Shown here piece after piece: positions 1 to 64,000 of a DNA stretch of 64,000 bases. Within the stretch, counting starts at the first letter, position 1; each line of letters starts with the position of its first letter. Position numbers and translations under genes: made by a program. The stretch is from Anaerolineae bacterium. GTDB lineage: Bacteria > Chloroflexota > Anaerolineae > Epilineales > JAHCIE01. The stretch lies in the NCBI GenBank assembly GCA_039810085.1, contig JBDHWG010000002.1:96281-160280 (forward strand). Reading direction: 5' to 3'. A model generated the notes under the pieces. It worked only from the letters and a program-made list of their open reading frames with translations, had not been told where the DNA came from and searched no databases.

Positions 1-1227
1 GAGTAACAGCAAGAGAGCCAGCAGCCAGCCCCACCAGGGCATATCGCAGAACGGGCCGAGCCGCGAGTTGGCAGCTGCGGCCGCGCCCGCTGTCTGGGGA
101 ATGACGACAGGCGCAATCGGGCGGAGCGTTGGGAACGGGGTGGATGTAGGAACCGGCGTTGCTGTCGGCGGCGCTTGAACCGCAACTGACATCTCTGGCG
201 GTAGGCGAAGTTCCTGGGGTGTATCACCACATCGCGTATATCTGATGAGGTCGCCACGATCAACGGAGTACGTTCCGGGAGCGCGGGGGCGCAGCCGGTA
301 GCTCAGGACGATGGATTGATTAAGCACGTCCTTGAGCTTCCACGTGATACGGTCCCCATTGACCGTCCCACTTGGGCTGACGGAGCCGGGGACAACCTCC
401 ATCGTCGTGGCATCAAACGTATGCTCGACGACCACATCCGAGGCCGCGTTGGCCTGCAGAACCGTCTCGGCGATTGTGGCGTAAATCCGGTCCAGGTCAC
501 CGGCGGAGGGGGCATAGTAGGAATCCGAGGGTTGCGACGCCATATCGCGCAGAAGCGACTGATCGGCGTCCGCGCCAAGACCGATAGTGATCAGGCGGAC
601 ACCATCATCACGCGCTTTCTTGGCCGCAGCCAACGGCGCTGCCCCGCTTTGCTTCCCGTCCGTGAGAAGAACGATTATCTGGTTCGCCTCCGGCCGCGCG
701 CGCGCCGTCTTCAGCTCGCGCTGCGCCATGACAATGCCCTGGTCCATTGCGGTGCCACCGTTGGCGTCAAATTGGTTGATTGCATCCGTGAGGCTTTGCA
801 GATCGCTGCTCAGGGGATGAGCGACGCTGGCCGCCGATTGGAACTCGACAAGCCCGACGTGATCGCGGCCAAGGTTGATTTTGCTCAAGAATGTCTTTGC
901 CGCGTCTTTGGTCCGGCTCATTTTCGTCGCGGACGTGCCGTCGCCAGCCGACTCACCCATGCTGCCAGAGTGGTCGATGACCAGGATGATGTCGGACGAC
1001 TTCTGAACGACTTTCCGCTCGCAGACGGCATTGTTGCCGGTCAGCTGGAGGGAGACAGTGAACTCATCCTTGCCCAGCGTGGCCGTGGGGGGTGTCACCT
1101 GGCGGCTAACCGCCAGCGCCTCGGGCGCCTGGCCCTGCGCCAGCGGGGTGTTGCCGGGGAGCAGGGTCAGGCCGACGAGCGCCAACACCAGCAGGACTAT
1201 CAAGGATCTCGGGTGGCTGATGCTCAT
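1..1227 (-). CDS. von Willebrand factor A (vWA) domain protein, membrane-anchored; 3' end (C-terminus) runs off the window edge
   Basis: Not in the ORF track because it is open to the window edge. My reverse-complement translation from the ATG at 1227 gives MSISHPRSLIVLLVLALVGLTLLPG... (signal/TM), then a vWA MIDAS motif VIDHSGSMG and later LLTDGKQSG. A TP-rich linker and a C-terminal hydrophobic stretch WWGWLLALLLLL lie at the window start. The plus-strand ORF 316..1557 is its antisense shadow. Confidence 0.7.
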   Translation of the reverse strand, partial: MSISHPRSLIVLLVLALVGLTLLPGNTPLAQGQAPEALAVSRQVTPPTATLGKDEFTVSLQLTGNNAVCERKVVQKSSDIILVIDHSGSMGESAGDGTSATKMSRTKDAAKTFLSKINLGRDHVGLVEFQSAASVAHPLSSDLQSLTDAINQFDANGGTAMDQGIVMAQRELKTARARPEANQIIVLLTDGKQSGAAPLAAAKKARDDGVRLITIGLGADADQSLLRDMASQPSDSYYAPSAGDLDRIYATIAETVLQANAASDVVVEHTFDATTMEVVPGSVSPSGTVNGDRITWKLKDVLNQSIVLSYRLRPRAPGTYSVDRGDLIRYTRCGDTPQELRLPPEMSVAVQAPPTATPVPTSTPFPTLRPIAPVVIPQTAGAAAAANSRLGPFCDMPWWGWLLALLLLL

Positions 1228-1329
1228 GACGGGCTCTCTAGGTGTTCTCAGCGCCGGGGCGAGCCATGCCGGCTGTGGATGTCAGCAACGGCTCGTCCCG
1301 GCAGCAGTCAGGCTCTTCTCAACGTGCGC

Positions 1330-4300
1330 TCATGCGACGGCGGGTTGACGCCTCGGCGCCCCGCACTCCGGGCAGAACCTGGCGTTCGGTGGCATCTCGT
1401 GGCCGTTCTCGCACACGGGCGTGGCTGGCCGCCTTGGCGCGCCGCACTCGGGGCAGAACTTGGCGTTCGGCGGCATCTCGTGGCCGTTCTCACACACAGC
1501 CACTGGCTCAGGGAGCTTGGGCGGCTCTGGCTTACGCTCGGGCTTCCCGCACTCTAGACAGAACTTGGCGTTCGGCGGCATCTCGTGGCCCTCTTCGCAG
1601 TAGCGAACGGGAGCCGGAGGCTCTAGCTTACGCTCAGGCTGCGGCTCCGGCGGGGTCTTGGTTTGAGATGAGACTCCTACGCTGGTCTTGCCGTCGGCCA
1701 CCAACGTTAGTCTCTCTCCACACTCCTCCACCTGCTTAGGCAGGGGGCCAGGCTCACCGCATTGGGTACAGAACTTCTTGACCGCTTGGTTCACGTGGCC
1801 TGATGGACACACCCACTGGCCATCGTCCAGCCACTTCGAGACTGGCGCATCCTCTTTGCCGTTATTCTCCACGCCGCTGACAGTTTCGGTCTCCTTACTT
1901 GTGTCCGCTTGGGCCGTGATCTCCAGCTCCGGTTCAGGCTGACGTTCGTCCGTTGGGATCTCCCCGGTCCATGCAGCCAAATCGAAGAAGCGGTCCTCAA
2001 GCGCCTTCAGTTCCTCGTACGCCGCGCCGCGCAAAGCCGTCCACAAATCCACGGCTTCCTGGATAGCGGCGCGCTGCTCAGGCTGCATGTCGCTGGGCGG
2101 CTGCGCGCCTTCACGCCACGCCCAGGAGTACCTCTGCAGCTCCTTCTGGGCGCGATCAATCAGGCCGTTGAGCCGGATGATGCGCGCCGCCTTGTCAGTG
2201 GCTTCCGCTTTCAACTGCGCATCGCGACGGTTCGCGGGTAGGAGGGACCAGCCCATATCTCCCTGCGCAGCGAGCATGTCGCGGTGTTCCTGGGACCGCC
2301 GCTCCAGGGTCGCCTCCACCTGCTTCCAGTCGATCTTCGTCGTCTTGTCAAATTCGACTTGCCGGCAGACGAGCTGAACAATGGCCTCCATCAGGCTGGG
2401 TTGATTGGAGGGTGGAGTGAGAGGGTATTCGACAGGGTAGGCGCGGCCGCGTAAGGTATAGACATCGCCATCCGCGCGGCGCTGCCCTTCAGGGTCAACC
2501 ATCAACCGCCAGTAGCTATATCCGCGCGGGTTGTCTTGCGGCGGCGTGTAGCGGTGCAGGAGGATGCCCCGCTCACCGCCAAGCTTCCAGTCATAGTTGG
2601 TCGAGCCGTAGGCGAGGCAGCGCATGGCAAGGTGGAAGCGGTCAATGTCCTCCATCGTGACAACTACCTTCTCGCTCAGCTGCCGCCGCCGCTGCCGCAT
2701 CGTCCTGTCGCCGGTGCTCAACCCACACTCGATCTGGAGCGCGTTGGACTCGGCGGGCAGGACGTGCAGCTCCCGCCAGCGGCTGCCCTGGGCGCTGACG
2801 GTGTGATAGCTCGGCTCGGCGTCGGCGTAGCCCTCGATTTGCGTCGGCCTGAGCAGGTCACCGAACATGACAAACGTGAGCTTGAAGCGGTCGCGCGACT
2901 CCTGGCCCGAGCTGGAAAGGTAATTCTGCTTCGCAGCCACCTGAATTTCACTTGCCGCGACCTCCTTGAACCTTACCGCCACTTCCCGCCGCACATCCTC
3001 CAGGAAAGCCTCGTCTTCGGGTTTTAGAGCGACTTTGTAGACGCGCATGATCGTCGTGCGCATGGGCGGCTCTTCCTGGGACGTTCGCTTCAGCAGATAG
3101 CCGCTATTCCTGAACACCCTGTCGCCCAAATCGCCGACTCGGTGTACATAATTGACGCGCAGATACTCGGTGACCGACATCTCTGTCCAGGCGTTATCGT
3201 AGACAGCGCGGCATTGGTTGAGGATGGTGTTCAGGTTGCGCAGCCCCAGGACTTGCTGGCCCGAGGCGCCGGCGCGGCGGTCCCAAGCTTTGCCGCCGAC
3301 CTTGAAGTCCACCCGCAGCCCCCCGCCTTCCTGCGGGACGACGCTCCACTCCATGGATTGCAAGACGTCGTCGAGCTTGCCGCGACTCAGCGCCTCGCGC
3401 TTCTGGCTGAGGTATTCGTCCTTCTCTTCATTGTCTTCGATGACCCAGCGCGCTGCGTTCTTGCTCTGGTTGCGGTCCACCTGGACCTCGCGCTGCCCAT
3501 CGAGGAGCAGGGCGTACGCTCCGCCATCGGCGGCGTAGGAAGTCGCCAGGGCGCGTTCCCACGTCGTCAGCTCCTTGAGCGCCCCCTCGACGGACTTCTG
3601 CAGGCGCTCGATCAGCTCGTAGACCACCTGGCGCGCGACGTCGGCCTTCTGGAACTGCATCAGCCGGTCGGCCGCCTCGCGGTACTTCTTGCGGTTGGAG
3701 TTCTGGAAGCCGGCGCCGCGCCGCATCTGCGTCGCCGCCTCTTTATAGGCGAGCTCAAGACCGTCATACTGCGGCTTGCGCTTTGTCTGGCTCTCCGCCC
3801 CTGCGCGGGCCAGGACGGCGGCGGCATCCTTGAGGATTTTGTCCACGCGCTGGAGGAAAGCCAGGGCGTAGCCGAGCTTTGCCTGCTTGCGCGTCTGCGG
3901 CGTCCCCTGGTTGGGGTCGCCGTTCAGCGTCAGGCGCAGCCACTTCAGCAGCACATCGTCGAAGCTGGTGACATGGTGGCTGCCCAGGATGACAAGGGCG
4001 CGGCGGAAGTCCCCGCCTGCGCGCAGCCAGACTTCGCGCGGCTCGCCGAGCATCTGGCGGTGCTTCACCCCGACCTCGGTCTCCATATTGCTGGCTTGCT
4101 GCTCGTTGGTCTTGCCTGGCTGGTTGTGGTCAACGTAGTACTTGCCGCTCTGCTTGTTGTTGACGCTGCCGTCTAGCTCTTCCTGGGCCTGCGCCACATA
4201 GTTTTGCCAGTTGGAATCTGACGGCGCGAGGCGCTGCTGCCACCCGCGCGCATCCTCGGCGAGGATCGCGGCGACGACTTGCTCGCGTTGGGCAGCGGTG

Positions 4301-5637
4301 CGGTCGGCCACGAGGCCCCACTCAGCCAGTTGGGCGACAAGGGCGGTCGTGTTCAACTTCAGCCAGCTCTCCGCGTCCCGACTCGGGTCGCGGGCCAATC
4401 CTTCGGGCTGCCCCGTCTCTAGTTGAAGCGGGAACAGCACGTCTTTCTCGTCCCGTTTCGGTTTAAGCAGCACATCTAACGCTTCGCGGGCCAGGCTGTG
4501 GCTCCACCCCTCGACGATGTGATAGATGGGCAGCTCGATGGTGTACGTCCCGACACTGCCGTAAGTGACCACGCCGTCGGGAATGTTGAAGGCGGGATAG
4601 AAGGACTTGTAGTTGACGGAGTGGCTGCAGAACGCGCTGCCCGACCGATCGTCCACGTACGAGACGATGACATCGGCGATCGAGGGCGCCAGCCCTTTCT
4701 CAAGCTCAAGAATGTTGAGGGGGTTGCGCTCGCGCTGGCCGTCGTAGAGATAGACGACGCTGTACGGGCTGCCCTGGAGCCGGGAGTTCAACGGCCCGGT
4801 TTTGGTGGGGTCGTAGACCATGGGGTAGCCGCCGATCTGGCGCGTCGTGACGCCGTCGAGGCGGGTCAGCTCGCGTAGGGCGGCGTAGGAGCGGGCCTCG
4901 AAGTCCTGCCGCACGGTCGGCTGGCTGATTTGCACCGCTGGGGTGCCGCGGAACGCCTCGGGCAGCACGAAGTGACCGATGATGACCGGCTCGGTGCGGA
5001 AGCCGGCGCTAGGGGCCAGGGCGTGGACCAGGTGGGCCACATCGGCGACCAGGGCGGCGCCCGTGCCCCCGGCGAGCGAGCCGGTGATGTGGACGTAGAC
5101 CTGGCTTGCCCCACTCTGGTAGATGGCGCGGAGCGACCCGAGGAGCAGGGTATTGAGCTGGGTCATGTTGGTGAACAGCGCCAGGCGGCCAAACTGGCGG
5201 AGGCGGCCCGCGCCGACATTGAGGTTCCACGTAGACGGCTCGACGTTCTTGACGTCGAGGTAGTAGCGGGCCTGGAACCAGCTGCTAATATGGCGGTTGG
5301 GCTGATTCTGGAGCAGGGAGTCGTTGCCCTCGGCCTTGATTTGCTCGGCCTTGACCGTCGCGCCAAGGGATCTGACGGTTCCGGTCAGCGGCACGTACTC
5401 GCCGCCCTCGATGCTGACCGGCCCGGTCTGGTGGTGCTGGTCGCGCTCGTTGCCCCAGCCGCCTACTTTGAACTGGTATTGCTGCTCTGTATCCAGGACA
5501 AGGAGGGCCATGCCGTCGGGCAGCTGGTTCCGATTAGTTTCCAGCAGCCCCTTCTTGACGAAGGTGACGACTTTCAGCCCCGTCCCCCCTAGACCGATGA
5601 CAAGCGACGGGATCGCTTTGAAGCTGTTATCCGCCAT
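1330..5637 (-). CDS. Giant FtsZ/tubulin-like GTPase (FtsZl-1-like) with long helical middle region and four C-terminal tandem zinc-ribbon modules
   Basis: The N-terminus MADNSFKAIPSLVIGLGGTGLKVV resembles the FtsZ/tubulin glycine-rich T1 loop. HITGSLAGGTGAALVADV resembles the GGGTG(S/T)G T4 signature. The protein is 1435 aa. The C-terminus carries four C-x2-GH-x(6-7)-FC-x2-CG repeats (WVCPSGH...FCTQCG, YCEEGHEMPPNAKFCLECG, VCENGHEMPPNAKFCPECG x2). It sits in an operon with vWA proteins, as reported for the FtsZl-1 family. Confidence 0.7.
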   Translation of the reverse strand: MADNSFKAIPSLVIGLGGTGLKVVTFVKKGLLETNRNQLPDGMALLVLDTEQQYQFKVGGWGNERDQHHQTGPVSIEGGEYVPLTGTVRSLGATVKAEQIKAEGNDSLLQNQPNRHISSWFQARYYLDVKNVEPSTWNLNVGAGRLRQFGRLALFTNMTQLNTLLLGSLRAIYQSGASQVYVHITGSLAGGTGAALVADVAHLVHALAPSAGFRTEPVIIGHFVLPEAFRGTPAVQISQPTVRQDFEARSYAALRELTRLDGVTTRQIGGYPMVYDPTKTGPLNSRLQGSPYSVVYLYDGQRERNPLNILELEKGLAPSIADVIVSYVDDRSGSAFCSHSVNYKSFYPAFNIPDGVVTYGSVGTYTIELPIYHIVEGWSHSLAREALDVLLKPKRDEKDVLFPLQLETGQPEGLARDPSRDAESWLKLNTTALVAQLAEWGLVADRTAAQREQVVAAILAEDARGWQQRLAPSDSNWQNYVAQAQEELDGSVNNKQSGKYYVDHNQPGKTNEQQASNMETEVGVKHRQMLGEPREVWLRAGGDFRRALVILGSHHVTSFDDVLLKWLRLTLNGDPNQGTPQTRKQAKLGYALAFLQRVDKILKDAAAVLARAGAESQTKRKPQYDGLELAYKEAATQMRRGAGFQNSNRKKYREAADRLMQFQKADVARQVVYELIERLQKSVEGALKELTTWERALATSYAADGGAYALLLDGQREVQVDRNQSKNAARWVIEDNEEKDEYLSQKREALSRGKLDDVLQSMEWSVVPQEGGGLRVDFKVGGKAWDRRAGASGQQVLGLRNLNTILNQCRAVYDNAWTEMSVTEYLRVNYVHRVGDLGDRVFRNSGYLLKRTSQEEPPMRTTIMRVYKVALKPEDEAFLEDVRREVAVRFKEVAASEIQVAAKQNYLSSSGQESRDRFKLTFVMFGDLLRPTQIEGYADAEPSYHTVSAQGSRWRELHVLPAESNALQIECGLSTGDRTMRQRRRQLSEKVVVTMEDIDRFHLAMRCLAYGSTNYDWKLGGERGILLHRYTPPQDNPRGYSYWRLMVDPEGQRRADGDVYTLRGRAYPVEYPLTPPSNQPSLMEAIVQLVCRQVEFDKTTKIDWKQVEATLERRSQEHRDMLAAQGDMGWSLLPANRRDAQLKAEATDKAARIIRLNGLIDRAQKELQRYSWAWREGAQPPSDMQPEQRAAIQEAVDLWTALRGAAYEELKALEDRFFDLAAWTGEIPTDERQPEPELEITAQADTSKETETVSGVENNGKEDAPVSKWLDDGQWVCPSGHVNQAVKKFCTQCGEPGPLPKQVEECGERLTLVADGKTSVGVSSQTKTPPEPQPERKLEPPAPVRYCEEGHEMPPNAKFCLECGKPERKPEPPKLPEPVAVCENGHEMPPNAKFCPECGAPRRPATPVCENGHEMPPNARFCPECGAPRRQPAVA
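1363..1600. repeat. Three tandem degenerate DNA repeats (~84-110 bp period) encoding the zinc-ribbon modules of the FtsZl-1-like protein
   Basis: The unit cagaac(t/c)tggcgttcgg(t/c)ggcatctcgtggcc recurs near 1367, 1451 and 1561. Confidence 0.6.
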
Positions 5638-5661
5638 CTCACTCCTCCAGGTGCTCTAGGA

Positions 5662-8286
5662 TTAGCGCGTGCCGCTATCCATGTCGAACGATTCCAGCAC
5701 TGCCCCGGATCCCTCCATCACGACTGCGCGCGGCCCCTTCTCGACGTAGTACCCCAGGCCCACCGACAGGGCGGGTGTGTTGGGGCCGAGAACAGTCGCC
5801 GGCCGGCCGCCATCTTTCAGCTCCACTTCCACCAGCGCACGTCCCGCTTTGGAGTCTTCGTCATTGGAGCACGTGACGATGATGCGCTTGACCGGGTTGG
5901 CATCGCTGCCGCGCCGGAGCAGGCCGCCGCTCACGTTGATGACGTGCCGGTTGCGCTGTGTGGGCAGCTCCTCTCTGAGAATGCGCTTACGGTAGCTCGT
6001 TTCCTCTGTCCCGTCGTTCGAGCCATACAGTGGGTCGAACATCGCCAGCTCGTAGACCTCGATCCAACCTGAGAGCGGGTGCGCGCGTTGCTTTATCTCT
6101 CGCCGTCCGACGCCGACCCCCGCCACACCGACCAGCCCGACAGCGGCCAGGACGCCAAAGAACCACGGGTTGATTCGGCCATCAGCCGAGGTCTTCCACT
6201 CCGAGCTGGCCCACTCGTAATCCTCGGCCAGCTGCGTGTTGGGTATCACTGCGATCTCATAGTGGCCGCGCCCGAGCGTGTTCGGCTCGAGCCGGTACAG
6301 ACCGGGCTTACCCGTGTTGCTCATCTTCGTCTCGGCGCTGCGGTCGTTGTTCTGAGCGTCGAGGATGCGCAGCTTGAACGGGTACATTGGGTCCACGGCG
6401 CCCACTTCGCCAGGCCCAATCGCCCTGCCGTCGTCCGTCTTGAGCTGAACTTCGAGGGGGAGACCCGTCGGGCGCAAGAATGGATCCGTCGCAATGAACT
6501 GTCCACCCTCGGGCGCGACGATCTCGGCGCGGACGAGCTTCGTCGGCGTCACGTCGAAGGACAGTTTGTCCTGGCCCAGGGTGACCGGGCCCTTCGGCGT
6601 ATCGATGCTGAAACGGTACGCGAGCTCGTGGCGGCCTGAAACCGCCGGCTTAAACGTGACGGAGTAGACGCCGTCCGGGCCTTCGGTGATCGGCACTGCC
6701 TGGGAACCGGTAGGGCTGGTGAGCGTGACTGTCCCAGTGATAGGCAGATCTGGCTTGACCGGCTGCTGGTTGGCCGTGACGCTGAACTTTACGGTGGAGG
6801 GGCGGTATTGCTTCGTGCTCCCCTTGACCGCGTCGGTGACAGCCAACTGCACTGGCGCGACCTGGAATGTAGCGATGGGTTGGTCGAAGACGACGAAGTC
6901 GGTATTGTCCGGGTTGCGCGTGGTCGCTTTGACGCGCAGTTCATTCGCGCCCGCTTCGAGGGGAATGACCTCACCGTTGAACTGGTAGCCCGGCTGGCTC
7001 TGGAGGGTGATAGGAAGGGCGGCCTTGGACGGCCCCACCAGGCTCGTTACAGTCTGCACCGTGTAGCGCGGGTCAGCATAATCCGGCAGGGGCGACTCCG
7101 AGGCGTCTCGAATAAGCATTTGAATCGGGGTGCGCTTGAACTGTACGAGGTTCGCGCCAGGGCCAGGCGCTGCGAGCTTCGGAGCCGCATTGAACCTGGA
7201 CACACGCACCTGACAGCGCGCTAGAGCGTCCGGCGACAGCTGGCTCTGGACTTGCCACAAGCCTGGCAGTGGGTTATTCACCGTGAGCGTCTCGATCGGA
7301 TCTTTGAGGCCGCTCACCCCCACCTTGACGTCTGTTCGGCCCGGCTCAAGCCGCCCTGTTTGGTCCCGCACGTCGAGGTGCTGGTCGGGGCTGGACTTGA
7401 TAAGCGTGAGCTCGACTTGCTGCACGAAAGGCGGAATGGAAATGGAGCCGCCTTTGTAGCACTCCTGGTTGAAGCCGGTGCGCCCGCCGCTTAGGTTGCT
7501 GGTCAACTGGCTGGTGATGCCTTGCAGGCGGCTCGTCATGTCCTGTTGGTCCACGGCGCGCACTGCGCGACTCGGGTCGCCTACAACGCGGTCCCAGTAC
7601 GGCTTCACATCGTTCCAGTACGTGTTGTCTTTGTCGATGCCGATGACAAAAATCTGGTGGGAGGAAGGTGGCATGTAGTTCTGCACATAGTCCGCCAGCT
7701 CAGTCATGTGATCTTGCCAGGAGAAGCCGGCCCGATTCAGCGCCGGCTGACCATCGGTTAACACGACGACGGCTCTCACGGGGCAGCCGTTGACTTGCGG
7801 CTGCGCCTGGTCGAATAGCGACGAGGCGGTCTGAAATGCGGCCAGAAAGTTCGTGTTACCAAGGGATTTCATAGGCGTGAACGACGGCGCCAGGTCACGG
7901 AGCTGCTGGTCGTGCTCGCTTTGGCTGGTAGACTTGAACTGGGTCCAGTCAAGCCCGACTTGTGGGCGGTCTCCGAAGTGAACCAGCGCCATCTGCATCG
8001 TGCTGGACGGGAAGATGATGTAGTGCAGAGTGCTGAGAAGCCGGGCCGTGTCGGCGGAGCCGAAGAAGCGTAACCCTTCCGGGTCACTTGGCGCTCGGCC
8101 GTTGATCACTTGAGACATCGAGCCGCTCTCGTCCACAATCAGGACGACTTGAAGCGCATTGCAGCCCGCCTGGGGCGACTGCTGCGCAGGGCGGGCGAAC
8201 GATCCGTCGCCTCGGGCCGGTAGGCTAGTGGCAAAAAGGGTAGTCAAGAGGACTACTAGGAGCAGGGCCACTCTCAATGATCGCAT
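5662..8286 (-). CDS. Secreted vWA domain protein with Ig-like/beta-rich region, C-terminal TM helix and ~130-aa cytoplasmic tail
   Basis: Signal peptide MRSLRVALLLVVLLTTLFATSLPARG. MIDAS motif LIVDESGSMS, later VLTDGQP. The TM segment WFFGVLAAVGLVGVAGVGVG lies near the C-terminus and is followed by a tail. The stop is 25 nt from the start of the FtsZl-1-like gene. Confidence 0.75.
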   Translation of the reverse strand: MRSLRVALLLVVLLTTLFATSLPARGDGSFARPAQQSPQAGCNALQVVLIVDESGSMSQVINGRAPSDPEGLRFFGSADTARLLSTLHYIIFPSSTMQMALVHFGDRPQVGLDWTQFKSTSQSEHDQQLRDLAPSFTPMKSLGNTNFLAAFQTASSLFDQAQPQVNGCPVRAVVVLTDGQPALNRAGFSWQDHMTELADYVQNYMPPSSHQIFVIGIDKDNTYWNDVKPYWDRVVGDPSRAVRAVDQQDMTSRLQGITSQLTSNLSGGRTGFNQECYKGGSISIPPFVQQVELTLIKSSPDQHLDVRDQTGRLEPGRTDVKVGVSGLKDPIETLTVNNPLPGLWQVQSQLSPDALARCQVRVSRFNAAPKLAAPGPGANLVQFKRTPIQMLIRDASESPLPDYADPRYTVQTVTSLVGPSKAALPITLQSQPGYQFNGEVIPLEAGANELRVKATTRNPDNTDFVVFDQPIATFQVAPVQLAVTDAVKGSTKQYRPSTVKFSVTANQQPVKPDLPITGTVTLTSPTGSQAVPITEGPDGVYSVTFKPAVSGRHELAYRFSIDTPKGPVTLGQDKLSFDVTPTKLVRAEIVAPEGGQFIATDPFLRPTGLPLEVQLKTDDGRAIGPGEVGAVDPMYPFKLRILDAQNNDRSAETKMSNTGKPGLYRLEPNTLGRGHYEIAVIPNTQLAEDYEWASSEWKTSADGRINPWFFGVLAAVGLVGVAGVGVGRREIKQRAHPLSGWIEVYELAMFDPLYGSNDGTEETSYRKRILREELPTQRNRHVINVSGGLLRRGSDANPVKRIIVTCSNDEDSKAGRALVEVELKDGGRPATVLGPNTPALSVGLGYYVEKGPRAVVMEGSGAVLESFDMDSGTR

Positions 8287-8298
8287 GGCGCATTCCCT

Positions 8299-9273
8299 CT
8301 AGTCAGGAGGCTCCCCTGGCGCTCGTAGATGAGCGATAATTGTGGGGGGATAGCGTTTCTCAGTCATTTCTTTGCGGACCGACGCCCGGTCATAACAAGC
8401 TGCGTGGAATGTGACGCTGCCGCCACCGTCTGGCTCTAGCGTCAACACGGCGTAGCTGGCCTTCCTCTCCCCACTCTTCTCACGCGAGAAGCCAACGCTG
8501 CCAGGCGAGAGGAGCGCCGGCTCGCTCGGCGACAGGGCTAACTCGTACGGTTCATCGAGGTATACCGCTGCTTCCCATTGATGAGCGTAAGCCCCCTCGC
8601 GGTAGAGAGAGCGGCGGTGTTCGTGTCCCACCAACGCCAGCCGAGGCAGCGCCAGGTCAGCGCCCTGCACCCGAAGCTCGGGCGCCACCGCGGGGCCGGT
8701 CGCCAGCCAGCTCAGCAACGCCAGGGTGTACCGGGCGTGTTGCGCCTCTTTGACATAGCCCCAGACATACGACCACAGAATATCATCGCTCAAGGGCTGG
8801 CGGAGCATATTCACATCCAGGTCTCGCACGGCGCCCCCGTGTATCAAGTAGATACCAGGTCGCGGCGCGCAGACAAGCGGCCACTTCTCGATCTCTGGTG
8901 CCACGCTCCTGGTATCGTTATCTCTGCCTAGCTCGCCAAATCGCATGAGCTCCCGCTGATGCAGGCGGATAATCTCCCAATCCGTTCGGTTGAACCCACC
9001 GTCTGCGCCGCGCTCGGTTTCGACGGTCTCTATCTTCCCGATAATGCCCCAATCGTGATTGCCGGCGACAACCCAGGACGGCCGATAACTGCGCATCAAA
9101 CGGTTCCAGGCTTGCCAGGGGCGTGGGCCGCGGCCGAAGATATCGCCGAGAAACCATAGCTCGGAAAAGGGCGTCGCTGCGTAACGGCTATGTGCGTCGT
9201 TCCAGGCCGCTCTCAACGCCAGTTCATCCGCGTGAACGTCCGCGAGCACAAGAACGCGTTCGATGCCGCTCAC
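8299..9273 (-). CDS. Calcineurin-like metallophosphoesterase (PPP-type phosphatase motifs) with uncharacterised C-terminal domain
   Basis: Motifs VLADVHAD, GDIFGRGP and GNHD (GDxHG / GDxxDRG / GNH[DE]) in the first ~75 aa. Its start overlaps the stop of the upstream 1480-aa gene (ATGA). Confidence 0.75.
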   Translation of the reverse strand: MSGIERVLVLADVHADELALRAAWNDAHSRYAATPFSELWFLGDIFGRGPRPWQAWNRLMRSYRPSWVVAGNHDWGIIGKIETVETERGADGGFNRTDWEIIRLHQRELMRFGELGRDNDTRSVAPEIEKWPLVCAPRPGIYLIHGGAVRDLDVNMLRQPLSDDILWSYVWGYVKEAQHARYTLALLSWLATGPAVAPELRVQGADLALPRLALVGHEHRRSLYREGAYAHQWEAAVYLDEPYELALSPSEPALLSPGSVGFSREKSGERKASYAVLTLEPDGGGSVTFHAACYDRASVRKEMTEKRYPPTIIAHLRAPGEPPD

Positions 9274-12200
9274 CCAGGCCTCGATGTCGTGTCACGACGA
9301 ATCAAGCCAGGCGGGGTCATCTCGAACTTCTCCTCGACTCGCCTGAGCGCGGCCTGGTATTCGACATACTTAGGCGCGATGGGGTAGAACTCATGGGCCA
9401 CCTGCGTAAACTTTCTCCACTCCTCAGTGTTCGCAACCGCCGATTTCCCCCTCAGGTTCATCAGCTTGTTGTAGGCGGTCTGGAATCGGAGCCACACAAC
9501 CGGGTACTGGTCTCTACGCTGTTGGATGATGCTGCCCGTCGTTATACAAGCGTCGAACTGCGCTTGATAGTGAGCCTGCATTGCCTGACGTTGCCGGTCC
9601 GCGCGTTGGACGACCTCGTACAGCCGGATCCGCTCTCGACTGGATGCGCTCGCGTCGGTCTGCTGGCGAAGGAACCGCTCAAACTCCTCCGATGACAGAG
9701 CCATCTTAGCCTTCAATAGGCACCATACCGTTTTTCCGTCTTGCTTCAGTTGGCTCTGCTTGACGCCCATGGCTGTTTCCTGGCACAAGGTGTACGCCTG
9801 CTGAAGCTCACCCAAATCGGACAGCTCGAGGATAACCAACTTTTGCTTTTCCCAATCCACAATGCCGTGAACGTCCTGATCTTCCTCGGTCGCGGTAACT
9901 CTGAATCGATGTAGCCAGCCCCTCAGCATCACGAGTTGCTGCACCTTGGCTTCGACAATCGGGATGATCACCGTCAGCGAGCGGTAGACCCGGTGGGTAT
10001 CCGGGTCATCGTACTCGATATCATCCTGCAAGCCGCAGGCGTCCTGGGATTCTTCCATTTGCATCCGCCGCATCTTTAGGAGGGCGGTCTCAATAGGGTA
10101 GATTGGAGGCTGCTGTTGCAGGTCTTGTCGTATTTGGTCTACCAGCCGCATCTCGGCCGGATCCTCCAACTGGGTTGGCAGGTCGTCCAACTGGGTCACA
10201 CGTTCGTGCAACAGCAACAGCCGAATCTCGTTCGCCAGTGTTTCTTGATGCTGCCGTCGCAGTTCCGCTTGCTCCAGGCTCTTGACCTGCGAGCGGTACG
10301 AGGGATGATCGCTGTCCCGGAAACCGGCTGGAATCTGGAGGAAAGTTGCGCTGACTTGTCCGCCCTTTAGGCGCAGGATGTAGCGCGCGTTTTCGAAACC
10401 CCGTGTGTCGCGCAGGCCCAGTTGGATTTGAGCCTCTACATTGTCCAGGGCATCCTGGAACTGGTTCAACTCTGCCAGCCAATCGTCGGCTTTCTCCTCC
10501 TCCTGAGGGCTAATTGCCAGGGCCGGACCTCGCCCCCCCAGTGTGGTCATTTGGAGTTGCAGGCGCTCCAAAGCGCCGCGCGTCACGTCGCGCTCGTTGA
10601 CCAGCTGTTTTGCCATTACCAGCTGGCGGTCCAGCACATTAGCGTCTGGTGTCGTCTTGTCATGCCTTCTGAATTGTTGCGCCGAGTAGTCGTAGGTGAC
10701 TTGCTGGATTCTCTGGCGCAACTCGGACCCGGCGCGCACAACAAGATCCTGAAGCTCCTGCACTCGAAGACCCTGGGCCGCCTCGTCATCCTCTTGGAAC
10801 AGGATAACAATGCCCAGTTGGGCGTCAATCCGATCGAAGATACTTCGCGCTCGTCGGGCCTGTCCCTCCAGTCGTGCCTGCGCCGCATAACGCCCCTGAT
10901 CCCACAATGTCCTCAGGACACGACGCGGCTCGACGGTATGCTTCGGTGACTGTTCCAACTGCCGAGTAGCCCCATCATAGGCGAGGCGCGCCTGCCGGCA
11001 TGCCTCTGCCGTCAGGGTAGCGCCAGTTCGTAGATGTTTGTAAATGTTCGTCCCAGCGCGGCCGATAATGCTCCAAGGCTGCCATTCCTCCTGCCGCTGG
11101 TTAACCAGGGTTTGATCGCCGATATCCGACGCCAGGCCGCGCGCTTTAGCCAGCGATTTGTCGGCGCGGTCGAGGTAGTCAACCCCCTTCTCGACCGTGT
11201 CCTCGCCCCGCAACGCGCGCCTGGCAAGCTCGAAGCACGCGTCACCGTGGAGCTTCCAAACCTCCCAATCCTCCTGGAACAGCGGGTCGTTACAGAGGCT
11301 GGCGTAGATGACCTCAGCCTCTTCCGGCTGGGCGAGCCGGGCGCGGGCGATGCGACTTTGCTTCTGAGCCTCCCTGGCCTTGCGTTCGCAGAACTCGCGT
11401 ACCTCCTCGCCAACGGAAGCGAGTTGCCTGACGCGTTCCCAGGCGCTGCTCACGCGCTCCCAGTCCTTGCTGGTAATGCTGGTGGCTGGCAGCCCCCGCT
11501 GGGCGTCCCACGCTTTCACGACCTCACGCGGCTCGGCGAGCAGCTCCAGCACCCCGTCGCCGTCACGCATCTCTAGCCGCTCATAGCGGCGCTGCAAACC
11601 TTCCAACTCGTCACGCGTGAGGTGTTCATAGAATGTGCCTCGATGCGCCCGGATTAGCTCGCGGATTTGCTCAGCAAGCATCTCAGCCAGTCTGCGCTGT
11701 GCTTCCTGCTGCGCCCCTATCAGGTCCGGGCGGAGGGAAGACGGTTGGTCGATGGCATTACGGAGCAGCCGCAATGCCTCGTCCAATTCCCTAAGACTCC
11801 CGCCCTCTACCAGACGTTGGGCGCGTTCCAGGGCTCCTCGGGCCGCTGGCTCGTTGCGCCGGATTCGATCAAGTTTTTGTTGGAGTTGGGCAGCCCGCGC
11901 CGCAGCGGCGGCTCCCATATCCCCCATGGCTGCCTGAAGCCCAGTTTCGACGACATACAGGTCGGGGACGAGCCAGGCGTCGCCCGTGTTCCCTGCTCGA
12001 TTGTCCAGTTTAGCCATCTCATCCCGAGCGCGCGCATATCCCTGCCATGCCGTGAGTTTGTCCACCGCGCCGCTCAATGCTTGACGCTGAGTTGACGACA
12101 AATCGCTTGTCTGAGATAGACGCCGTGTGTAGTCCAGGGTGGCCTTTTCGACCGTCTCGAGTGGCGTGCCGGGTTGACAGATGCGGCGTAGCTCATCCTG

Positions 12201-13712
12201 AATTTTGCTTTCATCCAACCGCACTTGCAGCTCGGCCAGACGGTCTTGCCGCTTGTGCCAGTGCTGCCAATACTCAGGGTAATCGCGCTGGAGCGACTGG
12301 AGCGTCTCCATCTCGGCCTGGTAACTCATGCCGCCACCGCTGCCGTCCAGCGGCCGCACGCGACTATAGAGCCTATTGAGCGCCTCATAGCGCTCGGCCA
12401 GTTCTGTTTCTACTTCGGGGACCATGTCAATCAAGCTCTTCGCCTGGACCATGCGCCGGGAGATCCCAGACCAGTTATCGTTCTTAAGAAGATTATCAAT
12501 CTCGTCGAGTATTTCAGCAGCAGCGGCTTGGGCGCGCGGAACAATGTTCTGGCGGAGCTCGTCCAGGGCGGGAAGCCAGCGGTAGGTATTTTGCGCGTCT
12601 TGCCACAACTTGTAGGCACGCACCGGGTCGGATTGCAGCCGGGCCTGCCCGGCCAGTCCCTGGGCTTTGAGATAAGCGTCTAGTTCCGGTTGAATCGCCT
12701 CTTCCATTGCCTCAATCTTTTGCTTGTACTCAGCCGGAACTTCGATGCCTATGCGGCTGTCATTGATGCCGCCAATCTCTTTCCATTTTGCCAGCTCCGC
12801 CTGGGCGTCGGAGGGGCGATGCGCATCCAGCCGCTCGCGGGCTGCCTGCACATACTCCTCAATCTTGGGCCGCCAGAACAGCTCAAGCATCCGCCGCCGA
12901 GCGACCGGCAAGGCCCTGGAAACTTCCATCGCTCGCGCCGCCTGACCTTTTGTGGCATCCGGATAGTAGGTGACCAACTCGTTGGGGTTGCGCTCCACCC
13001 GCGCCGTGAAATCAAGAAGCAGCTCGACGAATTCATTGCCGGTGTCACGGGTTTTTGTCACTTCGTGCCGTGTCCGCAGATCATCGTAGATTTGCTTCGC
13101 TCGGTCGCGCAGTTGCATGAGAGCGTCGCGCTGCTCCTGCTCCCACACCTGTCCCGCACCAAGAGCGCCAGTTACCTTCGTGAAGGCCTCTTCCGCGAAG
13201 GGAATAACCTGCTCGCCCTTCTCGCCTTCTTCGTCGCGCACCCGGTCCCACAGTGCGTTGACCTCTTTTTGAAGCGCCGCGAAGCGCTGGGCGCTCAAGG
13301 CACGGCTTTGGAGGGTCTGGAGACGCTCGTCGAGGCGGAGAGTATCGGATGGGGCAGTCCGCCCGGCTCGAAGCGCGCGGATATTGTCTAGAAGCTCGCC
13401 AACCTGGCGCAGCTCATCTTGGGACACATCATCGGCCAAGGTTGGCCGCCGCTCGAGCTGGCTCAGACGGTCGTTAGCCTCGTTCTCCAGCCGATCGATG
13501 AGCGGCTCAACCAGCGCCTCGTAGCGCCGCCGCAGGTCGCGGATGCGGGGCTGGTCTTGCAGCGTAAGGTTCGCTGCATCATCATTGCATTGCTTCAACA
13601 CGACCGGAATAGCGGCGAGATCGGCGAGGGACTTCCGAATCTCGCCGATGGACGATTGGGTGAACGCATCGAGTTGCTGACCGATGCGGTTCAATTTCTC
13701 ACTCACGGCCAT
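9270..13712 (-). CDS. 1480-aa all-alpha / coiled-coil protein (R/E/L/Q/A-rich), no recognisable catalytic motif; first gene of the FtsZl-1/vWA operon
   Basis: Long uninterrupted ORF. Its composition is typical of extended helical or coiled-coil scaffolds. It is translationally coupled to the phosphoesterase gene. Confidence 0.6.
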   Translation of the reverse strand: MAVSEKLNRIGQQLDAFTQSSIGEIRKSLADLAAIPVVLKQCNDDAANLTLQDQPRIRDLRRRYEALVEPLIDRLENEANDRLSQLERRPTLADDVSQDELRQVGELLDNIRALRAGRTAPSDTLRLDERLQTLQSRALSAQRFAALQKEVNALWDRVRDEEGEKGEQVIPFAEEAFTKVTGALGAGQVWEQEQRDALMQLRDRAKQIYDDLRTRHEVTKTRDTGNEFVELLLDFTARVERNPNELVTYYPDATKGQAARAMEVSRALPVARRRMLELFWRPKIEEYVQAARERLDAHRPSDAQAELAKWKEIGGINDSRIGIEVPAEYKQKIEAMEEAIQPELDAYLKAQGLAGQARLQSDPVRAYKLWQDAQNTYRWLPALDELRQNIVPRAQAAAAEILDEIDNLLKNDNWSGISRRMVQAKSLIDMVPEVETELAERYEALNRLYSRVRPLDGSGGGMSYQAEMETLQSLQRDYPEYWQHWHKRQDRLAELQVRLDESKIQDELRRICQPGTPLETVEKATLDYTRRLSQTSDLSSTQRQALSGAVDKLTAWQGYARARDEMAKLDNRAGNTGDAWLVPDLYVVETGLQAAMGDMGAAAAARAAQLQQKLDRIRRNEPAARGALERAQRLVEGGSLRELDEALRLLRNAIDQPSSLRPDLIGAQQEAQRRLAEMLAEQIRELIRAHRGTFYEHLTRDELEGLQRRYERLEMRDGDGVLELLAEPREVVKAWDAQRGLPATSITSKDWERVSSAWERVRQLASVGEEVREFCERKAREAQKQSRIARARLAQPEEAEVIYASLCNDPLFQEDWEVWKLHGDACFELARRALRGEDTVEKGVDYLDRADKSLAKARGLASDIGDQTLVNQRQEEWQPWSIIGRAGTNIYKHLRTGATLTAEACRQARLAYDGATRQLEQSPKHTVEPRRVLRTLWDQGRYAAQARLEGQARRARSIFDRIDAQLGIVILFQEDDEAAQGLRVQELQDLVVRAGSELRQRIQQVTYDYSAQQFRRHDKTTPDANVLDRQLVMAKQLVNERDVTRGALERLQLQMTTLGGRGPALAISPQEEEKADDWLAELNQFQDALDNVEAQIQLGLRDTRGFENARYILRLKGGQVSATFLQIPAGFRDSDHPSYRSQVKSLEQAELRRQHQETLANEIRLLLLHERVTQLDDLPTQLEDPAEMRLVDQIRQDLQQQPPIYPIETALLKMRRMQMEESQDACGLQDDIEYDDPDTHRVYRSLTVIIPIVEAKVQQLVMLRGWLHRFRVTATEEDQDVHGIVDWEKQKLVILELSDLGELQQAYTLCQETAMGVKQSQLKQDGKTVWCLLKAKMALSSEEFERFLRQQTDASASSRERIRLYEVVQRADRQRQAMQAHYQAQFDACITTGSIIQQRRDQYPVVWLRFQTAYNKLMNLRGKSAVANTEEWRKFTQVAHEFYPIAPKYVEYQAALRRVEEKFEMTPPGLIRRDTTSRPG

Positions 13713-13728
13713 GTCACCGCCTCCGCAT

Positions 13729-13757
13729 TCCTTGACTTCGAAACAGGCGTATGGTAA
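13729..13757 (+). promoter_or_regulatory. Candidate sigma70-type promoter (TTGACT-17-TAAAGT) upstream of sigma factor gene
   Basis: Read directly in the intergenic region between the divergent 9270..13712 and 13877..14806 genes. A GGAGGGAG Shine-Dalgarno precedes the ATG at 13877. Confidence 0.3.
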
Positions 13758-13876
13758 AGTAGTGTCTCACCTGAGAAGGAGACAGCTTTTATTTCTTAAT
13801 GCGGGCATCTTCGACTTTCTTTCACTTCGTCCCGTAACAAGCCGACTTCCGTTTCGTTATACTTAGAGGAGGGAGT

Positions 13877-14806
13877 ATGACGACTAGGTGCTGCTGGCAG
13901 TCCCACCACCACGTTCATGAGTTGCTGGACGGGTTGTGCGCAACGCAGGTTGAGCTGTGGTTGGAGCAGAGCAAAGAGCGTGGCGAAGTTGCGTCCCATG
14001 AGAACCTTACCGAGACGATTGCGCATTTGCTGCGTCAGAATCTGGCCAGCGGTCGGGTCGATCGTGTCTATCGCGCCTGTCAACCCGAGCCAAGCGTGAA
14101 TATGCCAGGTCTACTGACCAACGATGACGCGCGCGAGATACCTGACATCGAGAGTGAGACCCTCCGGCGAGCTGAGTCTCTGCACTTCTTGACGCAGTAC
14201 GTAGACCGACTCATCCGTTACTACGACCTTGAGCACAGACTGGTGACAAAACTCGGCGCGTCCGATCCACTCGCTTGGGAGCAACTGGGCAAAATGCTGA
14301 GGAATCGCGCCTATATCCTCCTCACCCGCCAGGGGGTGGACGTCAACCGCGCCATAGCTGAGGCCCCGGAATTTGCCCAGCAAGCGTGCGAAGTGATATG
14401 CAGCCACGCTTATTACTATGATGTTCCGTTCGCCGCCTGGGCCAATCTCATTCTGAAGAACCTCATCCTTCAACGCTATTGTCGCTCACACGACATCATG
14501 AGCCGGGTTGACCTGGAGCCGTTGGACAATGACGCGGATCAGGGCATCCATACCTGGGCGCTCCTTCACGAATGCTTAGCCAACCCGCACGAAGAGGACA
14601 TAGACAACATCGAGGAGTACGACTGGGTCGTAGACGCTATCTCTCGGATCAGGAGCAAATCGCAAAGATACGTTCTAACAGCTTCATTCTACGAGGAAGT
14701 GAGCGACGACGAGATTGCGCGACAGCTTGGGAAGAGTCGAAACGCGGTCTACATCTTGCGTCATAGGGCGCTGCAACATCTTCGCCGAACCCTTGATGGG
14801 GTTTAA
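13877..14806 (+). CDS. Sigma-70 family (ECF/group-4-like) RNA polymerase sigma factor with N-terminal extension
   Basis: Region-4 HTH ...RYVLTASFYEEVSDDEIARQLGKSRNAVYILRHRALQHLR. Region-2-like FAAWANLILKNLILQRY. Confidence 0.7.
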   Translation: MTTRCCWQSHHHVHELLDGLCATQVELWLEQSKERGEVASHENLTETIAHLLRQNLASGRVDRVYRACQPEPSVNMPGLLTNDDAREIPDIESETLRRAESLHFLTQYVDRLIRYYDLEHRLVTKLGASDPLAWEQLGKMLRNRAYILLTRQGVDVNRAIAEAPEFAQQACEVICSHAYYYDVPFAAWANLILKNLILQRYCRSHDIMSRVDLEPLDNDADQGIHTWALLHECLANPHEEDIDNIEEYDWVVDAISRIRSKSQRYVLTASFYEEVSDDEIARQLGKSRNAVYILRHRALQHLRRTLDGV

Positions 14807-14853
14807 AGAAAGCTAGATGGGCGTAAACTGAAAGAATTCTTAGTCATCTTGCA

Positions 14854-15258
14854 TTGACCTATAAAAGGATGGAGCGAATGAGTTTCAGGGTCAATGCATG
14901 GTACGATGCCGAGATTCTTCGCCCTCTGTTCGAGGAGCGTCAGGCAACGCTTCGGTCACTTGGCGTTCATCCCTTGTCTTGCGAGGAGTGCCGGGACGTC
15001 CTCGATATCTACGTGTCTGACGAGCTAGACGGCGAAGACGTTGAGAAAACCTACCCCGCGTTGTCTCACCACCTCAGGCGCTGCCCGCTGTGTCAGGACG
15101 TCTACGCTGACGTGAAGTGGTGCCTGGCGCAAGGGCTTGCCGATCACCCGAGATGGACACCACCTGCGTCGCCCGCCTCCGACTCGTCGCCTTCACATGA
15201 TTCGATAGAGAGTCATGTAGGTGCGCCGGAGTCTTCTCGTCACTCCCCTAATAAGTAG
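14854..15258 (+). CDS. Anti-sigma factor, putative zinc-finger (zf-HC2) type
   Basis: Immediately downstream of the sigma factor. HPLSCEECRDVLDIYVSDELD...HHLRRCPLCQD matches the H-x3-C-x2-C zf-HC2 pattern of ChrR/RsrA-like anti-sigma factors. Confidence 0.6.
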   Translation: MTYKRMERMSFRVNAWYDAEILRPLFEERQATLRSLGVHPLSCEECRDVLDIYVSDELDGEDVEKTYPALSHHLRRCPLCQDVYADVKWCLAQGLADHPRWTPPASPASDSSPSHDSIESHVGAPESSRHSPNK

Positions 15259-15854
15259 ACCCTGAGATAGACCTCCCCAACTTTGGGACGCGAGGAATCC
15301 GTAATATAATGGAGTCTCTCAATCGGTGCGTCTTTGAACAACGTCGGGACCGTTTCCTGGAGCAGTTTCGCCACCTCTTCCGACAACTGGTTGCCCTTGA
15401 TATAGTTTGGGTGATTGCCGAAGGAGATGACAAAGCCGGCGCGCCGGTTGCTCAGGCTCTGGTACTGGCTCCAGATTTGCTGTCGCAATTGCAGGCGTTC
15501 GGCATCCTTCGCCGGGCCATCTGGCCCGAGCAAGACATCGGCGTTGGTCACAAGCGTTGCCTCGCGCGGGGCAAGTTCGACGCCGGGGCGCGTCGGAACG
15601 GGTGTCGGCGGAATCACCTCGGTTGGTGTGGAGGTTGGTGTCGGTGTCAAGGTCGGCGTCAGCGTAGACGTTGGCCGGGGCGTGGGGGTGCTCGTCGGTG
15701 TCAGCGTTGGCGTTGGCGTTGGCGTTGGAACGGCAGGCGCACCCGGGCTAGCGACAAGGAAAAGCATAGCCAGGCCGAGGAGTAGGTCGGCAAAAAGCCA
15801 ACCGCTGAGCAGCGTCATGTCTCGAACTGTACCGTGAGAGCCAGATTGAGCCAT
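15240..15854 (-). CDS. Membrane/secreted protein with TP-rich linker and conserved C-terminal domain (hypothetical)
   Basis: The ORF 15240..16013 overlaps the upstream gene by 140 bp. Internal starts MAQSG (15854, preceded by a GGGGGG SD-like stretch) or MTLLSGWLFADLLLGLAMLFLVA (15818) give an N-terminal TM/signal segment followed by a (TPTP)n linker. The start is uncertain. Confidence 0.45.
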   Translation of the reverse strand: MAQSGSHGTVRDMTLLSGWLFADLLLGLAMLFLVASPGAPAVPTPTPTPTLTPTSTPTPRPTSTLTPTLTPTPTSTPTEVIPPTPVPTRPGVELAPREATLVTNADVLLGPDGPAKDAERLQLRQQIWSQYQSLSNRRAGFVISFGNHPNYIKGNQLSEEVAKLLQETVPTLFKDAPIERLHYITDSSRPKVGEVYLRVYLLGE

Positions 15855-15873
15855 CCCCCCGTCCCTTCTTGTG

Positions 15874-17343
15874 TTACGAGCTACCCTGGCCGCCGTTGGA
15901 CGTTGTACGACGCAGGGATTGCGAAATTGACTGAGCCGCCAGCTCCATAGCCTTGCTCGCGTCGGAGATGCGCTTGGTTGACGTTCCCTGCTGCTCCAGG
16001 ATGTAGCGGACATCGGCGCTGTAGTTGTCGGGCAGCGCTCGGATGGTATCCACCAGCTTGCGCATATCCGTTGCCATGGCGTGCAGGTTGGCGGCGTAGC
16101 TATTGACCTCTTTGAGCGACTGGTTGATGTCGCTGGCGGCGGCCGATACCATCCCCGCCACCTGGGTTTGGGTCTGGCCCTGGCTGGTCAGGGCGTCCAC
16201 AAGCTTGGTTTGCTCCTCGACCAGGCGCTGTGACAGGTCATGGAGCTTATCAGCCATATCGGACAGCCCTGGCATGGCCTCACTGATGGACTTGACCCCC
16301 TCATCCAGTGTGGAGCGCATCTCAGTCATGCCGGTCACGAGTTGCTGGTGGTTATCTGTCACCAACTTAAGCTGCGACACCGTCTGTTCGTAGGTGGAGA
16401 GCAGCTGGCTCTGCTGACCTGTGGACTTCGTTAGGAGATTAGTCAAACCAACCGCTGTTCCATTCAGCGCCCCGGCTGCCTCCTGTAGCGATTGGGCACT
16501 CATAGCCATCGTCTCGCTCACCGTTCGGAGATTTGTATGCGCCGAACTGAACCCGTCCACAACCTGCTTGAGCTTGTCGGTCTCTTGCTTCCGCAGTTCG
16601 GTGATCGCCATGAGTTCATCACGTGCTCCCACAATCGCCTCGACCGATTGCTGGGCCAGTTCCTTGAAATCCATAGTGACAGCCACCGGCTGGTTGGCCC
16701 GTTGGGTCTTGAGGAGGAGCGAGGCGAAGGCCAGGGTGTGCTCGATAGCGATCCGACAGCGCATGATATTTCTCTGCCGCATTCGCTGCACCCGGTTCGC
16801 ATACCAGTACGTCCCGAGGGTTAGCCCCAGCACGATGAGCAGAAGGAAAACGTCGAGACGAGCTACAAAACTGAGTGTCAAAGACGTTGTATCGCCGAAC
16901 CCGCCTTGCCAGAGGAGGAGAAACGGCTGCGTTGCCTGATCGGGATTCGCCTGTAGATACTGGTAGTAATGGTTCACAGCCTGCCAGATACCGAACCATG
17001 TTAGCAGGATAGGAACTAAAAAGGATGCATTCCGGATGGCCTCAAGCCAGCCCAGCCGTTTATCCGCCGCTGAGAAGTTCTCGATGTCTTCGGCAATGTG
17101 CTGCGGGTTGATGAGCGTGAAGAGTGGGCTGTCGGCCCACCCTGCAGCGTAGGATGCATTCGGTTGCTTGACAGCTGTGGCCAGGTTTCGCAGACGTATG
17201 CCAGCGCCTTCATCGCTGTCATCAACCTGATCGGCCAGGTTGATGAGGCGTTGAGACAGGTTCTCGCGATCCGCCTCGATTGTTGAGGATGTAGTGAACA
17301 AGCCATCAATAGGTGTGTCATAGGCTGTCGTCGAGGTCTCCAT
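15874..17343 (-). CDS. Two-TM membrane protein with long cytoplasmic coiled-coil (hypothetical)
   Basis: TM helices FLVPILLTWFGIWQAV and VFLLLIVLGLTLGTYWYA are followed by ~300 aa of heptad-like Q/L/S/T-rich sequence. Confidence 0.55.
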   Translation of the reverse strand: METSTTAYDTPIDGLFTTSSTIEADRENLSQRLINLADQVDDSDEGAGIRLRNLATAVKQPNASYAAGWADSPLFTLINPQHIAEDIENFSAADKRLGWLEAIRNASFLVPILLTWFGIWQAVNHYYQYLQANPDQATQPFLLLWQGGFGDTTSLTLSFVARLDVFLLLIVLGLTLGTYWYANRVQRMRQRNIMRCRIAIEHTLAFASLLLKTQRANQPVAVTMDFKELAQQSVEAIVGARDELMAITELRKQETDKLKQVVDGFSSAHTNLRTVSETMAMSAQSLQEAAGALNGTAVGLTNLLTKSTGQQSQLLSTYEQTVSQLKLVTDNHQQLVTGMTEMRSTLDEGVKSISEAMPGLSDMADKLHDLSQRLVEEQTKLVDALTSQGQTQTQVAGMVSAAASDINQSLKEVNSYAANLHAMATDMRKLVDTIRALPDNYSADVRYILEQQGTSTKRISDASKAMELAAQSISQSLRRTTSNGGQGSS

Positions 17344-17363
17344 AGATACGCCTCCGGGTGGGT

Positions 17364-19160
17364 CTACTTGGCAAGAACCCGATATGCAACGATGCTAATA
17401 ACGATGAGTAGGAGAAGAATGCCAGCTGTGATGAGCAGTCTGTCCAGCTGACTCGATCCACTAAAATACCCAATCTTCTCGTCGATAACACGGCCCATCG
17501 CAGGCTTCCAGAGCTTGCGTTCTTCGTCGGAAAGGTTCATGGCCTGGCTTATCGTAGCGATGTCGGCCCGACGCACGTTCTTCAACAACTTTATGGCGTT
17601 GTCCGCGAGGTCTCGCCTGGCCCCTCGCTGAGGCGGTTCCTGTAACTTATGTGGGTGCCGTACCAGCCACTCGACGTATGGAACAAGCGTCTTGGGTTGG
17701 CCGTTACGCCTGTACTCCGCAAGCGCCTCCTCCGCCAAATAATCGAATATGGTTTGGCCTTTAGGGTCTGCCGGCACTCGTGGGACGAGTCTGAGTCTCT
17801 GGACAACACTATCCAACTCATCATACGTTGTCACAGCCTTGACCAGGGCTTGAGTTAGTTCGTGACGCATCCCCGTGTGACTGGATTCGGTCCATAGCTG
17901 ATTCGAGGCCTTGGATGAGATCGGCAGAGCGATTGCCTTCCATACATCAGACGCCCGCCGCTGATCACCGTTAACACGCCAGCTTTCAACCTTTTCGACC
18001 GTGTAGTCCGCCAGCCGGTCCAGGGTCTCTTGCAAGGCGTCGTCGGGCTTCGTGAGTGCGACCACGCGAAGGGCCAGTAGACGGGCGTGTATCTTGTCGC
18101 GCCGCGCCGTGTCATCGGAGCTAAGCTCTAGAAGGTCTTTCTGGAAGGCCGGAAACGCTAGCATGTCTTTCGCCACACCAGGCGTCGTGAGAATCAACGT
18201 TCGGCCCTCGTCCGACCAGGGCGGCTTGACGATGCTTGCAAGGCGGCGATACGCCGTCAGGAAGCTGCCGGTGTCGGACAGCTGCGCGCCGTTGGCGAGC
18301 GTACGGATGGCTTCGAGGCGCGCCCGGCCATCGGCCGACCTCAGCTCCGAGCCGACGAACTTCGCGTACTCACGTACATCCCTGTCCTGAGCGATAGTTT
18401 CGGGGGGCACATTACAGTCAATCAGGATACCTCGCTCCTCAAAGGTGGAGCCGACAGGCCCCGTCCCGGACGGCCTCGATGTCTTTAGCCCTCCGTAGAG
18501 GCCGACAATCTGTTGCGGCGCTTGGTCAGGGTTCGCTTCGTACGTGCTGAAGGTGAGACCGGGCAGCAGGCACGCCGGGAGTGTGTGCGTCAGGCCGTAG
18601 ATAAGCACAGCCGCATCCTCGGCTGACGCCGAGATATACAGATGCTGTCCCTCATGCCGGGACAGGTAGGCTTCAAGAAGGGAGGGGAGATAGTATTGGG
18701 CGATGCGTGATTCAAGATCCGACAGATCCAGCGTTCCCTTTGGGATATCGGATGGGCGTATCTCCGACAGCATGTTCTCGGAGGCCGGCAGCGGGTCCGA
18801 CCGGTGCCAGAAGTTCGACCCCCACAGCTCAATCGCTTCGGCGGCAGTGAACTCAGCGGGCAAACCCGCCACGACATGAATGAAGTAATTACCAGGCCGA
18901 CCCGTGTAGTCTTTGCCGAGCGAGACCTTGTGCACGACGGCGCGCTCGTGGCCTGTGTCCACAAGCGCCAGGCAAACGGGCGCTTCGTCGGGCGCAAGGG
19001 CAACGCCGCCCTGTGGCAGAACGTATCGCAAGTAGGGATCGAGGGCGGCGATGCGCGGGTTGCGCCGGTCCCGCAGCTGACCGGACGCGGCGCGAACCTG
19101 GAAGCCTAGCGCCCCACCTAGACCGACAGGCGAGAACGTGTAGAACAGCTGGTCGGCCAT
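17364..19160 (-). CDS. GAP1-like (GTPase-associated protein) N-terminal domain protein with C-terminal TM anchor
   Basis: The N-terminus MADQLFYTFSPVGLGGALGFQVRAASGQL matches a Q-L-[YF]-Y-T-[SF]-x-x-G-L-x-G-x-x-G-F-Q-x-x-A-x-S-x-G pattern. I recall this from memory for partners of conflict-system GTPases. It lies 8 nt upstream of a GTPase gene. The C-terminus LLITAGILLLLIVISIVAYRVL is hydrophobic. Confidence 0.5.
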   Translation of the reverse strand: MADQLFYTFSPVGLGGALGFQVRAASGQLRDRRNPRIAALDPYLRYVLPQGGVALAPDEAPVCLALVDTGHERAVVHKVSLGKDYTGRPGNYFIHVVAGLPAEFTAAEAIELWGSNFWHRSDPLPASENMLSEIRPSDIPKGTLDLSDLESRIAQYYLPSLLEAYLSRHEGQHLYISASAEDAAVLIYGLTHTLPACLLPGLTFSTYEANPDQAPQQIVGLYGGLKTSRPSGTGPVGSTFEERGILIDCNVPPETIAQDRDVREYAKFVGSELRSADGRARLEAIRTLANGAQLSDTGSFLTAYRRLASIVKPPWSDEGRTLILTTPGVAKDMLAFPAFQKDLLELSSDDTARRDKIHARLLALRVVALTKPDDALQETLDRLADYTVEKVESWRVNGDQRRASDVWKAIALPISSKASNQLWTESSHTGMRHELTQALVKAVTTYDELDSVVQRLRLVPRVPADPKGQTIFDYLAEEALAEYRRNGQPKTLVPYVEWLVRHPHKLQEPPQRGARRDLADNAIKLLKNVRRADIATISQAMNLSDEERKLWKPAMGRVIDEKIGYFSGSSQLDRLLITAGILLLLIVISIVAYRVLAK

Positions 19161-19168
19161 AACAATGC

Positions 19169-20377
19169 CTACTTCTCGCCGCCGAGCGTGTGGGTGGGGT
19201 GCGCAGAGGAAGCAGCGGTGGACTCAGCGCACTCGACGATGCCCAACTGCGCCAGGCACCACACAAGAGGGTCGAGACAGCGAATCGGCCGCGGGTCAAC
19301 GTAGTGTCCCTCGAACGCGGCTTCGCCCGTCGCCGAGGTCGCGCAAGTCGTCACTGTCTCGAATTTGGAGCGCGCCGCCTCGATCAGGTTGCCCGCTCCG
19401 AAGCGGCGTAAGAACGCCTCTGTCTCCTGCCGCGTGCTCTCCATAGCCTCTTGTTGACAGCCACGCGGATAGCGCGTGTCTTGCAGCAGGGGCGAGTCGG
19501 GCGGCAATCCTCCGATGACAAACTCGAGCAAGTCGGACTTCGCGATGGTCAGGGCGAGGGGCACAGGAATACGGTGGCTGCGCCGTCCATCTCTATTGAG
19601 CGCAAAAACGGCGGTCAGCTTGCTCATCATCTGATACGCGTCGTCACTTGCCGCAGTGATTGCGTCGTCGGCCCGAAAATACTTGGGAAGAACCTCTACC
19701 ACGTTGGGCAGAGTGAGCGGGTCAATGAGCAGCAGGATGGCGGCTGCATTCACGATGTGGGCAACACCTCGCCGCAGGGTGTCCTGGTCCTGCAAGTCCT
19801 CCCCGGAGACATCGAAGAACACGAGATTGACCTTGCGGGGTTCGGCAGAACGCGAAGAAGTGCCCCCGGCAAATTCCGCTTCATAGACGAGCGGAACATA
19901 GACCTCGGATGTCCTTATTCGCTGCGTATGAATGAGCGGCTCACGGGAGACAAAGAGTGGGGCATAGTAGTCCGCTTTGTAGCGCACATCCACATCTTGG
20001 CTCGCCGCCCTGAAGCTCGAACAGCCCAGGCCAGACAGGCCGCCTTCTTTCAATGTCTTGATTAAGGCAGCCAGGTACTGGCTCTTCCCGGACGAACTCC
20101 CCCCGACAATGGCGATGGGGAGCATCTCAGCCTCGTCAGCGTTGGGCGGCAGGAGATTGCCGCAATCAGAGCAGCGCCAGGTTGCCAATGTCCTGTTGTA
20201 TTTCTCACCTCTTATCGAGGGCGTCCATATCCAGCCGATGCCTCGCGCGATCCCCGCAGGACGCGAGCGTAGGACACGCTCCCCCTCATCGACAGCCACG
20301 ATGTCACACTCGCCAAGGCGAATGGCGTGGAAACACGTCGGGCAGATAGTTTTCTCGAATGGGCTGGTGAATGGCAT
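19169..20377 (-). CDS. P-loop GTPase with N-terminal zinc ribbon
   Basis: CPTC...WRCSDCG is two CxxC pairs. Walker A/G1 is AIVGGSSSGKS. G3 (DxxG) is VFFDVSGED. G4-like is TIAKSD. Confidence 0.65.
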   Translation of the reverse strand: MPFTSPFEKTICPTCFHAIRLGECDIVAVDEGERVLRSRPAGIARGIGWIWTPSIRGEKYNRTLATWRCSDCGNLLPPNADEAEMLPIAIVGGSSSGKSQYLAALIKTLKEGGLSGLGCSSFRAASQDVDVRYKADYYAPLFVSREPLIHTQRIRTSEVYVPLVYEAEFAGGTSSRSAEPRKVNLVFFDVSGEDLQDQDTLRRGVAHIVNAAAILLLIDPLTLPNVVEVLPKYFRADDAITAASDDAYQMMSKLTAVFALNRDGRRSHRIPVPLALTIAKSDLLEFVIGGLPPDSPLLQDTRYPRGCQQEAMESTRQETEAFLRRFGAGNLIEAARSKFETVTTCATSATGEAAFEGHYVDPRPIRCLDPLVWCLAQLGIVECAESTAASSAHPTHTLGGEK

Positions 20378-20548
20378 AATGGCCCGCTCCCTAGCGGTAC
20401 TCCTTCCTGTGCATATCTCCTACGCCGGTCGGGCGAAAGCCTTAACAAGAAATATGCGAAAGTCGGGTTGAATCTTTCGCTTGCCCTCGTGAGCCGACGG
20501 CCAAACAAGGTCTGACACGCAAGCTCTTCGTTCCTTGACCCCGCTATG

Positions 20549-22483
20549 TTATGGAGCCAATGCGGCGCGGCTGTACTCGTTGGCCCGGCGCGCGAAAATA
20601 GGCAGCGGGGTGGCGCTCGGCTGTTCAGCTGGCAACCCGAGAAGCTCGTATGCCTGGTTGTAGTACACCGTCGCCAGGCGCTCATTGACCTGCCGATGCA
20701 GCGCGGGGTCGGTAGCGGCGTGTTGGTAGCATGCTCGTGCTTCGTCATACAGCCCAAAGGCTTCGTAGACCGCGCCGCGAAGAAGCCAGCCGCTCGCGTC
20801 TCTGCTGTCCGCGATCGACGGCTCTGCGAGCATCAAATCGAGCATCTGGCGTTCGTCCTGCGACAGAAGCCGGAAGGCCGCCCGACGAGTCACGCTCCGC
20901 TGCGTCACGTGCCCCTGAAAGTCAAGGCAGGGGTAGGTGACACTCAACTGCCAGCTGCACTTGCCTTCGCCGGCAAGCTGCGCCGCTATCTCGGCCGGGC
21001 AATTCAAGCGGTGAACCCGCTCGGCCTCGGCTCTCGTGTCGAAAGGCGCCTCCAAATCCAGGACGACGACCGACGATGTCCAGACGACCGCATTGCCAGC
21101 GCGAATTGTCACTTGGGCTGTCAACGGCGGCAGGCTCCCTTCCTGGTCCAGCACATCCTGGCAGGCGTCCATGATCTCCTGGCCGACAGTCCACTGGAAC
21201 ACAGGCGACTCACGCAGTGAGCAGCTTGCGGGCGCAAGCAGCTCTGGCGTCGCACCCAAGTGGAACTCTACCTTGACGTGAATCTCAACGTGGAGTCTAC
21301 ACAGAAACCCCACAACCCGCCGCAGCCGCCGTCGCGCCTCGGGCTGTGGCGCTGACGCCCGCCGCTCAAGTTTCGCCCGTGTCGCAAGATTGAAATCGCC
21401 CAGGCCAGGGAAGCACGCCGAATCGAACAGCCGCCCGTCCGAGGCGCGCATAAAGAGCACAGGGATGCTCCATTCGGCCTGGGTGAGGTCAGTTTGCAGG
21501 AGCGCTTTGCGGCCCTCTGTGACAGCCGCATCGACCGCCAGCCCGCCAGCGACGGCCTCGTAGAACTCGCTGGCAAAAATGCCAGCTTGCCAGTCACGCG
21601 GGCTGCCCCACATTCCAACCACCGCCGGAACCCCCGCCTGGATGAGCGCTGGTCCCACGCCCTGGCTCACATTGCTGTGGGCCGGCTCAGCGGTGTGACA
21701 CGCATTCAGAACCGCCAGCCGAACCTGGGTGTCGCTGAGCATTTGGGCCAGCTCCACCGCTGACAAACGGTCTAGCGGTTGATGGTCGCCGAGCAGATAC
21801 AGTTCGCCGCCTTTATTCGCGTTATATCTCCCATGGCCAATGAAATGGAATACGTGATAGCCCTGGCGAAGCTTATCCTGCAATGCTGCCCGTGTAGTCT
21901 CCTCGATGCAGTCCAGGACGAGTAGCCCCCTCTCCAACAGAGGCTCTAGCGCCTTCGTGACTCGGTTGCGCTCCTCGGCTGTGTCCAACGTGCTTAAGCC
22001 AGATGACGAGCCAGTCACGAGCAAGACCCGCAGCGGCAATTGGACCATGAGCGGCTGGATCGGGTACGGCGCCGGCAGGTAACGCACGAGGGGTGTGTTG
22101 AGAGACAGGGCGACGAAGTTTCTGGCGTTGATACCATCATACAGCATCTCCCAGCGGAGACGCGCTACGTCCGGCTCGGGTAAATGCAGACGGACGCGCA
22201 GCCCTTGATCGGCCCCCAGTCTGGCTCGACTGGTGGTATAGCATTGCACCACGTCCTCGGTAAATGCAAAGCCATACGGCTCGCCCGCTGCTGCCCGATC
22301 CCCGTGGACGTTCAACAGCAGACCCAGTCCACCTGCATCAGACGGCGCTCCAGGCTTCACGGGTACGCGGTACAGCCCGCCGCTCGCGTCTCCCGCGAGG
22401 TCAGATCGCGCCTCCACTCTGTACTGGCACTCGCCCGGCGCCTGGTTCTGCGTGACGCGTAGGTCGAAATTCACATATCTCAT
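20549..22483 (-). CDS. CHAT domain (caspase-like) peptidase with C-terminal TPR-like helical region
   Basis: YHVFHFIGHG (His) and LAVLNACHT (Cys) form the characteristic CHAT/caspase dyad. The C-terminal ~150 aa is helical repeats. Confidence 0.75.
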   Translation of the reverse strand: MRYVNFDLRVTQNQAPGECQYRVEARSDLAGDASGGLYRVPVKPGAPSDAGGLGLLLNVHGDRAAAGEPYGFAFTEDVVQCYTTSRARLGADQGLRVRLHLPEPDVARLRWEMLYDGINARNFVALSLNTPLVRYLPAPYPIQPLMVQLPLRVLLVTGSSSGLSTLDTAEERNRVTKALEPLLERGLLVLDCIEETTRAALQDKLRQGYHVFHFIGHGRYNANKGGELYLLGDHQPLDRLSAVELAQMLSDTQVRLAVLNACHTAEPAHSNVSQGVGPALIQAGVPAVVGMWGSPRDWQAGIFASEFYEAVAGGLAVDAAVTEGRKALLQTDLTQAEWSIPVLFMRASDGRLFDSACFPGLGDFNLATRAKLERRASAPQPEARRRLRRVVGFLCRLHVEIHVKVEFHLGATPELLAPASCSLRESPVFQWTVGQEIMDACQDVLDQEGSLPPLTAQVTIRAGNAVVWTSSVVVLDLEAPFDTRAEAERVHRLNCPAEIAAQLAGEGKCSWQLSVTYPCLDFQGHVTQRSVTRRAAFRLLSQDERQMLDLMLAEPSIADSRDASGWLLRGAVYEAFGLYDEARACYQHAATDPALHRQVNERLATVYYNQAYELLGLPAEQPSATPLPIFARRANEYSRAALAP

Positions 22484-22492
22484 GCGCCTCCC

Positions 22493-25400
22493 TTAGCCCT
22501 CGACTGGCGCGACAGATTGCGGCCCGACGGACATCGGCAGGAGCGGCGCGCCAACTCCGTCCCTGAGCGTCTTAATGCGGTAAAGGTGGTTTATCTCCGA
22601 GAGACGCATGCCCTGGGGGCGTGTCTCGAACTGTTTCGCTACAAATGCGATCCAATCGTAGGTTTGCTGCGGGACAATGTCTTCAGTTGTACCCGTAGCC
22701 GTGTCCACGCCGGCGCGGACCGCCACGTCGGCAAGCCCCTGGGTGAGAGTGCAGCACCCCAGGAACGTCTTATCCCCGCGAGCCTGGGTAATGTCGTTCG
22801 GGCTTATCTTGCCGCCTTTAGACACCATGTTGTTGTTCGCATCCATGTGTCCGATGATAAAGACATCGACGCCTGGGCGACTCAGCTCGGCGAGGACCTT
22901 CTCGCGGTCGTTGGCCTGGCCTCTGATACCTACGATTTGCGCTCCCTGCCGTTTCAACGGCTCTACCGCTGTGTCGAAAGCTGCGCGGCTGCGCTCAGCC
23001 TCTTCTGGCGTGAGTCGGGGGTCCTCCAGGTTCACGACGACCATCTGGCTCGGCATGATATTGGCTTCCGCATTGATGACGGCCCTGGCGTGCAGGGGTG
23101 TCGAGGTCTCTCCCACCAGTCGCACGTTGTTCGCTCCCAGTTCGTTGTGAGCGAATGCACCCAGGTCGGGGCGCATGTCGAGAAGCACAGGCCCATCCCC
23201 CGGCAGCAGCCAGCGAAACTGCTCATCATAGATCGGCGGGAGCTTCACCACCTCGCCCGACTGACCCGCGCGACTGAGACTGGCTTCAACCGCCCCCTTC
23301 ACCCTCTCCCGAACCGCCGCGTCGCCGATGACGCGGAGGCCGGGGTAGAACTCGTCAACCCGCTGCAGGATGTCGTGGGGATCCGCCGCCGGCGCCTGCT
23401 GTGTGAAGGTGGCTTCGATTGCGTCGCGCATGAGCATGCTCATCTCTCGCGTGACCTGCCTGCCACTCTCGTGAGACGTCGCTTGCACCTGGGCTAACTC
23501 CTGCCCTTTCGTCATGACTTCTGGGGATGTTGGCGCAAGCTCGCCGCCCCCAGTAAGCCAGGCAAATGTGCGGCGGCTATCCGCGCCATCCGTCTTGGTA
23601 TCCACTTCGAAGATGCCGGTGACACGCAGCCCCTTCGCCTGTGCGCCCACATCCGCAACCAAGCGGACGGCATCGTCCTGAGGGTGCGCGAGCCTGTCGA
23701 AATGGCGCTCCACGAGCGCCCCGTCCGTCCCCGCAACGAGGACCACCACCTCCGCCGCGCCCTCGTTCACCCCGCCAACGGCGCCGCTTTGCACATCAAG
23801 AAGACGCGTCGCATAACCGCGCTCCTTAAGCTGTGTCAACGCCGGTTGCGCTTTGACCAGCGCGTCCTGCGCCTCTTTGGAGTCCAGCCGACCGTCGATG
23901 ACGGCCGTGTCGCCCGCGAAGCGGAGAGCAAACTTGCCCGTCAGCTCGATAATCGCCGTCTTGCTTCCCTGTTTGGCGAATCCGGACCAGTCCAACTTTG
24001 AGCTATCGGACAGTGCCTGATACAGGATGCTGTTGAGTTCGAGCTTCACGCCCTGCAGCGCCTTCCGCGCCTCGGCAGGGTCGGCGGTCTGCTTTGTCTC
24101 AGTGACTGAAACCTCGGTTACCTTTGCCTGTCGGTTCCGTTGGATCGTGATGGTTCGCCGCTGCGAGTCTCGGACGACCTCGATCATGGAGCCATCCGGG
24201 TTGTAGCTAATTGCGTGGACAGAGCCATTGTCCTGATACCAGGTGACGCGGCCTATGTCATCGATGCGGGTCACGATCACCTTGTCCTGGAGTTGGAACC
24301 GGCTGGGGGAGCCGTTGGCGTAGTTGACCCGAAGCACGCGTCCGTCCGACCCGCTGACGTCCGTCAGACGCTCGCCGTCGTACGTCAGGTTGGCGCTTTT
24401 GCCGTTCGAGCCGACGATGTGCGTCAGCTTGTTGTTGTCATACTGGAACTCAATCTGACCGCCAGAGGAATGCGCGGCTTTCGTCAGGTGGTCCGCCGCA
24501 TCATACTTGTAGTCAATATGCTCGCCATCTCGCGCCTGGGAGCGCAACTGACCGTCTTCATCAAAGGTGTACTGATCCAGGCCATCCTGGTGCACGAAGG
24601 TGTGCGTCTCCCTATCGTACCTTATCTCGCTCGGCGCCGCGTTACCCTCCGCCGCATAGATGATGCGTCCGTCCCCGTCGATCCGTTTCGTGTTGTAGAA
24701 GCGTTGCTGGCGGCCCGTTGCGTCGTCCACAACGGTAAGCGAGTCGTAGAGCTTGATGGGCTGACCATTCATGATGAATGTATCGCCGCCGTCCAGGGTC
24801 ATCCGTTTCTGCTCCAGCCGCCACCCCTTGCCGAGAGGTGACGTCTCCTGGTCCACGGAGGTATAACCAATGACCGTGTTGAGCGGCAGTTGGCCCTTCA
24901 CCGCAATATCCATCACCTTCTCGCGGACGGTCAAAGCGCCCGGTAGCAGTGTCGGCTGCATCGAAATAGCGACACCGGTCACGGTCTTACCATCTCCATT
25001 AGCCGATGTTTTCGCGCTGTCGAGAGGCGTGTTCTCGACAGCCTCGCGTATGCCGCGCACGCTGCCGTCCTCTTTTAACGGCAGGGGCTTGTTGCGGAAG
25101 GCATAGTCAACGCCCCCGAATACGGCAGAGATTTGAGTCCAAATCTTGTCGCTCGACTGCTCTGATTTCGACCGCTGCACCGCGTGTCCGGGAGTCGTCT
25201 TCGGTGTCTCAGCGCCAATCGGGTAGCTCGCGAGCCAGTTGAGGTCAACCGGAGCATTGTTGTCGTGCAGCCACCGGGCTACGCTGAGTAGCTTAGCTAA
25301 CTGCTTCAGCGCGCCGACCTCGGGCTTTTCAGCCGCGAATGCGTCGAAGTGGGTGTTGAAGTGATTGACAAAGGCATCAACGACCGGGTCGGAACCGGCC

Positions 25401-26464
25401 ACGTCGTGCTTGTTCCCCTGGCTGTCGAATTGCACAAAACGCGCTTCGATGCCCAGCGGCACATCGTCGAAGAGCATGACCTGGCGGTCGTCGCTGACGC
25501 GCACATCAAGCTTCTGATCCTTGAGCAAGTACCACATGCGGTGCCACTGCGGGTTGGTCTGTTGTCCGCCAAGCTGCAGGCGCAGATCGACTTCACTCTG
25601 GTAGCCTGGCACCGCCAGCGTGACAGGTTCGTGGGTTATCGTGTCCTCGCCCAGGCCCAGTGTCTTGAGATAGCGGTCTGCCTCATACATCACCAGGCCG
25701 AAATGGGTCCCTTCCGTCTGGCCGTAGTAGCTCACTTTCATAGTCCCAGACGGGTTACGCGGGTCTATCGGATCAATACTGACGCCGGCGTCCTCGTGAC
25801 TCGAGTATACTGACCGCAACGCCACGACCAGGTCGCTCGGGTCGAGCTCGGGCAGGGACGGATTGTGGACGCCTAGCAGAAAGAGACGGCCTGTCGAAGG
25901 CTCATAAACCGCGCCGGTCAGGTCATTGATGTGCGCCAGCTGGGGCAGGCTGATCGACGGAGAGAGACCGCCCAACCCACCCCCGACGTCATAGTCCTTC
26001 GACGATACGCCGAGTTGCGCCAACAGGTCCGCAGCTTTGGAGGCCGGGTTGGCCGTGTTGAATGTGTAGCGGGTGGTCTTGTCTACAGCAAAGAGGATCT
26101 GGATGCTGGGGCCTGGTGGGGGCAATGACGCGGGGGACGCGGCGGCTGAGCTGCTCCCTAACCCACCGCCAGGCGGCGCATTTGCGCCGGTCGTTGGAGC
26201 GTTACTGGCCTGTGATGCCTTTGGCCTGGCATCGGCGGCGGGCGATGAGGGGCGGCTCAGGACGGATGGCAGCGTCGGCAACTTGGCCGCTAATGGTCGC
26301 AGTGGCCCGACGAGAATCAGACCCGCCACGAGGGCGACGAGAGCAAGGCCCACAACTGCCGCGATGATCAGCCATCGTCGAGACTTCGACGCGCGGCGGT
26401 ATGTGTACGGCGTCCCACTTTCATTCGTGGGCGTGTAGCGGAGACTATCCCAATCATCGCTCAT
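22493..26464 (-). CDS. 1323-aa membrane-anchored protein with YD/RHS-like repeats and possible C-terminal caspase-like His/Cys dyad
   Basis: N-terminal TM WLIIAAVVGLALVALVAGLILV. Multiple YD-type repeats (YTFDEDGQL, YKYDAADHL, QYDNNKL, YDGERLTDV, SYNPDGSM). The C-terminus has FIIGHMD and then FLGCCT ~35 aa later. It lies 10 nt downstream of the CHAT gene. Confidence 0.6.
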   Translation of the reverse strand: MSDDWDSLRYTPTNESGTPYTYRRASKSRRWLIIAAVVGLALVALVAGLILVGPLRPLAAKLPTLPSVLSRPSSPAADARPKASQASNAPTTGANAPPGGGLGSSSAAASPASLPPPGPSIQILFAVDKTTRYTFNTANPASKAADLLAQLGVSSKDYDVGGGLGGLSPSISLPQLAHINDLTGAVYEPSTGRLFLLGVHNPSLPELDPSDLVVALRSVYSSHEDAGVSIDPIDPRNPSGTMKVSYYGQTEGTHFGLVMYEADRYLKTLGLGEDTITHEPVTLAVPGYQSEVDLRLQLGGQQTNPQWHRMWYLLKDQKLDVRVSDDRQVMLFDDVPLGIEARFVQFDSQGNKHDVAGSDPVVDAFVNHFNTHFDAFAAEKPEVGALKQLAKLLSVARWLHDNNAPVDLNWLASYPIGAETPKTTPGHAVQRSKSEQSSDKIWTQISAVFGGVDYAFRNKPLPLKEDGSVRGIREAVENTPLDSAKTSANGDGKTVTGVAISMQPTLLPGALTVREKVMDIAVKGQLPLNTVIGYTSVDQETSPLGKGWRLEQKRMTLDGGDTFIMNGQPIKLYDSLTVVDDATGRQQRFYNTKRIDGDGRIIYAAEGNAAPSEIRYDRETHTFVHQDGLDQYTFDEDGQLRSQARDGEHIDYKYDAADHLTKAAHSSGGQIEFQYDNNKLTHIVGSNGKSANLTYDGERLTDVSGSDGRVLRVNYANGSPSRFQLQDKVIVTRIDDIGRVTWYQDNGSVHAISYNPDGSMIEVVRDSQRRTITIQRNRQAKVTEVSVTETKQTADPAEARKALQGVKLELNSILYQALSDSSKLDWSGFAKQGSKTAIIELTGKFALRFAGDTAVIDGRLDSKEAQDALVKAQPALTQLKERGYATRLLDVQSGAVGGVNEGAAEVVVLVAGTDGALVERHFDRLAHPQDDAVRLVADVGAQAKGLRVTGIFEVDTKTDGADSRRTFAWLTGGGELAPTSPEVMTKGQELAQVQATSHESGRQVTREMSMLMRDAIEATFTQQAPAADPHDILQRVDEFYPGLRVIGDAAVRERVKGAVEASLSRAGQSGEVVKLPPIYDEQFRWLLPGDGPVLLDMRPDLGAFAHNELGANNVRLVGETSTPLHARAVINAEANIMPSQMVVVNLEDPRLTPEEAERSRAAFDTAVEPLKRQGAQIVGIRGQANDREKVLAELSRPGVDVFIIGHMDANNNMVSKGGKISPNDITQARGDKTFLGCCTLTQGLADVAVRAGVDTATGTTEDIVPQQTYDWIAFVAKQFETRPQGMRLSEINHLYRIKTLRDGVGAPLLPMSVGPQSVAPVEG

Positions 26465-26507
26465 AGCGCCTCCCCATGCGATAAGCCCTCAAGCGCCCCA
26501 GCATTTC

Positions 26508-27239
26508 CTACGTCTTCGCCGCGCTTTCGTTTGGCCCAGTTTGTAGACCCAGTTGACGAGTAACCTCTTGCGTTGACAACGTCAGAGGTTCACCCAAGGC
26601 GAGGCACACGCGGCCCACAATCCGGCTCATGGTTCGATTAGCGTAATGCACGATCCACACTTCGCGCACCAGCATCCGACCGATATTCCGGCGCGCAACC
26701 TCGCGCAGCCCCGCCGCGAATCGCTCGCGCTCAACGGCCGAGGCAAAGGGCTGTGCGTTGTTCAGGTAGCCGATAGAGACGTGCAACCCGGTCTGATGCT
26801 TTGGCGCATCGAATCGCGGATAGTGCGCCAAACAGGCCGCGAGACGCTGCGCCAGCGTATCCTCATTGGCGAGCACCATCCCGCTGTCCGCCAGGTGAAC
26901 GCCACCAAGCGCCAATTGGAAAGGCGCGGCGCGGCTGCATATAGTAGCCACATCGGCGATGAAGCCAGGCAAGTCGGCCGGCAGCTCGGAGACCTCAAGT
27001 GGCGGGGCGTCGCGGTATCGCCCCCGCAGCGGTGCGGCTAGGGTCACATGCAGCTGCGGCGTTTCATACCAGACGAAGCGCCCCGGCAGCAAGCCCTCCA
27101 GGTCGTCTTGAATCGCCTGAACGCGATCACAGAGGGGTTCGGCGAGAGGCAAGCCCGCGACAAGACTGAGGCCATAGCTCGTTGCGCTGTTTCTGGCGGT
27201 GGTCTCGCGCACCTTGTCCTCGTCCAGCCATACGCCCAC
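26508..27239 (-). CDS. 2H phosphoesterase superfamily protein (LigT/2'-5' RNA ligase-like)
   Basis: Two H-x-[TS]-x motifs, LHVTLA and LHVSIGY, about 95 aa apart. Confidence 0.6.
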   Translation of the reverse strand: MGVWLDEDKVRETTARNSATSYGLSLVAGLPLAEPLCDRVQAIQDDLEGLLPGRFVWYETPQLHVTLAAPLRGRYRDAPPLEVSELPADLPGFIADVATICSRAAPFQLALGGVHLADSGMVLANEDTLAQRLAACLAHYPRFDAPKHQTGLHVSIGYLNNAQPFASAVERERFAAGLREVARRNIGRMLVREVWIVHYANRTMSRIVGRVCLALGEPLTLSTQEVTRQLGLQTGPNESAAKT

Positions 27240-27286
27240 GTCCTTAGCCTCCGCCTGCCCTATCGCGCAGCACTTACGAACGGGAA

Positions 27287-27790
27287 TTACTGTCTCGTCA
27301 CACTGATCCGCGCCTGTTCCGTTGCTCCGGGCGGTAGTAGTGTGCCAACATAGGTCTTGGTTTTCCGTGTTTCAGTAAGGTAGTCCTCAAAGGCTTTGTT
27401 GGCGCCCCGGTCGGCCGTGACGATTACCAACTGAAATACCTGGCCCTTGGATTGAGCACAGTCCCCGAACTGAACATTGCCTCGCCAAGTACCCTCTGCT
27501 TTTACAGCAGACTTACCAGAGCCTTGCGGTGTATCTTGCGGGTGGTATACACCATCCACATAGACAAGAGGCCATATCGCGTCCGTAACACTTGGCGGGT
27601 AAGCGCCTTCAATCGCAAGTCTACATGGCACTTCCTGTCCATCCTTTAGATTTGTTAGTGTAACAGTTCCCGTTCCAGTGCTAGCTGCCGGTTGGCTCGG
27701 CGAGCCTCCTCCCCCACAACCGCTGAGCGCGAGCAGGATGACGAAAAGCAGCGCAACGACTCGCCACGACACTCTATCAAGTATTCGCAT
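27287..27790 (-). CDS. Lipoprotein, paralog of the C-terminal ecto-domain of the 27827..29803 product
   Basis: Signal plus lipobox LALSGCGG. The mature region aligns along its length with the C-terminal ~130 aa of the adjacent 658-aa protein (e.g. QEVPCRLAIEGAYPPSVTDAIWPLVYVDGVYHPQDTPQGSGK vs QQVPCRTAIRGMYTPDVTDAIWPVIYVNGLYHPADTPQGSGK). Confidence 0.55.
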   Translation of the reverse strand: MRILDRVSWRVVALLFVILLALSGCGGGGSPSQPAASTGTGTVTLTNLKDGQEVPCRLAIEGAYPPSVTDAIWPLVYVDGVYHPQDTPQGSGKSAVKAEGTWRGNVQFGDCAQSKGQVFQLVIVTADRGANKAFEDYLTETRKTKTYVGTLLPPGATEQARISVTRQ

Positions 27791-27826
27791 GATATCCTCC
27801 CCTCACATTTTCATATTGACATGCAA

Positions 27827-29803
27827 TCACTGCCGCACAACCTCGACCCGCAGTCGTATGTCGGCACCATCGGGTAGTAGCATCCCCGGGAAGGATTGGG
27901 TCTTGCGGGTTTCCGCCAGATAGTTCTCGAATGCTGCATTTGCGCTACGATCCGCTATAACGATCAGCAGCTCAAACCGGTCTCCTCTCGAGAGAGTGCA
28001 GTCGCCAAATTGAACGACAGACTCCCAGGTACCGTTTGTCTTTTGCGCAGGCTTGCCCGAACCTTGAGGCGTATCTGCTGGATGGTACAAGCCATTCACA
28101 TAGATCACAGGCCAGATCGCATCTGTGACATCGGGAGTATACATACCCCTAATAGCAGTTCTGCACGGCACTTGTTGGCCAGGCTGCACGGTGGCAAGCG
28201 TGACTTTGTCGTCTCCGACAATCATCGTGGGCGTTGTGGGCGTGGGCCCGGTTACTGGAATTGTTGGGGGAGGCAGCGCGATTATTGGAGCCTGCTGCTT
28301 ATCGAACATCCCGGGTAGTAGAAATACTGCGACAACCACGACGGCAATCAAGACAGCTGCAATTGATAGTACGTACTTCCAAGAAGCCCATGTTGGCCGC
28401 CCAGGCACGGTTACTGTCGTTGTTGTTTCCAAGGGCAAAGGAGGTGTTAATGTGGGCGACGGAGTGGAGGAGGGCGGGGCCGAGTCTTCCAATGTGGGCG
28501 ACGAAGTGGAGGATATCGGGGCCGAGTCTTGCAATGTGGGCGACGGAGTGGAGGATATAGGAGTCGAGTCTTGCAATGTGGGCGACGGAGTGGAGGCGAT
28601 AGATGATATACCTGGTGTAGCCGGTAGACATGGACATGGGTGCGTGACGATGCGCGAGTAGACAATTGGCGTTGCCATCTCAATCTCCCAGGGCAGTTTC
28701 AGGTCCCGAATGGCAACGCGGCCCTTGGTTGTCTGTACTGCTAAACACTCTAGGGAGTAGTAATCCGCCCGATCTGAGGGACCTGTCAGGAAGGCATCTA
28801 CAAAGGCGCGGGCAGCCTTCGTGGAGATGGTCGTCTGCATGGCAATGACGACGCCCGCCTTGAGCAGCAGGAGGTCGAGATCTTCCTGGTCCAGTTTACC
28901 CAGGTCGCAGACCAACAGGAATAGGATATCTATCTGTCTGTGTGGCAAGTGCTCCGTGAAGTCAGAGATGGGCGAGGCTTGGAATTTTCCCGACCCTTCT
29001 TTGAAAGAAAGGACACCCGCCTCTCCATGCGTGATTAGCATAAGAAGCCCGGTCGATGGAGCGTCTACCAACGTTGCCTTAAGGCTGTCTAAATCCCCAT
29101 TGGTGGTGGAAAGCCGACCAACCTCGCTGAACCACCTCCGCCGCGTCCCTGTCACGGCGCTAATTTGCTCAATAAAGTCCTCTAAATTGTCATGACGGAC
29201 ATACTGGATCAGCCACTTTGATTCGTTGGTTCCACACAACCGATGAGCTGCTGACACGTCCTCTGGCCTAATCCGAATAATTGAGATCTTCTCATAGCAG
29301 CCTGAAAAAGGAGATTTCTTGCCTAGAAGATAAATGGTCTCCCAGTTATACCTCTGTATGTCCGCGCACAAAGCAAGCTCAATGATGAGGCAGTCGGACG
29401 AACGAACAACATTCTTCCACCAGCCCCGAAGCCCTTCGGCATTCTCTTCTCCCCAGACATCTGCTTCCCAGAATACTTCGGCGAGTTTGCCAGCCTGCTC
29501 TACCAGGACGGCTCTAAACTCCTCAATCGTTTCTAGCACAGCCTCAGATTGCTCCAATTCTCTATCTGGCTTGTAATCTGTCCCCTTCTGGAACCGTTCC
29601 TGGAATTTCCGAAGGTATTGCTTATGCTTATCAATCTTTTTGTACGTCTTGTTGGCTTCAAGCTCCGCGACCGTGCTCCACGTGCCCTCTGTACACGGCG
29701 GCGTCTCGAGGCCCGCTGGTGCGCGGCAGGCGACGAGTTTGACATCGTACCCATTCGGGGCGTTCGTTATGATGAGCCGAACAACAGAGATGTCTTGCGT
29801 CAT
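27827..29803 (-). CDS. Single-pass membrane protein: N-terminal cytoplasmic caspase/CHAT-like domain, S/T/P-rich tandem-repeat linker, TM helix, C-terminal extracellular beta-domain
   Basis: LLMLITHGEAGV (His) and ILFLLVCDLG (Cys) lie ~42 aa apart, a caspase-like arrangement. There are three STPSPTLQDSxPISS repeats. The TM segment is YVLSIAAVLIAVVVVAVFLL. The C-terminal domain is paralogous to the adjacent lipoprotein. Local GC is visibly lower (28.8-29.8 kb). Confidence 0.55.
   Translation of the reverse strand: MTQDISVVRLIITNAPNGYDVKLVACRAPAGLETPPCTEGTWSTVAELEANKTYKKIDKHKQYLRKFQERFQKGTDYKPDRELEQSEAVLETIEEFRAVLVEQAGKLAEVFWEADVWGEENAEGLRGWWKNVVRSSDCLIIELALCADIQRYNWETIYLLGKKSPFSGCYEKISIIRIRPEDVSAAHRLCGTNESKWLIQYVRHDNLEDFIEQISAVTGTRRRWFSEVGRLSTTNGDLDSLKATLVDAPSTGLLMLITHGEAGVLSFKEGSGKFQASPISDFTEHLPHRQIDILFLLVCDLGKLDQEDLDLLLLKAGVVIAMQTTISTKAARAFVDAFLTGPSDRADYYSLECLAVQTTKGRVAIRDLKLPWEIEMATPIVYSRIVTHPCPCLPATPGISSIASTPSPTLQDSTPISSTPSPTLQDSAPISSTSSPTLEDSAPPSSTPSPTLTPPLPLETTTTVTVPGRPTWASWKYVLSIAAVLIAVVVVAVFLLPGMFDKQQAPIIALPPPTIPVTGPTPTTPTMIVGDDKVTLATVQPGQQVPCRTAIRGMYTPDVTDAIWPVIYVNGLYHPADTPQGSGKPAQKTNGTWESVVQFGDCTLSRGDRFELLIVIADRSANAAFENYLAETRKTQSFPGMLLPDGADIRLRVEVVRQ
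28452..28610. repeat. ~3.7 copies of a 42-bp tandem repeat (gtgggcgacggagtggagga...gagtcttccaat)
   Basis: Direct reading. It encodes the STPSPTLQDSxPISS repeats on the minus strand and is in-frame (42 = 14 codons). Confidence 0.7.
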
Positions 29804-29821
29804 GACTCCCCTGGTTCGCGC

Positions 29822-31492
29822 CTACGGCTGGGGTGTGCGCGTGAAACAGCCATAGATGAAAGAGGTAGCCGATGTGGTATCGCCAGCGCCAACGAACTTC
29901 AGTCCGGATGGCTCGATCTGGAATAGCGCGACGGGAATCACACCAATTCGATACGTCCTGGCGTCATCATCGAACCATCCACGAGCGGCGATGGCTTTGA
30001 ACCTCGGCAAGCCGCGAAACGCAATCGTACCCTTCTCTAGCGGGAAGGCTCGTCGGGCAAGCAGGTCAATGAACACCTTGAACTTGCTCATAGCAAAGCC
30101 AAGATCAATATCGGGTGAGGAACCAATGTCCACGCTGAGCGCTCGGTTTGTCACCACGGTTTTGGCATACAGATCGGCCAGGACTTCGCGGTCGAGGTGC
30201 TCATCTGTGGCCTGCCCCTCGACGCACCGGCGAATAACCAGGTCTACCGTTAAGCTGTGGATATAGATGCGATCCAGCGCCAGCACCGACGCCAGCCACA
30301 TGCCCAAATCCAGGATGTACTCGACGTGTGCAACCTCACTGTCCTCGTCCAGGGGCTCCGGAAAGGGGATCATCCGTCGTTCGCCCGTCGCCGCCAGGTT
30401 TTGTCGGACAGCATCGGCGAAGCCCACGACATCGTCGTAGTTGACGCCAATGCTGTGGACATACTCCTTCACGATGCACTGGAACCAGGGTAAGAGCGCC
30501 GGGGAGGCAATTTCCACGTGGAGCGTCACGTGCGGTCGCGCCTGTTGGAGAGCTGTCTCGACCGCTTGCTTCTCGCGCTTGTCGGAGAGACTCTGTATTC
30601 CACCGAGAATCCAGTATGGGTAGTCTTCGGCGACCGGCTCGGCGCACGTCGGGCCTGTGTGGATATCGGCAGCGAGAATGTGCTCGAAGTGTGGGTCGAA
30701 GTTCTGGCTGCGCGAAAGGTCCACCTCGCCTGAATCGGTGTAGTAGCGGTAGCCAGGGGCGACAGCAATGACGCGGTCGCTCGTTTGGACAACCCCCTCC
30801 CAAAGTACCTCGCCCTGAGCCTCCAGCTTGAGAGAAGTCCCCTTGGCGAACTCCATCGAGTAGTTGATGATTGTAGGGTCATCAGGGCGCGCCGCCGCGT
30901 GGACAGGGAGAACCTGCCAGTGACACTCCTTGTCGAGCGTCAAGTACTTCGTCTTGGCATTGAACAGCCGCGCCTGTGCCTGTGACAGATAGGGTGTCCA
31001 GAACACGACATTCGGCTCGCCTATTTGCGTCAAGACGTCGGCAATGATGGCTGGCGCGCCGCCTACCTGTCCAGGCGATGAGCCTGCTTGAGAGCGATAC
31101 CACTCGTGGAGGAAGTCGAGAACGTACAGGGCCGTGGCCTGGATATAGACCCGGTCAGGCGTCTGGCCGCCGTACACAATTCGGGCCAGGAGCGCCTTGA
31201 GCACATCTGTCGCGGACACGGCTTCTCGCCGGCCGGCGGCGGGGGACTTGGTTGCCGCTTCAACAAGCTCGCGCACCACCTCAGGCGGGGCGCAGTTGTC
31301 GTAGCGAGCGGCCAGGTCAATAGCAAACGCGAGCGATTTCTGATCGATGCGGATGACGCGGTCTATCGTACAGGCATAGTGGCTGAGAATGCGCTTATTG
31401 GTGGGGGGGAGTTGGCTGGCGACTACCTGGCGCCAGAACCAAATGCGCATTAGTCTCGACAACTCAGATGGTGGCAGGAACTCGGCTGCCAT
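29822..31492 (-). CDS. ADP-dependent sugar kinase family (ADP-PFK/ADP-GK, ribokinase-like) homologue with N-terminal extension
   Basis: The C-terminal motif FVGAGDTTSATSFIYGCF closely matches the GxGDTISSxAF anion-hole / catalytic-Asp motif of archaeal ADP-dependent glucokinases and phosphofructokinases. Length is 556 aa. Confidence 0.55.
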   Translation of the reverse strand: MAAEFLPPSELSRLMRIWFWRQVVASQLPPTNKRILSHYACTIDRVIRIDQKSLAFAIDLAARYDNCAPPEVVRELVEAATKSPAAGRREAVSATDVLKALLARIVYGGQTPDRVYIQATALYVLDFLHEWYRSQAGSSPGQVGGAPAIIADVLTQIGEPNVVFWTPYLSQAQARLFNAKTKYLTLDKECHWQVLPVHAAARPDDPTIINYSMEFAKGTSLKLEAQGEVLWEGVVQTSDRVIAVAPGYRYYTDSGEVDLSRSQNFDPHFEHILAADIHTGPTCAEPVAEDYPYWILGGIQSLSDKREKQAVETALQQARPHVTLHVEIASPALLPWFQCIVKEYVHSIGVNYDDVVGFADAVRQNLAATGERRMIPFPEPLDEDSEVAHVEYILDLGMWLASVLALDRIYIHSLTVDLVIRRCVEGQATDEHLDREVLADLYAKTVVTNRALSVDIGSSPDIDLGFAMSKFKVFIDLLARRAFPLEKGTIAFRGLPRFKAIAARGWFDDDARTYRIGVIPVALFQIEPSGLKFVGAGDTTSATSFIYGCFTRTPQP

Positions 31493-31544
31493 GCGGCCTC
31501 CTCGTGAACTGGCAGGCGACGGATGATTAGGGAAACAACATCTC

Positions 31545-32537
31545 TTAGGGGTTGTCTAGCTCTTCCTCTTGGCGTCGCGCGGATTCTTCGCTCAGCGCGT
31601 CTATAATCGTCTCGGCCTGCCAGCGTTCTAGCAACAGGCTGATGGCTAATGCCCGTTGAGGCCTGTCATAAGTTCGTCCGCTCAATTTCTCGATCCGTCT
31701 GAAAGCTGCATTCAAGACGATGTCGTCTTCCCCTTGCTTCAGGGCCTGCGTGATGGCAGCGCGTTCGTGTCGGGGGATAAGATCGTCGAGAGCAGAGACG
31801 AGACCGAGCGTTGCGACCGGCATTGGTGGTTTCGGCTCCGGCGCATTCAGCAGCTCCGCCAGCATGTTTCTGCGGGGCAGCTCCAGGCCTCGAACGGCGA
31901 ACTGGGCAAGCGCGCTCGTGACCGCCGACTGAAGGTTCGGATCTGGGAAGCGATGTTGCAGAAGGTCGTCCAGCAACTGGCTGGCAACGAGGACAAGATC
32001 TCCTTCTGGTTGTTGAAACCGCCTGATCGTCCGGCCGTCCATAGCCTGCCCAAGCGCCTGAACCAACTCGGCGCGTACGTCGTCGCTTGCTTCGGGCGCA
32101 TGATCAACAAAGACCGCCTTCGCGCGCCGCAACAACTCCCGCCCGGCTTCGAAGCCGCCAATTTGGCCGAGCGCCCAGGCCATCGCAGCGCGCTGTTCCG
32201 CCCCGATACTCTGGTCCTCTAGCGCCTGCCCTAGTATGCGGACGGCCTTCAGAGCATCCAGGTCGAGATCGCTCGCGCGCTCCTCCAATTCCCTACGCAG
32301 CTTGGCGCCGTATCGCCCGAGAACGGTGGCGGCGCGTAGCAAGACTGGCATCTCAATCTGATCTGACGCCTCGGGCGCTCGCTGCTCGATATACTCTGTC
32401 AATTGACCGATCGTTGGCATGGTAGGCTCGCTTCGTGGAGGGACGCGAAAAGTGCCCCTTGCTGGCATCTCACGCTCGACTGCTGTCCGGACTGCGGGAG
32501 TTGCCATAGCGGATAGGTTTAAGATACCACATGGCAA
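31545..32537 (-). CDS. Alpha-helical repeat (HEAT/armadillo-like) protein, hypothetical
   Basis: Repetitive A/L/E/R-rich helices. The start may be the internal MPTIGQ (~32420). Confidence 0.45.
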   Translation of the reverse strand: MPCGILNLSAMATPAVRTAVEREMPARGTFRVPPRSEPTMPTIGQLTEYIEQRAPEASDQIEMPVLLRAATVLGRYGAKLRRELEERASDLDLDALKAVRILGQALEDQSIGAEQRAAMAWALGQIGGFEAGRELLRRAKAVFVDHAPEASDDVRAELVQALGQAMDGRTIRRFQQPEGDLVLVASQLLDDLLQHRFPDPNLQSAVTSALAQFAVRGLELPRRNMLAELLNAPEPKPPMPVATLGLVSALDDLIPRHERAAITQALKQGEDDIVLNAAFRRIEKLSGRTYDRPQRALAISLLLERWQAETIIDALSEESARRQEEELDNP

Positions 32538-32604
32538 GCGTTGCGAGCGTTAAGATGCCACAACGCCATGTGCTATTTTCTTTACCGATAACGACGCGCC
32601 AAAA

Positions 32605-33378
32605 TTACGCGCCAGATGGCTGTTTGGTAACTCCGCGCTCGCTGCGGCGGATGATGTACCTGTATTCAAACTTGTCGGCGCGGTCGATGGAGTGCAACAC
32701 CTCGAAGACCTGGCCGGTCTGATCGTAGGAGATCCGGTCCCGCACCACAACTGCCGTCCCCTCCTCGATCTCCAACAACCTCGCCTCCTCCACCGTCGCG
32801 TTCCCCACGCGGATCAACTCGTCCGCCTCCACAATCTGCCGCCCATAGCGCTTTTCATATAGCTCGAAGAGGTGGAGCAGGTCCTGCTCCAGGATATCGG
32901 GGCACAGCTCAGGCAAGACATACACCGTCTGGATAGCGAAGGGGACGTTGTTGCCTTTCTTGAGCCGGCAAATCTCGATAACGTCCGCATCTGGCTCAAG
33001 CTCAAAGCCCTCCATGACCCGCGTGCGCCGGGCGTCGGAGGCCTTAATCATGCCTTTGCTCAGGAGGACCGTCGAGGGCGTGATCTGGGCATCCGATAAT
33101 TGCGCGTTAAAGGACTTGATCTTTCCAAACTTGGCAACCGCCGGCGTCTTGCGCAGAACGACCGTACCACGCTTGGGGTAGCGGCGCAGGTAGCCCTCCT
33201 GTGAGAGCTGCTTCAGCGCCTCGCGCACCGTGACCCGGCCTACCCCATACAGTTCGGTCAGCTCATCTTCAGTGGGGATATTCTCCCCAACTTTCCAAAC
33301 CTCACGCTCAATACGTGAGAGAATGTCCTTCTTGACCTGGAGATACAGCGGCTCAGCGCTGCTTGATTGACGCAACAT
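32605..33378 (-). CDS. GntR family transcriptional regulator, HutC subfamily (wHTH + UTRA effector domain)
   Basis: PLYLQVKKDILSRIEREVWKVGENIPTEDELTELYGVGRVTVREALKQLSQEGYLRRYPKRGTVV is a classic GntR HTH. The C-terminal ~150 aa is UTRA-like. The ORF extends to 33423, but the ATG at 33378 (MLRQSS...) lies downstream of a candidate promoter. Confidence 0.8.
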   Translation of the reverse strand: MLRQSSSAEPLYLQVKKDILSRIEREVWKVGENIPTEDELTELYGVGRVTVREALKQLSQEGYLRRYPKRGTVVLRKTPAVAKFGKIKSFNAQLSDAQITPSTVLLSKGMIKASDARRTRVMEGFELEPDADVIEICRLKKGNNVPFAIQTVYVLPELCPDILEQDLLHLFELYEKRYGRQIVEADELIRVGNATVEEARLLEIEEGTAVVVRDRISYDQTGQVFEVLHSIDRADKFEYRYIIRRSERGVTKQPSGA

Positions 33379-33407
33379 AGCTCGCCTTCTATTCCCTGGT
33401 ATTTGTT

Positions 33408-33438
33408 CGTATGATACCGCCAAGAGAGGCGCTTGTCA
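33408..33438 (-). promoter_or_regulatory. Candidate promoter for GntR gene (TTGACA-17-TATCAT read on minus strand)
   Basis: The minus-strand reading is cTTGACAag-cgcctctcttggcgg-TATCAT. Its -35 box is the inverted mirror of the plus-strand -35 box at 33511. Confidence 0.35.
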
Positions 33439-33510
33439 AGGGGGATTGCCAGGGCAGAGCGGAGAGAGGGAAGAACATCGTGATTGGGAGGAGATATTTC
33501 AGATTCCCTC

Positions 33511-33539
33511 TTGACAAGCCCAGATAGCTGTGCTAAACT
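33511..33539 (+). promoter_or_regulatory. Candidate sigma70 promoter (TTGACA-17-TAAACT) for the E2/E1/Ubl operon
   Basis: ccctcTTGACAagcccagatagctgtgcTAAACT. A GGGAGG SD lies 6 nt before the ATG at 33595. Confidence 0.4.
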
Positions 33540-33547
33540 AAAGAAAT

Positions 33548-33561
33548 GTTACTATTGTAAC
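33548..33561. promoter_or_regulatory. Palindromic operator candidate GTTAC-N4-GTAAC at the predicted transcription start
   Basis: tGTTACtattGTAACg lies immediately 3' of the -10 element. GntR-family operators are typically short GT...AC palindromes. Confidence 0.35.
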
Positions 33562-33594
33562 GAATAAATAGAAAGATTAAGAAGGGAGGCTGCG

Positions 33595-34764
33595 ATGTCC
33601 GAGTGGTCCGGGAAGGCCGCCGATCGGGAGAACTATGCCTTCCTTCGCCATAGGCAAGAACGCAACGACCGGAAATGCTTGCAGGACACGCTCGACCAGT
33701 CGTGCGCTCGAATTGCAGCGCTGCAGAAACGGATTTTCGATGCCACGTTGCGGCCGCAGACTCAGCCTAACTCGCTTCTCCAGCGTATTCTGGGCGCTCG
33801 CTCCCTTGCCGGCCACGCGGCCAACGAGTTCGATGCCCTTAACGTGTCGCTGTCCATCGCCCGCATTGGGTGTACGCGCACTACTAGGACGCTCGTCATC
33901 ACAACGGCCACTGAGCCGGAGATGCACATAACCGTTAATCTTGCGAACGGGTCAGTTGAGGTGGATCAGCCAATTCTGATCCTGCGGGATATGGCCGTTC
34001 GCTCGGTGTGCGCTGCCCTCGTCGCGGCCGGCGAGCTTGACGCCGTTGTGGCACTCGTGGCGGGGCATGCGCCTCTTTCGCGGTCGGCGGCGTACTCCCG
34101 CCCGCAGTTCGAGCCGCGCGCCCGTCAGGGATACATCGCTATCCGGTCCGAAGTGCTCATGCGCGCGCTCGTTTCCGCGCCCAGCCAGCAGGAAGTGGAG
34201 CAGCAGCTTCGGGTGTGCGCGGCTGAGCTTGAGGCAGAGCTGACCCACTATAGGCTCCTTCAGCAGGCATTGCGTCAATTTGACAGGTCTGCTTGCATTG
34301 TCTCCGCTGACTATGGGCGGGAGTTTGATCTCCTGTGCGAGCTGCCAGGTGTGAGGCGGATCGAGGTATTGCGGGGCGGCCCAATCCGTGTCGAGACTGA
34401 GCCAGTGATTGTGTCCTACAGCGGCGCCTCGCAACTGCTGGGATGCTATCGCATCGAGATTACGGTCTCCGCCGCGCCGCATTTGACCATCATCAACCTG
34501 GATCGTCCTGTCTGGCGTAGCGACCGCCGGTATGACCACCCGCACGTCGCCGACGGCGTCCCGTGCTGGGGCAATGCAGCAAGTTACGTCGCTCAAGAAC
34601 TCGCCGCCGCGAACTATCCCGCCGTCGTCCAGCAGAGCGTCGAATTTCTCAACTCTTACAACCCCGACAATCCCTTTCTTGGCATCGAGAACTGGTTCTC
34701 GGCTGGCAGCTCGTCAGCATCGGTCTGCTACAGCTACGCCGACGATGGTGGCTGGGGCGAGTAG
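33595..34764 (+). CDS. E2-like ubiquitin-conjugating (UBC-fold) protein with ~280-aa N-terminal uncharacterised region
   Basis: The C-terminal segment ...RYDHPHVADGVPCWGNAASYV matches the E2 HPN-x5-G-x-C catalytic motif (HPNV...G.ICL). It sits in an operon with the E1 and Ubl genes. Confidence 0.6.
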   Translation: MSEWSGKAADRENYAFLRHRQERNDRKCLQDTLDQSCARIAALQKRIFDATLRPQTQPNSLLQRILGARSLAGHAANEFDALNVSLSIARIGCTRTTRTLVITTATEPEMHITVNLANGSVEVDQPILILRDMAVRSVCAALVAAGELDAVVALVAGHAPLSRSAAYSRPQFEPRARQGYIAIRSEVLMRALVSAPSQQEVEQQLRVCAAELEAELTHYRLLQQALRQFDRSACIVSADYGREFDLLCELPGVRRIEVLRGGPIRVETEPVIVSYSGASQLLGCYRIEITVSAAPHLTIINLDRPVWRSDRRYDHPHVADGVPCWGNAASYVAQELAAANYPAVVQQSVEFLNSYNPDNPFLGIENWFSAGSSSASVCYSYADDGGWGE

Positions 34765-34786
34765 CAAGGCACAAGGAAGGTCTGTT

Positions 34787-34903
34787 ATGGAGAAGCTCAT
34801 CGGCAGAGTGGGAGCCTGCAGCGGCTATAGGTCAGCCGAGTCGTGTGTCTGCAAGGACGATGGTTGCCAGCCGTGCGACACGCGCCAGGCAAGGAAGGGC
34901 TAG
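34787..34903 (+). CDS. 38-aa cysteine-rich microprotein (putative zinc-binding), translationally coupled to E1 gene
   Basis: MEKLIGRVGACSGYRSAESCVCKDDGCQPCDTRQARKG. An AAGGAAGG SD lies 8 nt upstream. Its TAG stop abuts the E1 ATG (ctagATG). It is below the 60-aa cutoff of the ORF track. Confidence 0.4.
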   Translation: MEKLIGRVGACSGYRSAESCVCKDDGCQPCDTRQARKG

Positions 34904-35566
34904 ATGTTGGATCGAACTCGGCAGCAGGACATCGCCGATCCGGCCGTCTTGCGAGCGGTGGGGGTTGATGTTGTCGGCGTGGGGGCCGTGGGCGGAATGA
35001 CTGCCGTGACGCTGGCAAAGATGGGCGTGGGCCGTCTGCGACTGTTTGACCCGGATATTGTCGAGACTGTCAATCTGGCTTGCCAGATGTACGCCCTGGC
35101 GGACCTCAGTGTGGCGAAAGCTCTCGCCGCACAGCGTCTGTGCCGCGAGCTAGGCGACGCCGAGGTGGAGGCTGTCGTTGGGCGAGGCGAAGACTCCGTG
35201 CTCGAAGGGATCGTTGTCCTGGCAGTGGATAGCATGGTGGCGCGTCGGAGCATCTGGGAGCGGCGCATTGTCAGCAGCCCGCGGGTGGCGTGGCTCATTG
35301 ATGCGCGCATGGGCGCCGAGACCGGCACGATCTACACCGTTCGGCCTGGCCTTTCCTCGCAGCGCCGTATGTATGAGATGAGCCTCTACACAGATGAGGA
35401 AGCCATGCCGCTGCCGTGTACAGGTCGCGCCATTATCTACAACACGCTCTGGATCGCGGCCCTCATCAGCCGCCAGGTCAAGCGCATAGCGATGCGGCAG
35501 CTCGTTGAGTGGAGAATCGATTTCTCCCTGGACGACTTGACCTTGTTTGTCGACTCGCACGTCTGA
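34904..35566 (+). CDS. E1-like ubiquitin-activating enzyme, minimal ThiF/MoeB-type (220 aa)
   Basis: The Rossmann glycine motif is VVGVGAVGGMTAVTLAKMGVGRL. The E1 signature is LFDPDIVETVNLACQ (D-x-D-x-V-E-x-x-N-L-x-R-Q). Confidence 0.8.
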   Translation: MLDRTRQQDIADPAVLRAVGVDVVGVGAVGGMTAVTLAKMGVGRLRLFDPDIVETVNLACQMYALADLSVAKALAAQRLCRELGDAEVEAVVGRGEDSVLEGIVVLAVDSMVARRSIWERRIVSSPRVAWLIDARMGAETGTIYTVRPGLSSQRRMYEMSLYTDEEAMPLPCTGRAIIYNTLWIAALISRQVKRIAMRQLVEWRIDFSLDDLTLFVDSHV

Positions 35567-35584
35567 GCAAGAAAGGAGAGCAAC

Positions 35585-35866
35585 GTGGACATATTGAGGG
35601 AACGAACAGTTCGGTTGGAAACACCCAATGCTAACGGGAACGGCCACGCCGCCGAGGGCAGCGTCATCATCGCGGCGGTCGGGGTCTTCCGCGAGGCGGA
35701 ACCTGGTCACACCGTGCGTGAGACGCTGGCTGGCGTTGGGGTGCCCGGCCCTGCGCCGGGCCAGGCGCTTCGGGTGAACCAGGAGGAACTTCAGGCGAAC
35801 GACATGGACCGGGTCTTGAGGCCGGGCGATAAAGTGACCATTGTCAATCGCGTCGTGGGTGGGTAG
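35585..35866 (+). CDS. Ubiquitin-like beta-grasp protein (ThiS/MoaD-like) ending in Gly-Gly
   Basis: GTG start with AAAGGAGAG SD. The C-terminus is ...RVLRPGDKVTIVNRVVGG followed directly by a stop. It lies 18 nt downstream of the E1 gene. Confidence 0.7.
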   Translation: MDILRERTVRLETPNANGNGHAAEGSVIIAAVGVFREAEPGHTVRETLAGVGVPGPAPGQALRVNQEELQANDMDRVLRPGDKVTIVNRVVGG

Positions 35867-35931
35867 GTGTCCCGATGGGGGTATTCGGGATACGCCAGTA
35901 CCCCCATCTCACATCTTATACGGAGGAACGC

Positions 35932-36840
35932 ATGCGCCACATCGCCGTGGTTGGGGCGGGTTACGTCGGTGTAACAACTGCCATCGGGCTTGCGAGCCTG
36001 GGCTACCGTGTCATTGTTGTGGACATTGATGGAGATCGCATCGCGCAGCTTCAGCAGGGCCAAGTCCCGTTCTATGAACCGGGGCTGCCTGAGATGCTCC
36101 GCGAGATGCAACTCGTCGGCCGCCTGAGCTTCACGACAAGCTACCAGGCAGCCCTCCACGATGCCGACATCGCGTTTGTCGCTGTCGGCACTCCGTCGGG
36201 CGACCGGGGCGAGGCCGACCTGTCCTACATGCGAATCGGTCGCGCATTTCTGCAAGCTGGACTCGGATTTGGCGGCTCGTGCTTTCCAAAGGATGTCAAA
36301 GCGCTCCGGCACACCCTGGACACGTTCGGCTGCAATACGATGCTCGTGGATGCGATCCTCGGCATCAATGCCGAGCAGCGCCAGCGTGCCATCCAGGTGG
36401 TTGAGCGCCTCTTGGGTGGTTTGTCGCTCCGCACCGTCGCCGTGCTTGGTCTGGCGTTCAAGCCAAACACCTCTGACGTGCGGGAGTCGCCGGGGTTGGA
36501 GATTGTCCGCCTGCTTCACGCTGGGAATGCCCTTGTGCGCGCCCACGATCCTGTCGTCGGCCCCCAGGCGGTTGGACTGCCGCCAGCTGTGGCGTACTTC
36601 GACGATGTGTACGAGATGGTCACGGACTGTGACGCCATTATCATTGCCACAGAGTGGGATGAGTACAAGAAGCTCGACTTGCCGCGCCTCAAAGAGCTGA
36701 TGCGCCAGCCGGTGCTGGTAGATGGTCGCAACATCTTCGAGCCGGCGCGAATGCTAGAGTTGGGGTTCTGCTACCGTGGTATCGGCCGAGGGCATATGCC
36801 CTCGGCCGATATTATTTCGGCCCACGCCCGATGCTCTTGA
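35932..36840 (+). CDS. UDP-glucose/GDP-mannose dehydrogenase family protein with ~130-aa internal deletion (possible pseudogene)
   Basis: The N-terminus is MRHIAVVGAGYVGVTTAIGLA...IDGDRIAQLQQGQVPFYEPGLPEML. The catalytic motif GFGGSCFPKDV and C-terminal UDP-binding domain LGLAFKPNTSDVRESPG are present. Only ~35 aa separate the VGTP strand from GGSCFPKD, where family members have ~165 aa. Confidence 0.5.
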   Translation: MRHIAVVGAGYVGVTTAIGLASLGYRVIVVDIDGDRIAQLQQGQVPFYEPGLPEMLREMQLVGRLSFTTSYQAALHDADIAFVAVGTPSGDRGEADLSYMRIGRAFLQAGLGFGGSCFPKDVKALRHTLDTFGCNTMLVDAILGINAEQRQRAIQVVERLLGGLSLRTVAVLGLAFKPNTSDVRESPGLEIVRLLHAGNALVRAHDPVVGPQAVGLPPAVAYFDDVYEMVTDCDAIIIATEWDEYKKLDLPRLKELMRQPVLVDGRNIFEPARMLELGFCYRGIGRGHMPSADIISAHARCS

Positions 36841-36961
36841 TGAGACGGTCTTCTCGCTGCCAGACACCCAGTGTCACCCCCTTTTTCGAAAGCTTCACAC
36901 CTCGGCGATCAATACTCCGCTGACAAACTTCGCTGGTGGCGAAATTTCCCCCCTTTACCCC

Positions 36962-36990
36962 CTTGACAATAGCATGAATAGGATGTATAA
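36962..36990 (+). promoter_or_regulatory. Perfect-consensus sigma70 promoter TTGACA-17-TATAAT
   Basis: Read directly: cTTGACAatagcatgaataggatgTATAATatatat. It is followed by an AT-rich stretch with direct repeats tatatataga. Confidence 0.5.
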
Positions 36991-37175
36991 TATATATAGA
37001 CTAAATGGTATATATAGAATGTATATGCTTACTGCTTCGCGTCGCGCGCGTAAGACTTCGCTGCCATCCCAGCCGCCGGCCACCGTCTGGGTCAGAACCA
37101 AGTTCGTGGACTTTGGGGCGCCCTGCTATGTGGACAGGTTCGACACCGTCATCGTTCCAATGGAGGAACCCGCTC

Positions 37176-37370
37176 ATGACGACCTATACCCGCTCCCATT
37201 CGAAGTCCCGCCTGCTCATGCTCCTGCCGGCCCTGGCCGTGGTCGTGTTCATCGCAACGTCCGACCTGCCGCACAAGTCGCCCCACAGCTTCACTTGCGT
37301 CTCGGGCCAGCACACTCAATCCAAGGGTGTTTGCGAGATGAAGCCGAATGGCGAGGTGCCCTTCATCTAG
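37176..37370 (+). CDS. 64-aa small secreted/membrane peptide with two Cys (hypothetical)
   Basis: A GGAGGAA SD lies 7 nt before the ATG. MTTYTRSHSKSRLLMLLPALAVVVFIATSDLPHKSPHSFTCVSGQHTQSKGVCEMKPNGEVPFI has signal-peptide-like features. It is in-frame with the longer ORF 37005..37370, whose first 57 aa look like GC-frame noise. Confidence 0.35.
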   Translation: MTTYTRSHSKSRLLMLLPALAVVVFIATSDLPHKSPHSFTCVSGQHTQSKGVCEMKPNGEVPFI

Positions 37371-37517
37371 TCATACCGCGTGCTCGTGATACCCCTCGAC
37401 AACTACATACGACTCTTGCGTGTGGGCGACGGCGCGTCCCGTCGCCCACCTTCATTTCCTTCCTGGCCCTTCGCTGCACCGTCCATGCGCCCGTCTACTC
37501 GCCTGCATGCGTAGTTT

Positions 37518-39006
37518 GTGACGTAAGAAGAGTGAGACCAGCTGGGGTCGAGTCGGTAGGAGAACCATCACAACCCCAGGAGGTCTCAGACAATGATGCA
37601 GCAAGACGTCGGCCAGCGCAAGGATGAGATAGATGATAGCAAGTTGTCGGCAGCGCTGAGCCAGCAGATGATCGCCTTTCTCGCCCCTCTGCTGGTACGG
37701 TTGGATGCCTACTTGGACAAGCGATTAGTGCGTACATTCGTCAGAACCTTGGACCCCATGCTCATCTTCCGCCAGCGCCCTGGGGGGCTGTTGCTCAGTG
37801 AGTTGGGCGCCTTCATCACATCGCCGGCTCATGCCCCGGCGGGCACCAAGCGGCTGGGCAACCTCATCCGCTCGCCGCGTTGGAGTGCCAGCTTGCTCGA
37901 CGCCTATCACTGGCATCTGGCACAGCAGCGCCAAACCGAGTTGGAAGCGGCGGGCGAGGCGAGCCTCGTCATCTGGGACACCAACGAACTCGAGAAGGCC
38001 GAGAGCCGCCAACTCGAAGGACTGTGCGCGGTACGCTCCTTGAAGGCGGCGCGCCTCACTCGTCATCGCCCCGGCTTCACGCAGCCGCCGCTGGGGCACA
38101 AGCGTGTCTTCGTCCCCAGCTGCCACTGGCTCAGCCTCATGGTCAGTGGTATGAGTGGGCCGCCCACCCTCGCGGCCATGCGCTGGTGGACGAGCCGCGG
38201 CCCGCTCGCCTCCGACATGCGCACCGAGGAAGGGGCGCTGGTGGAGGACTGTCGGCGGCTGTGGGTACGACGCGTACGCCATGTCTTCGACCGTGGCTTC
38301 GCCGGCAACCCGTGGTTGACCCGCTTGCGGCAGGCGGATGTCCGCTTCGTCCTGCGCTCGCCTGGTCGCTATCACCTCCTCGATGCTCAGGGTCGTGACC
38401 GACCCGCCTAGCGGGTGGCGTTCGGGAAGCGAACCCAAGACTACCGTTACCTGCGCGACACCCGTCGCAGTTGTCCACGCAAGATCGGCTTGCTGGTTCT
38501 GCCGGTCACCCATCCCGAGCATCCCGACTGGCCGCTGTGGCTCTTGGTCTCGCGCCAAGGCCAGGGCCGCTCGCCCTGGTATCTGCTGACCAACGATCCT
38601 ATCACCACGCTTGATGAAGGCTGGCAGAGGGTCTTGGCCTACGCCCGTCGCTGGCAGATCGAGCAGACGTGGCGCTTCAGCAAGAGTGAGTTAGCGATGG
38701 AGAGCCCTCACGTCTGGCGCTGGGCGGATCGCCGCAAGTTGCTCCTGATGGCGTCCCTCGCCTGTGCCTTCCTGTTGCTCCTCCTGCGTCAGTGGTGCCA
38801 TCGCACGGGGCAACGTCTCCGCCAGGTACGCTTGCCCCTCTATCGCTTGCGCTCGGCCCTCAGTCGTTTGTGGCTGGCTCATGCCCCGCCATCCCTCGAC
38901 TTCGCCTTGTTAAATTCGGGATGACTCAGGTGGCTGCTTTTCCTCCCCCTCTCCTTCATTTAGAATACAACTCATCTGTAGCCGCCCATGTTACTTACGA
39001 CGTCAC
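37518..39006. mobile_element. IS4/IS701-like insertion sequence (~1.49 kb) with imperfect terminal inverted repeats
   Basis: The left end GTGACGTAAGAAG (37518-) and right end CTTACGACGTCAC (38994-39006) are inverse complements sharing GTGACGT..AAG. Together they enclose a DDE-type transposase reading frame. Confidence 0.5.
37593..38924 (+). pseudogene. IS4/IS701-family DDE transposase interrupted by an in-frame TAG stop (38409-38411)
   Basis: ORFs 37593..38411 (272 aa) and 38415..38924 (169 aa) are in the same frame and are separated only by TAG. The combined ~442 aa is typical of full-length IS701/IS4 transposases. The second part carries the conserved YARRWQIEQTWRFSK motif. Confidence 0.55.
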
Positions 39007-39086
39007 CGGCGCATCATCGAGTACGAGTTTTCCGACAACTATCATACCCAAACAAACCAGCAACGCGGTGACGTGGCGTACCACGA

Positions 39087-39527
39087 TCATGCCTTGGAAG
39101 AGCTCTTCGCTTTGTCTTCTTTCAACAGCCGATCGTAGCAGCCGCCCCAGAGATCGGGCGTGCGCGTCATCTTTGTGAGCTTGATATCGCTGAAGCGCGG
39201 CAGCAGCAGCGCGAGCACCGTCGGCAAGTCGTTCCACCGCTCTCGCACCAGCACGACCTCCAACTGCCGCGCCATGGGCTCAACCCACGCCCACTGGAGC
39301 CTAAAACGATCCGCCTTCATGTAATAATCTCGCTTCTCCCACGCCGCGGCACTTGTATCCACACCCTGCTCGATACCCCGCAGCGAGTAGACGATGAGCG
39401 CCGCGAGGTCTCGGGCCTCGTCGTCAATGGCTTGCTTCTGACCGAGCAGCCGCAGAGCTTCAGCAATTGTCCGCCGCAGCCGATTGCGCTCGGCGCCTGC
39501 ACTATCGGTATTCACCACCCTACCCAT
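39087..39527 (-). CDS. Hypothetical 146-aa protein whose 3' half is duplicated in inverted orientation 400 bp away
   Basis: ORF of reasonable composition. The duplicated copy at 39666..39947 (+) encodes a ~90%-identical C-terminal segment. Confidence 0.4.
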   Translation of the reverse strand: MGRVVNTDSAGAERNRLRRTIAEALRLLGQKQAIDDEARDLAALIVYSLRGIEQGVDTSAAAWEKRDYYMKADRFRLQWAWVEPMARQLEVVLVRERWNDLPTVLALLLPRFSDIKLTKMTRTPDLWGGCYDRLLKEDKAKSSSKA

Positions 39528-39900
39528 ATCGCCTCCATGGACTTGAACAAGCGTTCGAGAGTCTACTCTGCTTTGATGCTCAGGTCAAACGTCAGGAGCA
39601 AGGTTCTTGGGACGTGTGTATGAGAGACTCATCAGTGTCAAGCGGCGCTGGGCGTCACCAGTATCGTGAGAACTTGGAGTAAGTCGACGGGCGAGAGCGT
39701 ATACCTATTGTGGCGGAACGCAGATCGTTTTAGGCTCGAGTGGGCGTGGGTTGAGCCCATGGCGCGGCAGTTGGAGGTCGTGCTGGTGCGAGAGCGGTGG
39801 AACGACTTGCCGACGGTGCTCGCGCTGCTGCTGCCGCGCTTCAGCGATATCAAGCTCACAAAGATGACGCGCACGCCCGATCTCTGGGGCGGCTGCTACA
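39135..39900. repeat. Inverted duplication: arms ~39135-39318 and ~39716-39900 (about 90% identical) flanking a ~400-bp spacer
   Basis: Overlapping ORFs on both strands give near-identical peptides: RFRLQWAWVEPMARQLEVVLVRERWNDLPTVLALLLPRFSDIKLTKMTRTPDLWGGCY and MERLADGARAAAAALQRYQAHKDDAHARSLGRLL, each seen twice in opposite orientation. Confidence 0.7.
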
Positions 39901-40222
39901 ACCGACTACGGAGAGAGGAGAAAGCCAAGACCGCTTCCAAGGCATGATCGTGACGGGTAGTGTCGTTTCCTCATCCTTCATGCTTGCCGCTGCTCTCGCC
40001 GCACTCCCTGCGCCTCATCACGCGGCCAGACGAAACACGATCTCACCAGACCTCCATGCCGTAACGGTAGGTGGAGTTTCATCGTCTTACACAATAGATC
40101 ACCTTTTCTCCCGTCTGGTTCGGCATGCCGCTGCGCACTCGCCTCACGCCTTCGCCATATCCTAGGGCCTGCCTGAAAAGCAGTAAACACGTAGTCTGGA
40201 GCCGAGCGCAAAGGAGTGCTCA

Positions 40223-42757
40223 ATGTCCGGCCGTCTATGCTTTGTCCTCCTCGCAGTCCTCGGATTGTGCGTGGCTTTTGCCGTTCTAGCATGGAATGGA
40301 AATGGCGTGGATGTCGCGCGGGCTGACAGCAGCGAGTATACCCTGCTCGCCGCCGAATACTGGCAAGGCGGACTATACGCCATCGATCCGCAGACGGGGG
40401 CCTACGGCTTGCTGGCCGGACTTATCCGTGCGCCCGAGATCGTCGTTGACGCGGCGCTGGTCCCCGGCACGCGCCGCCTCATTATGAGCAGTGAGCCGCA
40501 CTCGGTCTCGGATCCAAGTCGTCTGTGGCAGCTGGACCTCGACGCGCCGAACCGGCGGTTTCTCCCGGTTCTCTCGGACCTGGACGGGGCCGCCGGGGTG
40601 GCCATCAAGCCTGATGGGTCGGGCGTGCTCGTGGCCGAGTTTCGCGGCGACTTGTCGGGCCACTTCTGGCTGACCGAGTGGAACTGGACCACCGGACAAA
40701 CGCGCCGCGTCGCGACGTTCACCCGCCAACTCTGGAGCCCACAGTATACGGCGACCGGCCGCCTGTTCGTCTCGGATGGAAACGGCGATCAGTGTGAGAT
40801 CCAGGAGCTCAATCCGGCGACCTACGTCTCGCTGCATCGCTGGCCGATCCGCTGCAACCCCCAGTTCGGCTCACCATCGGCCTTTGGCTACGACCCCAGC
40901 ACGGGCGACCTGCTCATTGCGGACGGCCACACATACCTGTCGCGCTTCAACCCCGAACGCGACAGCCAGCCCCGTCTCTGGATGACCTGGCCGGACACGT
41001 GGGAGGGCGCGCCCCAGTCGCTGGCTGTGGCGCCGGATGGGACGATATTTAGCGTCTCGTGGGGATCGGACATCAACGGCGGCCAGACGATGGGCATCCT
41101 CAAGATCCTCCCCGACAAGACGTACTCTTGGCTCGTCCCGCCAGGCAGCCGTAATCTCCAGAGCAATCTTGGCTTGTGGAACAGCCTGGTCATCCTGCCC
41201 GATCCCCGGCCGTCTACCATCAGCCCCATGATGACTTATACCCCGACGGCTTACCCCTCGCCGACCCTGTCGCCGACAGCGACCGGCTCGCCCACGCCAA
41301 CGGCGACACCGCGCCCCGACCAGGTGGACATCGAGATTACGCCCGCGCCGCAGCAGGCAGGATACTTCAGCACCGTCCACGGCGCGAACCTCGGCGCGGC
41401 CACCCTGTTTAGTGGCGTCCTCGGCGGCAGCGACGTGTACCACGCCGTGGCCCAATTCGACCTGCCGACGCTCCCGCCCGGCGCGCAGATCATCGACGCC
41501 AGCATCAGCTTCACCGGCAAGACCGACGACTTCCTGCACCGCGACCAGCCGGGCGACTGGAAGCTCTTTGTCCTGGCGGAGCAATATGACGCTATGCTGC
41601 CGACACTGACCTATAGTGATGTGCATAACGCCGGTGTCGAAGCAGGTCTCAAAGAACTTTTCCGGCCAGGTGACCTGTCCGTTGGCGCGCCCAATACCTG
41701 GCACTTTGCCGGCCTGGACATGACGTCGCTGTACCGCAATCTCCGCCATAGTGACAAGGTCACCGTGCGGCTGGATGGGCCGGCCAGCCTCACGCCGCCG
41801 GACCAGCTCTTCGGGTGGTATGGCGCGACGGATGGGGCGAAGGCGCCAAGGCTGCGGATCAGCTATGTCGCGCCCGTGACGCAGACCCTCACCCCCAGCC
41901 CCTCTCCCACAGCGGTAGAAGAAACGCCGACGCTAACCGCGACGCCGACGGCAACCCTCACCCCCAGCCCCTCTCCCACACAGGGCGAGGGGAGTCAGAC
42001 GCCGACGGCGACCTCCACTCCTAGCCCGACGGCGACCCGTGAGCCGACCGCAACACCGACGCCCACCATCCCGACCGTGTCCGTCCGGTTCGATAAGCCG
42101 TACTACGTCGGGCCGAGCGACGTCGCCCGCGTCTACGTCTTCGACCCCACCGTCAGCCGGGGGCCGATTTTCGCGCGCGCCTCCAGCAGCGGCGCGTTTG
42201 GGAGCGCCGTACTCACCCTCTGGTCCAGCCCTACCACGCCGGGTGTCTTCATCTCCGACGAAGATATCTCCTTCTGCCTGCCCAACACCTGCGGCAGTAG
42301 TGGGGCGAACCCAACGGCCCATCTGCGTGTCTCGCCACCCTCGACCGACCTGATCGTCGAGTACCCGGCCACGAACCCGAAGACCACCGGCCAGGCGCAG
42401 TGGTTCGAAGTCGCTCCGCCGACCGCCACGCCGACACTCACACCCAGCCCCTCACCCACTTTGGGGCCCAGCCAGACGCCAACGCCGACGATGACCATAA
42501 CGGCGACGAGTACAAGCACATGGACGCCAACGGCGACGGCGAGCGTGACTGTTACGCCTAGCCCTTCGCTCACCCCAAGCGAGGCGAGTTCAACACCGAC
42601 CCCAACTGCAACGTCAACGGCCACACCCGGCCAGTCGCCGACGGCCACCCTCACCCCCAGCTCGTCACCGACAGCGACGGCCACGCTCACGCCGACAGCC
42701 ACGCCGACCCGTCCGACAGGTCAGCACACGGTGTACCTACCCCTCGTGAGCCGCTAG
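40223..42757 (+). CDS. Secreted beta-propeller-like protein with TP-rich linkers and C-terminal ...VYLPLVSR motif
   Basis: Signal peptide MSGRLCFVLLAVLGLCVAFAVLA. The N-terminal ~330 aa has repeated beta-strand-like motifs (DG-rich, six-bladed-propeller-like). There are multiple (T/S)P(T/S) linkers. It ends QHTVYLPLVSR. Confidence 0.6.
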   Translation: MSGRLCFVLLAVLGLCVAFAVLAWNGNGVDVARADSSEYTLLAAEYWQGGLYAIDPQTGAYGLLAGLIRAPEIVVDAALVPGTRRLIMSSEPHSVSDPSRLWQLDLDAPNRRFLPVLSDLDGAAGVAIKPDGSGVLVAEFRGDLSGHFWLTEWNWTTGQTRRVATFTRQLWSPQYTATGRLFVSDGNGDQCEIQELNPATYVSLHRWPIRCNPQFGSPSAFGYDPSTGDLLIADGHTYLSRFNPERDSQPRLWMTWPDTWEGAPQSLAVAPDGTIFSVSWGSDINGGQTMGILKILPDKTYSWLVPPGSRNLQSNLGLWNSLVILPDPRPSTISPMMTYTPTAYPSPTLSPTATGSPTPTATPRPDQVDIEITPAPQQAGYFSTVHGANLGAATLFSGVLGGSDVYHAVAQFDLPTLPPGAQIIDASISFTGKTDDFLHRDQPGDWKLFVLAEQYDAMLPTLTYSDVHNAGVEAGLKELFRPGDLSVGAPNTWHFAGLDMTSLYRNLRHSDKVTVRLDGPASLTPPDQLFGWYGATDGAKAPRLRISYVAPVTQTLTPSPSPTAVEETPTLTATPTATLTPSPSPTQGEGSQTPTATSTPSPTATREPTATPTPTIPTVSVRFDKPYYVGPSDVARVYVFDPTVSRGPIFARASSSGAFGSAVLTLWSSPTTPGVFISDEDISFCLPNTCGSSGANPTAHLRVSPPSTDLIVEYPATNPKTTGQAQWFEVAPPTATPTLTPSPSPTLGPSQTPTPTMTITATSTSTWTPTATASVTVTPSPSLTPSEASSTPTPTATSTATPGQSPTATLTPSSSPTATATLTPTATPTRPTGQHTVYLPLVSR

Positions 42758-42763
42758 AAGGAG

Positions 42764-45700
42764 ATGCCCAGCATGTCCAAGGCTTTTCGCGCCACCATTG
42801 TGACAGTCCTGGCGCTCGCTCTCGCGCTCTTTGCTCTCGGGTTGCTGCGCGTCGAGGCGGGATCACCCGCGACGCCGACCGGGCAGCCGACGGCTGACTT
42901 CGCCTGGGACGACCTGGCCCGTCCGCCCATGACCTCCAACGTCCGCTTCTCAGGCCGCTACCTCGTGCAGCTCGCCGACCCGCCCCTCGCCAGCTACAAA
43001 GGCGGTATCACGGGGCTGGCGGCGACGGCGCCGTCGGCGACCGGAGCCGCCAAGCTCGCAACGGCGTCAGCCGCCACCCAGGCGTATGTAAGCCACCTCC
43101 AGGCGCAGCAGGCGGCCGTCGAAGCCGCCTTGAAGCAAGCCGCCCCCGCCTCAACAGTCGAGCGGCACTATCAGACCCTCTTCAACGGCCTGGCAGTGCG
43201 CATGAGCGCGTCCGACGCCGAGAAAGTGCGCGGGCTGGCGGGGGTCAAAGCCGTCGTCCCCGATCAGTCCTACAGCCTCCTGATGGACCACAGCCTGCCG
43301 CTGATCGGCGCGCCCCAGTTGTGGCAACAGCTCGGCGGCGCGGCTGAGGCCGGGCGCGGGGTGAAGGTGGCCGTCGTGGATACAGGCATCTACATCTCCC
43401 ATACCCTGTTCAACCCGGCCGGCTTCCAGTATCCGCCTGGCTTCCCGAAAGGCGACACGCGCTTCACGACGCCCAAGGTCATCGCCTCCCGCGCCTATTT
43501 CCGCCCCAACGACCCGCCAAGGCCCGGCCACGAGACACCCCTGCCCGACCCTGGCGCCGACTTCTCCCACGCGACGCACGTCGGCGGCACCATCGCCGGC
43601 GCCGTGAACACCACGGCGATCTTGACCGGCGAGGTGGGCGCGACCTATGGCGTCACCCACACCATTAGCGGCGTCGCGCCCGGCGCCTGGCTCATGAACT
43701 ACAAGGTCTTCTACGCTGGCGTCAGCGGCGAGAAGGATGCGTACAGCGCCGAGCTGATCGCGGCCCTGGAGGACGCCGTCCTCGATGGCGCCGACGTCAT
43801 CAGCAACTCGTGGGGCGGCGATCATATCGGCGCGAGCTGGGTGGACCCCATCGTCCAGGCGGCAGAGGCAGCGGTAGATGCCGGGGTGGTCGTCGTGTTC
43901 GCGGCGGGCAACAGCGGCTCCGCGCCCGTCACCCTCAGCAGCCCGGCCGTCTCGCCGCGCGTCATCACCGTCGGGGCCAGCTCCACGCCTATTACCCTGA
44001 CCTACCCCGCCGGCCGCATCAACGTCACCGCGCCGACCCCCGTCATCACCAGTGTCGTCGGGCTTATCATGAAAGGGATGGTGGACCTCGGCCCGCCGGT
44101 GACGCGAACGGTTGGCCCGCTGCCCTATGTCTGGGCGGGCGCGGTCACCGACGACCATGACCCTGATGGCTGTCACCTGGACGGGACCAGCCCGTACACC
44201 GGCCAGGCGCTAGAGGGCAAGATTCTGCTTGTCCAGCGCGGGACGTGCCTGGCGGTGGAGAAGGTCCGCCACGCCCAGGCAGCTGGGGCGCGGGCCGTCG
44301 TCATCTACGAGCGGACCGACTGGTCGTGGGACAGCAACTGCTACACGTGCCAGGACGTGGTCATCCCCGTCGTCTCCACCCTGAAAGACGAGGGCCACGC
44401 CCTCGTGGACTGGTACACCCGCTACCCCACCGAGGCACAGCTCGAGATCAGCGTCGAGCCGCGCTACGTGCCCGTCCCGGCCGACGCGGTCACGTACTTC
44501 AGCTCGCGCGGCCCGACGCCCGACCTGCGCCTCAAGCCCGACGTCATCGCGCCGGGTCTGTATATCGTCTCCGGCGGCTACGGGCCAGGCGACAACCCCC
44601 ACGCCGGCTTCGGCGTCGCATCGGGCACAAGCATGGCGACGCCCCACGTCGCGGGCAGCGCCGCTCTGCTGCGCCAGCTTCACCCGGACTGGTCGCCCGA
44701 CCAGGTCAAGTCGGCGCTGATGACGACGGCCAGGATCGAGGGCCTGCATGCGGAAAGCTCGGGCAAGGTCTCGACGCTTCTAGACACGGGTGCGGGACGC
44801 ATTGACCTCAGACACGCGGGCGATCCGGGCGTGACGCTGGACACGCCGAGTCTGGTCGCGCAGCCCCGCCAGGGCACGACCTTGCGCCAGACGGTACACG
44901 GTAAGAGCGTCGCCGAAGACGAGGAGACCTACGCCGTCACCATCAGCCGAACGGTCGGCGCGGATACAGGTGTCATCCTGCGGCCCGCCGTTTCCCAGGT
45001 ACAGGTTGCGCCGGGCGCGAGCCTCGACCTGGAGGTGCAGTGGGCGGTCGCGCCAGACGCTGCACCGGGCGACTACGAGGGCCTGATCTGGTTGCGAGGC
45101 GCGCATCACACGGCGCACATCCCCTATTGGGTGCGCGTCCTGCCCGCTCAGCGGCACAGTGTCCTCCTGCTTGACCAGGACGGCTCGAGCGCCACAACCA
45201 GCGGTGGCCCGTACCCCGACTACGCCCGCGTCTACACTGAGACACTGGAGCGGCTGGGCATTCGCTACACCTACTTTGACGGCGACAAGGAGCACCTCGC
45301 CGAGCGATTCAGCGTCGGCGACCTGCTCCAGTACCAGGCGGTGATCTGGTTCACCGGCGATAGCCGCATCACCCACGGGGATTTCAAGACCTGGCTGGAC
45401 CAGCAGTGGCTGATAGACTACCTCAACAGCGGCGGGCGCCTTCTAGCGACGGGCCAGAACCTGGCGACCGTTGCCTCACTCTACTCGGCGCCGGGCGAGA
45501 GCCTGCTCTACCAGGGCTACCTCGCGGCCGAGCACGTCCAGGACAACGTCTTCGCGGGGCAGGGGGGAGCGCCGACGCCGACGCAGCGGACTGTTCGCGC
45601 GCTGGAGGCCGCACCGTTCCTGGCGGGGATGACACTCGACCTGAGCGGCGGCAACCAGGACGCCATAGACGAGATCGCGCCCAACGAGGGCTGGGACGTA

Positions 45701-46264
45701 TTCATGGGCGGGTATGGGCACACGCAGCCGCTCTTCCGAGCGCTTGGGGACAGCGCGGTGCGCGAGGGTGTGGTCGGTGTGGCGGTCTCCGCCGAGCCGA
45801 CGCTGGCCGAAGGGCGCCAGGCGCTCGCCCACCGCGCGGTCTACCTGTCCTTTGGGTTGGAGGGGGTGCAGGCGACGCCGGGCTACACGTCGCGGGACGA
45901 AGTGACGCGCCAGCTGCTCGGCTGGCTGACGGACGAGACCACGCTGAGGCTGAGCGAACCAATGACCACGACCGTTGGGACACCGACGACGCTGACGGCG
46001 ACGGCCACGTCGTCTATCGACGACGCGACGTTCGACCTCTTCCGCTGGGACTTTGGCGACGGCACGATGGTGCAGGAGACGCTCCGTCCCTCGGTTCTCC
46101 ACACCTATTCTCGCCCTGAGACATACACGGTGCGGGTGGAGATGACCGACAGCTATTGGCACACAGCGCTCGCATCGAAAGAAATGGTCATAGTGCGGCC
46201 AACCAGAGATGATCGGCGGCAGCTCTATCTTCCTTATGTGCTGAGAGCTGCTGGTTCTCCGTGA
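42764..46264 (+). CDS. Subtilisin-like serine peptidase (S8 family) with PA-domain insert, large C-terminal region and PKD domain
   Basis: Catalytic triad motifs VAVVDTGI (Asp), HATHVGGTIAG (His) and GTSMATPHVAGSAALL (Ser). The PA-like insert is GKILLVQRGTCLAVEKV...AVVIYE. The PKD-like segment is FDLFRWDFGDGT...YTVRVEMTD. It has a signal/TM N-terminus and ends ...QLYLPYVLRAAGSP. Confidence 0.85.
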   Translation: MPSMSKAFRATIVTVLALALALFALGLLRVEAGSPATPTGQPTADFAWDDLARPPMTSNVRFSGRYLVQLADPPLASYKGGITGLAATAPSATGAAKLATASAATQAYVSHLQAQQAAVEAALKQAAPASTVERHYQTLFNGLAVRMSASDAEKVRGLAGVKAVVPDQSYSLLMDHSLPLIGAPQLWQQLGGAAEAGRGVKVAVVDTGIYISHTLFNPAGFQYPPGFPKGDTRFTTPKVIASRAYFRPNDPPRPGHETPLPDPGADFSHATHVGGTIAGAVNTTAILTGEVGATYGVTHTISGVAPGAWLMNYKVFYAGVSGEKDAYSAELIAALEDAVLDGADVISNSWGGDHIGASWVDPIVQAAEAAVDAGVVVVFAAGNSGSAPVTLSSPAVSPRVITVGASSTPITLTYPAGRINVTAPTPVITSVVGLIMKGMVDLGPPVTRTVGPLPYVWAGAVTDDHDPDGCHLDGTSPYTGQALEGKILLVQRGTCLAVEKVRHAQAAGARAVVIYERTDWSWDSNCYTCQDVVIPVVSTLKDEGHALVDWYTRYPTEAQLEISVEPRYVPVPADAVTYFSSRGPTPDLRLKPDVIAPGLYIVSGGYGPGDNPHAGFGVASGTSMATPHVAGSAALLRQLHPDWSPDQVKSALMTTARIEGLHAESSGKVSTLLDTGAGRIDLRHAGDPGVTLDTPSLVAQPRQGTTLRQTVHGKSVAEDEETYAVTISRTVGADTGVILRPAVSQVQVAPGASLDLEVQWAVAPDAAPGDYEGLIWLRGAHHTAHIPYWVRVLPAQRHSVLLLDQDGSSATTSGGPYPDYARVYTETLERLGIRYTYFDGDKEHLAERFSVGDLLQYQAVIWFTGDSRITHGDFKTWLDQQWLIDYLNSGGRLLATGQNLATVASLYSAPGESLLYQGYLAAEHVQDNVFAGQGGAPTPTQRTVRALEAAPFLAGMTLDLSGGNQDAIDEIAPNEGWDVFMGGYGHTQPLFRALGDSAVREGVVGVAVSAEPTLAEGRQALAHRAVYLSFGLEGVQATPGYTSRDEVTRQLLGWLTDETTLRLSEPMTTTVGTPTTLTATATSSIDDATFDLFRWDFGDGTMVQETLRPSVLHTYSRPETYTVRVEMTDSYWHTALASKEMVIVRPTRDDRRQLYLPYVLRAAGSP

Positions 46265-46298
46265 CCGAGACGGCCAGAGGCGCTTCTGGCCGTCTCGG
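46265..46298. terminator. GC-rich hairpin (14-bp perfect stem, 6-nt loop) between convergent genes; probable bidirectional intrinsic terminator lacking a U-tract
   Basis: CCGAGACGGCCAGA-ggcgct-TCTGGCCGTCTCGG lies immediately after the TGA of the S8 protease gene and 80 nt from the end of the convergent LVIVD gene. Confidence 0.45.
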
Positions 46299-46380
46299 CC
46301 CACAGTCGGCATACCACCCTTGGAGCTACACCACCCAGGGGTGTGCGCCCCTGGGTCTGTCATGTTGGATCAAGACGGTC

Positions 46381-48300
46381 CTACTGGCCGGCGGCCCTTA
46401 CCACCAACAACCCATTCGAGGTGTCCGCCAGGTAGACGAGGCCGTTTTCCAGGTCGAGACTTGCCACCCGGCCATTGTCGCTTGGGTCATAGGAGGCCAC
46501 CTCGCGCACCTTGTTCGGGTCGGCGACGTCCAGCACGCGCAGGCCGGCGTCTCCATTCGCCAGGTAGGCGTAACGTCCGACCACTTTGAGGTCCCCCGTA
46601 GTTCCCGCCATTGCGTAAGTCGCCAGAAGCGTCGGCGCGGCTGGGTTAGACACATCCAGGATGCGCAGGCCCGCGTTATACGCCTGGAGGTACGCCCGAT
46701 TACCCTGAACGTCCAGGACTTCAGAGGGACTACTGTATACCCCTACCATGCGCGGCGCGGCGGGGTCCGACACGTCGATGATCCAGAAGCTGCCCCCCAC
46801 CACATAGGCATACTGCCCGACGACCTTCACATCGCGGAAAGGTTGATACTCTGGATTCGGAACAGTAAAAGCTCCCACTTCATGGGGAGAAGCCGGGTCT
46901 ACCACGTCGATGATGCGAAGGCCGCTTCTATGGTCGGCAATGTAGGCATAATGGCCCTGCACAAAGACGCCGGCGGCTTCGCTAGGCATATCGTAAAAGC
47001 TGAGCTCGCGCACGTGGCGCGGGTCAGTGATGTCGAGGATGCGCAGGCCATCCCCATCCGTCAGATAGGCCAGGTGGCCGAGGATCATCATATCGGTGGG
47101 CGCCCACTGTGCGTAGTTCGCTACTTCCACCGGCTGCGCGGGCTGCGTCACATCCACAACGTGCAGCCCCGTCCAACTGGCGGCGACGTAGGCCATCGAG
47201 CCTGCTACGCGAACCAGATAAGCCTGCTCCGGCGCGAGATACGCACCCAGGAGGGTCGGCGCCGACGGCTGCGCGACGTCGAGGATTTGCAGCCCCGCGC
47301 CCGCGGCCAGGTAAGCCTTGTCGCCCACCACCTGGGTCATCGTCACACTCGTGTCGAAAGCGGCCACCCGCACCGGGTTGGTCGGGTCTGCGATGTCGAC
47401 GACCCGCAAACGAAACCCCGCCACCAGGGCGTAGTGGCCGACGATGTCCACATCCACGGACGTCGACAGGCGGATGGCGCCGACTTGCGTCGGCTGGGTC
47501 GGGTCGCTCACGTCGATGATGCCCAGGCCATAGTCGTCATCGACGATGTAGACGTAGTGGCCCGCGACCGTCAGGGCCACGGCGTCACTCTGCGCGTCTA
47601 GGTGGCTCACCCGCGTCGGCGCGGTGGGTGTGCTCACGTCGAGAATCCACAGCCCGCTGTTGTTGTCGGCAATGTAGGCGTAGCGCCCCACCACGACCAC
47701 ATCGTTGAAGTAGTCGGCGTCGAAGTGGCCGATCTCGACTGGGGCCGTCGGCTGGGTCAGGTCCAGGACGCGCAGTCCGCCCTGGTAGTCAGCGACGTAG
47801 GCCAGGTGGTCGACGATGTCGATGGCCGAGGCCGAGCCAGGCGTGTCGTAGACAGCGACGGGCTGCGGCGCTGTCGGCGTGACCAGGTCCAGAATGTGAA
47901 TGCCCGACGGACCGGCCGCTATGTAGGCATAACGGCCGACAACAACAATATCGCCCACGTGCTCATAACCCAACCACAGGGGGGTGCCCACCGGGTGGGG
48001 CGTCGTAGGGTCGGCGATGTCGAACACGAGCAGTTGAGGACCGAGCGCGACATAGGCCAGACTGCCGCTGACAGCAACGGCGGTAGCCCCGCCGCCAAAC
48101 TGGCCGACGCGTTCCAACTCCTGGGGCGGGGGCAAGTGGCTGCCCTGCATCACCAGGGGGAAGTAGAGCTGCGTATTGGCGGGCGGCTCGGCGGCGCGCG
48201 ACGAGCTGGTCAGGAAACCCAGTAGGACGAGGCTGACAACGAAGGCCAGCGTTTGCAGCAATAGGCCAGCACGTCTAGGCCCTGCCAACCAACGAGACAT
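46381..48300 (-). CDS. LVIVD-repeat beta-propeller protein, secreted
   Basis: More than ten repeats of the pattern G.YAY.A....GL.I.DVS.P..P... The N-terminal signal sequence is followed by ...TQLYFPLVMQG. Confidence 0.75.
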   Translation of the reverse strand: MSRWLAGPRRAGLLLQTLAFVVSLVLLGFLTSSSRAAEPPANTQLYFPLVMQGSHLPPPQELERVGQFGGGATAVAVSGSLAYVALGPQLLVFDIADPTTPHPVGTPLWLGYEHVGDIVVVGRYAYIAAGPSGIHILDLVTPTAPQPVAVYDTPGSASAIDIVDHLAYVADYQGGLRVLDLTQPTAPVEIGHFDADYFNDVVVVGRYAYIADNNSGLWILDVSTPTAPTRVSHLDAQSDAVALTVAGHYVYIVDDDYGLGIIDVSDPTQPTQVGAIRLSTSVDVDIVGHYALVAGFRLRVVDIADPTNPVRVAAFDTSVTMTQVVGDKAYLAAGAGLQILDVAQPSAPTLLGAYLAPEQAYLVRVAGSMAYVAASWTGLHVVDVTQPAQPVEVANYAQWAPTDMMILGHLAYLTDGDGLRILDITDPRHVRELSFYDMPSEAAGVFVQGHYAYIADHRSGLRIIDVVDPASPHEVGAFTVPNPEYQPFRDVKVVGQYAYVVGGSFWIIDVSDPAAPRMVGVYSSPSEVLDVQGNRAYLQAYNAGLRILDVSNPAAPTLLATYAMAGTTGDLKVVGRYAYLANGDAGLRVLDVADPNKVREVASYDPSDNGRVASLDLENGLVYLADTSNGLLVVRAAGQ

Positions 48301-48429
48301 CTTTACTCTCCCTTGAGCAGATAGTTGAGGTGTCGGTAATTCCGACGTAACACCATCTTAACTCAAAAACAGAGCGTTGAGAATAGGAAGTATCCAGGGT
48401 GTCATACCCCTGAAAACCCTGGTGTCAAG

Positions 48430-49122
48430 TTAGGACGTGTTTCGCTTGCCACGCATCTCGCGCTCGACGTACCAGCGCACAGCCTCCGTGCGCCCACGCA
48501 CTCCGAGTCTTGCATATACCTGCGACAGGTGCTCCTCGACGGTCGATCGTTGCACCCCCAGCGCCTGGGCGATCTCCTTGTTGGCCTGTCCCTCGGCTGC
48601 CAGACGCAATACGTCCCACTGTCGAGGTGTTAGCGACGGCTCATCTGTTACCCCAAGTCCCATGTGAGGCCAATGGTGGCGCGAGCAACCGGGTCGTCCC
48701 CGGAGCAGGAACGGCACGATAGCCGAACTGTACCACGTCTGGTCGCTTGCAATGGCCCGCACCGCATCGCCCACCCGCGCCAGATCTTCACCGTGGTACA
48801 GATAACCATGCACCCCAGCTGCCACCATCTGGAGGACACACTCCTCGTCTAAGGGACCGAAGGCCAGCACCGCAGTGTGTGGCATCAACCGGACGATGGT
48901 ATCCACACGCGCATCCAGGCTGTCGCTTAGGTCGCAGTCCAGAACGACAACATCAGGCCGCAGAACCACAACAGCCCGTGCGGCCGCGTCCGCATCATCC
49001 ACCTCAGCCACAATCTCGACCTCGTTCTCCGCCTCCAGCACCTCTCTCAACCCGTTGCGTTCGATGGGCTTCGCCAGCGCCAGCACCACCCGCACCGGGT
49101 AAGACGGCATATCTTGGGACAC
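48430..49122 (-). CDS. LuxR/NarL-family response regulator (receiver + LuxR-type HTH)
   Basis: The N-terminal receiver-like domain has the acidic pocket VVLDCDL. The C-terminal HTH is LTPRQWDVLRLAAEGQANKEIAQALGVQRSTVEEHLSQVYARLGV. Confidence 0.7.
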   Translation of the reverse strand: MSQDMPSYPVRVVLALAKPIERNGLREVLEAENEVEIVAEVDDADAAARAVVVLRPDVVVLDCDLSDSLDARVDTIVRLMPHTAVLAFGPLDEECVLQMVAAGVHGYLYHGEDLARVGDAVRAIASDQTWYSSAIVPFLLRGRPGCSRHHWPHMGLGVTDEPSLTPRQWDVLRLAAEGQANKEIAQALGVQRSTVEEHLSQVYARLGVRGRTEAVRWYVEREMRGKRNTS

Positions 49123-49263
49123 GTCTCTCTCCTACCCCCTGACATCGTAGCTTCCACCGTCCATCAGTAGGACGCATATTATTGTCATTTTCTTCCTCTA
49201 TCAAGCCGTCGATGATAGCTGGACGGGAGGCAAGTTTGAGCGACGGCTTATAGCGGTATACAA

Positions 49264-50166
49264 TTGGGCCATATGTCCAGTAAGTGCCCTGGTTTGCGCT
49301 GCCTCAGCGCCCTCATCGTTCTGCTGCTGGCCCTGTGGCTCATGCCGCTGACGGCCTTTGCCCACGGCGTGACCGTCGACGGCAGCCCGGCCGACTGGGT
49401 TGGCAAGCCGCCGACCAACGGCTACGATCCGGCCAGCGGCGAGTGGCTCTGGCGCGCGCCGTCATCCACCAACGCCATCCAGGAGATGCGCGTCACGGGC
49501 GACGCCGGCTACCTCTATCTGCTGGTGCGGCTGAATGAGTTGCGCGCCAATACGGGCGACGGCGCGCCCCTCGTGCAGGTCGCCGTGGACACGGACCGTC
49601 AGCCCAACTCAGGCGCGTCGGTCTTTGCCGGCCTGACCTCGACGCGCCTGATGCCCAGCGTCGCCACCTGGGAGCGCCTCGTCCGCACCTCGTTTGGCAA
49701 GAACCAGGCGCGGCCTGCCGTCCTCGACACCAACTTCAACGATGTCGGCGCTGAGGACAATCTCGCCATCCTGTCCCCGGTGCACAAGAGCATCGAGATG
49801 CGCATCCGCTGGAGCGACCTGGGCGTTCGGCCCCCCGCTGTGTTGCGCTTCACCGTGGCGGCCTTCACCGCCGACCACCGCGACAACGTCTTGCCCGAAG
49901 GTGCGCCGGCGCTCGGCGTCGTCGCCGTCGGCGATGACCCCGGCATCGTCGGCGACCGCGTTGCGGCCTACGTGGACATCAACTTCCGCGCGGACGGCTC
50001 GGCCGGCGCACCACCGCCGCCCCTGCATGTAGGCGAGTGGAACATACCCCTTCCGCCGCTCCTGCGTGAGCCGCTCATCTACGCGGCAGCGATTGGGATT
50101 GTGCTGGTCATCCTTGGGATTCTTCTGAAATGGCGGGGGCGTCCTCGGTCGTACTGGTGGGGATAG
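49264..50166 (+). CDS. Secreted hypothetical protein with C-terminal TM anchor
   Basis: Signal peptide LSALIVLLLALWLMPLTAFAHG. The C-terminal helix YAAAIGIVLVILGILL is followed by KWRGRPRSYWWG. Confidence 0.5.
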   Translation: MGHMSSKCPGLRCLSALIVLLLALWLMPLTAFAHGVTVDGSPADWVGKPPTNGYDPASGEWLWRAPSSTNAIQEMRVTGDAGYLYLLVRLNELRANTGDGAPLVQVAVDTDRQPNSGASVFAGLTSTRLMPSVATWERLVRTSFGKNQARPAVLDTNFNDVGAEDNLAILSPVHKSIEMRIRWSDLGVRPPAVLRFTVAAFTADHRDNVLPEGAPALGVVAVGDDPGIVGDRVAAYVDINFRADGSAGAPPPPLHVGEWNIPLPPLLREPLIYAAAIGIVLVILGILLKWRGRPRSYWWG

Positions 50167-50172
50167 CGAGGG

Positions 50173-50823
50173 TTAGTTGTCGCGGATGAAGATGCGCTCG
50201 GCGGTCGCGCGGCTGATGGTATGAAGCTCATCCCCGATGCGGACCGTGAGGTCCCCTGACGGCGTGCGGCCGACAACCTCGACCACCACGCCCGGCAGGA
50301 GGCCGATAGAAGCTAGGTAGCGCAACAGGGCCGCATCCTCGTCGATGACCTCGGCCACGATGACGCGCTGCTCCGCAAGCGCATTCGACAGGCGGCGCGT
50401 CGGCTCGGCGGCAATCGAGCCGTCTTTGTCGGGAATAGGCGCGCCATGCGGGTCCACGCGCGGGTTGCCCAGGGCGGCGGCCATGCGGTCGGCCACCGAC
50501 GGCGAGATGGCATGCTCGAGGCGGTTGGCCTCCGCGTGGACCTCATCCCACGGTACGCCCAGCGCCTCGGCCAGGTACAGCTCGACCAGCCGATGGTGGC
50601 GGATGACCTCGAGCGCGATCTTGCGCCCGGCGGGGGTCAGGATGACGCCGCGATACGGCGTGTGCTCCACGAGGCGCATCTCGGCCAGCTTCTTGATCAT
50701 GCCGCTCACCGAGGCCGGCGCGACATCGAGGCGCTCGGCAATGGCCGATGTCGTCGCCTCCCCCTCTTCGCGCACAAGCTCGTAGATGACCTTCAAATAG
50801 TCTTCGACTGCGGACGTAACCAT
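50173..50823 (-). CDS. DtxR/IdeR/MntR-family metal-dependent transcriptional repressor with C-terminal FeoA/SH3-like domain
   Basis: MVTSAVEDYLKVIYELVREEGEATTSAIAERLDVAPASVSGMIKKLAEMRLVEH is the DtxR wHTH. The dimerisation region is HRLVELYL. The start is probably the internal ATG at 50823 rather than the ORF start at 50841. Confidence 0.8.
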   Translation of the reverse strand: MVTSAVEDYLKVIYELVREEGEATTSAIAERLDVAPASVSGMIKKLAEMRLVEHTPYRGVILTPAGRKIALEVIRHHRLVELYLAEALGVPWDEVHAEANRLEHAISPSVADRMAAALGNPRVDPHGAPIPDKDGSIAAEPTRRLSNALAEQRVIVAEVIDEDAALLRYLASIGLLPGVVVEVVGRTPSGDLTVRIGDELHTISRATAERIFIRDN

Positions 50824-50931
50824 GCTGACTCCTGGGTACACACCGGGCCGCGCCTTCGATTATAGGCGATAGACGTGCGACTGTCAAAGGCACTCCCTAC
50901 TGGCGTGAAACAGTCTACCGCCAGCGCCTCT

Positions 50932-50961
50932 TTGACCGTCAGACCCGTCGAGTGCTAGAAT
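50932..50961 (+). promoter_or_regulatory. Candidate promoter (TTGACC-18-TAGAAT) upstream of aldehyde dehydrogenase gene
   Basis: Direct reading of the intergenic region. A GGAGGT SD lies 7 nt before the ATG at 51007. Confidence 0.3.
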
Positions 50962-51006
50962 ACGAGCCAATCATTTTCCCGAATCACCACTTTGGAGGTT
51001 ATCCCA

Positions 51007-52497
51007 ATGCTAGAGCTTGAACCCATTCTACCATCGGTGGAAACGTGGCTGTCGCAGCCACGCAAGATGCTCATTGGCGGCGAGTGGGTGGACGCGGCCA
51101 GCGGCAAGACCTTCCCGGCCTACAACCCGGCGACGGGTGAGGCGCTTGCCCAGGTTGCCGAGGCCGACGCGGAGGACATCAACCGTGCCGTTCGCGCCGC
51201 CCGCGCCGCCTTCGCCGACGGCAGCCCGTGGCGCCGCATGACACCGGCCCAGCGTGGGAAGTTGCTGTGGCGCGTGGCTGACCTGATGGACGCGAACCGC
51301 GAAGAGCTGGCCCAACTAGAGACGCTCAACAATGGGCGCTCCATCCGCGTCAGCCGCAGCGACGTGCCGTTTAGCGCCGAGTGGTTCCGCTACTACGCCG
51401 GTTGGCCGACCAAGCTCCAGGGCGACACGATCCCCGTCTCTATCCCCAACCGCCTCAACTACACGCTGCGCGAGCCGGTCGGCGTCGTCGGCCTGATTAT
51501 CCCGTGGAACTTCCCTTTGATGATGGCCGTCTGGAAGCTCGCGCCAGCCCTCGCAGCGGGCTGCACCGTCATCCTCAAGCCCGCCGAGCAGACGCCCCTG
51601 TCGGCGCTCCGCCTGGGCGAGATGTTCCTCGAAGCGGGCTTCCCGCCCGGCGTCGTCAACGTCGTCCCCGGCTATGGTGAGACGGCGGGCGCGGCGCTCA
51701 CGTCGCACCCTGACGTGGACAAGGTTGCGTTCACAGGCTCGACCGAGGTCGGGCGCAAGATCGTCCAGGCAGCGGCGGGCAACCTCAAGCGCGTCTCCCT
51801 GGAACTGGGCGGCAAGTCGCCCGACGTCGTGTTCGCCGATGCCAATCTCGACGCAGCCGCGCGCGGCGCGACCTTCGCTATCTTCTCCAACATGGGCCAG
51901 TCGTGCATCGCCGGCTCGCGCCTGTTCGTGGAGAGCAGCGTGCGCGAGGAGTTCGTCGAGCGCGTGGCCGAGCGCACCCGCGGCCTGCGCGTCGGACCGG
52001 GGCTGAGCACGAAAGCCCACCTTGGCCCCCTCATCAGCCAGGAGCAGCTTGCCCGCGTCCAGAGTTACATCAGCAGTGGCGTCGAGGAAGGCGCGCGCAT
52101 CCACATTGGCGGCGAGCGCATCGCCGAGCTGGGCAATGGCTACTTCCTCCAGCCGACCATCTTCACGGACGTGCACGACGACATGCGCATCGTCCAGGAG
52201 GAAATCTTCGGCCCGGTCGTCGCCGTCACTACCTTTGAGAGCATAGAGGATCTGGCGCCGCGCGCTAACGGGACGCAATATGGCCTGGCGGCCGGCATTT
52301 GGACGCGTGACATCGGCAAGGCGCATCGGCTGGCCGCGGCGCTCAAGGCGGGCACGGTGTGGATCAACTGCTACGACCAGTTCGATGCGGCAGCCCCCTT
52401 CGGCGGCTACAAGCAGAGCGGCTGGGGGCGTGAGATGGGCCGCGCGGCGCTCGACCTGTACACAGAGACCAAGTCGGTCTGGGTCGCGCTCGACTGA
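51007..52497 (+). CDS. NAD(P)+-dependent aldehyde dehydrogenase
   Basis: Catalytic Glu motif VSLELGGKSP. Catalytic Cys motif FSNMGQSCIAGSRLFV. NAD-binding FTGSTEVGRKI. The SD favours the start at 51007. Confidence 0.9.
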   Translation: MLELEPILPSVETWLSQPRKMLIGGEWVDAASGKTFPAYNPATGEALAQVAEADAEDINRAVRAARAAFADGSPWRRMTPAQRGKLLWRVADLMDANREELAQLETLNNGRSIRVSRSDVPFSAEWFRYYAGWPTKLQGDTIPVSIPNRLNYTLREPVGVVGLIIPWNFPLMMAVWKLAPALAAGCTVILKPAEQTPLSALRLGEMFLEAGFPPGVVNVVPGYGETAGAALTSHPDVDKVAFTGSTEVGRKIVQAAAGNLKRVSLELGGKSPDVVFADANLDAAARGATFAIFSNMGQSCIAGSRLFVESSVREEFVERVAERTRGLRVGPGLSTKAHLGPLISQEQLARVQSYISSGVEEGARIHIGGERIAELGNGYFLQPTIFTDVHDDMRIVQEEIFGPVVAVTTFESIEDLAPRANGTQYGLAAGIWTRDIGKAHRLAAALKAGTVWINCYDQFDAAAPFGGYKQSGWGREMGRAALDLYTETKSVWVALD

Positions 52498-52498
52498 G

Positions 52499-54571
52499 AT
52501 GAGCACGCCTCCTAGGCGTTCCGTTTCGTCCCGGCGGACGCAGGTCAGCGATGACCTCTCCGCCGGGTGGCTCAAGCAGCGCTTCCGACGGCGTGAACCC
52601 CGCTATCTGCTGCTCACCCTGCTGGCGCTGCTGGCGGGGTTTGCGCTGCGTGTCTATCTCCTCAACGGCCAGGACCTATGGGGCGACGAGGCGTTCACCC
52701 TGTCGGTCATCAGTTTGCTGTTCCGCCAGGTGCTCTCCACCAGTATCGACACCCACCCGCCATTCTACTATGCGCTGCTCCATCCCTGGGGACAGCTTGG
52801 CCTCAACGTCTTTAGCCTGCGCTTCCTGTCCGTCGCCCTCTCCCTGCCCATGATCCCTCTCGCCTACCTGACGGGGGCCTGGCTGTTCGACCGTCGGGCG
52901 GGCGTCGCGGCAGCGTGGCTCATGGCCTTCGCCCCGCTCCAGGTGTATTACGCCCAGGAGCTGCGCATGTACTCGGCGGCGGGGCTGTTCGCCCTCGCCT
53001 CCACCGTCTTGCTCATCGCCCTGGTTCGCGGGCGCGGCAGGCGCTGGTGGGCGGCCTACGTCGTTGTCACCCTGCTGGGCATGTACACCCACTACGAGGT
53101 GTTCTACATCTTTCCTGCCCAGGCCGCCGCTGCTCTCATCGCCTGGCGTCCGCGCCGCAATCAGCAGTTCAGTACGACCCAACTCACCCAGACCATCGAG
53201 GCGCCAGTCGTGACTCCAGTGGGCGCCAACGGCTATACGTCTGCCAACGGCGCCATGGCAAACGGGCGGACAACTCGCCGCGAGACGCATGGGCGACACC
53301 TATGGCTCTGGCTGGGCGTGATGGCAGTGCTCGCCCTGGCCTACGTGCCGTGGGTCGTCGGCCACGCGAGCTTCCTGCTTGGCCACTCCAGCGGCAAGCC
53401 GTGGGCGTGGAGCCTCGGCGAGTTCGGTACAATCTGGGATCGCGGCCTGGAGTCGTATGCCACCGGGCTGACGCTGCCGTGGGGCGCGAATATCGCCGTC
53501 GTATTATGGCTGGGCCTGGCTATCGTGGGCCTGGCGGCCCTGTACCAGCGTAACCGCCTGTGGGCGCTGGCCTTGCTGGGCCTGGGTGTCCTCTCGCCGC
53601 TGTTCCTCGGCTGGCTGGTGGATCCGGCCATGCCCTTCTTCCACGAGCGGTTCGTCCTTGTCGGCGCAGCCTCGCTGCTGGTCGCCGTTGCCGGTGGCAT
53701 CGAGGCGCTGTGGCGCATCCGCCACTGGCTCGGCCCGGCTGCGATGCTCCTTCTCCTCGCCATCGACGCCGTCGCGCTCTTCAACTGGTACACCAACCTT
53801 GAGTACGTTAAGAGTGACTATGGGCAGGCGATGGCGCAGATTAAGGCGCAGGCTGCGCCCGGCGACCTGATTGCTCTGAGCAACGCGGAGCAGACGGCGC
53901 TGTTCGACTTTTACGCCCCGCCGGGCATTCCCAGCGTCGTCCTCGACCCGCAGCGCCTCGACCCGCAGCTCGCGCAGGCCACTCAGGGCAAGGCGCGCGT
54001 CTGGCTGGTCACCTACGGGTCGGCCGTCAACGACCCGCAGCGGCCGGCGGAGGCGTGGCTGTCGGCCCACGGCTACCGCGCCGGCTTCGAGTCCCACAAG
54101 GGCTTCGAGGTCGCGCAGTATCTCCTAGCGAGCGCGACACCTACCACGCCCGCCCTCCCCCTGGATGCACGCTTTGCCGACGGTATCCACCTCGTCGGCG
54201 CGGATGTCACGCCCCAGACAATTCAGCCGGGCGGCACACTCCTGGTGACGCTGTTCTGGCAGGCCGACACCCCGCCCCAGAAGCGCTACACGGTCTTTAC
54301 CCAGCTCATCGACGCTGGCGGCCGCCTGGTCGCCGGGTTCGACGGCGAGCCGGCCGGCGGGAGCGCGCCGACCACCGGCTGGAAGCCGAATACAACCGTC
54401 ATCGACCGCCGCGCCATCGCCCTGCCCGCCGACCTTCCACCCGGCCCCCTGAGCGTTCGTGTTGGACTGTATGCCTGGCCGGACACGACGCGCTTGCCCG
54501 TCACGTCCGCTAGCACGCCCATTACCGACAACGCCGTCGAAGTCATGACGGTGCAAGCGTCGCCGCGCTAA
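52499..54571 (+). CDS. Polytopic membrane glycosyltransferase, GT39/ArnT-like (PMT_2 family), with C-terminal extracytoplasmic domain
   Basis: The ATG is 1 nt after the ALDH stop. It has more than ten TM helices. The DE-containing first loop (LWGDEAF) and the architecture fit ArnT/PMT-type lipid-linked-sugar transferases. Confidence 0.65.
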   Translation: MSTPPRRSVSSRRTQVSDDLSAGWLKQRFRRREPRYLLLTLLALLAGFALRVYLLNGQDLWGDEAFTLSVISLLFRQVLSTSIDTHPPFYYALLHPWGQLGLNVFSLRFLSVALSLPMIPLAYLTGAWLFDRRAGVAAAWLMAFAPLQVYYAQELRMYSAAGLFALASTVLLIALVRGRGRRWWAAYVVVTLLGMYTHYEVFYIFPAQAAAALIAWRPRRNQQFSTTQLTQTIEAPVVTPVGANGYTSANGAMANGRTTRRETHGRHLWLWLGVMAVLALAYVPWVVGHASFLLGHSSGKPWAWSLGEFGTIWDRGLESYATGLTLPWGANIAVVLWLGLAIVGLAALYQRNRLWALALLGLGVLSPLFLGWLVDPAMPFFHERFVLVGAASLLVAVAGGIEALWRIRHWLGPAAMLLLLAIDAVALFNWYTNLEYVKSDYGQAMAQIKAQAAPGDLIALSNAEQTALFDFYAPPGIPSVVLDPQRLDPQLAQATQGKARVWLVTYGSAVNDPQRPAEAWLSAHGYRAGFESHKGFEVAQYLLASATPTTPALPLDARFADGIHLVGADVTPQTIQPGGTLLVTLFWQADTPPQKRYTVFTQLIDAGGRLVAGFDGEPAGGSAPTTGWKPNTTVIDRRAIALPADLPPGPLSVRVGLYAWPDTTRLPVTSASTPITDNAVEVMTVQASPR

Positions 54572-54608
54572 AAATGGAACCACGGAAGGCACAGAATAAA
54601 GAATTCTA

Positions 54609-55133
54609 TCAAAGATCAAGGGCTGGCAGACCATTCATGCCCAGGATTAACGAGACTTCGCTGCCATGATGCAGGTCGTGTTCCAGGACATGGTAAATCA
54701 CCCAGCTGCGCGAGACCTCATATACCTGACCGTCCCACTCATCCGGGAAGGTCATGGCGCAGTCGTCAGGTGTCCAGCGTTGTAAGCGGGCTTCAATGAA
54801 GGCCCAGGTCTCATCGAGGCCACGTACCAGTTCCGCCGCGGTGCGCCCCGGTGACTCACGTTGGCCCCAGAGCATATACTCGTTCATCGCCGCGTCGTCA
54901 TCCTGTAACGTACCACTAAACCACCCCGCTCTGACAGAAATGATGTGCTGCACAATCTGACCCAACGGCCACATGTGCGGGGCCGGTTGCAGCGAGAGTT
55001 GCTCATTCGTCAGCGGCGCGACGCAGTTGCGCAGCTTTTCTTGATAGCCGTGCCAGTTCTCATAGATCACATCCAATGTCGACGGGGTTTGATGTTGCAC
55101 CTGTTCCTCCCTGAGAATCAGTATTCTCATCAT
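54609..55133 (-). CDS. DinB_2/DUF664-like metal-dependent four-helix-bundle protein
   Basis: The spacing of His residues (HIISVRAGW...; HVLEHDLHHGSEV) is typical of the DinB/YfiT family. Confidence 0.6.
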   Translation of the reverse strand: MMRILILREEQVQHQTPSTLDVIYENWHGYQEKLRNCVAPLTNEQLSLQPAPHMWPLGQIVQHIISVRAGWFSGTLQDDDAAMNEYMLWGQRESPGRTAAELVRGLDETWAFIEARLQRWTPDDCAMTFPDEWDGQVYEVSRSWVIYHVLEHDLHHGSEVSLILGMNGLPALDL

Positions 55134-55175
55134 TGACTGTATGAGGGCAGTTTATGTTACGGGGTTCTGTCTCTG

Positions 55176-55748
55176 CTACTCGAATTTCTTCTCGCCAGCG
55201 CGGATGGCAGCGGTCAGGCGGTTCTCGGTGGGGGGAATGGGACACACCCACATCTCATTGTAGGCGCAGTAGGGGTTGTAGGCTTTGTTGAAGTCGATGC
55301 GAATGAGCGTCTTGCCGTCCTCTGTCCCCGCCCCTTCGACCTCGACGTAGCGCCCCGCGCCATAGGTCTCGCCGCCGCTCGTCGCATCGGTGAACGGCAG
55401 GAACAAGCTCTCGCCCGCCTCGTCCTGGAACAGGGTCAGCGCCTGCGGATCGCCGTCGATGGTGAAGCGCAGCTTGCCAATGCCGAAGAATTGCTGGACA
55501 TCGCCCTGGCTAGTGATGAGGGTCACTGGCCGCGCATCGGCAAACGGCTCGAACTCGGCGACCACGTCGTAGGCCGGGTCCTCCGGGTAATAGCCCAGGC
55601 CGGTGAACGTCTCCCGCTGCTCCGGCGTCAGCGGCGACATGTCGGTGTAGCGAAAAAAGTGGTCCTTTTCCGCCCGCAACTCATCAACTTCAGACATCGC
55701 ACCTCCCACATCCATTGAACTTCCAAACTTGTATGCGCCACCCGCCAA
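55176..55748 (-). CDS. DUF1684 family protein
   Basis: The conserved C-terminal block IDFNKAYNPYCAYNEMWVCPIPPTENRLTAAIRAGEKKF matches my memory of this family's signature. The probable start is the internal MSEVDEL. Confidence 0.6.
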   Translation of the reverse strand: MAGGAYKFGSSMDVGGAMSEVDELRAEKDHFFRYTDMSPLTPEQRETFTGLGYYPEDPAYDVVAEFEPFADARPVTLITSQGDVQQFFGIGKLRFTIDGDPQALTLFQDEAGESLFLPFTDATSGGETYGAGRYVEVEGAGTEDGKTLIRIDFNKAYNPYCAYNEMWVCPIPPTENRLTAAIRAGEKKFE

Positions 55749-55773
55749 AACTACCTAAGGAGCGAAGAACATA

Positions 55774-55923
55774 TGGATGACGTGAATACCAGAGATCCCA
55801 TTCCAGAGTTCGAGACGCTGGAGGAAATTGCCGAATTTTGGGATACCCATAGTACGGCGGATTATGACAACGTCACTCACAAAGTTCACTTCGAGGTACG
55901 GCTCGATCGAGCGAAGCCACTTT
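55774..55923 (+). CDS. Possible 49-aa BrnA/COG3514-like ribbon-helix-helix antitoxin (orphan)
   Basis: MDDVNTRDPIPEFETLEEIAEFWDTHSTADYDNVTHKVHFEVRLDRAKPL. The ...EFWDTH..TDY motif is characteristic of BrnA-type antitoxins. No BrnT partner was seen. It is below the ORF-track size cutoff. Confidence 0.3.
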
Positions 55924-56263
55924 AGTTCCGAATGAGCCTCAATGTAGGGTTGAGCACGCAAAGGATACGCCCCCAGGCAACGATAGTCGGCCCCTCTTGC
56001 ACAGTGAACCGCATCCCTTCGAACAACCGTCCTTGCTGAAGTTCTGGCGCGAGGAACCACATTTCTGCTCGCACAGTATCGCCCGGCGCAACTTGCTCTA
56101 CATCGAGATACCGATGCTTTGCACCGTTCAGTGTACCCGCGAGCTGCATGTCATGGTCCGGGTGATAGCCGGAATACACTGGGCTTTGCCTTCCACCCGC
56201 CTCTGTTGGTAGGAAGTGGATCTCAGCTTCGATATCCGGCGGTTTTTCCAAGCGGCCCATCAC
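55922..56263 (-). CDS. Hypothetical 113-aa protein
   Basis: ORF with plausible composition. Its start overlaps the stop of the vapC-like gene by 4 nt. Confidence 0.35.
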   Translation of the reverse strand: MMGRLEKPPDIEAEIHFLPTEAGGRQSPVYSGYHPDHDMQLAGTLNGAKHRYLDVEQVAPGDTVRAEMWFLAPELQQGRLFEGMRFTVQEGPTIVAWGRILCVLNPTLRLIRN

Positions 56264-56673
56264 GTTCCCAACAGATCCTCAGGCGTCAGGACACGCAGCC
56301 CTGTCACACGTCGGTAATGCTCGGGATTCCGCGTGAGCAATGGAATCCCTTCTGCCAGGCAGGTTCCAGCTATGAGCGTGTCGGGCAACCCAATACCAAT
56401 GCCTTGCGCAGCGAGATCTCGCCATACCTCAGCCGCCAAGGTAGCGGCTTGAGCGTCAAAAGGGAGAACCGTTATGACGGAGCTTAGTCGGCTGAGTAGT
56501 TGGTCTTGGCGCTCTGACCGAACGGTTATCGCTCTCAGTTCGTAGAGCGTCACCGCCGTGATTGCACACTCGAATTGGAGTAGAGCCTGTTCCAGTGTTG
56601 CTGTTCCACGCCGCAGGTAATCCACGATTATACTGGTGTCTACGACGACGCGCTGGATTGCCAAGTCTCCCAC
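56260..56673 (-). CDS. vapC: PIN-domain toxin (VapC-like)
   Basis: RVVVDTSIIVDYL (first catalytic Asp), ...TLYELRAITV..., later acidic residues. Its 5' end overlaps the AbrB-type antitoxin gene. Confidence 0.75.
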   Translation of the reverse strand: MGDLAIQRVVVDTSIIVDYLRRGTATLEQALLQFECAITAVTLYELRAITVRSERQDQLLSRLSSVITVLPFDAQAATLAAEVWRDLAAQGIGIGLPDTLIAGTCLAEGIPLLTRNPEHYRRVTGLRVLTPEDLLGT

Positions 56674-56906
56674 ATCTCCTTGCGCCCGCGCTCGAACACT
56701 TCTCCATCCTCATCGGACCAGATTCCACGTAGAGACCGTAGTACCTCCAACCGTCGTGCCCGCTCATTAGCCTCCGGCGCAGCCTCTTCGGTCTCAGTCA
56801 CGCGCCGAATCTCCACGGTGTCCCCCGGCTTCACACCAAGTTGTCGAAGAAGCTCTCGTGAGATAACCAGGTCCTCATCGTCGACTCTCTGAATGATGCT
56901 CTCCAT
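56640..56906 (-). CDS. vapB: AbrB/SpoVT-fold antitoxin (VapB-like)
   Basis: MESIIQRVDDEDLVISRELLRQLGVKPGDTVEIRRV is a swapped-hairpin AbrB motif with an acidic C-terminal tail. Start taken at the internal ATG 56906. Confidence 0.6.
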   Translation of the reverse strand: MESIIQRVDDEDLVISRELLRQLGVKPGDTVEIRRVTETEEAAPEANERARRLEVLRSLRGIWSDEDGEVFERGRKEMWETWQSSASS

Positions 56907-56931
56907 GACTCTCCCTCTACTATCAGCAGCA

Positions 56932-57387
56932 CTATCCCTGTACATGCCTGGGATCGGAAATTCTGGTTAGCCAGTTAATCCGCTCGAAGTCCATGTCAAA
57001 CGTCACAATAGCATCAATGCCAAGCTCGCGGCATCCTACAGCAATCAGGGCGTCGTGGAAGTTGAGCGTTCCGTTTGTCTGACGCACTAGATCGATCACT
57101 GCGGGGTAGAGCCGCCGAGTTTCGAGGGACAACCACGTAATCGTATCATCTGGAACGAAGCTCGCCAACTTATCGAGGAGTGGCATGAACTCGGATAACC
57201 GGCGCTGTTCCTCTGCTCGTCTCCCTAGCGCACTGATCGCTTCGTTCATCACGCAGTCGACATATACGAACCTGGCATCCTGAGCCTTGAGCGCAGCATG
57301 AAGAACATGAGCCTGGCGATGCCATTTGTCCCGTGTGTCCACAAGAGCGACGAGGACGTTCGTATCAATGACTACTTGTCTACTCAT
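56932..57387 (-). CDS. vapC: PIN-domain toxin (VapC-like), second copy
   Basis: MSRQVVIDTNVLVALVD...FHDALIAVGCRELGIDAIVTFDMDF. It overlaps the upstream antitoxin gene by 8 nt. The ORF 5' extension to 57498 is rejected. Confidence 0.75.
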   Translation of the reverse strand: MSRQVVIDTNVLVALVDTRDKWHRQAHVLHAALKAQDARFVYVDCVMNEAISALGRRAEEQRRLSEFMPLLDKLASFVPDDTITWLSLETRRLYPAVIDLVRQTNGTLNFHDALIAVGCRELGIDAIVTFDMDFERINWLTRISDPRHVQG

Positions 57388-57634
57388 CGTCGTACAAGCG
57401 TTCGGTGTCGACGACGGCGTCTCCCCCCCATGATACGATACCCACAAGAGGGTCAAGGTGTGAGGCCGGAACGCTCTTGACCTCGATACGCCTCTCATCC
57501 CGCGTGCGCGTCTGCTGGCGCTGCTTGAGGAACAGCGCGAAGTCTAGCACCTCGGCGAGTTGCTCGTCTGACAGATCATCCAGGACGCGGATGACGGCCT
57601 CTTTTGGGTCAATGTTTTGCGCTTGCATCGTCAC
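57380..57634 (-). CDS. DUF2281-type antitoxin partner of PIN toxin
   Basis: AVIRVLDDLSDEQLAEVLDFALFLKQRQ is the DUF2281 signature helix. Its position and 8-nt overlap with the PIN gene fit a toxin-antitoxin pair. Confidence 0.6.
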   Translation of the reverse strand: MTMQAQNIDPKEAVIRVLDDLSDEQLAEVLDFALFLKQRQQTRTRDERRIEVKSVPASHLDPLVGIVSWGGDAVVDTERLYDDE

Positions 57635-57689
57635 CTCCCACTAGCCAGCATTATACCCGGTATCCGCTTCACCATAACAAGGCGCATAG

Positions 57690-58448
57690 TTATGTCGAAG
57701 TCTCCTGGAGCAGCCCCTCGAAGCGGCGGACGGTGGTCGGCGAGTTGCCTTCGTACTTGTTGTTGACGAAGACGAATACCTCGGCGCTGTTCTCGCGTAG
57801 GTCAACCACCTCGTCGCGCCAGCGCAGCAAGTCCTGCGTGCGGTCGTGGACAATCTCGCCCATGTCACCGGGTATCTTGCGTCGGTCGCCGAGCAGACGA
57901 ATATACGCGAAGTCGGCGGTGCGGACCGTCATGCGCGGCATGTAGTACAGGTCGGACATGACGAAGGCGACGTTGCGCTCGCGGAGGGCGTTGTAGTAAC
58001 CGTCGTTTAGCCAACTCCGGTGCCGCACTTCGACGCCGTAGCGCAGATCGGTGGGGAGGCCGTCCAAGTAGTCGGTCAGGAGCGGCAACTGATCGCCGTG
58101 GAACGTATAGTCGAACTGGAGGACGAGCGGGCCGAGCTTCGGGCCGAGGATACGCATCGTTTCCAGGAACAGCCCGGTCTCTAGCTCACAGTCGGTCAAC
58201 CGCTTCTGGTGCGTAATGAGCTGTGGGAACTTGGGGCAGAAGAGGAAGCCCTCGGGCGTCTTGGCGTCCCAGCCCGAGACGACGCTCTCGCGCGGGATGG
58301 CGTAGAACGTGCTGTCGATCTCGACGGCGCGGAACTGCTTCGCGTACTCGGTGATGTAGTTGGCCGGCTTCGTGCCCGGCGGGTAGAAAGGCCCGACCCA
58401 CGAGTCGAACGCCCACGCCGTTGTCCCTAGCCAGATGTGTTCGTCCAA
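57690..58448 (-). CDS. DUF72 family protein (YecE-like)
   Basis: IWLGTTAWAFDSW matches the DUF72 N-terminal IGTSGW motif. The ORF 5' extension to 58691 is Arg/Cys-rich noise and overlaps the NUDIX gene. A TTG start is likely at ~58448. Confidence 0.55.
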   Translation of the reverse strand: MDEHIWLGTTAWAFDSWVGPFYPPGTKPANYITEYAKQFRAVEIDSTFYAIPRESVVSGWDAKTPEGFLFCPKFPQLITHQKRLTDCELETGLFLETMRILGPKLGPLVLQFDYTFHGDQLPLLTDYLDGLPTDLRYGVEVRHRSWLNDGYYNALRERNVAFVMSDLYYMPRMTVRTADFAYIRLLGDRRKIPGDMGEIVHDRTQDLLRWRDEVVDLRENSAEVFVFVNNKYEGNSPTTVRRFEGLLQETST

Positions 58449-58482
58449 TGCAAAATCCGCCTTTCCCTCAAGCGAGTCGCGC

Positions 58483-59148
58483 TTACGGTGATGACGAGCT
58501 GTGCGCCGCAGCCTCCAGAAGCGCCGTGAACTCGGCCAGCACCATCGCTGTCGCGCCCCACACCTTATGGCCCGCCAGGCGATAGAACGGCACGAGGGTC
58601 GGCATGCCGCGAATCTCCCAGGTCTCCTCCGCGCGAGTGTCCGCCGCGAATAAGACCGACAACGGGACTTCCAGCAGCTCGGCCACCTCACCCGAATCCG
58701 GCGCGAACGTCGGGCGGGCCGACAGATAGGCGACGACGGGGTGAATCAAGTAGTTGCTGGGCGGGATATAGAGCGGCGTCAACTCGCCCATGACAGTCAT
58801 CTGGTCGGTGACGATGCCCAATTCCTCGCGCGCCTCCCGCAACGCCGCATCTTCCGGTGTCTCCCCCGCCTTCAGGCCGCCGCCCGGCAGCGAGATCTGG
58901 CCGCGATGGGTCGCCAGGTCTTCCGTGCGTCGCGTAAGGACCATGTAAAGGCTGTCATCGAATGGGTAAAGCAGGATGAGGACGCCTGCCAGGCGTGGTG
59001 TGGCATCCTCCGGCGGCATGAGATTGCGGTGTCGTGGGGCCATGTGCATCCAAGCCTCGATGCCCGGACGTTGAAGGGTAAGCGCCTGCTGAATTTGCGC
59101 AATTGATACCACTGGGGTCATAATAGTCCTATCTTCTGCGTCAACCAT
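58483..59148 (-). CDS. NUDIX hydrolase (CoA pyrophosphatase/NudL-like)
   Basis: The Nudix box is GQISLPGGGLKAGETPEDAALREAREELGI. An alternative start is at 59121 (MTPVVS). Confidence 0.75.
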   Translation of the reverse strand: MVDAEDRTIMTPVVSIAQIQQALTLQRPGIEAWMHMAPRHRNLMPPEDATPRLAGVLILLYPFDDSLYMVLTRRTEDLATHRGQISLPGGGLKAGETPEDAALREAREELGIVTDQMTVMGELTPLYIPPSNYLIHPVVAYLSARPTFAPDSGEVAELLEVPLSVLFAADTRAEETWEIRGMPTLVPFYRLAGHKVWGATAMVLAEFTALLEAAAHSSSSP

Positions 59149-59219
59149 CCCTTATTATATACCTATCTCTTTGATCGGTCAGGGCCAGCGCGCGTGGCCT
59201 ACTACTAGAAGGAGACTAC

Positions 59220-59483
59220 ATGGCAAGGAAACCAGTTCAGTCTGATAAGCTCGAAACCGAAGGCGTCGTTATTGAGGCCCTTCCCAATGCCTCGTTCCGG
59301 GTTGCCCTGGACGGCGGGGTCGAGACGCTCGCCTATCTGGCGGGGCGTCTGCGCAAGAACAACATCCGCGTTCTGCTTGGCGACCGGGTTCGAGTGGAGC
59401 TGACGCCCTATGATCTCACCCGTGGACGCATCGTTTATCGCCTCAGCAATCGTCCTTCTCCCCAGAGTGATCGCCCGGCCTAA
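59220..59483 (+). CDS. infA: Translation initiation factor IF-1
   Basis: [61 protein letters not shown] is a near-canonical IF-1 S1-fold sequence. Confidence 0.9.
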
Positions 59484-59676
59484 TCTTTCCTCCCTTCAGG
59501 GCGCGCCCATCGTTTCAAGCTTCGTGTATCATGTTGCGCTTCAACGCCGACGCGACGTGACACACGAGGCTTGAAGCCTTTCTTTAGGCTCCTGCCCGTT
59601 GTGCTCCAGGGGAGCCGATAAGCCTCTGGGAGCATAGTGAGCAGCATGGATGTAGTTTAAGGCGAGAGGAGAGTGT

Positions 59677-60072
59677 ATGATTGACCAACTGATGGCGCCG
59701 GATGTTGATCTGACCGATGCGGACCGCGAGACCATTGGACGCAAGGTCGCCAAGCTGGACAAGTTGCTCACTCACTGGGATGACGACACGGTGTGGATTC
59801 GTGTCGCCCTCCGCCAGGACCAGGCGCGGAACCGGACGGTTCACGCCCTGCTCAGCGTTGGAATCCCCGGTACGACCCTCGTCACCGAGGATACTGGCGA
59901 CTCCCCGACCGAGGCCGTCAGCCGTGCCGTCGATGAGATGGAGCGCGAGCTGCGCAAGCGCAAAACACGCTATGAGCAGAAACGGCGTGTGCCCGGTACT
60001 GGCCGCGCTCTGGCCGACGAAATGGCGAATGAGCCGGACGAAGAGGATTATGCTCCCCCGGCTGAGCCGTGA
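59677..60072 (+). CDS. hpf: Ribosome hibernation-promoting factor / RaiA (YfiA/HPF family), short form with acidic tail
   Basis: ...LTDADRETIGRKVAKLDKL..., then TEDTGDSPTEAVSRAVDEMERELRKRKTRYEQKRR, matches the conserved AID-x-AVDKLERQLRK-x-K C-terminal helix of HPF/RaiA. Confidence 0.7.
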   Translation: MIDQLMAPDVDLTDADRETIGRKVAKLDKLLTHWDDDTVWIRVALRQDQARNRTVHALLSVGIPGTTLVTEDTGDSPTEAVSRAVDEMERELRKRKTRYEQKRRVPGTGRALADEMANEPDEEDYAPPAEP

Positions 60073-60096
60073 TTAAATCACTCGCGTAAATATCGG

Positions 60097-60130
60097 GCGG
60101 AGGCCACGCGGCCTCCGCCTCATTTATTTC
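60097..60130. terminator. Rho-independent terminator hairpin between convergent hpf and methyltransferase genes
   Basis: GCGGAGGCC-acgc-GGCCTCCGC is followed by ctcatttatttcgg. The window comment names this 'cggaggccacgcggcctccgcctcatttattt'. Confidence 0.55.
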
Positions 60131-60969
60131 GGCTTCCCCTTTTCCCACCAGATAACCGCCGCCCACGCCTGGCGCGGGCGAATCAGCAGTTCGCCGCCAC
60201 GTTCTTCCACATCCGGCGCGAGCGCCGCGCGCAGCCGGCGGTCGCGCTCCGGCTCTGGCTCCAACCCAAGGCGCTTGCGGTAGAAGGTGACGAGCGCATC
60301 CCCGTCCGCGAACGCGAGCGTGGCGTGCGTCGGGACGAGCGTGACGTTGCACGGGATACCCTGCTCGAAAATGACCGCCGCCGCGTCCAGGTACGTCGGG
60401 CCTTGCGGCGGCTGCCAGTTGCGAAATGTCTTCCACAGGTTGGCAATCTGGCCGACGGGATGGGTGAGTGTCAGGTACAGCGCGACCAGCCGCTCGGCGG
60501 CCTGGTCCAGCGCGGCGACGAACGGCGCAAGCTCGGCGACATCGTAGGCAACGTTGGCGCAGAGGACGACCTGCGCCGACAATGTTGCAGGGCCAGGCCA
60601 GCGCTCGGCCACTAGCTCGACCGCCAGGCCGCGCGCCTTGGCGGCCCCACGCAGCACCTCGGCCATCGCAGGCGACGGTTCGACGGCCATGACACGCGCG
60701 CCTCGCGTCGCCAGAGGCAGGGCGAACCGGCCACCACCTGCTCCGACATCCAACACCGATATGCCTGGCGTTAGCCACGGGGCGAGAAATTGTAGAAACG
60801 GCTCCTCTCGCTCGCGCTGGCGGTCATTGAGGGCGCGGAAGCGGTCGGCGTGGGCGTGCCAGCCGTCGGATACAGGTTGTGGAAGAGGTTGGGATTCGGG
60901 AAGCGGAGCAGTCCAGCGCAGCAGGCTGTCGCGCCAGCGGGTTGCAGCGTCAGTGTTGGTCATAAGCAA
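60124..60969 (-). CDS. Class I SAM-dependent methyltransferase
   Basis: Motif I is VLDVGAGGGRFALPLA, followed by MAVEPS (motif II region). Confidence 0.75.
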   Translation of the reverse strand: MLMTNTDAATRWRDSLLRWTAPLPESQPLPQPVSDGWHAHADRFRALNDRQREREEPFLQFLAPWLTPGISVLDVGAGGGRFALPLATRGARVMAVEPSPAMAEVLRGAAKARGLAVELVAERWPGPATLSAQVVLCANVAYDVAELAPFVAALDQAAERLVALYLTLTHPVGQIANLWKTFRNWQPPQGPTYLDAAAVIFEQGIPCNVTLVPTHATLAFADGDALVTFYRKRLGLEPEPERDRRLRAALAPDVEERGGELLIRPRQAWAAVIWWEKGKPK

Positions 60970-61121
60970 GCTCTCAGTGATCGCACGCCGCCTGCCGCCC
61001 GTGGCAGCGCGGGTCAGTATAGTTTACCTCCAATCGCGGAAATGAGCATTGCGAGCGTCGCGCCCCCTCTTCACAGGGAAGAGAGCGCTGCCGACGCTCG
61101 CAATGTTAGCTTACGGGCGCG

Positions 61122-63992
61122 TTACGGCTGAACCGTCGGCCGAGCGAGCGAAGCCAGGTTCCAGCGGAAGTCCACCTCCTTGTTGCCGAAGAAGGTGAAC
61201 TGCGACGTCGAGATTGTCTGCTGGCTCGACACGCAGGGAATCAGACTGTTATTCGTCGCCTGCATCCACGTCGGGAGCGGCGGGTTGTCGGCGGTAACCG
61301 TTATCGACTGGCCCGGCGCCAGGTAGATACCCGTGACATAGGCATCGCCATGCGCGTCCGATATGGCCGTCCGCGTTGTGCCATCCGGCAGCGTCACTGT
61401 GACTGTAGTTCCGGGCAGCGGCAAGTCGAACGTGCCGTCGCAGTAGCGGTCGATGTACGTGCGAATGTAGAGGATACCGGCGCACACACTCCCCGCAGCT
61501 GAACAGTTGACCGGCGCCGAGGTTGGCCGTGGTGTGACCGTGACGGTCGGCGTCGTGGTCGCGGTTGGCGGAACTGCGGTCGCCGTCGCCGTCGTGGTTG
61601 CGGTCATCGTCGGCGGAACTGCGGTCGCCGTTACCGTGGCGGTCATCGTCGGCGGAACTGCGGTCGCCGTCGCCGTCGCCGTCATCGTCGACGGAACCGT
61701 GGTCGCCGTCACCGTGGCAGTCATCGTCTCCTCAGTTGTCGGCGTCGTCGTTACAGTTGTTGTGCCCGTCGGGGCGACAGTCGTGCTGGTGCCTGTCGGT
61801 GTTGGCGTCGTGGTTTCCTCCGGCCCTTCCACCACCCGCACGATGCCGTGCATGTTCGGGTGGACCGAGCAGTGGTATGGGAAGTCGCCGAGGGTGTTGA
61901 ACGTGAACGAGAAGCTCTGGTTCGTGAGCAGGAGGCCGCTGTCCCAGACCCCTGTGTCCGAGGTCGATGTGTGCGGTGCGGTATCAAAGTTTGTCCAGCG
62001 CACCGTCGCGCCCCGGCAGACCGTGATGTCCGACGGCACGAAAGCGAAGTTGCGGATGGCGATATCGACTGTGCCGGATTGGCACGTCCCTGGCGTCCCG
62101 GTTGTCGTCGGTGTCGGTGTTGTCGTGGTGGTAGCCGCCGTGCCCGTCGTCGTCGGCGTCGCCGTCATGGGCGTGCCGGTCGTCGTCGGCGTCGTGGTTA
62201 CCTCGACCGCGCGGCGGACGCGGAACACGGTGCCAGGAACACCCGGCCCCTCGCCACCGAAATCGAGGATGTACATCGCGTTGCCCTCAGGGCTGAACTT
62301 CACATCAATGGGATGGTTCAAGCCGCGGCTCATGTCGGCCATAGGGGTGAAGGCGAAGGTGGTTTGAGTCCAGCTAATGGTACCGGTCTCGGTCAACATG
62401 GGATGCAGCCGCTGCACGCTCGGCCCAGGGCCTGTGCCTGGACCGCGCCCGCCCTGCCAGTAGGCGATGAACAGGTCATTGACGAAGCCAAAGCTCGGGT
62501 TGGTACTGACGGCCATGCCTGTCGGCACAACGCTGTAGCCAAGGACCCCTGACATCATGCTCAGTGGCGGGTGCGTCTGCAACACGAGGCCCTGGGTCGG
62601 GCTGAAGTACGCAGTGTCAGTGACCGGGTGGCCGGCGAAGTAGTCAGGCCAGCCGAACCAGGGCGCTGTGGCCGCCGTGTTCGCCGAGGGGCTGAGAACA
62701 AGGTTCAGAGTATCCGGCGCGTAGATGGGGCGCACGCCGATGCCGTTGGTTCCGTTGTTATCCACGAGAAGCGCCCCCGCCAATGGTGAGTTGAGCGGCG
62801 CGAAGGTGATGCCGTAGGGGTTGAAGAAGCCCCAGGCAGCTACGTCGAGGCCGCTGCCGTCGGGGTTCGCACGCAGAACCGCCCCGTTGCATTTTGTCGA
62901 ACCCTGCACTACTTGCCCTGGCGTCGATTGGACGCCGTAGTTCTGGAAGGCGCCCGTGACAACACCGAACGTGTCAGTGTAGTTCCGACCAACCAGTGTG
63001 ATATCCCGACACGGAATGTCGTGGATGGCGGGTGGCGGCTCAGGCGTCGCACCCGGCGGAGCTTCGAACGTGAGGCGTTCCATGACGCCAGTCTCACTCC
63101 GTGTGCCGACCGCGACATACAGCTTACCATCTGGGCCGAACGCGATGTTGTTGTTGGAGTTCTGTACGCCCACCGGCAAATCGGTGATGACCGGTGTCAG
63201 ACTACCATCGGGATTTACGCGCACGACGCGACCGCTGTCCGACGCATATAGGAAACCGTTAGGCCCCCACGCGATACCGAGCAGCGGCGGGATGAACTGG
63301 TCGCTGCCCGAAGGAGCGACGACCGTCTTCGAGCCGTCGGCGTTGATGCGAATGATTCGGGCGGGAGGTCCGGCAATGCCCGACTCGGCGACGTAGACGC
63401 GGCCCTGGTCGTCCACCGTCATCGCGGAGGGTGCGACAAACCCGGTTGCGAGAACATCAACAGTATAGCCTGCGGGAACCTGAACCTGACTTGGGTCCGG
63501 CACATATGGCTCCGAGGTGGGCGAAGCCGTCTCCTGCGGAGCCGCCAGAACAACAACCTGTCCTTGCGTGAAGCCGCCGCCGGGCTGCTCCAGGAAGTCG
63601 GAGCGGTAGGTGTAAATGCCTGGCTTGGCGAAGGCGTGCTCGAAAGTGGCGCCGGGCGGAACAAGCCCCGAGTTCCAGGTCCCGTCAACAGAGGCGACAA
63701 TGTGGGGCCGGCTGTCCCGGTTCACCCAACTGACTTTTCCACCAGCCTGAACGGTAATACTTCGGGGCAGTGATGCTGCGTTGGACATCTGAACTGTGGC
63801 GTGGGATGCTTCGGCTGCGCTCGGGGGAATGGCGAGCGCCAGCGCTAGGGCCGTTAAGGCGACCGCCCCAACACTGAACAGCGTGAGGATAGCGAGGCGT
63901 CGGCGACCGGGGGCTAACAGGCGATCCAACATCGAGTACCTCCTTGAGCAAGTGGGTGACAAACAGTACGTGACACAGGCAGGGGGGTCCAC
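61122..63992 (-). CDS. Secreted multidomain protein: cupredoxin-like domain / soluble glucose-sorbosone-dehydrogenase-like beta-propeller / type-1 copper (plastocyanin-like) domain / TP-rich linker / C-terminal domain
   Basis: N-terminal TM/signal. The first cupredoxin-like domain lacks Cu ligands. The propeller segment includes IAFGPDGKLYVAVG. The second cupredoxin has the H...C..H..M ligand set (APHTSTSD...YHCSVHPNMHG). TP/TT-rich linkers. Confidence 0.65.
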   Translation of the reverse strand: MDPPACVTYCLSPTCSRRYSMLDRLLAPGRRRLAILTLFSVGAVALTALALALAIPPSAAEASHATVQMSNAASLPRSITVQAGGKVSWVNRDSRPHIVASVDGTWNSGLVPPGATFEHAFAKPGIYTYRSDFLEQPGGGFTQGQVVVLAAPQETASPTSEPYVPDPSQVQVPAGYTVDVLATGFVAPSAMTVDDQGRVYVAESGIAGPPARIIRINADGSKTVVAPSGSDQFIPPLLGIAWGPNGFLYASDSGRVVRVNPDGSLTPVITDLPVGVQNSNNNIAFGPDGKLYVAVGTRSETGVMERLTFEAPPGATPEPPPAIHDIPCRDITLVGRNYTDTFGVVTGAFQNYGVQSTPGQVVQGSTKCNGAVLRANPDGSGLDVAAWGFFNPYGITFAPLNSPLAGALLVDNNGTNGIGVRPIYAPDTLNLVLSPSANTAATAPWFGWPDYFAGHPVTDTAYFSPTQGLVLQTHPPLSMMSGVLGYSVVPTGMAVSTNPSFGFVNDLFIAYWQGGRGPGTGPGPSVQRLHPMLTETGTISWTQTTFAFTPMADMSRGLNHPIDVKFSPEGNAMYILDFGGEGPGVPGTVFRVRRAVEVTTTPTTTGTPMTATPTTTGTAATTTTTPTPTTTGTPGTCQSGTVDIAIRNFAFVPSDITVCRGATVRWTNFDTAPHTSTSDTGVWDSGLLLTNQSFSFTFNTLGDFPYHCSVHPNMHGIVRVVEGPEETTTPTPTGTSTTVAPTGTTTVTTTPTTEETMTATVTATTVPSTMTATATATAVPPTMTATVTATAVPPTMTATTTATATAVPPTATTTPTVTVTPRPTSAPVNCSAAGSVCAGILYIRTYIDRYCDGTFDLPLPGTTVTVTLPDGTTRTAISDAHGDAYVTGIYLAPGQSITVTADNPPLPTWMQATNNSLIPCVSSQQTISTSQFTFFGNKEVDFRWNLASLARPTVQP

Positions 63993-64000
63993 AGAGCGAG

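Follow-up and report, generated by a model that had tools for sequence, protein, structure and literature searches.

A conserved Chloroflexota operon that joins surface vWA domains to tubulin-like GTPases, a phosphatase and kinases

Results

At the left end of the window, by which we mean the whole stretch of 64,000 nucleotides that was analysed, lies a block of minus-strand genes. The original prediction described five co-directional genes, tightly spaced or overlapping, and all five open reading frames (gA to gE) are real and intact, although the fifth, gE, runs off the window edge. Because a kinase-like gene, gF, follows gE in relatives, we take the conserved unit to comprise six genes, A to F, which reaches past this edge and leaves four and a half genes, from gA onwards, inside the window. 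The intergenic gaps are -4 nt (gA-gB), 12 nt (gB-gC), 24 nt (gC-gD) and 102 nt (gD-gE), and no convincing internal terminator was found within the gA-gE block. The features are as follows:

13712..9270, minus strand: gA, giant helix-favouring protein, 1480 aa
9273..8299, minus strand: gB, metallophosphoesterase, 324 aa
8286..5662, minus strand: gC, first vWA protein, 874 aa
5637..1330, minus strand: gD, soluble FtsZl1/Tubulin_2 protein, 1435 aa
4477..5604, minus strand: GTPase domain of gD, aa 12-387 (Pfam envelope)
1363..1809, minus strand: zinc-ribbon tail of gD, aa 1277-1425, four C-x2-GH-x9-FC-x2-C ribbons
1227..<1, minus strand: gE, at least 409 aa, N-terminal part only; these 409 aa (1..1227) hold a signal peptide, a vWA domain and the start of the first TM helix at the window edge
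13877..14806, plus strand: divergent sigma-70-like gene
15240..20377, same strand as the block: DO-GTPase/GAP1-N2 cluster

The FtsZ/tubulin T1 and T4 signatures predicted in gD were borne out. The protein matches Tubulin_2 (PF13809) with an E value of 2.8e-40 (139 bits, the cut-off being 27 bits), and a T3-like GAG (aa 142-144) lies between T1 (GLGGTG, aa 15-20) and T4 (AGGTGAA, aa 189-195). Residues G15, G17, G18, G20, S187 and G190-G193 are invariant or nearly so among 18-58 homologs. The same Pfam search of the five products also matched vWA in gC and gE and Metallophos in gB. Sequence and profile searches of gD against PDB chains gave no match, no FtsZ_C or Tubulin_C Pfam domain and no sequence-level counterpart of the FtsZ C-terminal half were found in it, and no T7 loop was identified. 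hhalign aligned gD 181-262 to E. coli FtsZ 97-158 (S4-T4-H4-S5-T5-H5), with a low probability that reflects the use of one approximate FtsZ sequence as template. At the level of structure, 302 of 342 CetZ residues aligned with a 1200-aa gD model, versus 206 with a 430-aa model. The tubulin/FtsZ fold expected of the N-terminal region is thus present in the model, which suggests that gD has a complete two-domain fold interrupted by a long helical insertion.

Beyond the putative GTPase core and this insertion of roughly 300 aa, gD continues through alpha/beta C-terminal regions and a low-complexity linker to the four zinc ribbons that had been predicted (Zn_Ribbon_1, 1e-15; DZR, 1.1e-9). A tandem repeat at 1349-1497 (91% matching) lies in this tail, whose last two ribbon copies arose recently by tandem duplication of 81 nt. 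The tail is variable among homologs, which carry zinc ribbons, SHOCT, CHAT or nothing at this position.

Both gC and gE begin with a signal-peptide-like segment. In gC this is followed by an extracytoplasmic vWA domain (VWA_2, 2e-9; VWA, 1.2e-5) with a MIDAS of the form D52-x-S-x-S56, an Ig/filamin-like region (Filamin, 3.5e-5, below the Pfam cut-off), a single TM helix (aa 709-727) and a cytoplasmic tail, a layout that recurs in 16 orthologs. The vWA domain, signal peptide and C-terminal TM anchor of the original prediction therefore stand, but the tail is not short: its 147 aa make up a small beta-rich domain that is conserved. Of the 25 gD-type loci with enough flank, 20 have a gC-like gene directly upstream of gD.

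For gE, the fragment in the window matches VWA (4.6e-27; MIDAS D85-x-S-x-S89) and is 51-54% identical to the N-termini of gE in the two closest relatives, L164 (1918 aa) and L165 (1897 aa). A C-terminal anchor with a short tail had been proposed here as well; it proved to be the first of three TM helices, since the orthologs continue far beyond it and combine VWA, PD40/Tricorn, three TM helices and Tubulin_2 in a single polypeptide. The full protein should therefore be about 1900 aa long here, with a predicted beta-propeller, a second and a third TM helix and a Tubulin_2 domain in the cytoplasm; as the window ends inside gE, this second Tubulin_2 and gF are assigned to the present genome from orthologs only. 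The fusion strengthens the earlier idea that an external vWA is coupled to a tubulin-like domain within the cell. T1 is retained in both types of domain; GGTG of T4 is retained in the gD type, while T4 is degenerate in eight of nine aligned gE-type domains (GGM-SG, GGLGSG or GGFSSA). In orthologous loci, gF retains the VAVK lysine and the DRK..D and DWN motifs of a kinase-like protein.

gB matches Metallophos (PF00149, 1.1e-11) and, as its top PDB match, 3rqz_A (1.8e-18). Its metal-ligand motifs (D12-x-H14, G43-D44, G71-N72-H73, H145 and H217-x-H219) are invariant in 12 orthologs, and gB is predicted to be an active calcineurin-like metallophosphoesterase. The narrower label of PPP type is not established; gB gave a weak match to ApaH, far below threshold.

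In gA, 51% of residues are L, R, A, E or Q, a composition that favours helix. It has no match in Pfam, NCBIfam or PADLOC and no TM helix. It is transitively homologous to the same-position gene in 11 loci and belongs to a narrow family of helical proteins of 1400-1800 aa: in a search of 1.84 billion proteins, 67 representatives reached E<=1e-3. Four family members (P0089, P0104, P0108 and P0115) and the gA of L005 have a Pkinase domain at the N-terminus (1e-24 to 1e-39); a stand-alone kinase gene lies directly upstream of gA in L002, and a NERD-kinase lies upstream of it in L165. This cytoplasmic product of the first gene is likely a kinase-associated scaffold. It is also the fastest-evolving protein of the block (32-34% identity, versus 53-54% for gD).

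The gene order was expected to be conserved in related genomes, and it is. The order A-B-C-D-E(-F) is kept in L001-L005, L007, L018, L023, L042, L044, L047, L088, L164 and L165, and the C-D-E core also in L006, L008, L019, L034 and L162. Such same-order blocks occur in Chloroflexales, Anaerolineae, Caldilineales and Ardenticatenaceae-type MAGs. With a tubulin/FtsZ fold supported and the order conserved, the reading as a tubulin operon holds. Some components appear to be accessory, since gB was found by tblastn in at least 10 of 23 gD-type loci and a second Tubulin_2 in at least 9 of 24.

The surroundings are less constant. Upstream of gA, the closest relatives have a transposase and antitoxin (the transposase adjacent in L164) or the NERD-kinase, and flanks differ among relatives generally. 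In L004, gD and gE are separated by an insertion of KAP-NTPase/FGE-sulfatase, SIR2 and STAND-WD40 genes. The neighbours of the block in the window are a CHAT peptidase, an RHS-like gene and the DO-GTPase/GAP1-N2 operon (DO-GTPase, PF19993 2.4e-8 and PF19975 9e-6; GAP1-N2/GAP1-M, 1.1e-13 and 7.5e-8). Of the sigma-70 regions, the product of the divergent gene shows region 4 alone (Sigma70_r4_2, 7e-8). Homologs occur close to the block in L032 and in L034, where the gene is divergent and sits directly upstream of gC, and none is present in the visible flanks of L164 and L165; a role as dedicated regulator is possible and its membership of the unit is uncertain.

Discussion

The block had been put forward as a new system and as a match to FtsZl-1 neighbourhoods, and only the second proposal survives. 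Operons with FtsZl1, vWA and kinase genes were described by Makarova & Koonin 2010 (PMC2875224), and conflict systems with tubulin and two vWA proteins by Kaur, Burroughs, Iyer & Aravind 2020 (PMC7159879), so the block is a specific variant of a known cluster type. This type is experimentally uncharacterised, as was first thought: the searchable literature yielded no biochemical, genetic or other experimental study of any FtsZl1 protein. With the operons of 2010 (PMC2875224) the block shares the PF13809 match of gD and its long C-terminal extension, adjacent genes for vWA proteins that have an intact MIDAS and a signal peptide or TM helix, and kinases near relatives. Unlike them, it has a specific six-gene Chloroflexota layout, the narrow gA family, a calcineurin-like phosphatase (a word, "phosphatase", absent from the main text of PMC2875224) and two Tubulin_2 paralogs, one of which sits behind an extracellular vWA and propeller via three TM helices.

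The "tubulin theme" of GAP1-N2 systems (PMC7159879) likewise has two proteins in which a tubulin domain is followed by a long helical C-terminal part, and two vWA proteins, of which one is embedded in the membrane and has its vWA outside. It is associated with multicellular bacteria, those systems often contain zinc ribbons, and in our window a DO-GTPase/GAP1-N2 pair is adjacent to the block. The theme was reported only from Firmicutes and Actinobacteria, whereas here the pair lies outside the conserved block, no YtkA or FNIII component is seen in the block, a single protein combines vWA with tubulin, and a metallophosphatase and kinases are added. The proposed analogy with MoxR-vWA "thresholding" modules fails, since the block lacks MoxR and its two vWA domains are extracellular. 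Compared with FtsZ, CetZ, TubZ, PhuZ, BtubAB and tubulin, gD has the T1 and T4 signatures and the T3-like GAG but is only 9-16% identical, contains large inserts and stands outside any TubR/centromere, division or phage context.

We tentatively favour, at somewhat short of even confidence, an envelope-spanning signalling and assembly machine, a Chloroflexota-specific six-gene version of the FtsZl1 (Tubulin_2)-vWA system with a role in cell-surface surveillance. The two MIDAS-type vWA domains would bind ligand outside the membrane, probably in a metal-dependent manner, gC presenting its vWA on an Ig-like stalk and gE together with a beta-propeller. The gE tubulin-like domain, with its degenerate T4, would act as a membrane seed or anchor on which the soluble paralog gD, canonical in T1, T3 and T4, would assemble into a GTP-dependent oligomer or short filament, so that external ligand would control the internal assembly of the gD-gE pair. 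Output would pass through the variable C-terminal module of gD, with zinc ribbons here and a CHAT protease or SHOCT in relatives.

Assembly may further be set and reset by Ser/Thr phosphorylation, with gB as the phosphatase on one side and, on the other, gF together with the canonical kinases that relatives have either next to the gA scaffold or as part of it. The intact metal ligands of gB, the Pkinase fusions of the gA family, the kinases upstream in L002 and L165 and the gF motifs all count for this, as do the kinases that Makarova & Koonin 2010 (PMC2875224) also found in FtsZl1 operons. The gB substrate could be nucleotides instead of phosphoproteins, as Kaur et al. predicted for calcineurin-like effectors. 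The vWA-kinase-PP2C triads, the third GAP1-N2 theme (PMC7159879), likewise bring Ser/Thr kinase(s) and a phosphatase together with a vWA protein in one neighbourhood, and the combination suggests phospho-regulated assembly. In our block, unlike those triads, the phosphatase is not a PP2C and the vWA domains are extracytoplasmic, and the window holds no kinase gene. The TerY-P triad is another vWA-kinase-PP2C phosphatase triad.

We rate as unlikely, though as the strongest of the alternatives, a housekeeping role in which the block is a machine of the envelope or cytoskeleton: a complex for integrin-like adhesion or for membrane remodelling that serves filament cohesion, gliding or membrane shaping. 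Its vWA, propeller and Ig-like domains would attach outside the cell to wall, sheath, neighbour cells or substrate and be linked mechanically to a tubulin-like cytoskeleton and to gA as a giant helical linker. Integrin-talin-cytoskeleton complexes offer an analogy, with a MIDAS vWA-type domain, beta-propeller and Ig-like legs outside, a TM helix and cytoplasmic tail, and a giant helical cytoplasmic protein linked to a nucleotide-dependent polymer-forming protein; homology is claimed for the vWA fold only, and here the candidate polymer belongs to the tubulin and not the actin family and shares one polypeptide with the receptor. This is essentially the proposal of Makarova & Koonin 2010 (PMC2875224), who described the family and favoured membrane remodelling. 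The arrangement of surface modules, short tail and giant helical protein fits it, the complete tubulin fold of the model would be compatible with a real polymer, and syntenic conservation over several Chloroflexota orders is equally compatible with such a function. The lack of any PADLOC match for the five gA-gE proteins also speaks for it and counts against surveillance or conflict. Against it stand the variable gD C-terminal modules, CHAT protease among them, the defence-type genes inside the L004 operon, the non-syntenic flanks and L164 transposase, the very fast evolution of gA and a distribution that is patchy even within Chloroflexota.

It is improbable that the tubulin-like domains do not polymerise and that the fold was co-opted for GTP-regulated switches or a gD-gE heterodimer in a receptor-kinase-type pathway. 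Makarova & Koonin 2010 (PMC2875224) could recognise neither T6-H7 nor the C-terminal domain by sequence and left non-polymerisation open; the FtsZ C-terminal half is equally unmatched in gD, whose core is embedded in a compact multi-domain protein of 1200 aa that might occlude longitudinal interfaces, and T4 is degenerate in the gE paralog. By contrast, T1, T3 and T4 are canonical in gD, and according to the family's authors all characterised superfamily members form filaments (PMC2875224).

Quite improbable is a Chloroflexota version of the "tubulin theme" in which the block is the effector and sensor arm of the adjacent DO-GTPase/GAP1-N2 system and the double GTPase controls tubulin assembly. 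In its favour, the DO-GTPase and GAP1-N2/GAP1-M genes are found 3.6-6.7 kb upstream in the same orientation, tubulin genes are at the centre of 52% of GAP1-N2 neighbourhoods, those of Firmicutes comprising two tubulins and a pair of vWA proteins of which one is extracellular (Kaur et al. 2020, PMC7159879), and diverged GTPases were noted in FtsZl1 operons (PMC2875224). Against it, a divergent gene separates the two clusters, the closest relatives have other genes upstream of gA, and the flanks of 80 related loci, with mostly about 2 kb visible upstream of gA, hold no detectable GAP1/DO-GTPase homolog except a weak DO-GTPase-like match in L051.

Returning to the signalling and assembly machine, its conflict flavour draws on the CHAT fusion of a gD homolog, the L004 insertions, the CHAT, RHS-like and DO-GTPase neighbours, the differing flanks and the L164 transposase, and on the description of modules with two tubulins and two vWA proteins as conflict systems (Kaur et al. 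2020, PMC7159879). Overall, the block is a real, conserved Chloroflexota operon that links vWA domains at the cell surface to a pair of tubulin-like GTPases in the cytoplasm, together with a phosphatase and kinases, and the complete two-domain tubulin fold suggested by the full-length gD model is a new point for this family. Its most likely role would be surface surveillance in a multicellular filamentous bacterium, as part of a conflict or stress response rather than of cell division.

A conserved tubulin/vWA operon

Five genes, gA to gE, are arranged head-to-tail on the minus strand at the left end of the window, and all have intact open reading frames:

13712..9270, minus strand: gA, 1480 aa
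9273..8299, minus strand: gB, 324 aa
8286..5662, minus strand: gC, 874 aa
5637..1330, minus strand: gD, 1435 aa
1227..<1, minus strand: gE, at least 409 aa, the gene being cut by the window edge

The intergenic distances from gA to gE are, in order, -4, 12, 24 and 102 nt, and a simple scan detected no convincing terminator between the genes; we read this layout as a single operon. The original prediction of an FtsZ/tubulin-like GTPase, two vWA proteins, a metallophosphatase and a long helical protein was essentially right as an observation, because it agrees with the domain matches, our reading of the motifs and the invariant metal ligands of gB. The Pfam searches it proposed matched gD to Tubulin_2, gC to VWA_2, gE to VWA and gB to Metallophos, and gA to none. 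Rfam gave no match anywhere in the window, and none of the five proteins matched a PADLOC-DB 2.0 HMM at E<=0.01.

The prediction also expected the gene order to recur in related genomes, and it does: the order A-B-C-D is repeated in related loci, and conservation of gene order in >15 loci rules out a chance juxtaposition of the five genes. We counted the neighbours of gD in 32 loci with a gD-type protein, using only those with enough flank for each gene.

Neighbours of gD-type genes found by tblastn, as lower bounds, in loci with enough flank

gC-like gene upstream of gD: at least 20 of 25 loci
gB: at least 10 of 23 loci
gE-type vWA gene downstream of gD: at least 11 of 24 loci
second Tubulin_2 domain: at least 9 of 24 loci

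The core of the block is made up of gC, gD and gE, with gA, gB and gF (a kinase-like gene that follows gE in relatives) as frequent accessories. One locus (L162) has a short gA-like gene together with gC, gD and gE and is without gB, and another has, upstream of the block, one more Tubulin_2 gene, its third (L008, 55-3051).

A soluble tubulin-like protein with a variable C-terminus

The giant protein gD is FtsZ/tubulin-like, as was first proposed. It matches Tubulin_2 (PF13809) at aa 12-387 with an E value of 2.8e-40 and 139.1 bits (cut-off 27), in an alignment that spans positions 1-355 of the 356 in the profile, and its GTPase domain is Rossmann-like with tubulin/FtsZ topology. The T1 (GLGGTG, aa 15-20) and T4 (AGGTGAA, aa 189-195) signatures are invariant or nearly so in homologs, with Ala in T4 replacing the first G of the GGGTG[ST]G signature. 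The protein thus belongs to the FtsZl1/Tubulin_2 family and to the tubulin/FtsZ fold class. FtsZl1 is the most divergent branch of this superfamily, and the searchable literature holds no experimental or functional study of it since its description in 2010. We detected 77 homologs of gD, of which those with names are almost all from Chloroflexota (Chloroploca, Chloroflexales, Anaerolineae, Ardenticatenaceae and Longilinea). Two gD-type loci, L017 and L010, are assigned to MAGs, one of Acidithiobacillus ferrivorans and the other cyanobacterial, a placement that could be due to horizontal transfer or binning contamination.

Searches of the PDB with the tubulin-like domain, both with the single sequence and with a 53-sequence profile, returned no significant match, and hhalign gave no signal between gD and the C-terminal half of E. 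coli FtsZ. The structural model of gD suggests that both domains of the tubulin/FtsZ core are preserved in full in FtsZl1; the second would be completed by segments past aa 430, preceded by a long helical insertion of ~300 aa.

Beyond the Pfam domain, gD extends for ~1050 aa, and vWA genes flank it on both sides. Its C-terminus has Zn_Ribbon_1 and DZR matches, and by reading the sequence we recognise four zinc ribbons of the form C-x2-GH-x9-FC-x2-C at aa 1277-1425. An 81-nt tandem duplication (window 1349-1497, 1.8 copies, 91% matching) encodes the final two, evidence of recent growth of the ribbon array. A different C-terminus is found in the gD-type protein P0028 (L163, 159-7180), which is 43% identical to gD over 96% of the query and ends in a CHAT protease domain; after it come another CHAT gene, a resolvase and an SNF2 helicase.

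The vWA proteins and a degenerate membrane-anchored paralog

Both vWA proteins score above the Pfam cut-offs, gC for VWA_2 (2e-9, with a sub-threshold filamin/Ig-like repeat in addition) and gE for VWA (4.6e-27), and both have signal-peptide-like N-termini. Their domains are of the MIDAS type, with a DxSxS motif and downstream Thr/Asp ligands: DESGS at 52-56, then GNTNF and VLTDG in gC, and DHSGS at 85-89, then GGTAMD and LLTDG in gE. In gC, a single transmembrane helix (aa 709-727) is followed by a 147-aa tail.

Searching with the gE fragment for homologs retrieved generic vWA proteins only. In related loci, the gene after gD encodes a protein of 1500-2300 aa, and the gE fragment is 51-54% identical to the N-termini of its counterparts in the closest relatives, L164 (1918 aa) and L165 (1897 aa). 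These orthologs consist of a signal peptide, the vWA domain, two closely spaced transmembrane helices, a PD40/Tricorn beta-propeller, a third transmembrane helix, a second Tubulin_2 domain and then ~600 more residues. It was therefore wrong to describe gE as a vWA protein with a C-terminal anchor and a short cytoplasmic tail, because the last visible residues of the fragment fall on the first transmembrane helix of orthologs of ~1900 aa that continue past it into the propeller and Tubulin_2. By orthology, gE is predicted to span the membrane, with an extracellular vWA/propeller head fused to a tubulin-like domain in the cytoplasm. The extracellular head varies in a modular way, as shown by the gE protein of L007 (13943-20860), where a CAP domain is added at the N-terminus and two vWA domains and a CarboxypepD_reg domain are present.

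The two tubulin-like paralogs differ in their nucleotide-binding motifs. In our alignment both types keep T1, and all gD-type sequences have the GGTG core of T4; in eight of the nine gE-type sequences aligned it is replaced by GGM-SG, GGLGSG, GGFSSA or similar, and the gE of L162 likewise reads GGMSG. This asymmetry suggests a pair in which one subunit is active and the other, anchored in the membrane, is nucleotide-impaired.

Candidate control by phosphorylation

The product of gB matches Metallophos (PF00149) at 1.1e-11 and 46 bits (cut-off 21.5), and its five metal-binding motifs (DxH, GD, GNH[DE], H and GHxH) are all invariant across 12 aligned orthologs. Its motifs read DVHAD, GDIFGRGP and GNHD, as against the PPP signatures GDxHG, GDxVDRG and GNHE, and it reaches 20 bits against the NCBIfam ApaH model, where the cut-off is 176. 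Its family assignment goes no further than calcineurin-like metallophosphoesterase, and its substrate may be protein or nucleotide. A metagenome scan with a gB profile yielded mostly generic phosphoesterases of ~240 aa, with orthologous genes only in L082, L083 and L088.

No match to gA was found in Pfam, NCBIfam or PADLOC. Homology among gA proteins is transitive across 11 loci, and an exhaustive HMMER search of 1.84 billion proteins found 67 representatives at E<=1e-3, unlike a word-indexed search, which found none. Identity between gA proteins is 32-34% in genomes where that of gD is 53-54%, and gA thus belongs to a narrow, fast-evolving family. In several of its members the N-terminal part is a bona fide Ser/Thr kinase domain (Pkinase 1e-24 to 1e-39):

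L165, 1-6332: gA-kinase fusion
L005, 1158-6461: gA-kinase fusion
P0089, P0104, P0108 and P0115: gA-kinase fusions

Stand-alone kinase genes lie directly upstream of gA in L002 and L165 (a NERD-kinase in the latter), and gF has a divergent kinase-like N-terminal domain that conserves the VAVK lysine and the DRK..D and DWN motifs. Kinases were already listed among FtsZl1 neighbours by Makarova & Koonin 2010 (PMC2875224). From its linkage to kinases alone, gB may be a protein phosphatase. Because kinases are fused or adjacent to gA, gB looks active and gF is kinase-like, the data point to phosphorylation as a putative regulatory layer of the block.

Neighbouring genes and hints of a conflict-type role

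Upstream of gA, the window contains the following genes:

13877..14806, plus strand: sigma-70-like gene, only region 4 recognised, diverging from gA
15240..20377, minus strand: four-gene DO-GTPase/GAP1-N2 operon adjoining the tubulin operon, comprising
15240..16013, minus strand: 257-aa open reading frame
15874..17343, minus strand: 489-aa membrane/helical protein
17364..19160, minus strand: GAP1-N2+GAP1-M protein
19169..20377, minus strand: DO-GTPase with two N-terminal zinc ribbons
20549..22483, minus strand: CHAT (caspase-like) peptidase
22493..26464, minus strand: 1323-aa RHS-repeat protein
26508..27239, minus strand: LigT/2'-5' RNA ligase-like gene

The sigma-70-like gene may be a dedicated regulator of the block, since its homologs lie near the same tubulin/vWA genes in two other loci (L034 and L032). 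The 15240-20377 operon is a conflict system of the type defined by Kaur et al. 2020, and together with the CHAT, RHS and LigT genes it makes the region resemble a conflict island. Further along, a local GC peak at 42000-46000 (0.69, compared with ~0.60-0.63 elsewhere) coincides with the gene for a secreted subtilase of 1166 aa with PA and PKD domains (42764..46264), and an LVIVD-repeat beta-propeller protein is encoded on the opposite strand at 46381..48300.

A conflict-type role for the block itself is hinted at by the gD homolog with a C-terminal CHAT protease, by flanks that are not syntenic between relatives and by a locus of Candidatus Aquidulcis (L004, 14081-20997), in which the gD and gE orthologs are separated by an insertion of three defence-type genes, whose products are a KAP-NTPase fused to an FGE-sulfatase, a SIR2_2 protein and an nSTAND1-WD40 protein. 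Counting against such a role are the lack of PADLOC matches and the broad conservation of the block within the phylum; a housekeeping machine for integrin-like adhesion or membrane remodelling is a rival explanation.

Proposed mechanism and alternatives

We propose, as the most likely mechanism, that gC and gE would bind a surface ligand through their extracellular MIDAS vWA domains and that the signal would cross the membrane inside gE and via the gC tail. The degenerate tubulin-like domain of gE could then anchor or seed GTP-dependent assembly of soluble gD, while gA-scaffolded kinases and the phosphatase gB would set the threshold and reset the system, with output through the variable C-terminal module of gD, here the zinc ribbons. 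Taken jointly, a gE receptor with a cytoplasmic tubulin-family GTPase, nucleation of a gD polymer at the membrane by ligand bound to the vWA/propeller head, gating by kinase and phosphatase, and a complete two-domain FtsZl1 fold split by a helical insertion of ~300 aa form a proposal that we consider unlikely to hold in every part. The same proteins could alternatively work as a GTPase switch that does not polymerise.

Less probable is that the block serves as the effector arm of the neighbouring DO-GTPase system. About half of the DO-GTPase/GAP1-N2 systems centre on tubulin genes, and in the Firmicutes versions of this theme there are two tubulins along with two vWA proteins, of which one is extracellular (Kaur et al. 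2020, PMC7159879), which makes the adjacency suggestive. Our block is alike in having two tubulin-domain and two vWA proteins, one of them membrane-embedded with its vWA domain outside; gC, gD and gE supply these in the window, apart from the second Tubulin_2 domain, which is assigned by gE orthology. However, the DO-GTPase and GAP1-N2 genes lie 3.6-6.7 kb upstream with an opposite-strand gene in between, and neither was found in the flanks of related loci, in most of which ~2 kb upstream of gA is visible; the closest relatives have transposase/antitoxin or NERD-kinase genes upstream of gA. We therefore regard functional unity of the two operons as improbable, keep it as a low-probability rival, and provisionally treat gA to gF as an autonomous unit.

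The suggested likeness to vWA 'thresholding' (MoxR-vWA) ternary systems fails, since both vWA domains follow signal peptides and lie outside the cell and no AAA+/MoxR protein is present among the five proteins or in orthologous neighbours. Membership in TerY-P-type triads is ruled out by the lack of a PP2C, and TubZ/PhuZ plasmid or phage partition and divisional FtsZ by the different family and the lack of TubR, centromere and division genes nearby.

Implications for the FtsZl1 family

The view of the block as an entirely new system is not borne out, as systems of this kind, with FtsZl1 alongside vWA proteins, kinases and GTPases, were described by comparative genomics in 2010 and 2020 (PMC2875224, PMC7159879). 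Features that appear to be new are the six-gene architecture in Chloroflexota, the direct fusion of vWA, TM and Tubulin_2 in one protein, the pairing of an active with a degenerate paralog, the presence of a metallophosphatase, the gA family with its link to kinases and the sign from the model that the tubulin fold is complete. Such a fold, if correct, would answer the question raised in 2010 of whether FtsZl1 can polymerise canonically, and the high-confidence 1200-residue model of gD may serve as a basis for concrete constructs and mutants. The Chloroflexota version offers an unusually clear experimental architecture, in which a soluble paralog with canonical motifs is accompanied by an anchored, motif-degenerate one fused directly to extracellular adhesion-type domains, with a kinase/phosphatase pair alongside. 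A receptor-seeded tubulin-like filament, if real, would be an integrin/focal-adhesion-like link or an inflammasome-type signalling polymer. Should the pair assemble on cue, this would be the first tubulin-family polymer wired directly to a surface receptor, and would connect the cytoskeleton of bacteria with the 'conflict systems' that typify multicellular prokaryotes.

What the first reader, a model, noticed from the sequence alone, without database searches (positions are those of the whole stretch)
17364..20377. GAP1-like protein + zinc-ribbon P-loop GTPase pair, core of a GTPase-centric conflict system
The 402-aa protein has two N-terminal CxxC pairs followed by clear G1 (GGSSSGKS), G3 (DVSG) and G4-like (AKSD) motifs. 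This is a small Zn-ribbon GTPase unlike Era/Obg/EngA housekeeping GTPases. Its upstream neighbour, 8 nt away, begins MADQLFYTFSPVGLGGALGFQVRAASGQL. This N-terminal signature is found in GAP1-type partners of conflict-system GTPases described in multicellular bacteria. Unusually, this copy ends in a hydrophobic membrane anchor. Such pairs are proposed to gate effector release by GTP hydrolysis. None is experimentally characterised.
Basis: partly seen in the sequence, partly recalled or inferred. Interest (0 to 1): 0.75.

Follow-up and report, generated by a model that had tools for sequence, protein, structure and literature searches.

The report
Membrane-linked GTPase–GAP1 switch operon
This is a real but computationally already-described kind of bacterial GTPase "switch" system (DO-GTPase plus GAP1-N2 partner), here the first half of a four-gene membrane-associated operon in a Chloroflexota genome. 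No system of this type has been tested experimentally in the literature I could search.

Summary
ORF 19169..20377 (-) encodes a 402-aa zinc-ribbon GTPase with all five G motifs intact. Eight nt downstream (not upstream) lies a 598-aa protein ending in a transmembrane anchor. [quoted passage not shown] 2020. No housekeeping GTPase model matches; the nearest solved fold is the stress GTPase YcjX. A GAP1-N gene is linked to the GTPase in 73 of 80 related loci with room.

The pair is half of a tight four-gene operon. It continues with a two-hydrophobic-segment coiled-coil protein (489 aa) and a single-pass protein (204 aa) with a near-invariant membrane aspartate. That membrane pair also occurs without the GTPase, next to a kinase-like gene that this window lacks.

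Membrane-spanning GAP1 is common (28 of 88 sampled), though a tail anchor is rare (3 of 88). Homologues of the neighbouring CHAT and YD genes were absent from the Chloroflexota relatives; CHAT relatives occur only in two Gemmataceae loci. The nearby tubulin/vWA cassette is an independent module.

Verdict: new member of a known, uncharacterised kind. Mechanism and conflict role remain inferred.

The parts
19169..20377 (-). Zinc-ribbon DO-GTPase2-family GTPase, 402 aa; first gene of the operon
20150..20353 (-). N-terminal zinc ribbon (residues about 9-76: C12xxC15, C24, C69xxC72)
   Evidence: C69 and C72 are invariant and C12, C15 and C24 at least 90% conserved in alignment A1. The four CxxC cysteines (C12, C15, C69, C72) are conserved in 88-95 of 104 sequences across phyla.
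19244..20128 (-). G domain (residues about 84-378) with G1-G5 and a C-terminal P364-x-RCLDP-xx-W373 motif
   Evidence: Invariant G92, K98, D189, G192, E193, K280, D282, G351, R366, C367, L368, D369, P370 and W373. T151 is conserved in 91 of 104 sequences. E193 is the Walker-B glutamate named as a family hallmark in PMC7159879.
17364..19160 (-). GAP1 (GTPase-associated protein 1) of the N2 type, 598 aa, tail-anchored; second gene, 8 nt after the GTPase stop
   Evidence: Pfam GAP1-N2 and GAP1-M. 899 relatives at E<=1e-3 among 1.84 billion representatives, none covering residues beyond about 440. 40% identity over residues 3-251 with the GAP1 of L001.
18798..19160 (-). GAP1-N2 domain (residues 1-121)
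   Evidence: PF20013 at 51.8 bits. Q4, L5, Y7, T8, G13, R23, A24, S26, H95, W113 and W118 are invariant among 11 Chloroflexota relatives. G82, D84, R88, H95 and W118 are at least 80% conserved across 92 sequences.
18495..18692 (-). GAP1-M domain (residues 157-222), with the TFSTYE motif
   Evidence: PF20014 at 33 bits. P195, T203, F204, Y207 and I218 are invariant.
17373..17447 (-). C-terminal transmembrane tail anchor of GAP1 (residues about 572-596)
   Evidence: Kyte-Doolittle peak of 2.85 at residues 575-593. A long terminal helix appears in the otherwise low-confidence AF2 model.
15874..17343 (-). Third gene: 489-aa membrane protein with two hydrophobic segments (about 102-123 and 157-182) and a long C-terminal coiled coil; no curated family
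   Evidence: A 20-nt gap with a GGAGG ribosome-binding site follows GAP1. Homologues sit directly after GAP1 in 22 loci. The conserved membrane-domain motifs are R104, N105, P111, T115, W116, F141, L144, W145, F149, D164 and T175. Two hydrophobic segments recur across the family. Only coiled-coil-type hits were found, to the ZorA tail, JetC and SMC.
15240..15854 (-). Fourth gene: 204-aa single-pass protein (TM residues about 14-36 with near-invariant GWLFAD23LLL), Pro/Thr-rich linker and a C-terminal globular domain of about 110 aa. The true start is ATG 15854, not the 257-aa ORF start.
   Evidence: Homology begins at residue about 58-62 of the 257-aa ORF. The ATG at 15854 is preceded by GGGACGGGGGG and lies 19 nt after the stop of the third gene. 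G18, W19, L20, A22, D23, L26, L28 and F32 are at least 90% conserved in 24 sequences. It lies directly downstream of the 489-aa homologue in 49 of 58 metagenome loci with room.
20549..22483 (-). CHAT (caspase-like) protease with TPR, 644 aa, 171 nt upstream on the same strand. A possible variable partner, not a conserved one.
   Evidence: Pfam CHAT at 84.6 bits. The His216/Cys261 dyad motifs FIGHG and LNACH are present. Homologues lie near DO-GTPase/GAP1 only in two Gemmataceae loci, L066 and L068.

Best explanation
**What it is.** Genes 20377->15240 on the minus strand form one tightly packed operon, with intergenic gaps of 8, 20 and 19 nt. It encodes a membrane-associated GAP1-N2-type DO-GTPase system with four components:
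1. A cytoplasmic zinc-ribbon GTPase with all G motifs intact.
2. Its cognate GAP1 partner (N2 + M domains, then a lineage-specific helical region), tethered to the membrane by a C-terminal tail anchor.
3. A membrane protein with a two-segment hydrophobic hairpin and a long, probably cytoplasmic, coiled coil.
4. A single-pass protein whose Pro/Thr linker and small globular domain probably face outward.

**What is shown.** Family membership of genes 1 and 2, conservation of their linkage, and conservation of the four-gene order in Chloroflexota. Genes 3 and 4 are also shown to form a separable pair.

**What is inferred.**
- The GTPase binds the conserved GAP1-N2/M module and acts as a GTP/GDP-dependent switch or timer at the inner face of the membrane.
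- The membrane pair supplies the envelope-side input or output.
- The variable GAP1 C-terminal region gives specificity.
- Following Kaur et al. 2020, the biological role would be threshold-setting in a conflict (anti-invader) response in a multicellular or filamentous bacterium. No effector is identified with confidence.
For: **Family assignment.**
- Pfam hits are above the curated cut-offs.
- The Walker-B Glu193 is invariant, the hallmark stated in PMC7159879.
- A DO-GTPase2 occurs with a GAP1-N2, as the paper's co-evolution rule predicts.

**Linkage.**
- GAP1-N lies next to the GTPase in 73 of 80 loci with room.
- The order GTPase-GAP1-489aa-204aa recurs in 22-23 Chloroflexota loci.
- The genes are separated by only 8, 20 and 19 nt, with ribosome-binding sites upstream of the third and fourth genes.

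**Membrane location.**
- GAP1 carries a tail anchor.
- The third protein's family has two hydrophobic segments.
- The fourth protein has a conserved TM with basic residues on its N-terminal side.
- The paper independently infers a membrane-proximal role for GAP1-N2 systems.

**Features expected of a conflict system.**
- The GAP1 C-terminal half has no relatives.
- Several genomes carry multiple or duplicated GAP1 and GTPase copies.
- Neighbouring genes differ between loci and include kinases, PP2C, TIR, VMAP/MoxR and CHAT.
Against: - No experiment exists for any GAP1 system.
- The physical GTPase-GAP1 interaction and any GAP or GEF activity are inferred only.
- My GAP1 structure model failed (pLDDT 51.5), so its fold and interface are unknown.
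- No enzymatic effector is conserved inside the cassette.
- The FNIII-repeat protein that the paper describes for GAP1-N2 systems was not found in the cassette.
- The system is absent from PADLOC models and from phage records. On plasmids it occurs only on three actinobacterial megaplasmids or chromids.
- The 489aa/204aa pair often sits in what look like stable chromosomal contexts without any GTPase. This fits an envelope-signalling role as well as a defence role.
- The operon boundary towards the CHAT gene is undetermined; promoter and terminator scans were uninformative.
Confidence: 0.6

Rival explanations
1. The operon is an envelope-stress or morphogenesis signalling module, not a conflict system. 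In this reading the GTPase/GAP1 pair modulates a conserved membrane pair (489aa/204aa) that monitors or remodels the cell envelope in filamentous bacteria. It would be analogous to the Psp-regulon GTPase YcjX with its membrane partner YcjF.
For: - The nearest solved structure is YcjX, and PMC11237479 links DO-GTPase-family proteins to membrane stress.
- In about two thirds of metagenome loci the 489aa/204aa pair has no GTPase nearby. There it lies beside a kinase-like gene in recurring contexts with oxidoreductase, Ser/Thr kinase and NrdR genes.
- No enzymatic effector lies in the cassette.
- There is no phage or small-plasmid carriage.
Against: - GAP1 C-termini are highly variable.
- Copies are duplicated or split in some genomes.
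- Distribution is patchy: the best relative in 185,579 species genomes is only 39% identical.
- Flanking genes are typical of the conflict systems of Kaur et al., including CHAT, TIR, VMAP/MoxR and tubulin/vWA.
Confidence: 0.27
2. The upstream CHAT-TPR protease and the YD/RHS-like protein are the effectors gated by this GTPase/GAP1 pair.
For: - They lie on the same strand. The YD gene ends 9 nt before the CHAT gene, and the CHAT gene ends 171 nt before the GTPase gene.
- The CHAT His/Cys dyad is intact.
- Related CHAT proteins (E about 1e-26) lie about 3 kb downstream of the GTPase-GAP1-GTPase cluster in two Gemmataceae loci.
- The paper lists caspase-superfamily peptidases as effectors, although for GAP1-N1 systems.
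Against: - No CHAT or RHS homologue lies within 10 kb of the cassette in the 22-23 Chloroflexota loci that carry it.
- In about half of the Chloroflexota loci the upstream position is held by a kinase-like protein instead.
- No shared adaptor domain (EAD or GAAD) was detected.
- Co-transcription is untested.
Confidence: 0.2
3. The 489aa/204aa pair is an ion-driven stator-like complex of the MotAB/ExbBD/ZorAB kind. A long cytoplasmic tail would relay envelope events to the GTPase/GAP1 switch.
For: - The single-pass partner has a near-invariant Asp in its TM (GWLFAD23LLL).
- hhalign places this Asp on Asp32 of E. coli MotB.
- The partner's membrane segments carry invariant Pro, Thr and Asp.
- 11 of 17 family members hit ZorA models, best E 2.4e-7 for the model most members match and 1.3e-8 over all ZorA models.
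- The layout of a membrane domain plus a long coiled-coil tail resembles ZorA.
Against:
- For the window's protein, the only one whose match coordinates were returned, the ZorA hits cover the coiled-coil tail rather than the channel domain.
- No MotA_ExbB, MotB_plug or ExbD Pfam hit was found in any member. Only 1 of 24 members hit ZorB weakly, outside the TM.
- The family has two hydrophobic segments, against three to four TM helices in MotA, ExbB and ZorA.
Confidence: 0.1
4. The GTPase is an ordinary housekeeping TRAFAC GTPase (Era, Obg, EngA or similar) that happens to lie next to an unrelated membrane protein.
For: Only the generic P-loop G motifs support this.
Against: - No housekeeping GTPase model in Pfam or NCBIfam matches.
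- The specific DO-GTPase2 model does match.
- The partner hits GAP1-N2 and GAP1-M.
- The pairing is conserved in 73 of 80 loci.
Confidence: 0.01

Closest known systems
GAP1-N2-type GTPase-centric (DO-GTPase/GAP1) systems, Kaur, Burroughs, Iyer & Aravind, eLife 2020 (PMC7159879); Pfam PF19993, PF20013, PF20014
   Same: - A zinc-ribbon TRAFAC GTPase with a Walker-B glutamate.
- A GAP1 gene immediately downstream, carrying N2 and M domains.
- GAP1 with a C-terminal TM, and further TM components in the operon.
- Occurrence in Chloroflexota, one of the listed phyla.
- Variable neighbouring genes.
   Different: - A single GTPase rather than two paralogues; the paper reports two in only 38% of systems.
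- One zinc ribbon's worth of cysteines rather than two ribbons.
- GAP1 is short (598 aa against about 900-1400 aa in most relatives), with an orphan C-terminal half.
- No FNIII-repeat protein was detected in the cassette.
- The third and fourth genes, a hairpin coiled-coil protein and a single-pass Asp-TM protein, are not described in the paper's text.
- It lacks the kinase-like gene that precedes the GTPase in about half of the Chloroflexota relatives.
YcjX stress GTPase (PDB 6nz4/6nz5) with membrane partner YcjF, Psp regulon
   Same: - It is a Ras-like bacterial GTPase encoded next to a membrane protein.
- PMC11237479 assigns it to the DO-GTPase family.
   Different: - There is no sequence-level match: Pfam finds only DO-GTPase1 and 2, and the profile search of PDB sequences finds nothing significant.
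- TM-scores are low, at 0.3-0.37.
- YcjX has no zinc ribbon and no GAP1 partner; this point rests on my own knowledge and was not tested here.
Zorya ZorAB / MotAB-type stator units
   Same: - A membrane protein with a long coiled-coil tail, paired with a single-pass protein carrying a conserved TM aspartate and an external domain.
- ZorA models are the most frequent PADLOC hit for the 489-aa family.
   Different: - For the window's protein the hits cover only the coiled-coil tail.
- There are no channel-domain or MotB-plug matches.
- The family has two rather than three to four membrane segments.
- No ZorC/ZorD-like genes were found.
- This is an analogy, not a membership.
Tubulin/vWA theme of GAP1-N2 neighbourhoods (Kaur et al. 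2020)
   Same: A Tubulin_2 protein and a vWA protein with a beta-sandwich (Filamin) repeat are encoded 1.5 kb beyond the end of the operon.
   Different: - The paper restricts this theme to Firmicutes and Actinobacteria.
- Here the tubulin cassette is separated from the operon by an opposite-strand ECF sigma gene.
- In three other Chloroflexota contigs the same four-gene tubulin cassette has other genes directly upstream. Only about 1.8-2 kb upstream was visible there.
- None of the 22-23 cassette-bearing loci has the tubulin cassette downstream.

Membership tests
GAP1-N2-type DO-GTPase/GAP1 system (PMC7159879) | GTPase of the DO-GTPase family (TRAFAC) | tested here: met
   PF19993 DO-GTPase2 at 34.4 bits against a cut-off of 27. 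Nearly all of the 32 homologues carry PF19993.
GAP1-N2-type DO-GTPase/GAP1 system (PMC7159879) | Conserved glutamate in the Walker B motif (DxxGE) | tested here: met
   D189-V-S-G192-E193. E193 is invariant in 23 sequences and present in 94 of 104.
GAP1-N2-type DO-GTPase/GAP1 system (PMC7159879) | GAP1 protein with a GAP1-N2 domain | tested here: met
   PF20013 at 51.8 bits against a cut-off of 24, residues 1-121.
GAP1-N2-type DO-GTPase/GAP1 system (PMC7159879) | GAP1-M middle domain | tested here: met
   PF20014 at 33 bits against a cut-off of 24, residues 157-222.
GAP1-N2-type DO-GTPase/GAP1 system (PMC7159879) | GAP1-C domain | tested here: inconclusive
   No Pfam model matched here or in relatives. 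Residues about 250-400 align with some relatives and could correspond to it. Residues beyond 440 have no relatives.
GAP1-N2-type DO-GTPase/GAP1 system (PMC7159879) | GAP1 gene adjacent to, and typically downstream of, the GTPase gene, with conserved linkage | tested here: met
   An 8-nt gap. Of 82 loci, 54 have GAP1 immediately downstream and 19 have it within 1.5 kb upstream; 7 have room but no detectable GAP1.
GAP1-N2-type DO-GTPase/GAP1 system (PMC7159879) | N-terminal zinc ribbon(s) on the GTPase (frequent, not universal) | tested here: met
   C12xxC15 and C69xxC72 are conserved. This is enough cysteine for one ribbon, whereas the paper says GAP1-N2 systems usually have two.
GAP1-N2-type DO-GTPase/GAP1 system (PMC7159879) | Two paralogous GTPases (present in 38% of systems, so not obligatory) | tested here: not met
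   My GTPase HMM finds only one GTPase in the 64-kb window.
GAP1-N2-type DO-GTPase/GAP1 system (PMC7159879) | Accompanying FNIII-repeat protein (a typical accessory, not one of the two core components) | tested here: not met
   No fn3 hit in any neighbouring protein. The only Ig-like repeat is a Filamin repeat in the vWA protein of the separate tubulin cassette.
GAP1-N2-type DO-GTPase/GAP1 system (PMC7159879) | Role in biological conflict, gating effector deployment | not testable with these tools
   This is a prediction in the paper. No experimental paper was found and there is no PADLOC model.
Housekeeping TRAFAC GTPases (Era, Obg, EngA, YihA and others) | Match to the family models or closest fold | tested here: not met
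   [not shown]
Zorya ZorAB / MotAB stators (for genes 3 and 4) | MotA/ExbB-type channel domain and MotB-type TM/plug | tested here: not met
   For the window's protein the ZorA hits lie in the coiled-coil tail. No MotA_ExbB, MotB_plug or ExbD hits were found, and only 1 of 24 members hit ZorB at E 0.018. hhalign against MotB gave a probability of 3.4%.

The most novel reading that the evidence does not exclude
The third and fourth genes may encode a previously unrecognised two-protein membrane machine. It would consist of a hairpin protein with a long cytoplasmic coiled-coil tail and a single-pass partner with a MotB-like invariant TM aspartate.

Evolution appears to have coupled this pair to alternative cytoplasmic switches: a kinase-like protein alone, a kinase-like protein plus GTPase/GAP1, or, as in this window, GTPase/GAP1 alone with a tail-anchored GAP1. 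If the pair is an ion-driven or mechanosensitive transducer like ZorAB, this operon would couple envelope events to a Ras-like GTPase switch. I know of no such signalling route described in bacteria.
Probability: 0.12. Interest if true: 0.8.

Novelty: new member of a known kind. Interest (0 to 1): 0.4.

Why it matters
DO-GTPase/GAP1 systems were predicted in 2020 to be threshold-setting switches of conflict systems enriched in multicellular bacteria. As far as the searchable literature shows, none has been tested.

This locus is a compact, intact example of four genes and about 5.1 kb, which makes it a candidate for a first experimental test.

The comparative work here adds one point. In Chloroflexota the GTPase/GAP1 pair is embedded in a larger modular cassette whose membrane pair also exists on its own. 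This indicates where the input or output of the switch should be sought. It also raises an alternative to the defence interpretation, namely envelope signalling.

Tried and rejected
- **GAP1 structure.** No fold search of GAP1 was therefore done.
- **PDB sequence searches.** Profile searches with the GTPase and GAP1 alignments found nothing significant.
- **Unavailable resources.** The afdb50 fold library was not available, and the YcjX paper PMC6697224 is not held.
- **Defence and naming libraries.** PADLOC and NCBIfam have no model for the GTPase, GAP1 or the 204-aa protein.
- **Operon boundary.** Promoter and terminator scans gave nothing that defines it.
- **Island markers.** No tRNA genes are present in the window.
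- **MotB/ZorB homology of the 204-aa protein.** Pfam and PADLOC scans of 24 members were negative and hhalign gave a probability of 3.4%. I kept this only as a low-probability lead.
- **Possible GTPase-GAP1 fusion.** P0133 turned out to be a tandem GAP1-N2 protein, not a fusion.
- **Tubulin/vWA cassette as part of the system.** Rejected as a conserved link.
- **Paper supplement.** The stored supplement held only an organism list, with no neighbourhood data.


Full report
**Observation.** Both ORFs are real and lie on the minus strand: 19169..20377 (402 aa) and 17364..19160 (598 aa).

The 402-aa protein has the following features:
- Cysteine pairs C12xxC15 and C69xxC72, plus C24.
- G1 G92GSSSGKS99.
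- Switch-I T151.
- G3 D189VSGE193.
- G4 A279KSD282.
- G5 S348ATG351.
- A C-terminal motif P364-x-RCLDP-xx-W373.

All of these are invariant or at least 80% conserved across 23 close and 104 wider homologues.

The 598-aa protein begins MADQLFYTFSPVGLGG and ends in a strongly hydrophobic helix. The genes are 8 nt apart, but the GAP1-like gene is downstream of the GTPase gene in the direction of transcription. The identical GTPase is found in several independent assemblies.

**Identity.** Pfam gives DO-GTPase2 (34.4 bits, cut-off 27) and a sub-threshold DO-GTPase1 for the GTPase. It gives GAP1-N2 (51.8 bits) and GAP1-M (33 bits), both against cut-offs of 24, for the partner. No housekeeping GTPase model in Pfam or NCBIfam matches.

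[quoted passage not shown] 2020:
- A zinc-ribbon GTPase with a Walker-B glutamate.
- GAP1 encoded downstream.
- GAP1 frequently carrying a C-terminal TM.
- Presence in Chloroflexi.

**Source organism.** The window probably comes from a Chloroflexota genome. The best named relatives of its tubulin-like protein are Chloroflexales and Candidatus Chloroploca (47-49% identity). The GTPase relatives are led by Ktedonobacteria and Chloroflexia.

**Conservation of the pairing.** A scan of 185,579 species genomes returned 79 loci. With three more from contig look-ups I built HMMs and searched all ORFs. Of 82 independent loci:
- 54 have a GAP1-N gene immediately downstream of a GTPase.
- 19 have it within 1.5 kb upstream on the same strand; this is the actinobacterial arrangement.
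- 7 have room but no detectable GAP1.
- 2 end at the contig edge.

The nearest GTPase relative is only 35-39% identical. GAP1 has 899 relatives among 1.84 billion cluster representatives. Homology covers residues 1 to about 220-440 and never the C-terminal part. This fits a constant N2/M module joined to a variable region.

**The pair is half of an operon.** GAP1 is followed after 20 nt by a 489-aa gene, with a GGAGG ribosome-binding site. After a further 19 nt comes a 204-aa gene whose true start is ATG 15854. The same order, GTPase-GAP1-489aa-204aa, is found in 22-23 Chloroflexota loci.

- *The 489-aa family.* It has a conserved N-terminal membrane domain with two hydrophobic segments and a variable coiled coil. 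Invariant residues are R104, N105, P111, T115, W116, F141, L144, W145, F149, D164 and T175.
- *The 204-aa family.* It has a basic N-terminus and a TM with near-invariant GWLFAD23LLL. A Pro/Thr- or Ala/Thr/Gln-rich linker, or an Ig-like insert, follows, then a C-terminal domain of about 110 aa.

Neither family has a Pfam, NCBIfam or PADLOC model.

**The membrane pair is separable.** I seeded a metagenome scan with the 489-aa family. The 204-aa homologue follows directly in 49 of 58 loci with room. A GTPase lies upstream in only 12 of 32 loci with at least 6 kb of upstream sequence.

In roughly 30 of the 80 metagenome loci, mostly those without a GTPase, the pair lies next to a divergently transcribed kinase-like protein of about 650-1050 aa, with weak APH, ABC1 and Pkinase hits. 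The same kinase-like protein sits immediately upstream of the GTPase in about 19 of 38 Chloroflexota GTPase loci.

The fuller cassette is therefore kinase-like / GTPase / GAP1 / 489aa / 204aa. The window has no homologue of the kinase-like gene, even at E<=10. A CHAT-TPR gene occupies that position instead.

**Neighbours.**
- *CHAT and YD genes.* The CHAT-TPR gene (20549..22483) and the YD/RHS-like gene (22493..26464) lie on the same strand. Their homologues are absent from the Chloroflexota cassette loci. Related CHAT proteins occur only in two Gemmataceae loci.
- *Tubulin cassette.* The tubulin/vWA/Metallophos/1480-aa cassette (13712..1330) is conserved as a unit in three other Chloroflexota contigs. 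There it has different upstream neighbours, although only about 1.8-2 kb upstream was visible. It is not found downstream of the GTPase cassettes. It is separated from the operon by an opposite-strand ECF sigma gene.

I therefore treat both sets of neighbours as adjacent modules, not as demonstrated parts of the system.

**Mechanism.**
- *Shown:* family membership, intact catalytic motifs, conserved linkage and operon structure, and predicted membrane segments.
- *Inferred:* the GTPase binds GAP1-N2/M and works as a GTP-dependent switch at the inner membrane face. GAP1 is tail-anchored and the coiled coil of the 489-aa protein is cytoplasmic, given the basic stretch after the second hydrophobic segment. 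The 204-aa protein presents its C-terminal domain outside the cell.

The conflict role is the published prediction. Variable GAP1 C-termini, multi-copy loci and conflict-type neighbours favour it. Against it stand the lack of a conserved effector, the lack of phage or small-plasmid carriage, and the apparently stable contexts of the stand-alone membrane pair. These points keep an envelope-signalling role open.

A ZorAB/MotAB-like reading of genes 3 and 4 is suggested by the TM aspartate and by ZorA-model hits in 11 of 17 members. It failed every formal test.

**Limits.** The GAP1 model was unusable. No solved homologue is detectable by sequence. No experimental literature on GAP1 systems was found.

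**Verdict.** This is a new, somewhat reduced member of a known, computationally defined and experimentally untouched kind. It has a single GTPase, a short tail-anchored GAP1 and no kinase-like gene.

Noticed in passing
window 1330..13712 (-): A four-gene cassette: a 1480-aa protein with no family, a calcineurin-like phosphoesterase (324 aa), VWA_2 + Filamin repeat (874 aa), and Tubulin_2 with three C-terminal zinc ribbons (1435 aa). The same four genes occur in the same order in a Chloroflexales MAG, in Ca. Chloroploca and in a Logan contig. In two of these a protein of about 1900 aa with vWA, Tricorn/PD40 and Tubulin_2 domains follows. None of the three has a GTPase/GAP1 in the about 1.8-2 kb visible upstream.
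   Followed up: partly
L091-L170 (metagenome loci), e.g. L096 7856..12823, L119 7418..12806: The 489aa/204aa membrane pair exists widely without GTPase/GAP1. There it lies next to a divergently transcribed kinase-like protein of 650-840 aa (weak APH, ABC1 and Pkinase hits). A short form of 243 aa + 155 aa also exists (L157-L170). None of these families has a curated model.
   Followed up: partly
window 22493..26464 (-): A 1323-aa protein with an N-terminal TM segment, a low-complexity region and a few YD/RHS repeats. Its last 230 aa or so align weakly (E 0.019) with the His/Cys catalytic region of the CHAT domain encoded by the next gene: IIGH against FIGHG, and FLGCC against LNAC. This suggests a second caspase-like domain.
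   Followed up: partly
window 13877..14806 (+): An ECF-type sigma factor (TIGR02937, 47.9 bits) with an N-terminal extension of about 150 aa. It is transcribed convergently with the GTPase operon (3' ends facing) and divergently from the tubulin cassette.
   Followed up: no
window 26508..31492 (-): Upstream of the YD gene lie four further genes. They are a 2H/LigT-like phosphoesterase (243 aa), a 167-aa protein with a weak 'invert_tail' hit, a 658-aa protein with no family, and a 556-aa ADP-PFK/GK-like kinase-fold protein. Their relation to the GTPase operon is unknown.
   Followed up: no
L005, L007, L008, L021 (Dictyobacter spp.): Four Dictyobacter genomes share a syntenic extended locus. A second, oppositely oriented GTPase lies upstream of the cassette. 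A short (about 300 aa) oppositely oriented GAP1-N protein lies just after the fourth gene.
   Followed up: no
L010, L021, L034, L035, L037: GTPase and/or GAP1 reading frames are split into two or more ORFs in several MAGs. This could reflect pseudogenisation or long-read assembly frameshifts; I could not tell which.
   Followed up: no
window 42764..46264 (+) and 56932..57498 (-): A large secreted-type subtilase (S8 + PA + PKD, 1166 aa) and a PIN-domain protein (188 aa) lie elsewhere in the window. Both are ordinary and unrelated to the finding.
   Followed up: no

What the first reader, a model, noticed from the sequence alone, without database searches (positions are those of the whole stretch)
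20549..26464. CHAT caspase-like protease adjacent to a 1323-aa membrane YD-repeat protein that may carry its own C-terminal His/Cys dyad
The CHAT protein has a textbook HG/C dyad. Ten nucleotides downstream starts a giant TM-anchored protein with YD/RHS-type repeats. YD/RHS repeats classically encapsulate and deliver C-terminal toxin domains. Its last ~70 aa contain FIIGHMD ... FLGCCT, a spacing reminiscent of caspase-fold dyads. Together with the GTPase pair this resembles the proteolytic-cascade conflict systems in which an activated caspase-like protease cleaves an effector. The C-terminal 'tip' of the YD protein is where a polymorphic toxin would be expected.
Basis: partly seen in the sequence, partly recalled or inferred. 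Interest (0 to 1): 0.65.

Follow-up and report, generated by a model that had tools for sequence, protein, structure and literature searches.

The report
Surface YD protein paired with CHAT protease
Two tightly linked genes encode a membrane-anchored giant surface protein that ends in its own caspase-like protease domain and a separate cytoplasmic CHAT (caspase-like) protease; this rare, previously undescribed pairing here sits beside a predicted GTPase-based bacterial conflict system.

Summary
Both genes are on the minus strand. The 1323-aa gene (26464-22493) is upstream and the CHAT gene (22483-20549) follows after 9 nt. The CHAT protein is a clear Pfam CHAT member (E 1e-23; H217/C262).

The giant protein has these parts:
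- an N-terminal signal-anchor helix;
- a 370-aa DUF1598-like domain with no match among solved structures;
- a short, degenerate DUF6531/YD segment of about seven repeats;
- a C-terminal domain whose His1206/Cys1237 are conserved in 16 of 17 relatives.

The model of the C-terminal domain matches SAVED-CHAT and caspases (Foldseek E 1e-5). So the suspected second dyad is confirmed.

The polymorphic-toxin reading is not supported. There is no RHS core motif, the YD segment is too short for a shell, and the C-terminus is constant among orthologues.

The gene pair is conserved in 10 of 11 loci, down to 28% identity. Linkage to a DO-GTPase/GAP1-N2 system (Kaur et al. 2020) occurs in only 2 loci. In this window that system also includes tubulin and vWA genes.

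Best reading: a dual-protease, membrane-associated cassette of conflict islands, with one protease outside the cell and one inside. I rate it a new variant of known kinds. The mechanism is inferred, not shown.

The parts
22493..26464 (-). Gene for the 1323-aa signal-anchored giant protein (stop codon included).
   Evidence: ORF list and translation. Rare family: 8 full-length homologues at 33-41% identity.
26306..26374 (-). Single transmembrane helix, residues 31-53 (WLIIAAVVGLALVALVAGLILVG). It follows the basic stretch RRASKSRR, so I predict N-terminus inside and bulk outside.
   Evidence: This is the only Kyte-Doolittle window above 1.6. My reading of the N-termini in alignment A1 gives positive-inside in 5 of 8 homologues. 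Three homologues have a Cys just after the helix, which looks like a lipoprotein signal.
26108..26305 (-). Pro/Ser/Ala-rich low-complexity linker, residues 54-119.
   Evidence: Translation. It is not conserved in alignment A1.
24995..26107 (-). DUF1598-like alpha/beta domain, residues 120-490. It is the most conserved part of the protein (motifs VSIDPIDP, THFG, EADRYLK, WHRMWY, KHD, QLAK).
   Evidence: 51-57% identity among orthologues. AF2 model has pLDDT 81.8 and pTM 0.81. No PDB fold match below E 0.5. Weak Pfam DUF1598 hits in 7 of 15 members.
24095..24922 (-). DUF6531-like segment plus a short, degenerate YD/RHS repeat run, residues 515-790 (about 7 repeats). It has no RHS core motif.
   Evidence: Pfam RHS_repeat 22.3 bits and DUF6531 17 bits. 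The hits recur at the same position in orthologues. BLAST similarity to true RHS repeats of P0009 and L009. No DPxG motif.
23078..24094 (-). Middle region of unknown fold, residues 791-1129. Together with the C-terminal domain it travels as one module: P0013 carries part of it (from about residue 789) with the C-terminal domain behind TPR repeats.
   Evidence: BLAST of residues 501-1040 against relatives. The part that was modelled (1040-1129) had low confidence.
22565..23077 (-). C-terminal caspase/CHAT-fold domain, residues 1130-1300. Catalytic-type dyad H1206 (codon 22847-22849) and C1237 (codon 22754-22756).
   Evidence: AF2 pLDDT is about 80 over this core, with beta-alpha-beta order and His and Cys at strand ends. 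Foldseek PDB top hits are SAVED-CHAT 8tl0 (E 1.4e-5), caspase-4/-11, CED-3 and Craspase. hhalign gives in-register matches to the partner CHAT family (E 0.0029) and to the L008 C-terminus (E 9.6e-5). The L008 C-terminus itself passes Pfam CHAT. His and Cys are conserved in 16 of 17 sequences.
22484..22492 (-). 9-nt intergenic junction GGGAGGCGC with a Shine-Dalgarno sequence between the two genes.
   Evidence: Sequence read. Comparable short gaps separate the two genes in L003, L004, L010, L012, L093 and L096 (2-30 nt).
20549..22483 (-). Gene for the 644-aa cytoplasmic CHAT protease. It has an N-terminal region (1-148), a CHAT core (149-335, H217/C262) and a cassette-specific C-terminal extension (355-644) with a TPR-like motif.
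   Evidence: Pfam CHAT E 1e-23. PDB 8tl0 E 6e-15 and TPR-like matches at 561-592. No hydrophobic segment. The extension is found only in partners of the giant protein.
19169..20377 (-). DO-GTPase with an N-terminal zinc ribbon, Walker A GGSSSGKS and Walker B DVSGE. It lies 171 nt downstream of the CHAT gene.
   Evidence: Pfam DO-GTPase2 at 34.4 bits, cut-off 27. Sequence. It is the only P-loop protein in the array.
17364..19160 (-). GAP1 protein with GAP1-N2 and GAP1-M domains and a C-terminal transmembrane tail.
   Evidence: Pfam GAP1-N2 at 51.8 bits and GAP1-M at 33 bits. Sequence.
15240..17343 (-). 489-aa membrane protein with a coiled coil, plus a 257-aa Pro/Thr-rich membrane protein. They recur together in L002 and L008.
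   Evidence: BLAST hits in L002 and L008. Sequences.
26508..29803 (-). Three genes immediately upstream on the same strand: a 2H/LigT-like phosphoesterase (243 aa), a lipoprotein (167 aa), and a 658-aa protein. The 658-aa protein has a cytoplasmic caspase-like region (H259/C299), a TM helix at about 475-497, and an outside domain shared with the lipoprotein.
   Evidence: Pfam 2_5_RNA_ligase2 E 1.4e-9. hhalign of p658 against the CHAT profile gives E 0.0057, in register. p658 and p167 share 59% identity. Sequences.

Best explanation
This is a conserved two-gene, dual-protease cassette, probably from a Chloroflexota (Anaerolineae-like) genome.

Gene 1 encodes a type-II signal-anchored surface protein. 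From N to C it has a short cytoplasmic tail, one TM helix, a low-complexity linker, a DUF1598-like domain, a truncated DUF6531/YD beta-sheet, an uncharacterised region, and a divergent CHAT/caspase-fold peptidase domain with an intact His1206/Cys1237 dyad.

Gene 2 is probably translationally coupled to gene 1 (9-nt gap containing a Shine-Dalgarno sequence). It encodes a cytoplasmic CHAT peptidase (H217/C262) whose C-terminal 290 residues occur only in partners of gene 1.

The YD segment acts as a scaffold, not a toxin-encapsulating shell. The C-terminal domain is a constant enzymatic module, not a polymorphic toxin tip.

In this window the cassette lies in a same-strand array directly upstream of a DO-GTPase/GAP1-N2 system. 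That system continues, beyond a short plus-strand interlude, into vWA/filamin and tubulin genes. A third, membrane-spanning caspase-like protein lies upstream.

Inferred mechanism (not shown): the cassette is the protease arm of a membrane-associated conflict or programmed-death system. The exposed protein acts at the cell surface, by self-processing or by cleaving envelope or incoming proteins. The cytoplasmic CHAT enzyme acts as an intracellular signalling or executioner protease. The GTPase/GAP1 switch is an optional regulator where present.

The confidence given covers the whole statement. The anatomy and the pairing are much better supported (about 0.85) than the mechanism (about 0.3).
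For: Anatomy:
- Domain calls.
- AF2 plus Foldseek for the C-terminal domain: SAVED-CHAT, caspases and Craspase are top hits at E 1e-5 to 1e-3.
- In-register hhalign matches.
- A relative's equivalent domain passes Pfam CHAT.
- His and Cys are conserved in 16 of 17 sequences, and both are lost together in the one exception, P0013.

Coupling of the two genes:
- 9-nt junction with a Shine-Dalgarno sequence.
- The partner CHAT gene lies directly downstream in the window, L002, L003, L004, L010, L011, L012, L093/94, L095 and L096. That is 10 of 11 loci, down to 28% identity.
- The partner's C-terminal extension co-occurs with the pair. It is absent from 80 other CHAT loci and from 118 of the 120 listed CHAT homologues.

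Conflict context:
- DO-GTPase2 and GAP1-N2/M; Tubulin_2, vWA and Metallophos downstream. This matches the tubulin/vWA theme of GAP1-N2 systems (PMC7159879).
- The GTPase-GAP1 module is also linked in L002, in a different gene order.
- A TIR gene, a 2H phosphoesterase or a metallopeptidase occupies the position just upstream in different loci.

Topology:
- A single N-terminal TM helix with basic residues on its N-side, and no hydrophobic segment in the CHAT protein.
Against: - No experiment or direct computation links either protease to a substrate.
- The two proteases are predicted to lie on opposite sides of the membrane. Direct cleavage or heterodimerisation is therefore not expected, and the reason for the strict pairing is unexplained.
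- hhalign found no shared adaptor domain between the two proteins outside the caspase cores.
- GTPase/GAP1 linkage is seen in only 2 loci. L001, L003, L004 and L095 lack it within their available flanks.
- L001 keeps an intact giant gene without the CHAT partner.
- The query's own C-terminal domain gives no Pfam CHAT hit even at E<=10. The Gly that usually follows the catalytic His is absent.
- The C-terminal model has only moderate confidence (mean pLDDT 64, about 80 in the core).
- Topology is predicted from charge bias only, and is ambiguous for 3 of 8 homologues.
Confidence: 0.5

Rival explanations
1. Polymorphic RHS toxin with a C-terminal 'Tox-Caspase' domain. It would be exported by its signal anchor and delivered to neighbouring cells. 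The downstream CHAT gene would act as the immunity or neutralising factor.
For: - Zhang et al. 2012 describe caspase-like domains at the C-termini of RHS-containing polymorphic toxins, including in Chloroflexi and via Sec export (PMC3482391).
- DUF6531 and RHS repeats are present.
- Larger relatives (L007-L009, P0009, P0017) carry extensive RHS-repeat arrays. In L008 the first array ends in a DPLGL core, ahead of the same DUF1598-like / YD / CHAT-like module.
- The downstream gene is tightly coupled, as immunity genes are.
Against: - There is no DPxG RHS core.
- About 270 aa of degenerate repeats cannot form a shell.
- The C-terminal domain is homologous and alignable to the end in all orthologues, so it is not polymorphic.
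- The downstream protein is a 644-aa enzyme with an intact dyad, unlike known small immunity proteins.
- L001 has the giant gene without it.
- The larger RHS relatives lack the CHAT partner.
Confidence: 0.15
2. Direct proteolytic cascade or heterodimer. The downstream CHAT protease would cleave or pair with the caspase-like domain of the giant protein, as in caspase activation or Craspase-Csx30. This is what the first reader proposed, and it requires the giant protein's bulk to be cytoplasmic.
For: - The pairing is strict (10 of 11 loci).
- Both proteins carry caspase-fold domains.
- Kaur et al. 2020 note that caspase domains tend to co-occur in two components of one system.
- Charge bias around the TM helix is ambiguous in P0002, P0003 and P0007.
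Against: - Positive-inside bias in 5 of 8 homologues, and signal-peptide or lipobox-like N-termini, put the bulk outside.
- RHS and DUF6531 domains are typical of exported proteins.
- The CHAT protein has no export signal.
- No shared adaptor domain was found.
Confidence: 0.15
3. The C-terminal domain is a non-catalytic pseudo-protease, used for binding or scaffolding. The giant protein would be a surface adhesin or cell-cell contact protein, teneurin-like, whose linkage to CHAT and the GTPase genes reflects only co-regulation in a genomic island.
For: - The Gly after the catalytic His is missing.
- The query itself gives no Pfam CHAT hit.
- An inactive family member exists (P0013: His to Gln, Cys to Ser).
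- Like teneurins, it is a type-II membrane protein with YD repeats.
Against: - His and Cys are retained together across about 25% identity in 16 of 17 sequences, and are lost together in the one exception. That is the pattern expected for a working dyad.
- Pairing in 10 of 11 loci down to 28% identity argues for more than island co-residence.
Confidence: 0.15

Closest known systems
GAP1-N2-type DO-GTPase ('GTPase-centric') conflict systems, predicted by Kaur, Burroughs, Iyer & Aravind, eLife 2020 (PMC7159879)
   Same: The window has a ZnR-DO-GTPase followed by GAP1-N2/GAP1-M with a C-terminal TM. It also has membrane components and tubulin, vWA and Ig/filamin-like genes. This is the 'tubulin theme' that the paper reports for Firmicutes and Actinobacteria. 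Caspase-type peptidases are listed there as effector or signalling domains of related systems.
   Different: The paper does not mention RHS, DUF1598 or this cassette (0 occurrences). It cites caspase effectors for GAP1-N1 systems, not GAP1-N2. The cassette occurs without the GTPase system in most loci, so it is an accessory, not a core part.
EACC1-caspase membrane-associated two-gene system (System 4 of Kaur et al. 2020)
   Same: It has a 5' gene for a single-TM protein and a 3' gene for a protein with an N-terminal caspase domain and a variable C-terminal domain. The N-terminal half of CHAT644 belongs to a large CHAT clade whose C-termini are hypervariable: TPR, WD40, FGE-sulfatase, TIR and PD40.
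   Different: The 5' protein here is 1323 aa with large extracellular domains and its own protease. It gives no EACC1 Pfam hit.
Tox-Caspase / RHS polymorphic toxins (Zhang et al. 2012, PMC3482391)
   Same: Sec-type anchor, DUF6531/RHS repeats and a caspase-fold His/Cys domain as the C-terminal-most domain.
   Different: There is no RHS core autoprotease motif, no full shell, no C-terminal polymorphism and no small immunity gene.
CHAT proteases of defence systems: SAVED-CHAT (PDB 8tl0) and Craspase TPR-CHAT/Csx29 (7zoq, 7x8a)
   Same: These are the best structural matches for the C-terminal domain and the best sequence match for CHAT644. CHAT644 also has a TPR-like element.
   Different: Neither protein has a SAVED domain, and there is no CRISPR or CBASS context. 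No activating ligand or substrate is identified.
Teneurins and bacterial YD-shell proteins
   Same: Type-II membrane topology with extracellular YD repeats. Relatives score on the Teneurin YD-shell Pfam model.
   Different: The query has only a short repeat run and ends in a protease domain rather than an encapsulated toxin-like domain.

Membership tests
CHAT domain, Pfam PF12770 (clan CD caspase-like peptidases): the 644-aa protein | Score above the Pfam gathering threshold | tested here: met
   84.6 bits against a cut-off of 24, E 1e-23.
CHAT domain, Pfam PF12770 (clan CD caspase-like peptidases): the 644-aa protein | Catalytic His(-Gly) and Cys after consecutive beta strands, conserved in orthologues | tested here: met
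   H217-G218 and C262 are invariant in alignment A3. The profile matches solved SAVED-CHAT 8tl0 at E 6e-15.
CHAT/caspase fold: C-terminal domain of the 1323-aa protein | Sequence match to the Pfam CHAT model | tested here: not met
   None of the 8 orthologous C-termini hits CHAT at E<=10. The homologous domain of relative L008 does pass (30.3 bits, cut-off 24). Distant relatives P0025 and P0024 score 20.3 and 13.2 bits.
CHAT/caspase fold: C-terminal domain of the 1323-aa protein | Caspase-hemoglobinase alpha/beta fold | tested here: met
   The AF2 core has pLDDT of about 80. Foldseek PDB top hits are 8tl0 SAVED-CHAT (1.4e-5), caspase-4, CED-3, caspase-11 and Craspase.
CHAT/caspase fold: C-terminal domain of the 1323-aa protein | Conserved His/Cys dyad in register with known CHAT dyads | tested here: met
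   H1206 and C1237 are invariant in 8 of 8 orthologues and conserved in 16 of 17 sequences including distant ones. They align with the CHAT His and Cys in hhalign.
CHAT/caspase fold: C-terminal domain of the 1323-aa protein | Peptidase activity | not testable with these tools
   Needs biochemistry.
RHS/YD polymorphic toxin | Long array of RHS/YD repeats able to form an encapsulating shell | tested here: not met
   One Pfam stretch at 22.3 bits. I count about 7 degenerate repeats in residues 600-790 by eye. True relatives show 15-22 stretches.
RHS/YD polymorphic toxin | RHS core with a DPxG-type autoproteolytic motif before the toxin | tested here: not met
   No DPxG anywhere in the protein. 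L008 has ...IDPLGL.
RHS/YD polymorphic toxin | C-terminal tip replaced by unrelated domains among close homologues | tested here: not met
   All orthologues align to residue 1300-1315 of 1323. The C-domain is 24-36% identical across them.
RHS/YD polymorphic toxin | Small cognate immunity gene directly downstream | tested here: not met
   The downstream gene is a 644-aa CHAT enzyme.
GAP1-N2 DO-GTPase system (Kaur et al. 2020) | DO-GTPase with N-terminal zinc ribbon(s) and a Glu in Walker B | tested here: met
   DO-GTPase2 at 34.4 bits against cut-off 27. CPTC...CSDC, GGSSSGKS and DVSGE are read.
GAP1-N2 DO-GTPase system (Kaur et al. 2020) | GAP1 gene downstream of the GTPase, with GAP1-N2 and GAP1-M domains | tested here: met
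   51.8 and 33 bits, both above cut-off 24. The gene starts 9 nt after the GTPase gene.
GAP1-N2 DO-GTPase system (Kaur et al. 2020) | FNIII-repeat component and the tubulin/vWA theme | tested here: inconclusive
   Tubulin_2 (E 2.8e-40) and VWA_2 with a Filamin repeat are present. No FNIII Pfam hit was found.
GAP1-N2 DO-GTPase system (Kaur et al. 2020) | The giant-protein/CHAT pair is a regular component of the system | tested here: inconclusive
   Linked in the window and in L002, in different gene orders. Not linked in L001, L003, L004 or L095 within their available flanks.
EACC1-caspase two-gene system | The 5' gene encodes the small EACC1 single-TM domain | tested here: not met
   No EACC1 hit appears in Pfam scans of 7 family members at E<=5. 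The protein is 1323 aa.

The most novel reading that the evidence does not exclude
The cassette could be a two-compartment caspase relay in a filamentous, multicellular bacterium. A surface-exposed CHAT-like protease on a DUF1598/YD scaffold would detect or process an external cue, such as a phage, a neighbouring cell or envelope damage. Through the membrane partners (the TM caspase-like p658, the GAP1 TM tail and the coiled-coil TM protein), that event would license the cytoplasmic CHAT executioner. This would be a prokaryotic outside-in death-receptor-like pathway built from three caspase-fold proteins.
Probability: 0.1. Interest if true: 0.8.

Novelty: new variant of a known kind. Interest (0 to 1): 0.45.

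Why it matters
CHAT/caspase proteases are emerging as executioners in bacterial immunity, in Craspase, SAVED-CHAT and gasdermin activation. The GTPase-centric systems of Kaur et al. remain purely computational predictions.

This cassette is a compact, strictly conserved pair in which one caspase-fold protease is predicted outside the cell and one inside. In this window a third spans the membrane. If that holds, it offers a tractable entry point to two questions. The first is how membrane-associated conflict systems in multicellular bacteria pass information across the envelope. The second is what the DUF1598-like domain does; its model matched no solved structure.

It also shows that short YD-repeat segments next to a C-terminal domain should not automatically be read as toxin-delivery shells.

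Tried and rejected
- A profile search with the C-terminal alignment in the search for homologous proteins returned nothing, not even the family itself. This looks like a word-filter failure. The exhaustive representative search then found only 16 proteins in 1.84 billion.
- A PDB sequence-profile search with the C-domain gave only noise. The same search with the N-domain also gave only noise.
- A metagenome scan with the giant-protein alignment found nothing.
- A metagenome scan with the CHAT alignment gave 80 generic CHAT loci. None had the giant protein, GTPase, GAP1 or the partner-specific extension.
- I looked for a recurrent small TM (EACC1-like) gene upstream of those 80 CHAT genes. There was no consistent family.
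- I looked for a shared adaptor domain between the giant protein and CHAT644 with local hhalign. All comparisons gave E>0.1.
- The promoter/terminator scan was no better than shuffled sequence.
- The source organism could not be identified. The exact-sequence look-ups gave no names or records. Chloroflexota is inferred only from relatives in Anaerolineales MAGs.
- The PADLOC library gave only a weak SAVED_CHAT hit for the CHAT core and nothing for the giant protein.

Full report
**Observation**

The interval 20549-26464 holds two minus-strand ORFs. The 1323-aa gene (26464-22493) is upstream. The 644-aa gene (22483-20549) starts 10 nt after it, across the junction TAA-GGGAGGCGC-ATG, which contains a Shine-Dalgarno sequence.

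The 644-aa protein is an unambiguous CHAT protease:
- Pfam CHAT scores E 1e-23.
- Its profile matches the solved SAVED-CHAT protein 8tl0 at E 6e-15.
- H217 and C262 are invariant in four orthologues.
- It has no hydrophobic segment, so I take it to be cytoplasmic.

**Anatomy of the giant protein**

The protein has one hydrophobic helix at residues 31-53, preceded by RRASKSRR. By my reading of the aligned N-termini, five of eight homologues have a clear positive-inside bias. Three have a Cys just after the helix, as in lipoprotein signals. I therefore predict that the N-terminus is inside and the remaining ~1270 residues are outside. This is an inference, not a demonstrated fact.

The domains after the helix are, in order:

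1. A Pro/Ser/Ala-rich linker.
2. Residues 120-490, the most conserved part (51-57% identity among orthologues).
   - With a 15-sequence alignment it gives a confident AF2 model (pLDDT 81.8, pTM 0.81).
   - The model has no PDB match better than E 0.5.
   - It has one viral-library match, a Tupanvirus J-domain protein (E 6.5e-8).
   - Seven of 15 members give weak Pfam DUF1598 hits at the THFG...EADRYLK motif.
3. Residues 515-790, which give a marginal RHS_repeat hit (22.3 bits, cut-off 22) and a weak DUF6531 hit.
   - The same weak hits recur at the same positions in orthologues.
   - The segment aligns with true RHS repeats of larger relatives.
   - So the YD repeats are real, but I count only about seven, all degenerate.
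   - There is no DPxG RHS core motif anywhere in the protein.
4. Residues 791-1129, of unknown fold.
5. The C-terminal domain, residues ~1130-1300.

**The C-terminal dyad**

FIIGH(1206)MD and FLGC(1237)CT lie 117 and 86 residues from the C-terminus, not in the last 70. Several results point the same way:

- Conservation:
  - Both residues are invariant in all eight full-length homologues.
  - An exhaustive profile search of 1.84 billion representative proteins found only 16 family members.
  - In a wider alignment, His and Cys are kept in 16 of 17 sequences.
  - The one exception (P0013, fused to TPR repeats) has lost both together.
- Profile comparisons:
  - The His, the Cys and the following 'AGA..A.G' strand align in register with the partner CHAT family (E 0.0029).
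  - They also align with the C-terminus of relative L008 (E 9.6e-5).
  - That L008 domain itself passes Pfam CHAT (30.3 bits).
- Structure:
  - The AF2 model has a core pLDDT of about 80.
  - It shows beta-alpha-beta-alpha-beta(His)-hairpin-beta(Cys)-alpha-beta order.
  - Its best PDB matches are SAVED-CHAT, caspase-4/-11, CED-3 and Craspase Csx29 (E 1.4e-5 to 5e-3).

Two points go the other way. The query's own sequence gives no Pfam CHAT hit. The usual Gly after the catalytic His is absent. I conclude that this is a divergent but probably active CHAT/caspase-fold domain.

**Synteny**

A CHAT gene orthologous to CHAT644 over its full length lies immediately downstream of the giant gene in 10 of 11 distinct loci. 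The match includes the C-terminal extension wherever the contig allows it to be seen.

| Locus | Giant-protein homologue | Partner CHAT downstream? |
|---|---|---|
| window | query | yes |
| L002 | P0008 | yes |
| L003 | P0003 | yes |
| L004 | P0006 | yes |
| L010 | P0007 | yes |
| L011 | P0002 | yes (partial; contig ends) |
| L012 | P0005 | yes |
| L093/L094 | P0022 | yes |
| L095 | P0021 | yes (gene not called; found by tblastn) |
| L096 | P0023 | yes (partial; contig ends) |
| L001 | P0004 | no |

The giant-protein identity to the query falls to 28% in the most distant of these loci.

Residues 1-350 of CHAT644 belong to a very large CHAT clade with hypervariable C-termini: TPR, WD40, FGE-sulfatase, TIR and PD40. 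None of 80 other loci from that clade carries the giant protein, the GTPase genes or the 355-644 extension. The pairing is therefore specific and ancient.

**Wider context in the window**

- Downstream, after a 171-nt gap, lie:
  - a zinc-ribbon DO-GTPase;
  - GAP1-N2/GAP1-M with a TM tail;
  - a TM coiled-coil protein;
  - a Pro/Thr-rich membrane protein.
- After a plus-strand ECF-sigma-like gene pair come:
  - a 1480-aa helical protein;
  - a metallophosphoesterase;
  - a vWA-filamin protein;
  - a 1435-aa tubulin-zinc-ribbon protein.
- This matches the GAP1-N2 'tubulin/vWA' theme predicted by Kaur et al. 2020. Only that paper describes these systems in the searchable literature.
- There is only one P-loop GTPase, so the 'GTPase pair' is really a GTPase plus GAP1.
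- Upstream, on the same strand, lie:
  - a 2H phosphoesterase;
  - a lipoprotein;
  - a 658-aa protein with a cytoplasmic third caspase-like region (LITH259G...LLVC299D);
  - that region aligns in register with CHAT at hhalign E 0.0057;
  - the 658-aa protein also has a TM helix and an outside domain 59% identical to the lipoprotein.
- The GTPase-GAP1-TMcc-p257 block is also linked to the pair in L002, but in the opposite order. It is not present in L001, L003, L004 or L095. The linkage is therefore facultative.
- The gene directly upstream of the giant gene varies between loci: 2H here, TIR in L004, an ATLF-like metallopeptidase in L010.

**Relatives**

Four MAG loci carry larger RHS-repeat proteins containing the same DUF1598-like domain. 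Three are assigned to Anaerolineales or Anaerolinea and one to an archaeon. P0009 and P0017 are of the same kind. Pfam scans of the complete proteins (L007-L009, P0009, P0017) show 15-22 RHS repeat stretches.

In L008 the order is:
- a TM helix;
- an RHS array ending in a canonical ...IDPLGL core;
- the DUF1598-like domain;
- a second RHS repeat set;
- a C-terminal domain that passes Pfam CHAT.

P0017 ends in the same C-terminal domain family. These larger proteins lack the partner CHAT gene.

**Interpretation**

The polymorphic-toxin reading fails four defining tests:
- no shell-length repeat array;
- no RHS core;
- no C-terminal polymorphism;
- no small immunity gene.

A C-terminal caspase-like domain on an RHS-type protein is, however, a known theme ('Tox-Caspase', Zhang et al. 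2012).

A direct cascade, in which CHAT644 cleaves the giant protein, is untested. It conflicts with the predicted topology. No shared adaptor domain was found between the two proteins.

The best-supported description is a conserved dual-protease cassette associated with conflict islands. It has a surface-exposed CHAT-like enzyme on a DUF1598/YD scaffold and a cytoplasmic CHAT enzyme with a cassette-specific C-terminal domain. Here it is adjacent to a GAP1-N2 GTPase system and a third caspase-like membrane protein.

It is analogous to, but not a member of, the EACC1-caspase two-gene system. The mechanistic link between the two compartments is inferred and remains the main open question.

**Verdict**

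I rate the cassette a new variant of known kinds, of moderate interest.

Noticed in passing
window 27827-29803 (-) and 27287-27790 (-): The 658-aa protein looks like a third caspase-like protease (LITH259GE ... LLVC299D; hhalign against the CHAT profile gives E 0.0057, in register). It continues with a PST-rich linker, a TM helix (~475-497) and an outside domain 59% identical to the adjacent 167-aa lipoprotein (lipobox LSGC). A homologue of that outside domain also lies upstream of the pair in L004.
   Followed up: partly
window 26508-27239 (-); L004 1243-2214; L010 137-700: The gene directly upstream of the giant gene varies between loci. Here it is a 2H/LigT-like phosphoesterase with both HxT/S motifs. 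In L004 it is a TIR_2 protein, and in L010 a small ATLF-like zinc metallopeptidase. This kind of swapping is typical of conflict systems.
   Followed up: partly
window 1330-13712 (-): Four further same-strand genes lie here: a 1480-aa all-helical protein with no Pfam hit, a calcineurin-like phosphoesterase, a vWA plus filamin-repeat protein (874 aa), and a 1435-aa Tubulin_2 protein with C-terminal double zinc ribbons. This is the tubulin/vWA theme of GAP1-N2 systems. Kaur et al. reported that theme as restricted to Firmicutes and Actinobacteria.
   Followed up: partly
window 13877-15258 (+); L001 14042-16054; L003 6404-8297: A sigma-70 region-4 (ECF-like) gene plus a small partner gene interrupts the minus-strand array. 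Homologous sigma and ~260-aa partner genes lie next to the giant gene in L001 and just after the CHAT gene in L003.
   Followed up: partly
window 29822-32537 (-): An ADP-dependent PFK/glucokinase-like protein (556 aa, weak hits) and a HEAT-like 330-aa protein head the same-strand array, with 18-52-nt gaps. A GntR/UTRA regulator lies just upstream (32605-33423).
   Followed up: no
L008 9533-15952; also L006, L007, L009, P0009, P0017: These are larger RHS-repeat relatives (1445-2202 aa) that carry the same DUF1598-like domain amid 15-22 RHS repeat stretches. In L008, and by the same domain order P0017, a TM helix and a first RHS array precede the DUF1598-like domain. In L008 that array ends in an IDPLGL core. 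A second RHS set and a CHAT-like C-terminal domain follow. That is about 1400 aa placed after an RHS core, far too large to be encapsulated.
   Followed up: partly
model of window residues 116-505 of the giant protein (24950-26119): The confident model of the DUF1598-like domain has no PDB fold match. It has one significant hit in the viral structure library, a Tupanvirus 'J domain-containing protein' (E 6.5e-8, TM 0.45).
   Followed up: no
P0013 (937 aa; found): This family member carries the middle-plus-C-terminal module behind TPR repeats instead of the TM/DUF1598/YD part. It has lost both catalytic residues (His to Gln, Cys to Ser).
   Followed up: partly
L005 5778-12392 (P0010): Here the DUF1598-like domain sits at the C-terminus of an unrelated 1358-aa protein. 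The protein ends where the YD region would begin, and IS110 and ISL3 transposase genes follow. This looks like a truncation or rearrangement.
   Followed up: no
window 25349-25813 (+) and similar antisense ORFs: Long ORFs antisense to the giant gene appear 'conserved' across loci in BLAST. They are mirror images of the conserved coding strand in GC-rich DNA, not genes.
   Followed up: yes
L009 (contig JBHHXX010000034.1): A bacterial-type RHS relative of the giant protein sits in a MAG labelled Candidatus Geothermarchaeales archaeon. This may be mis-binning or horizontal transfer.
   Followed up: no
L093 6478-9254 (-): An Imm11-family immunity-protein gene (from polymorphic-toxin systems) lies on the opposite strand just beyond the CHAT partner of a distant family member.
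   Followed up: no
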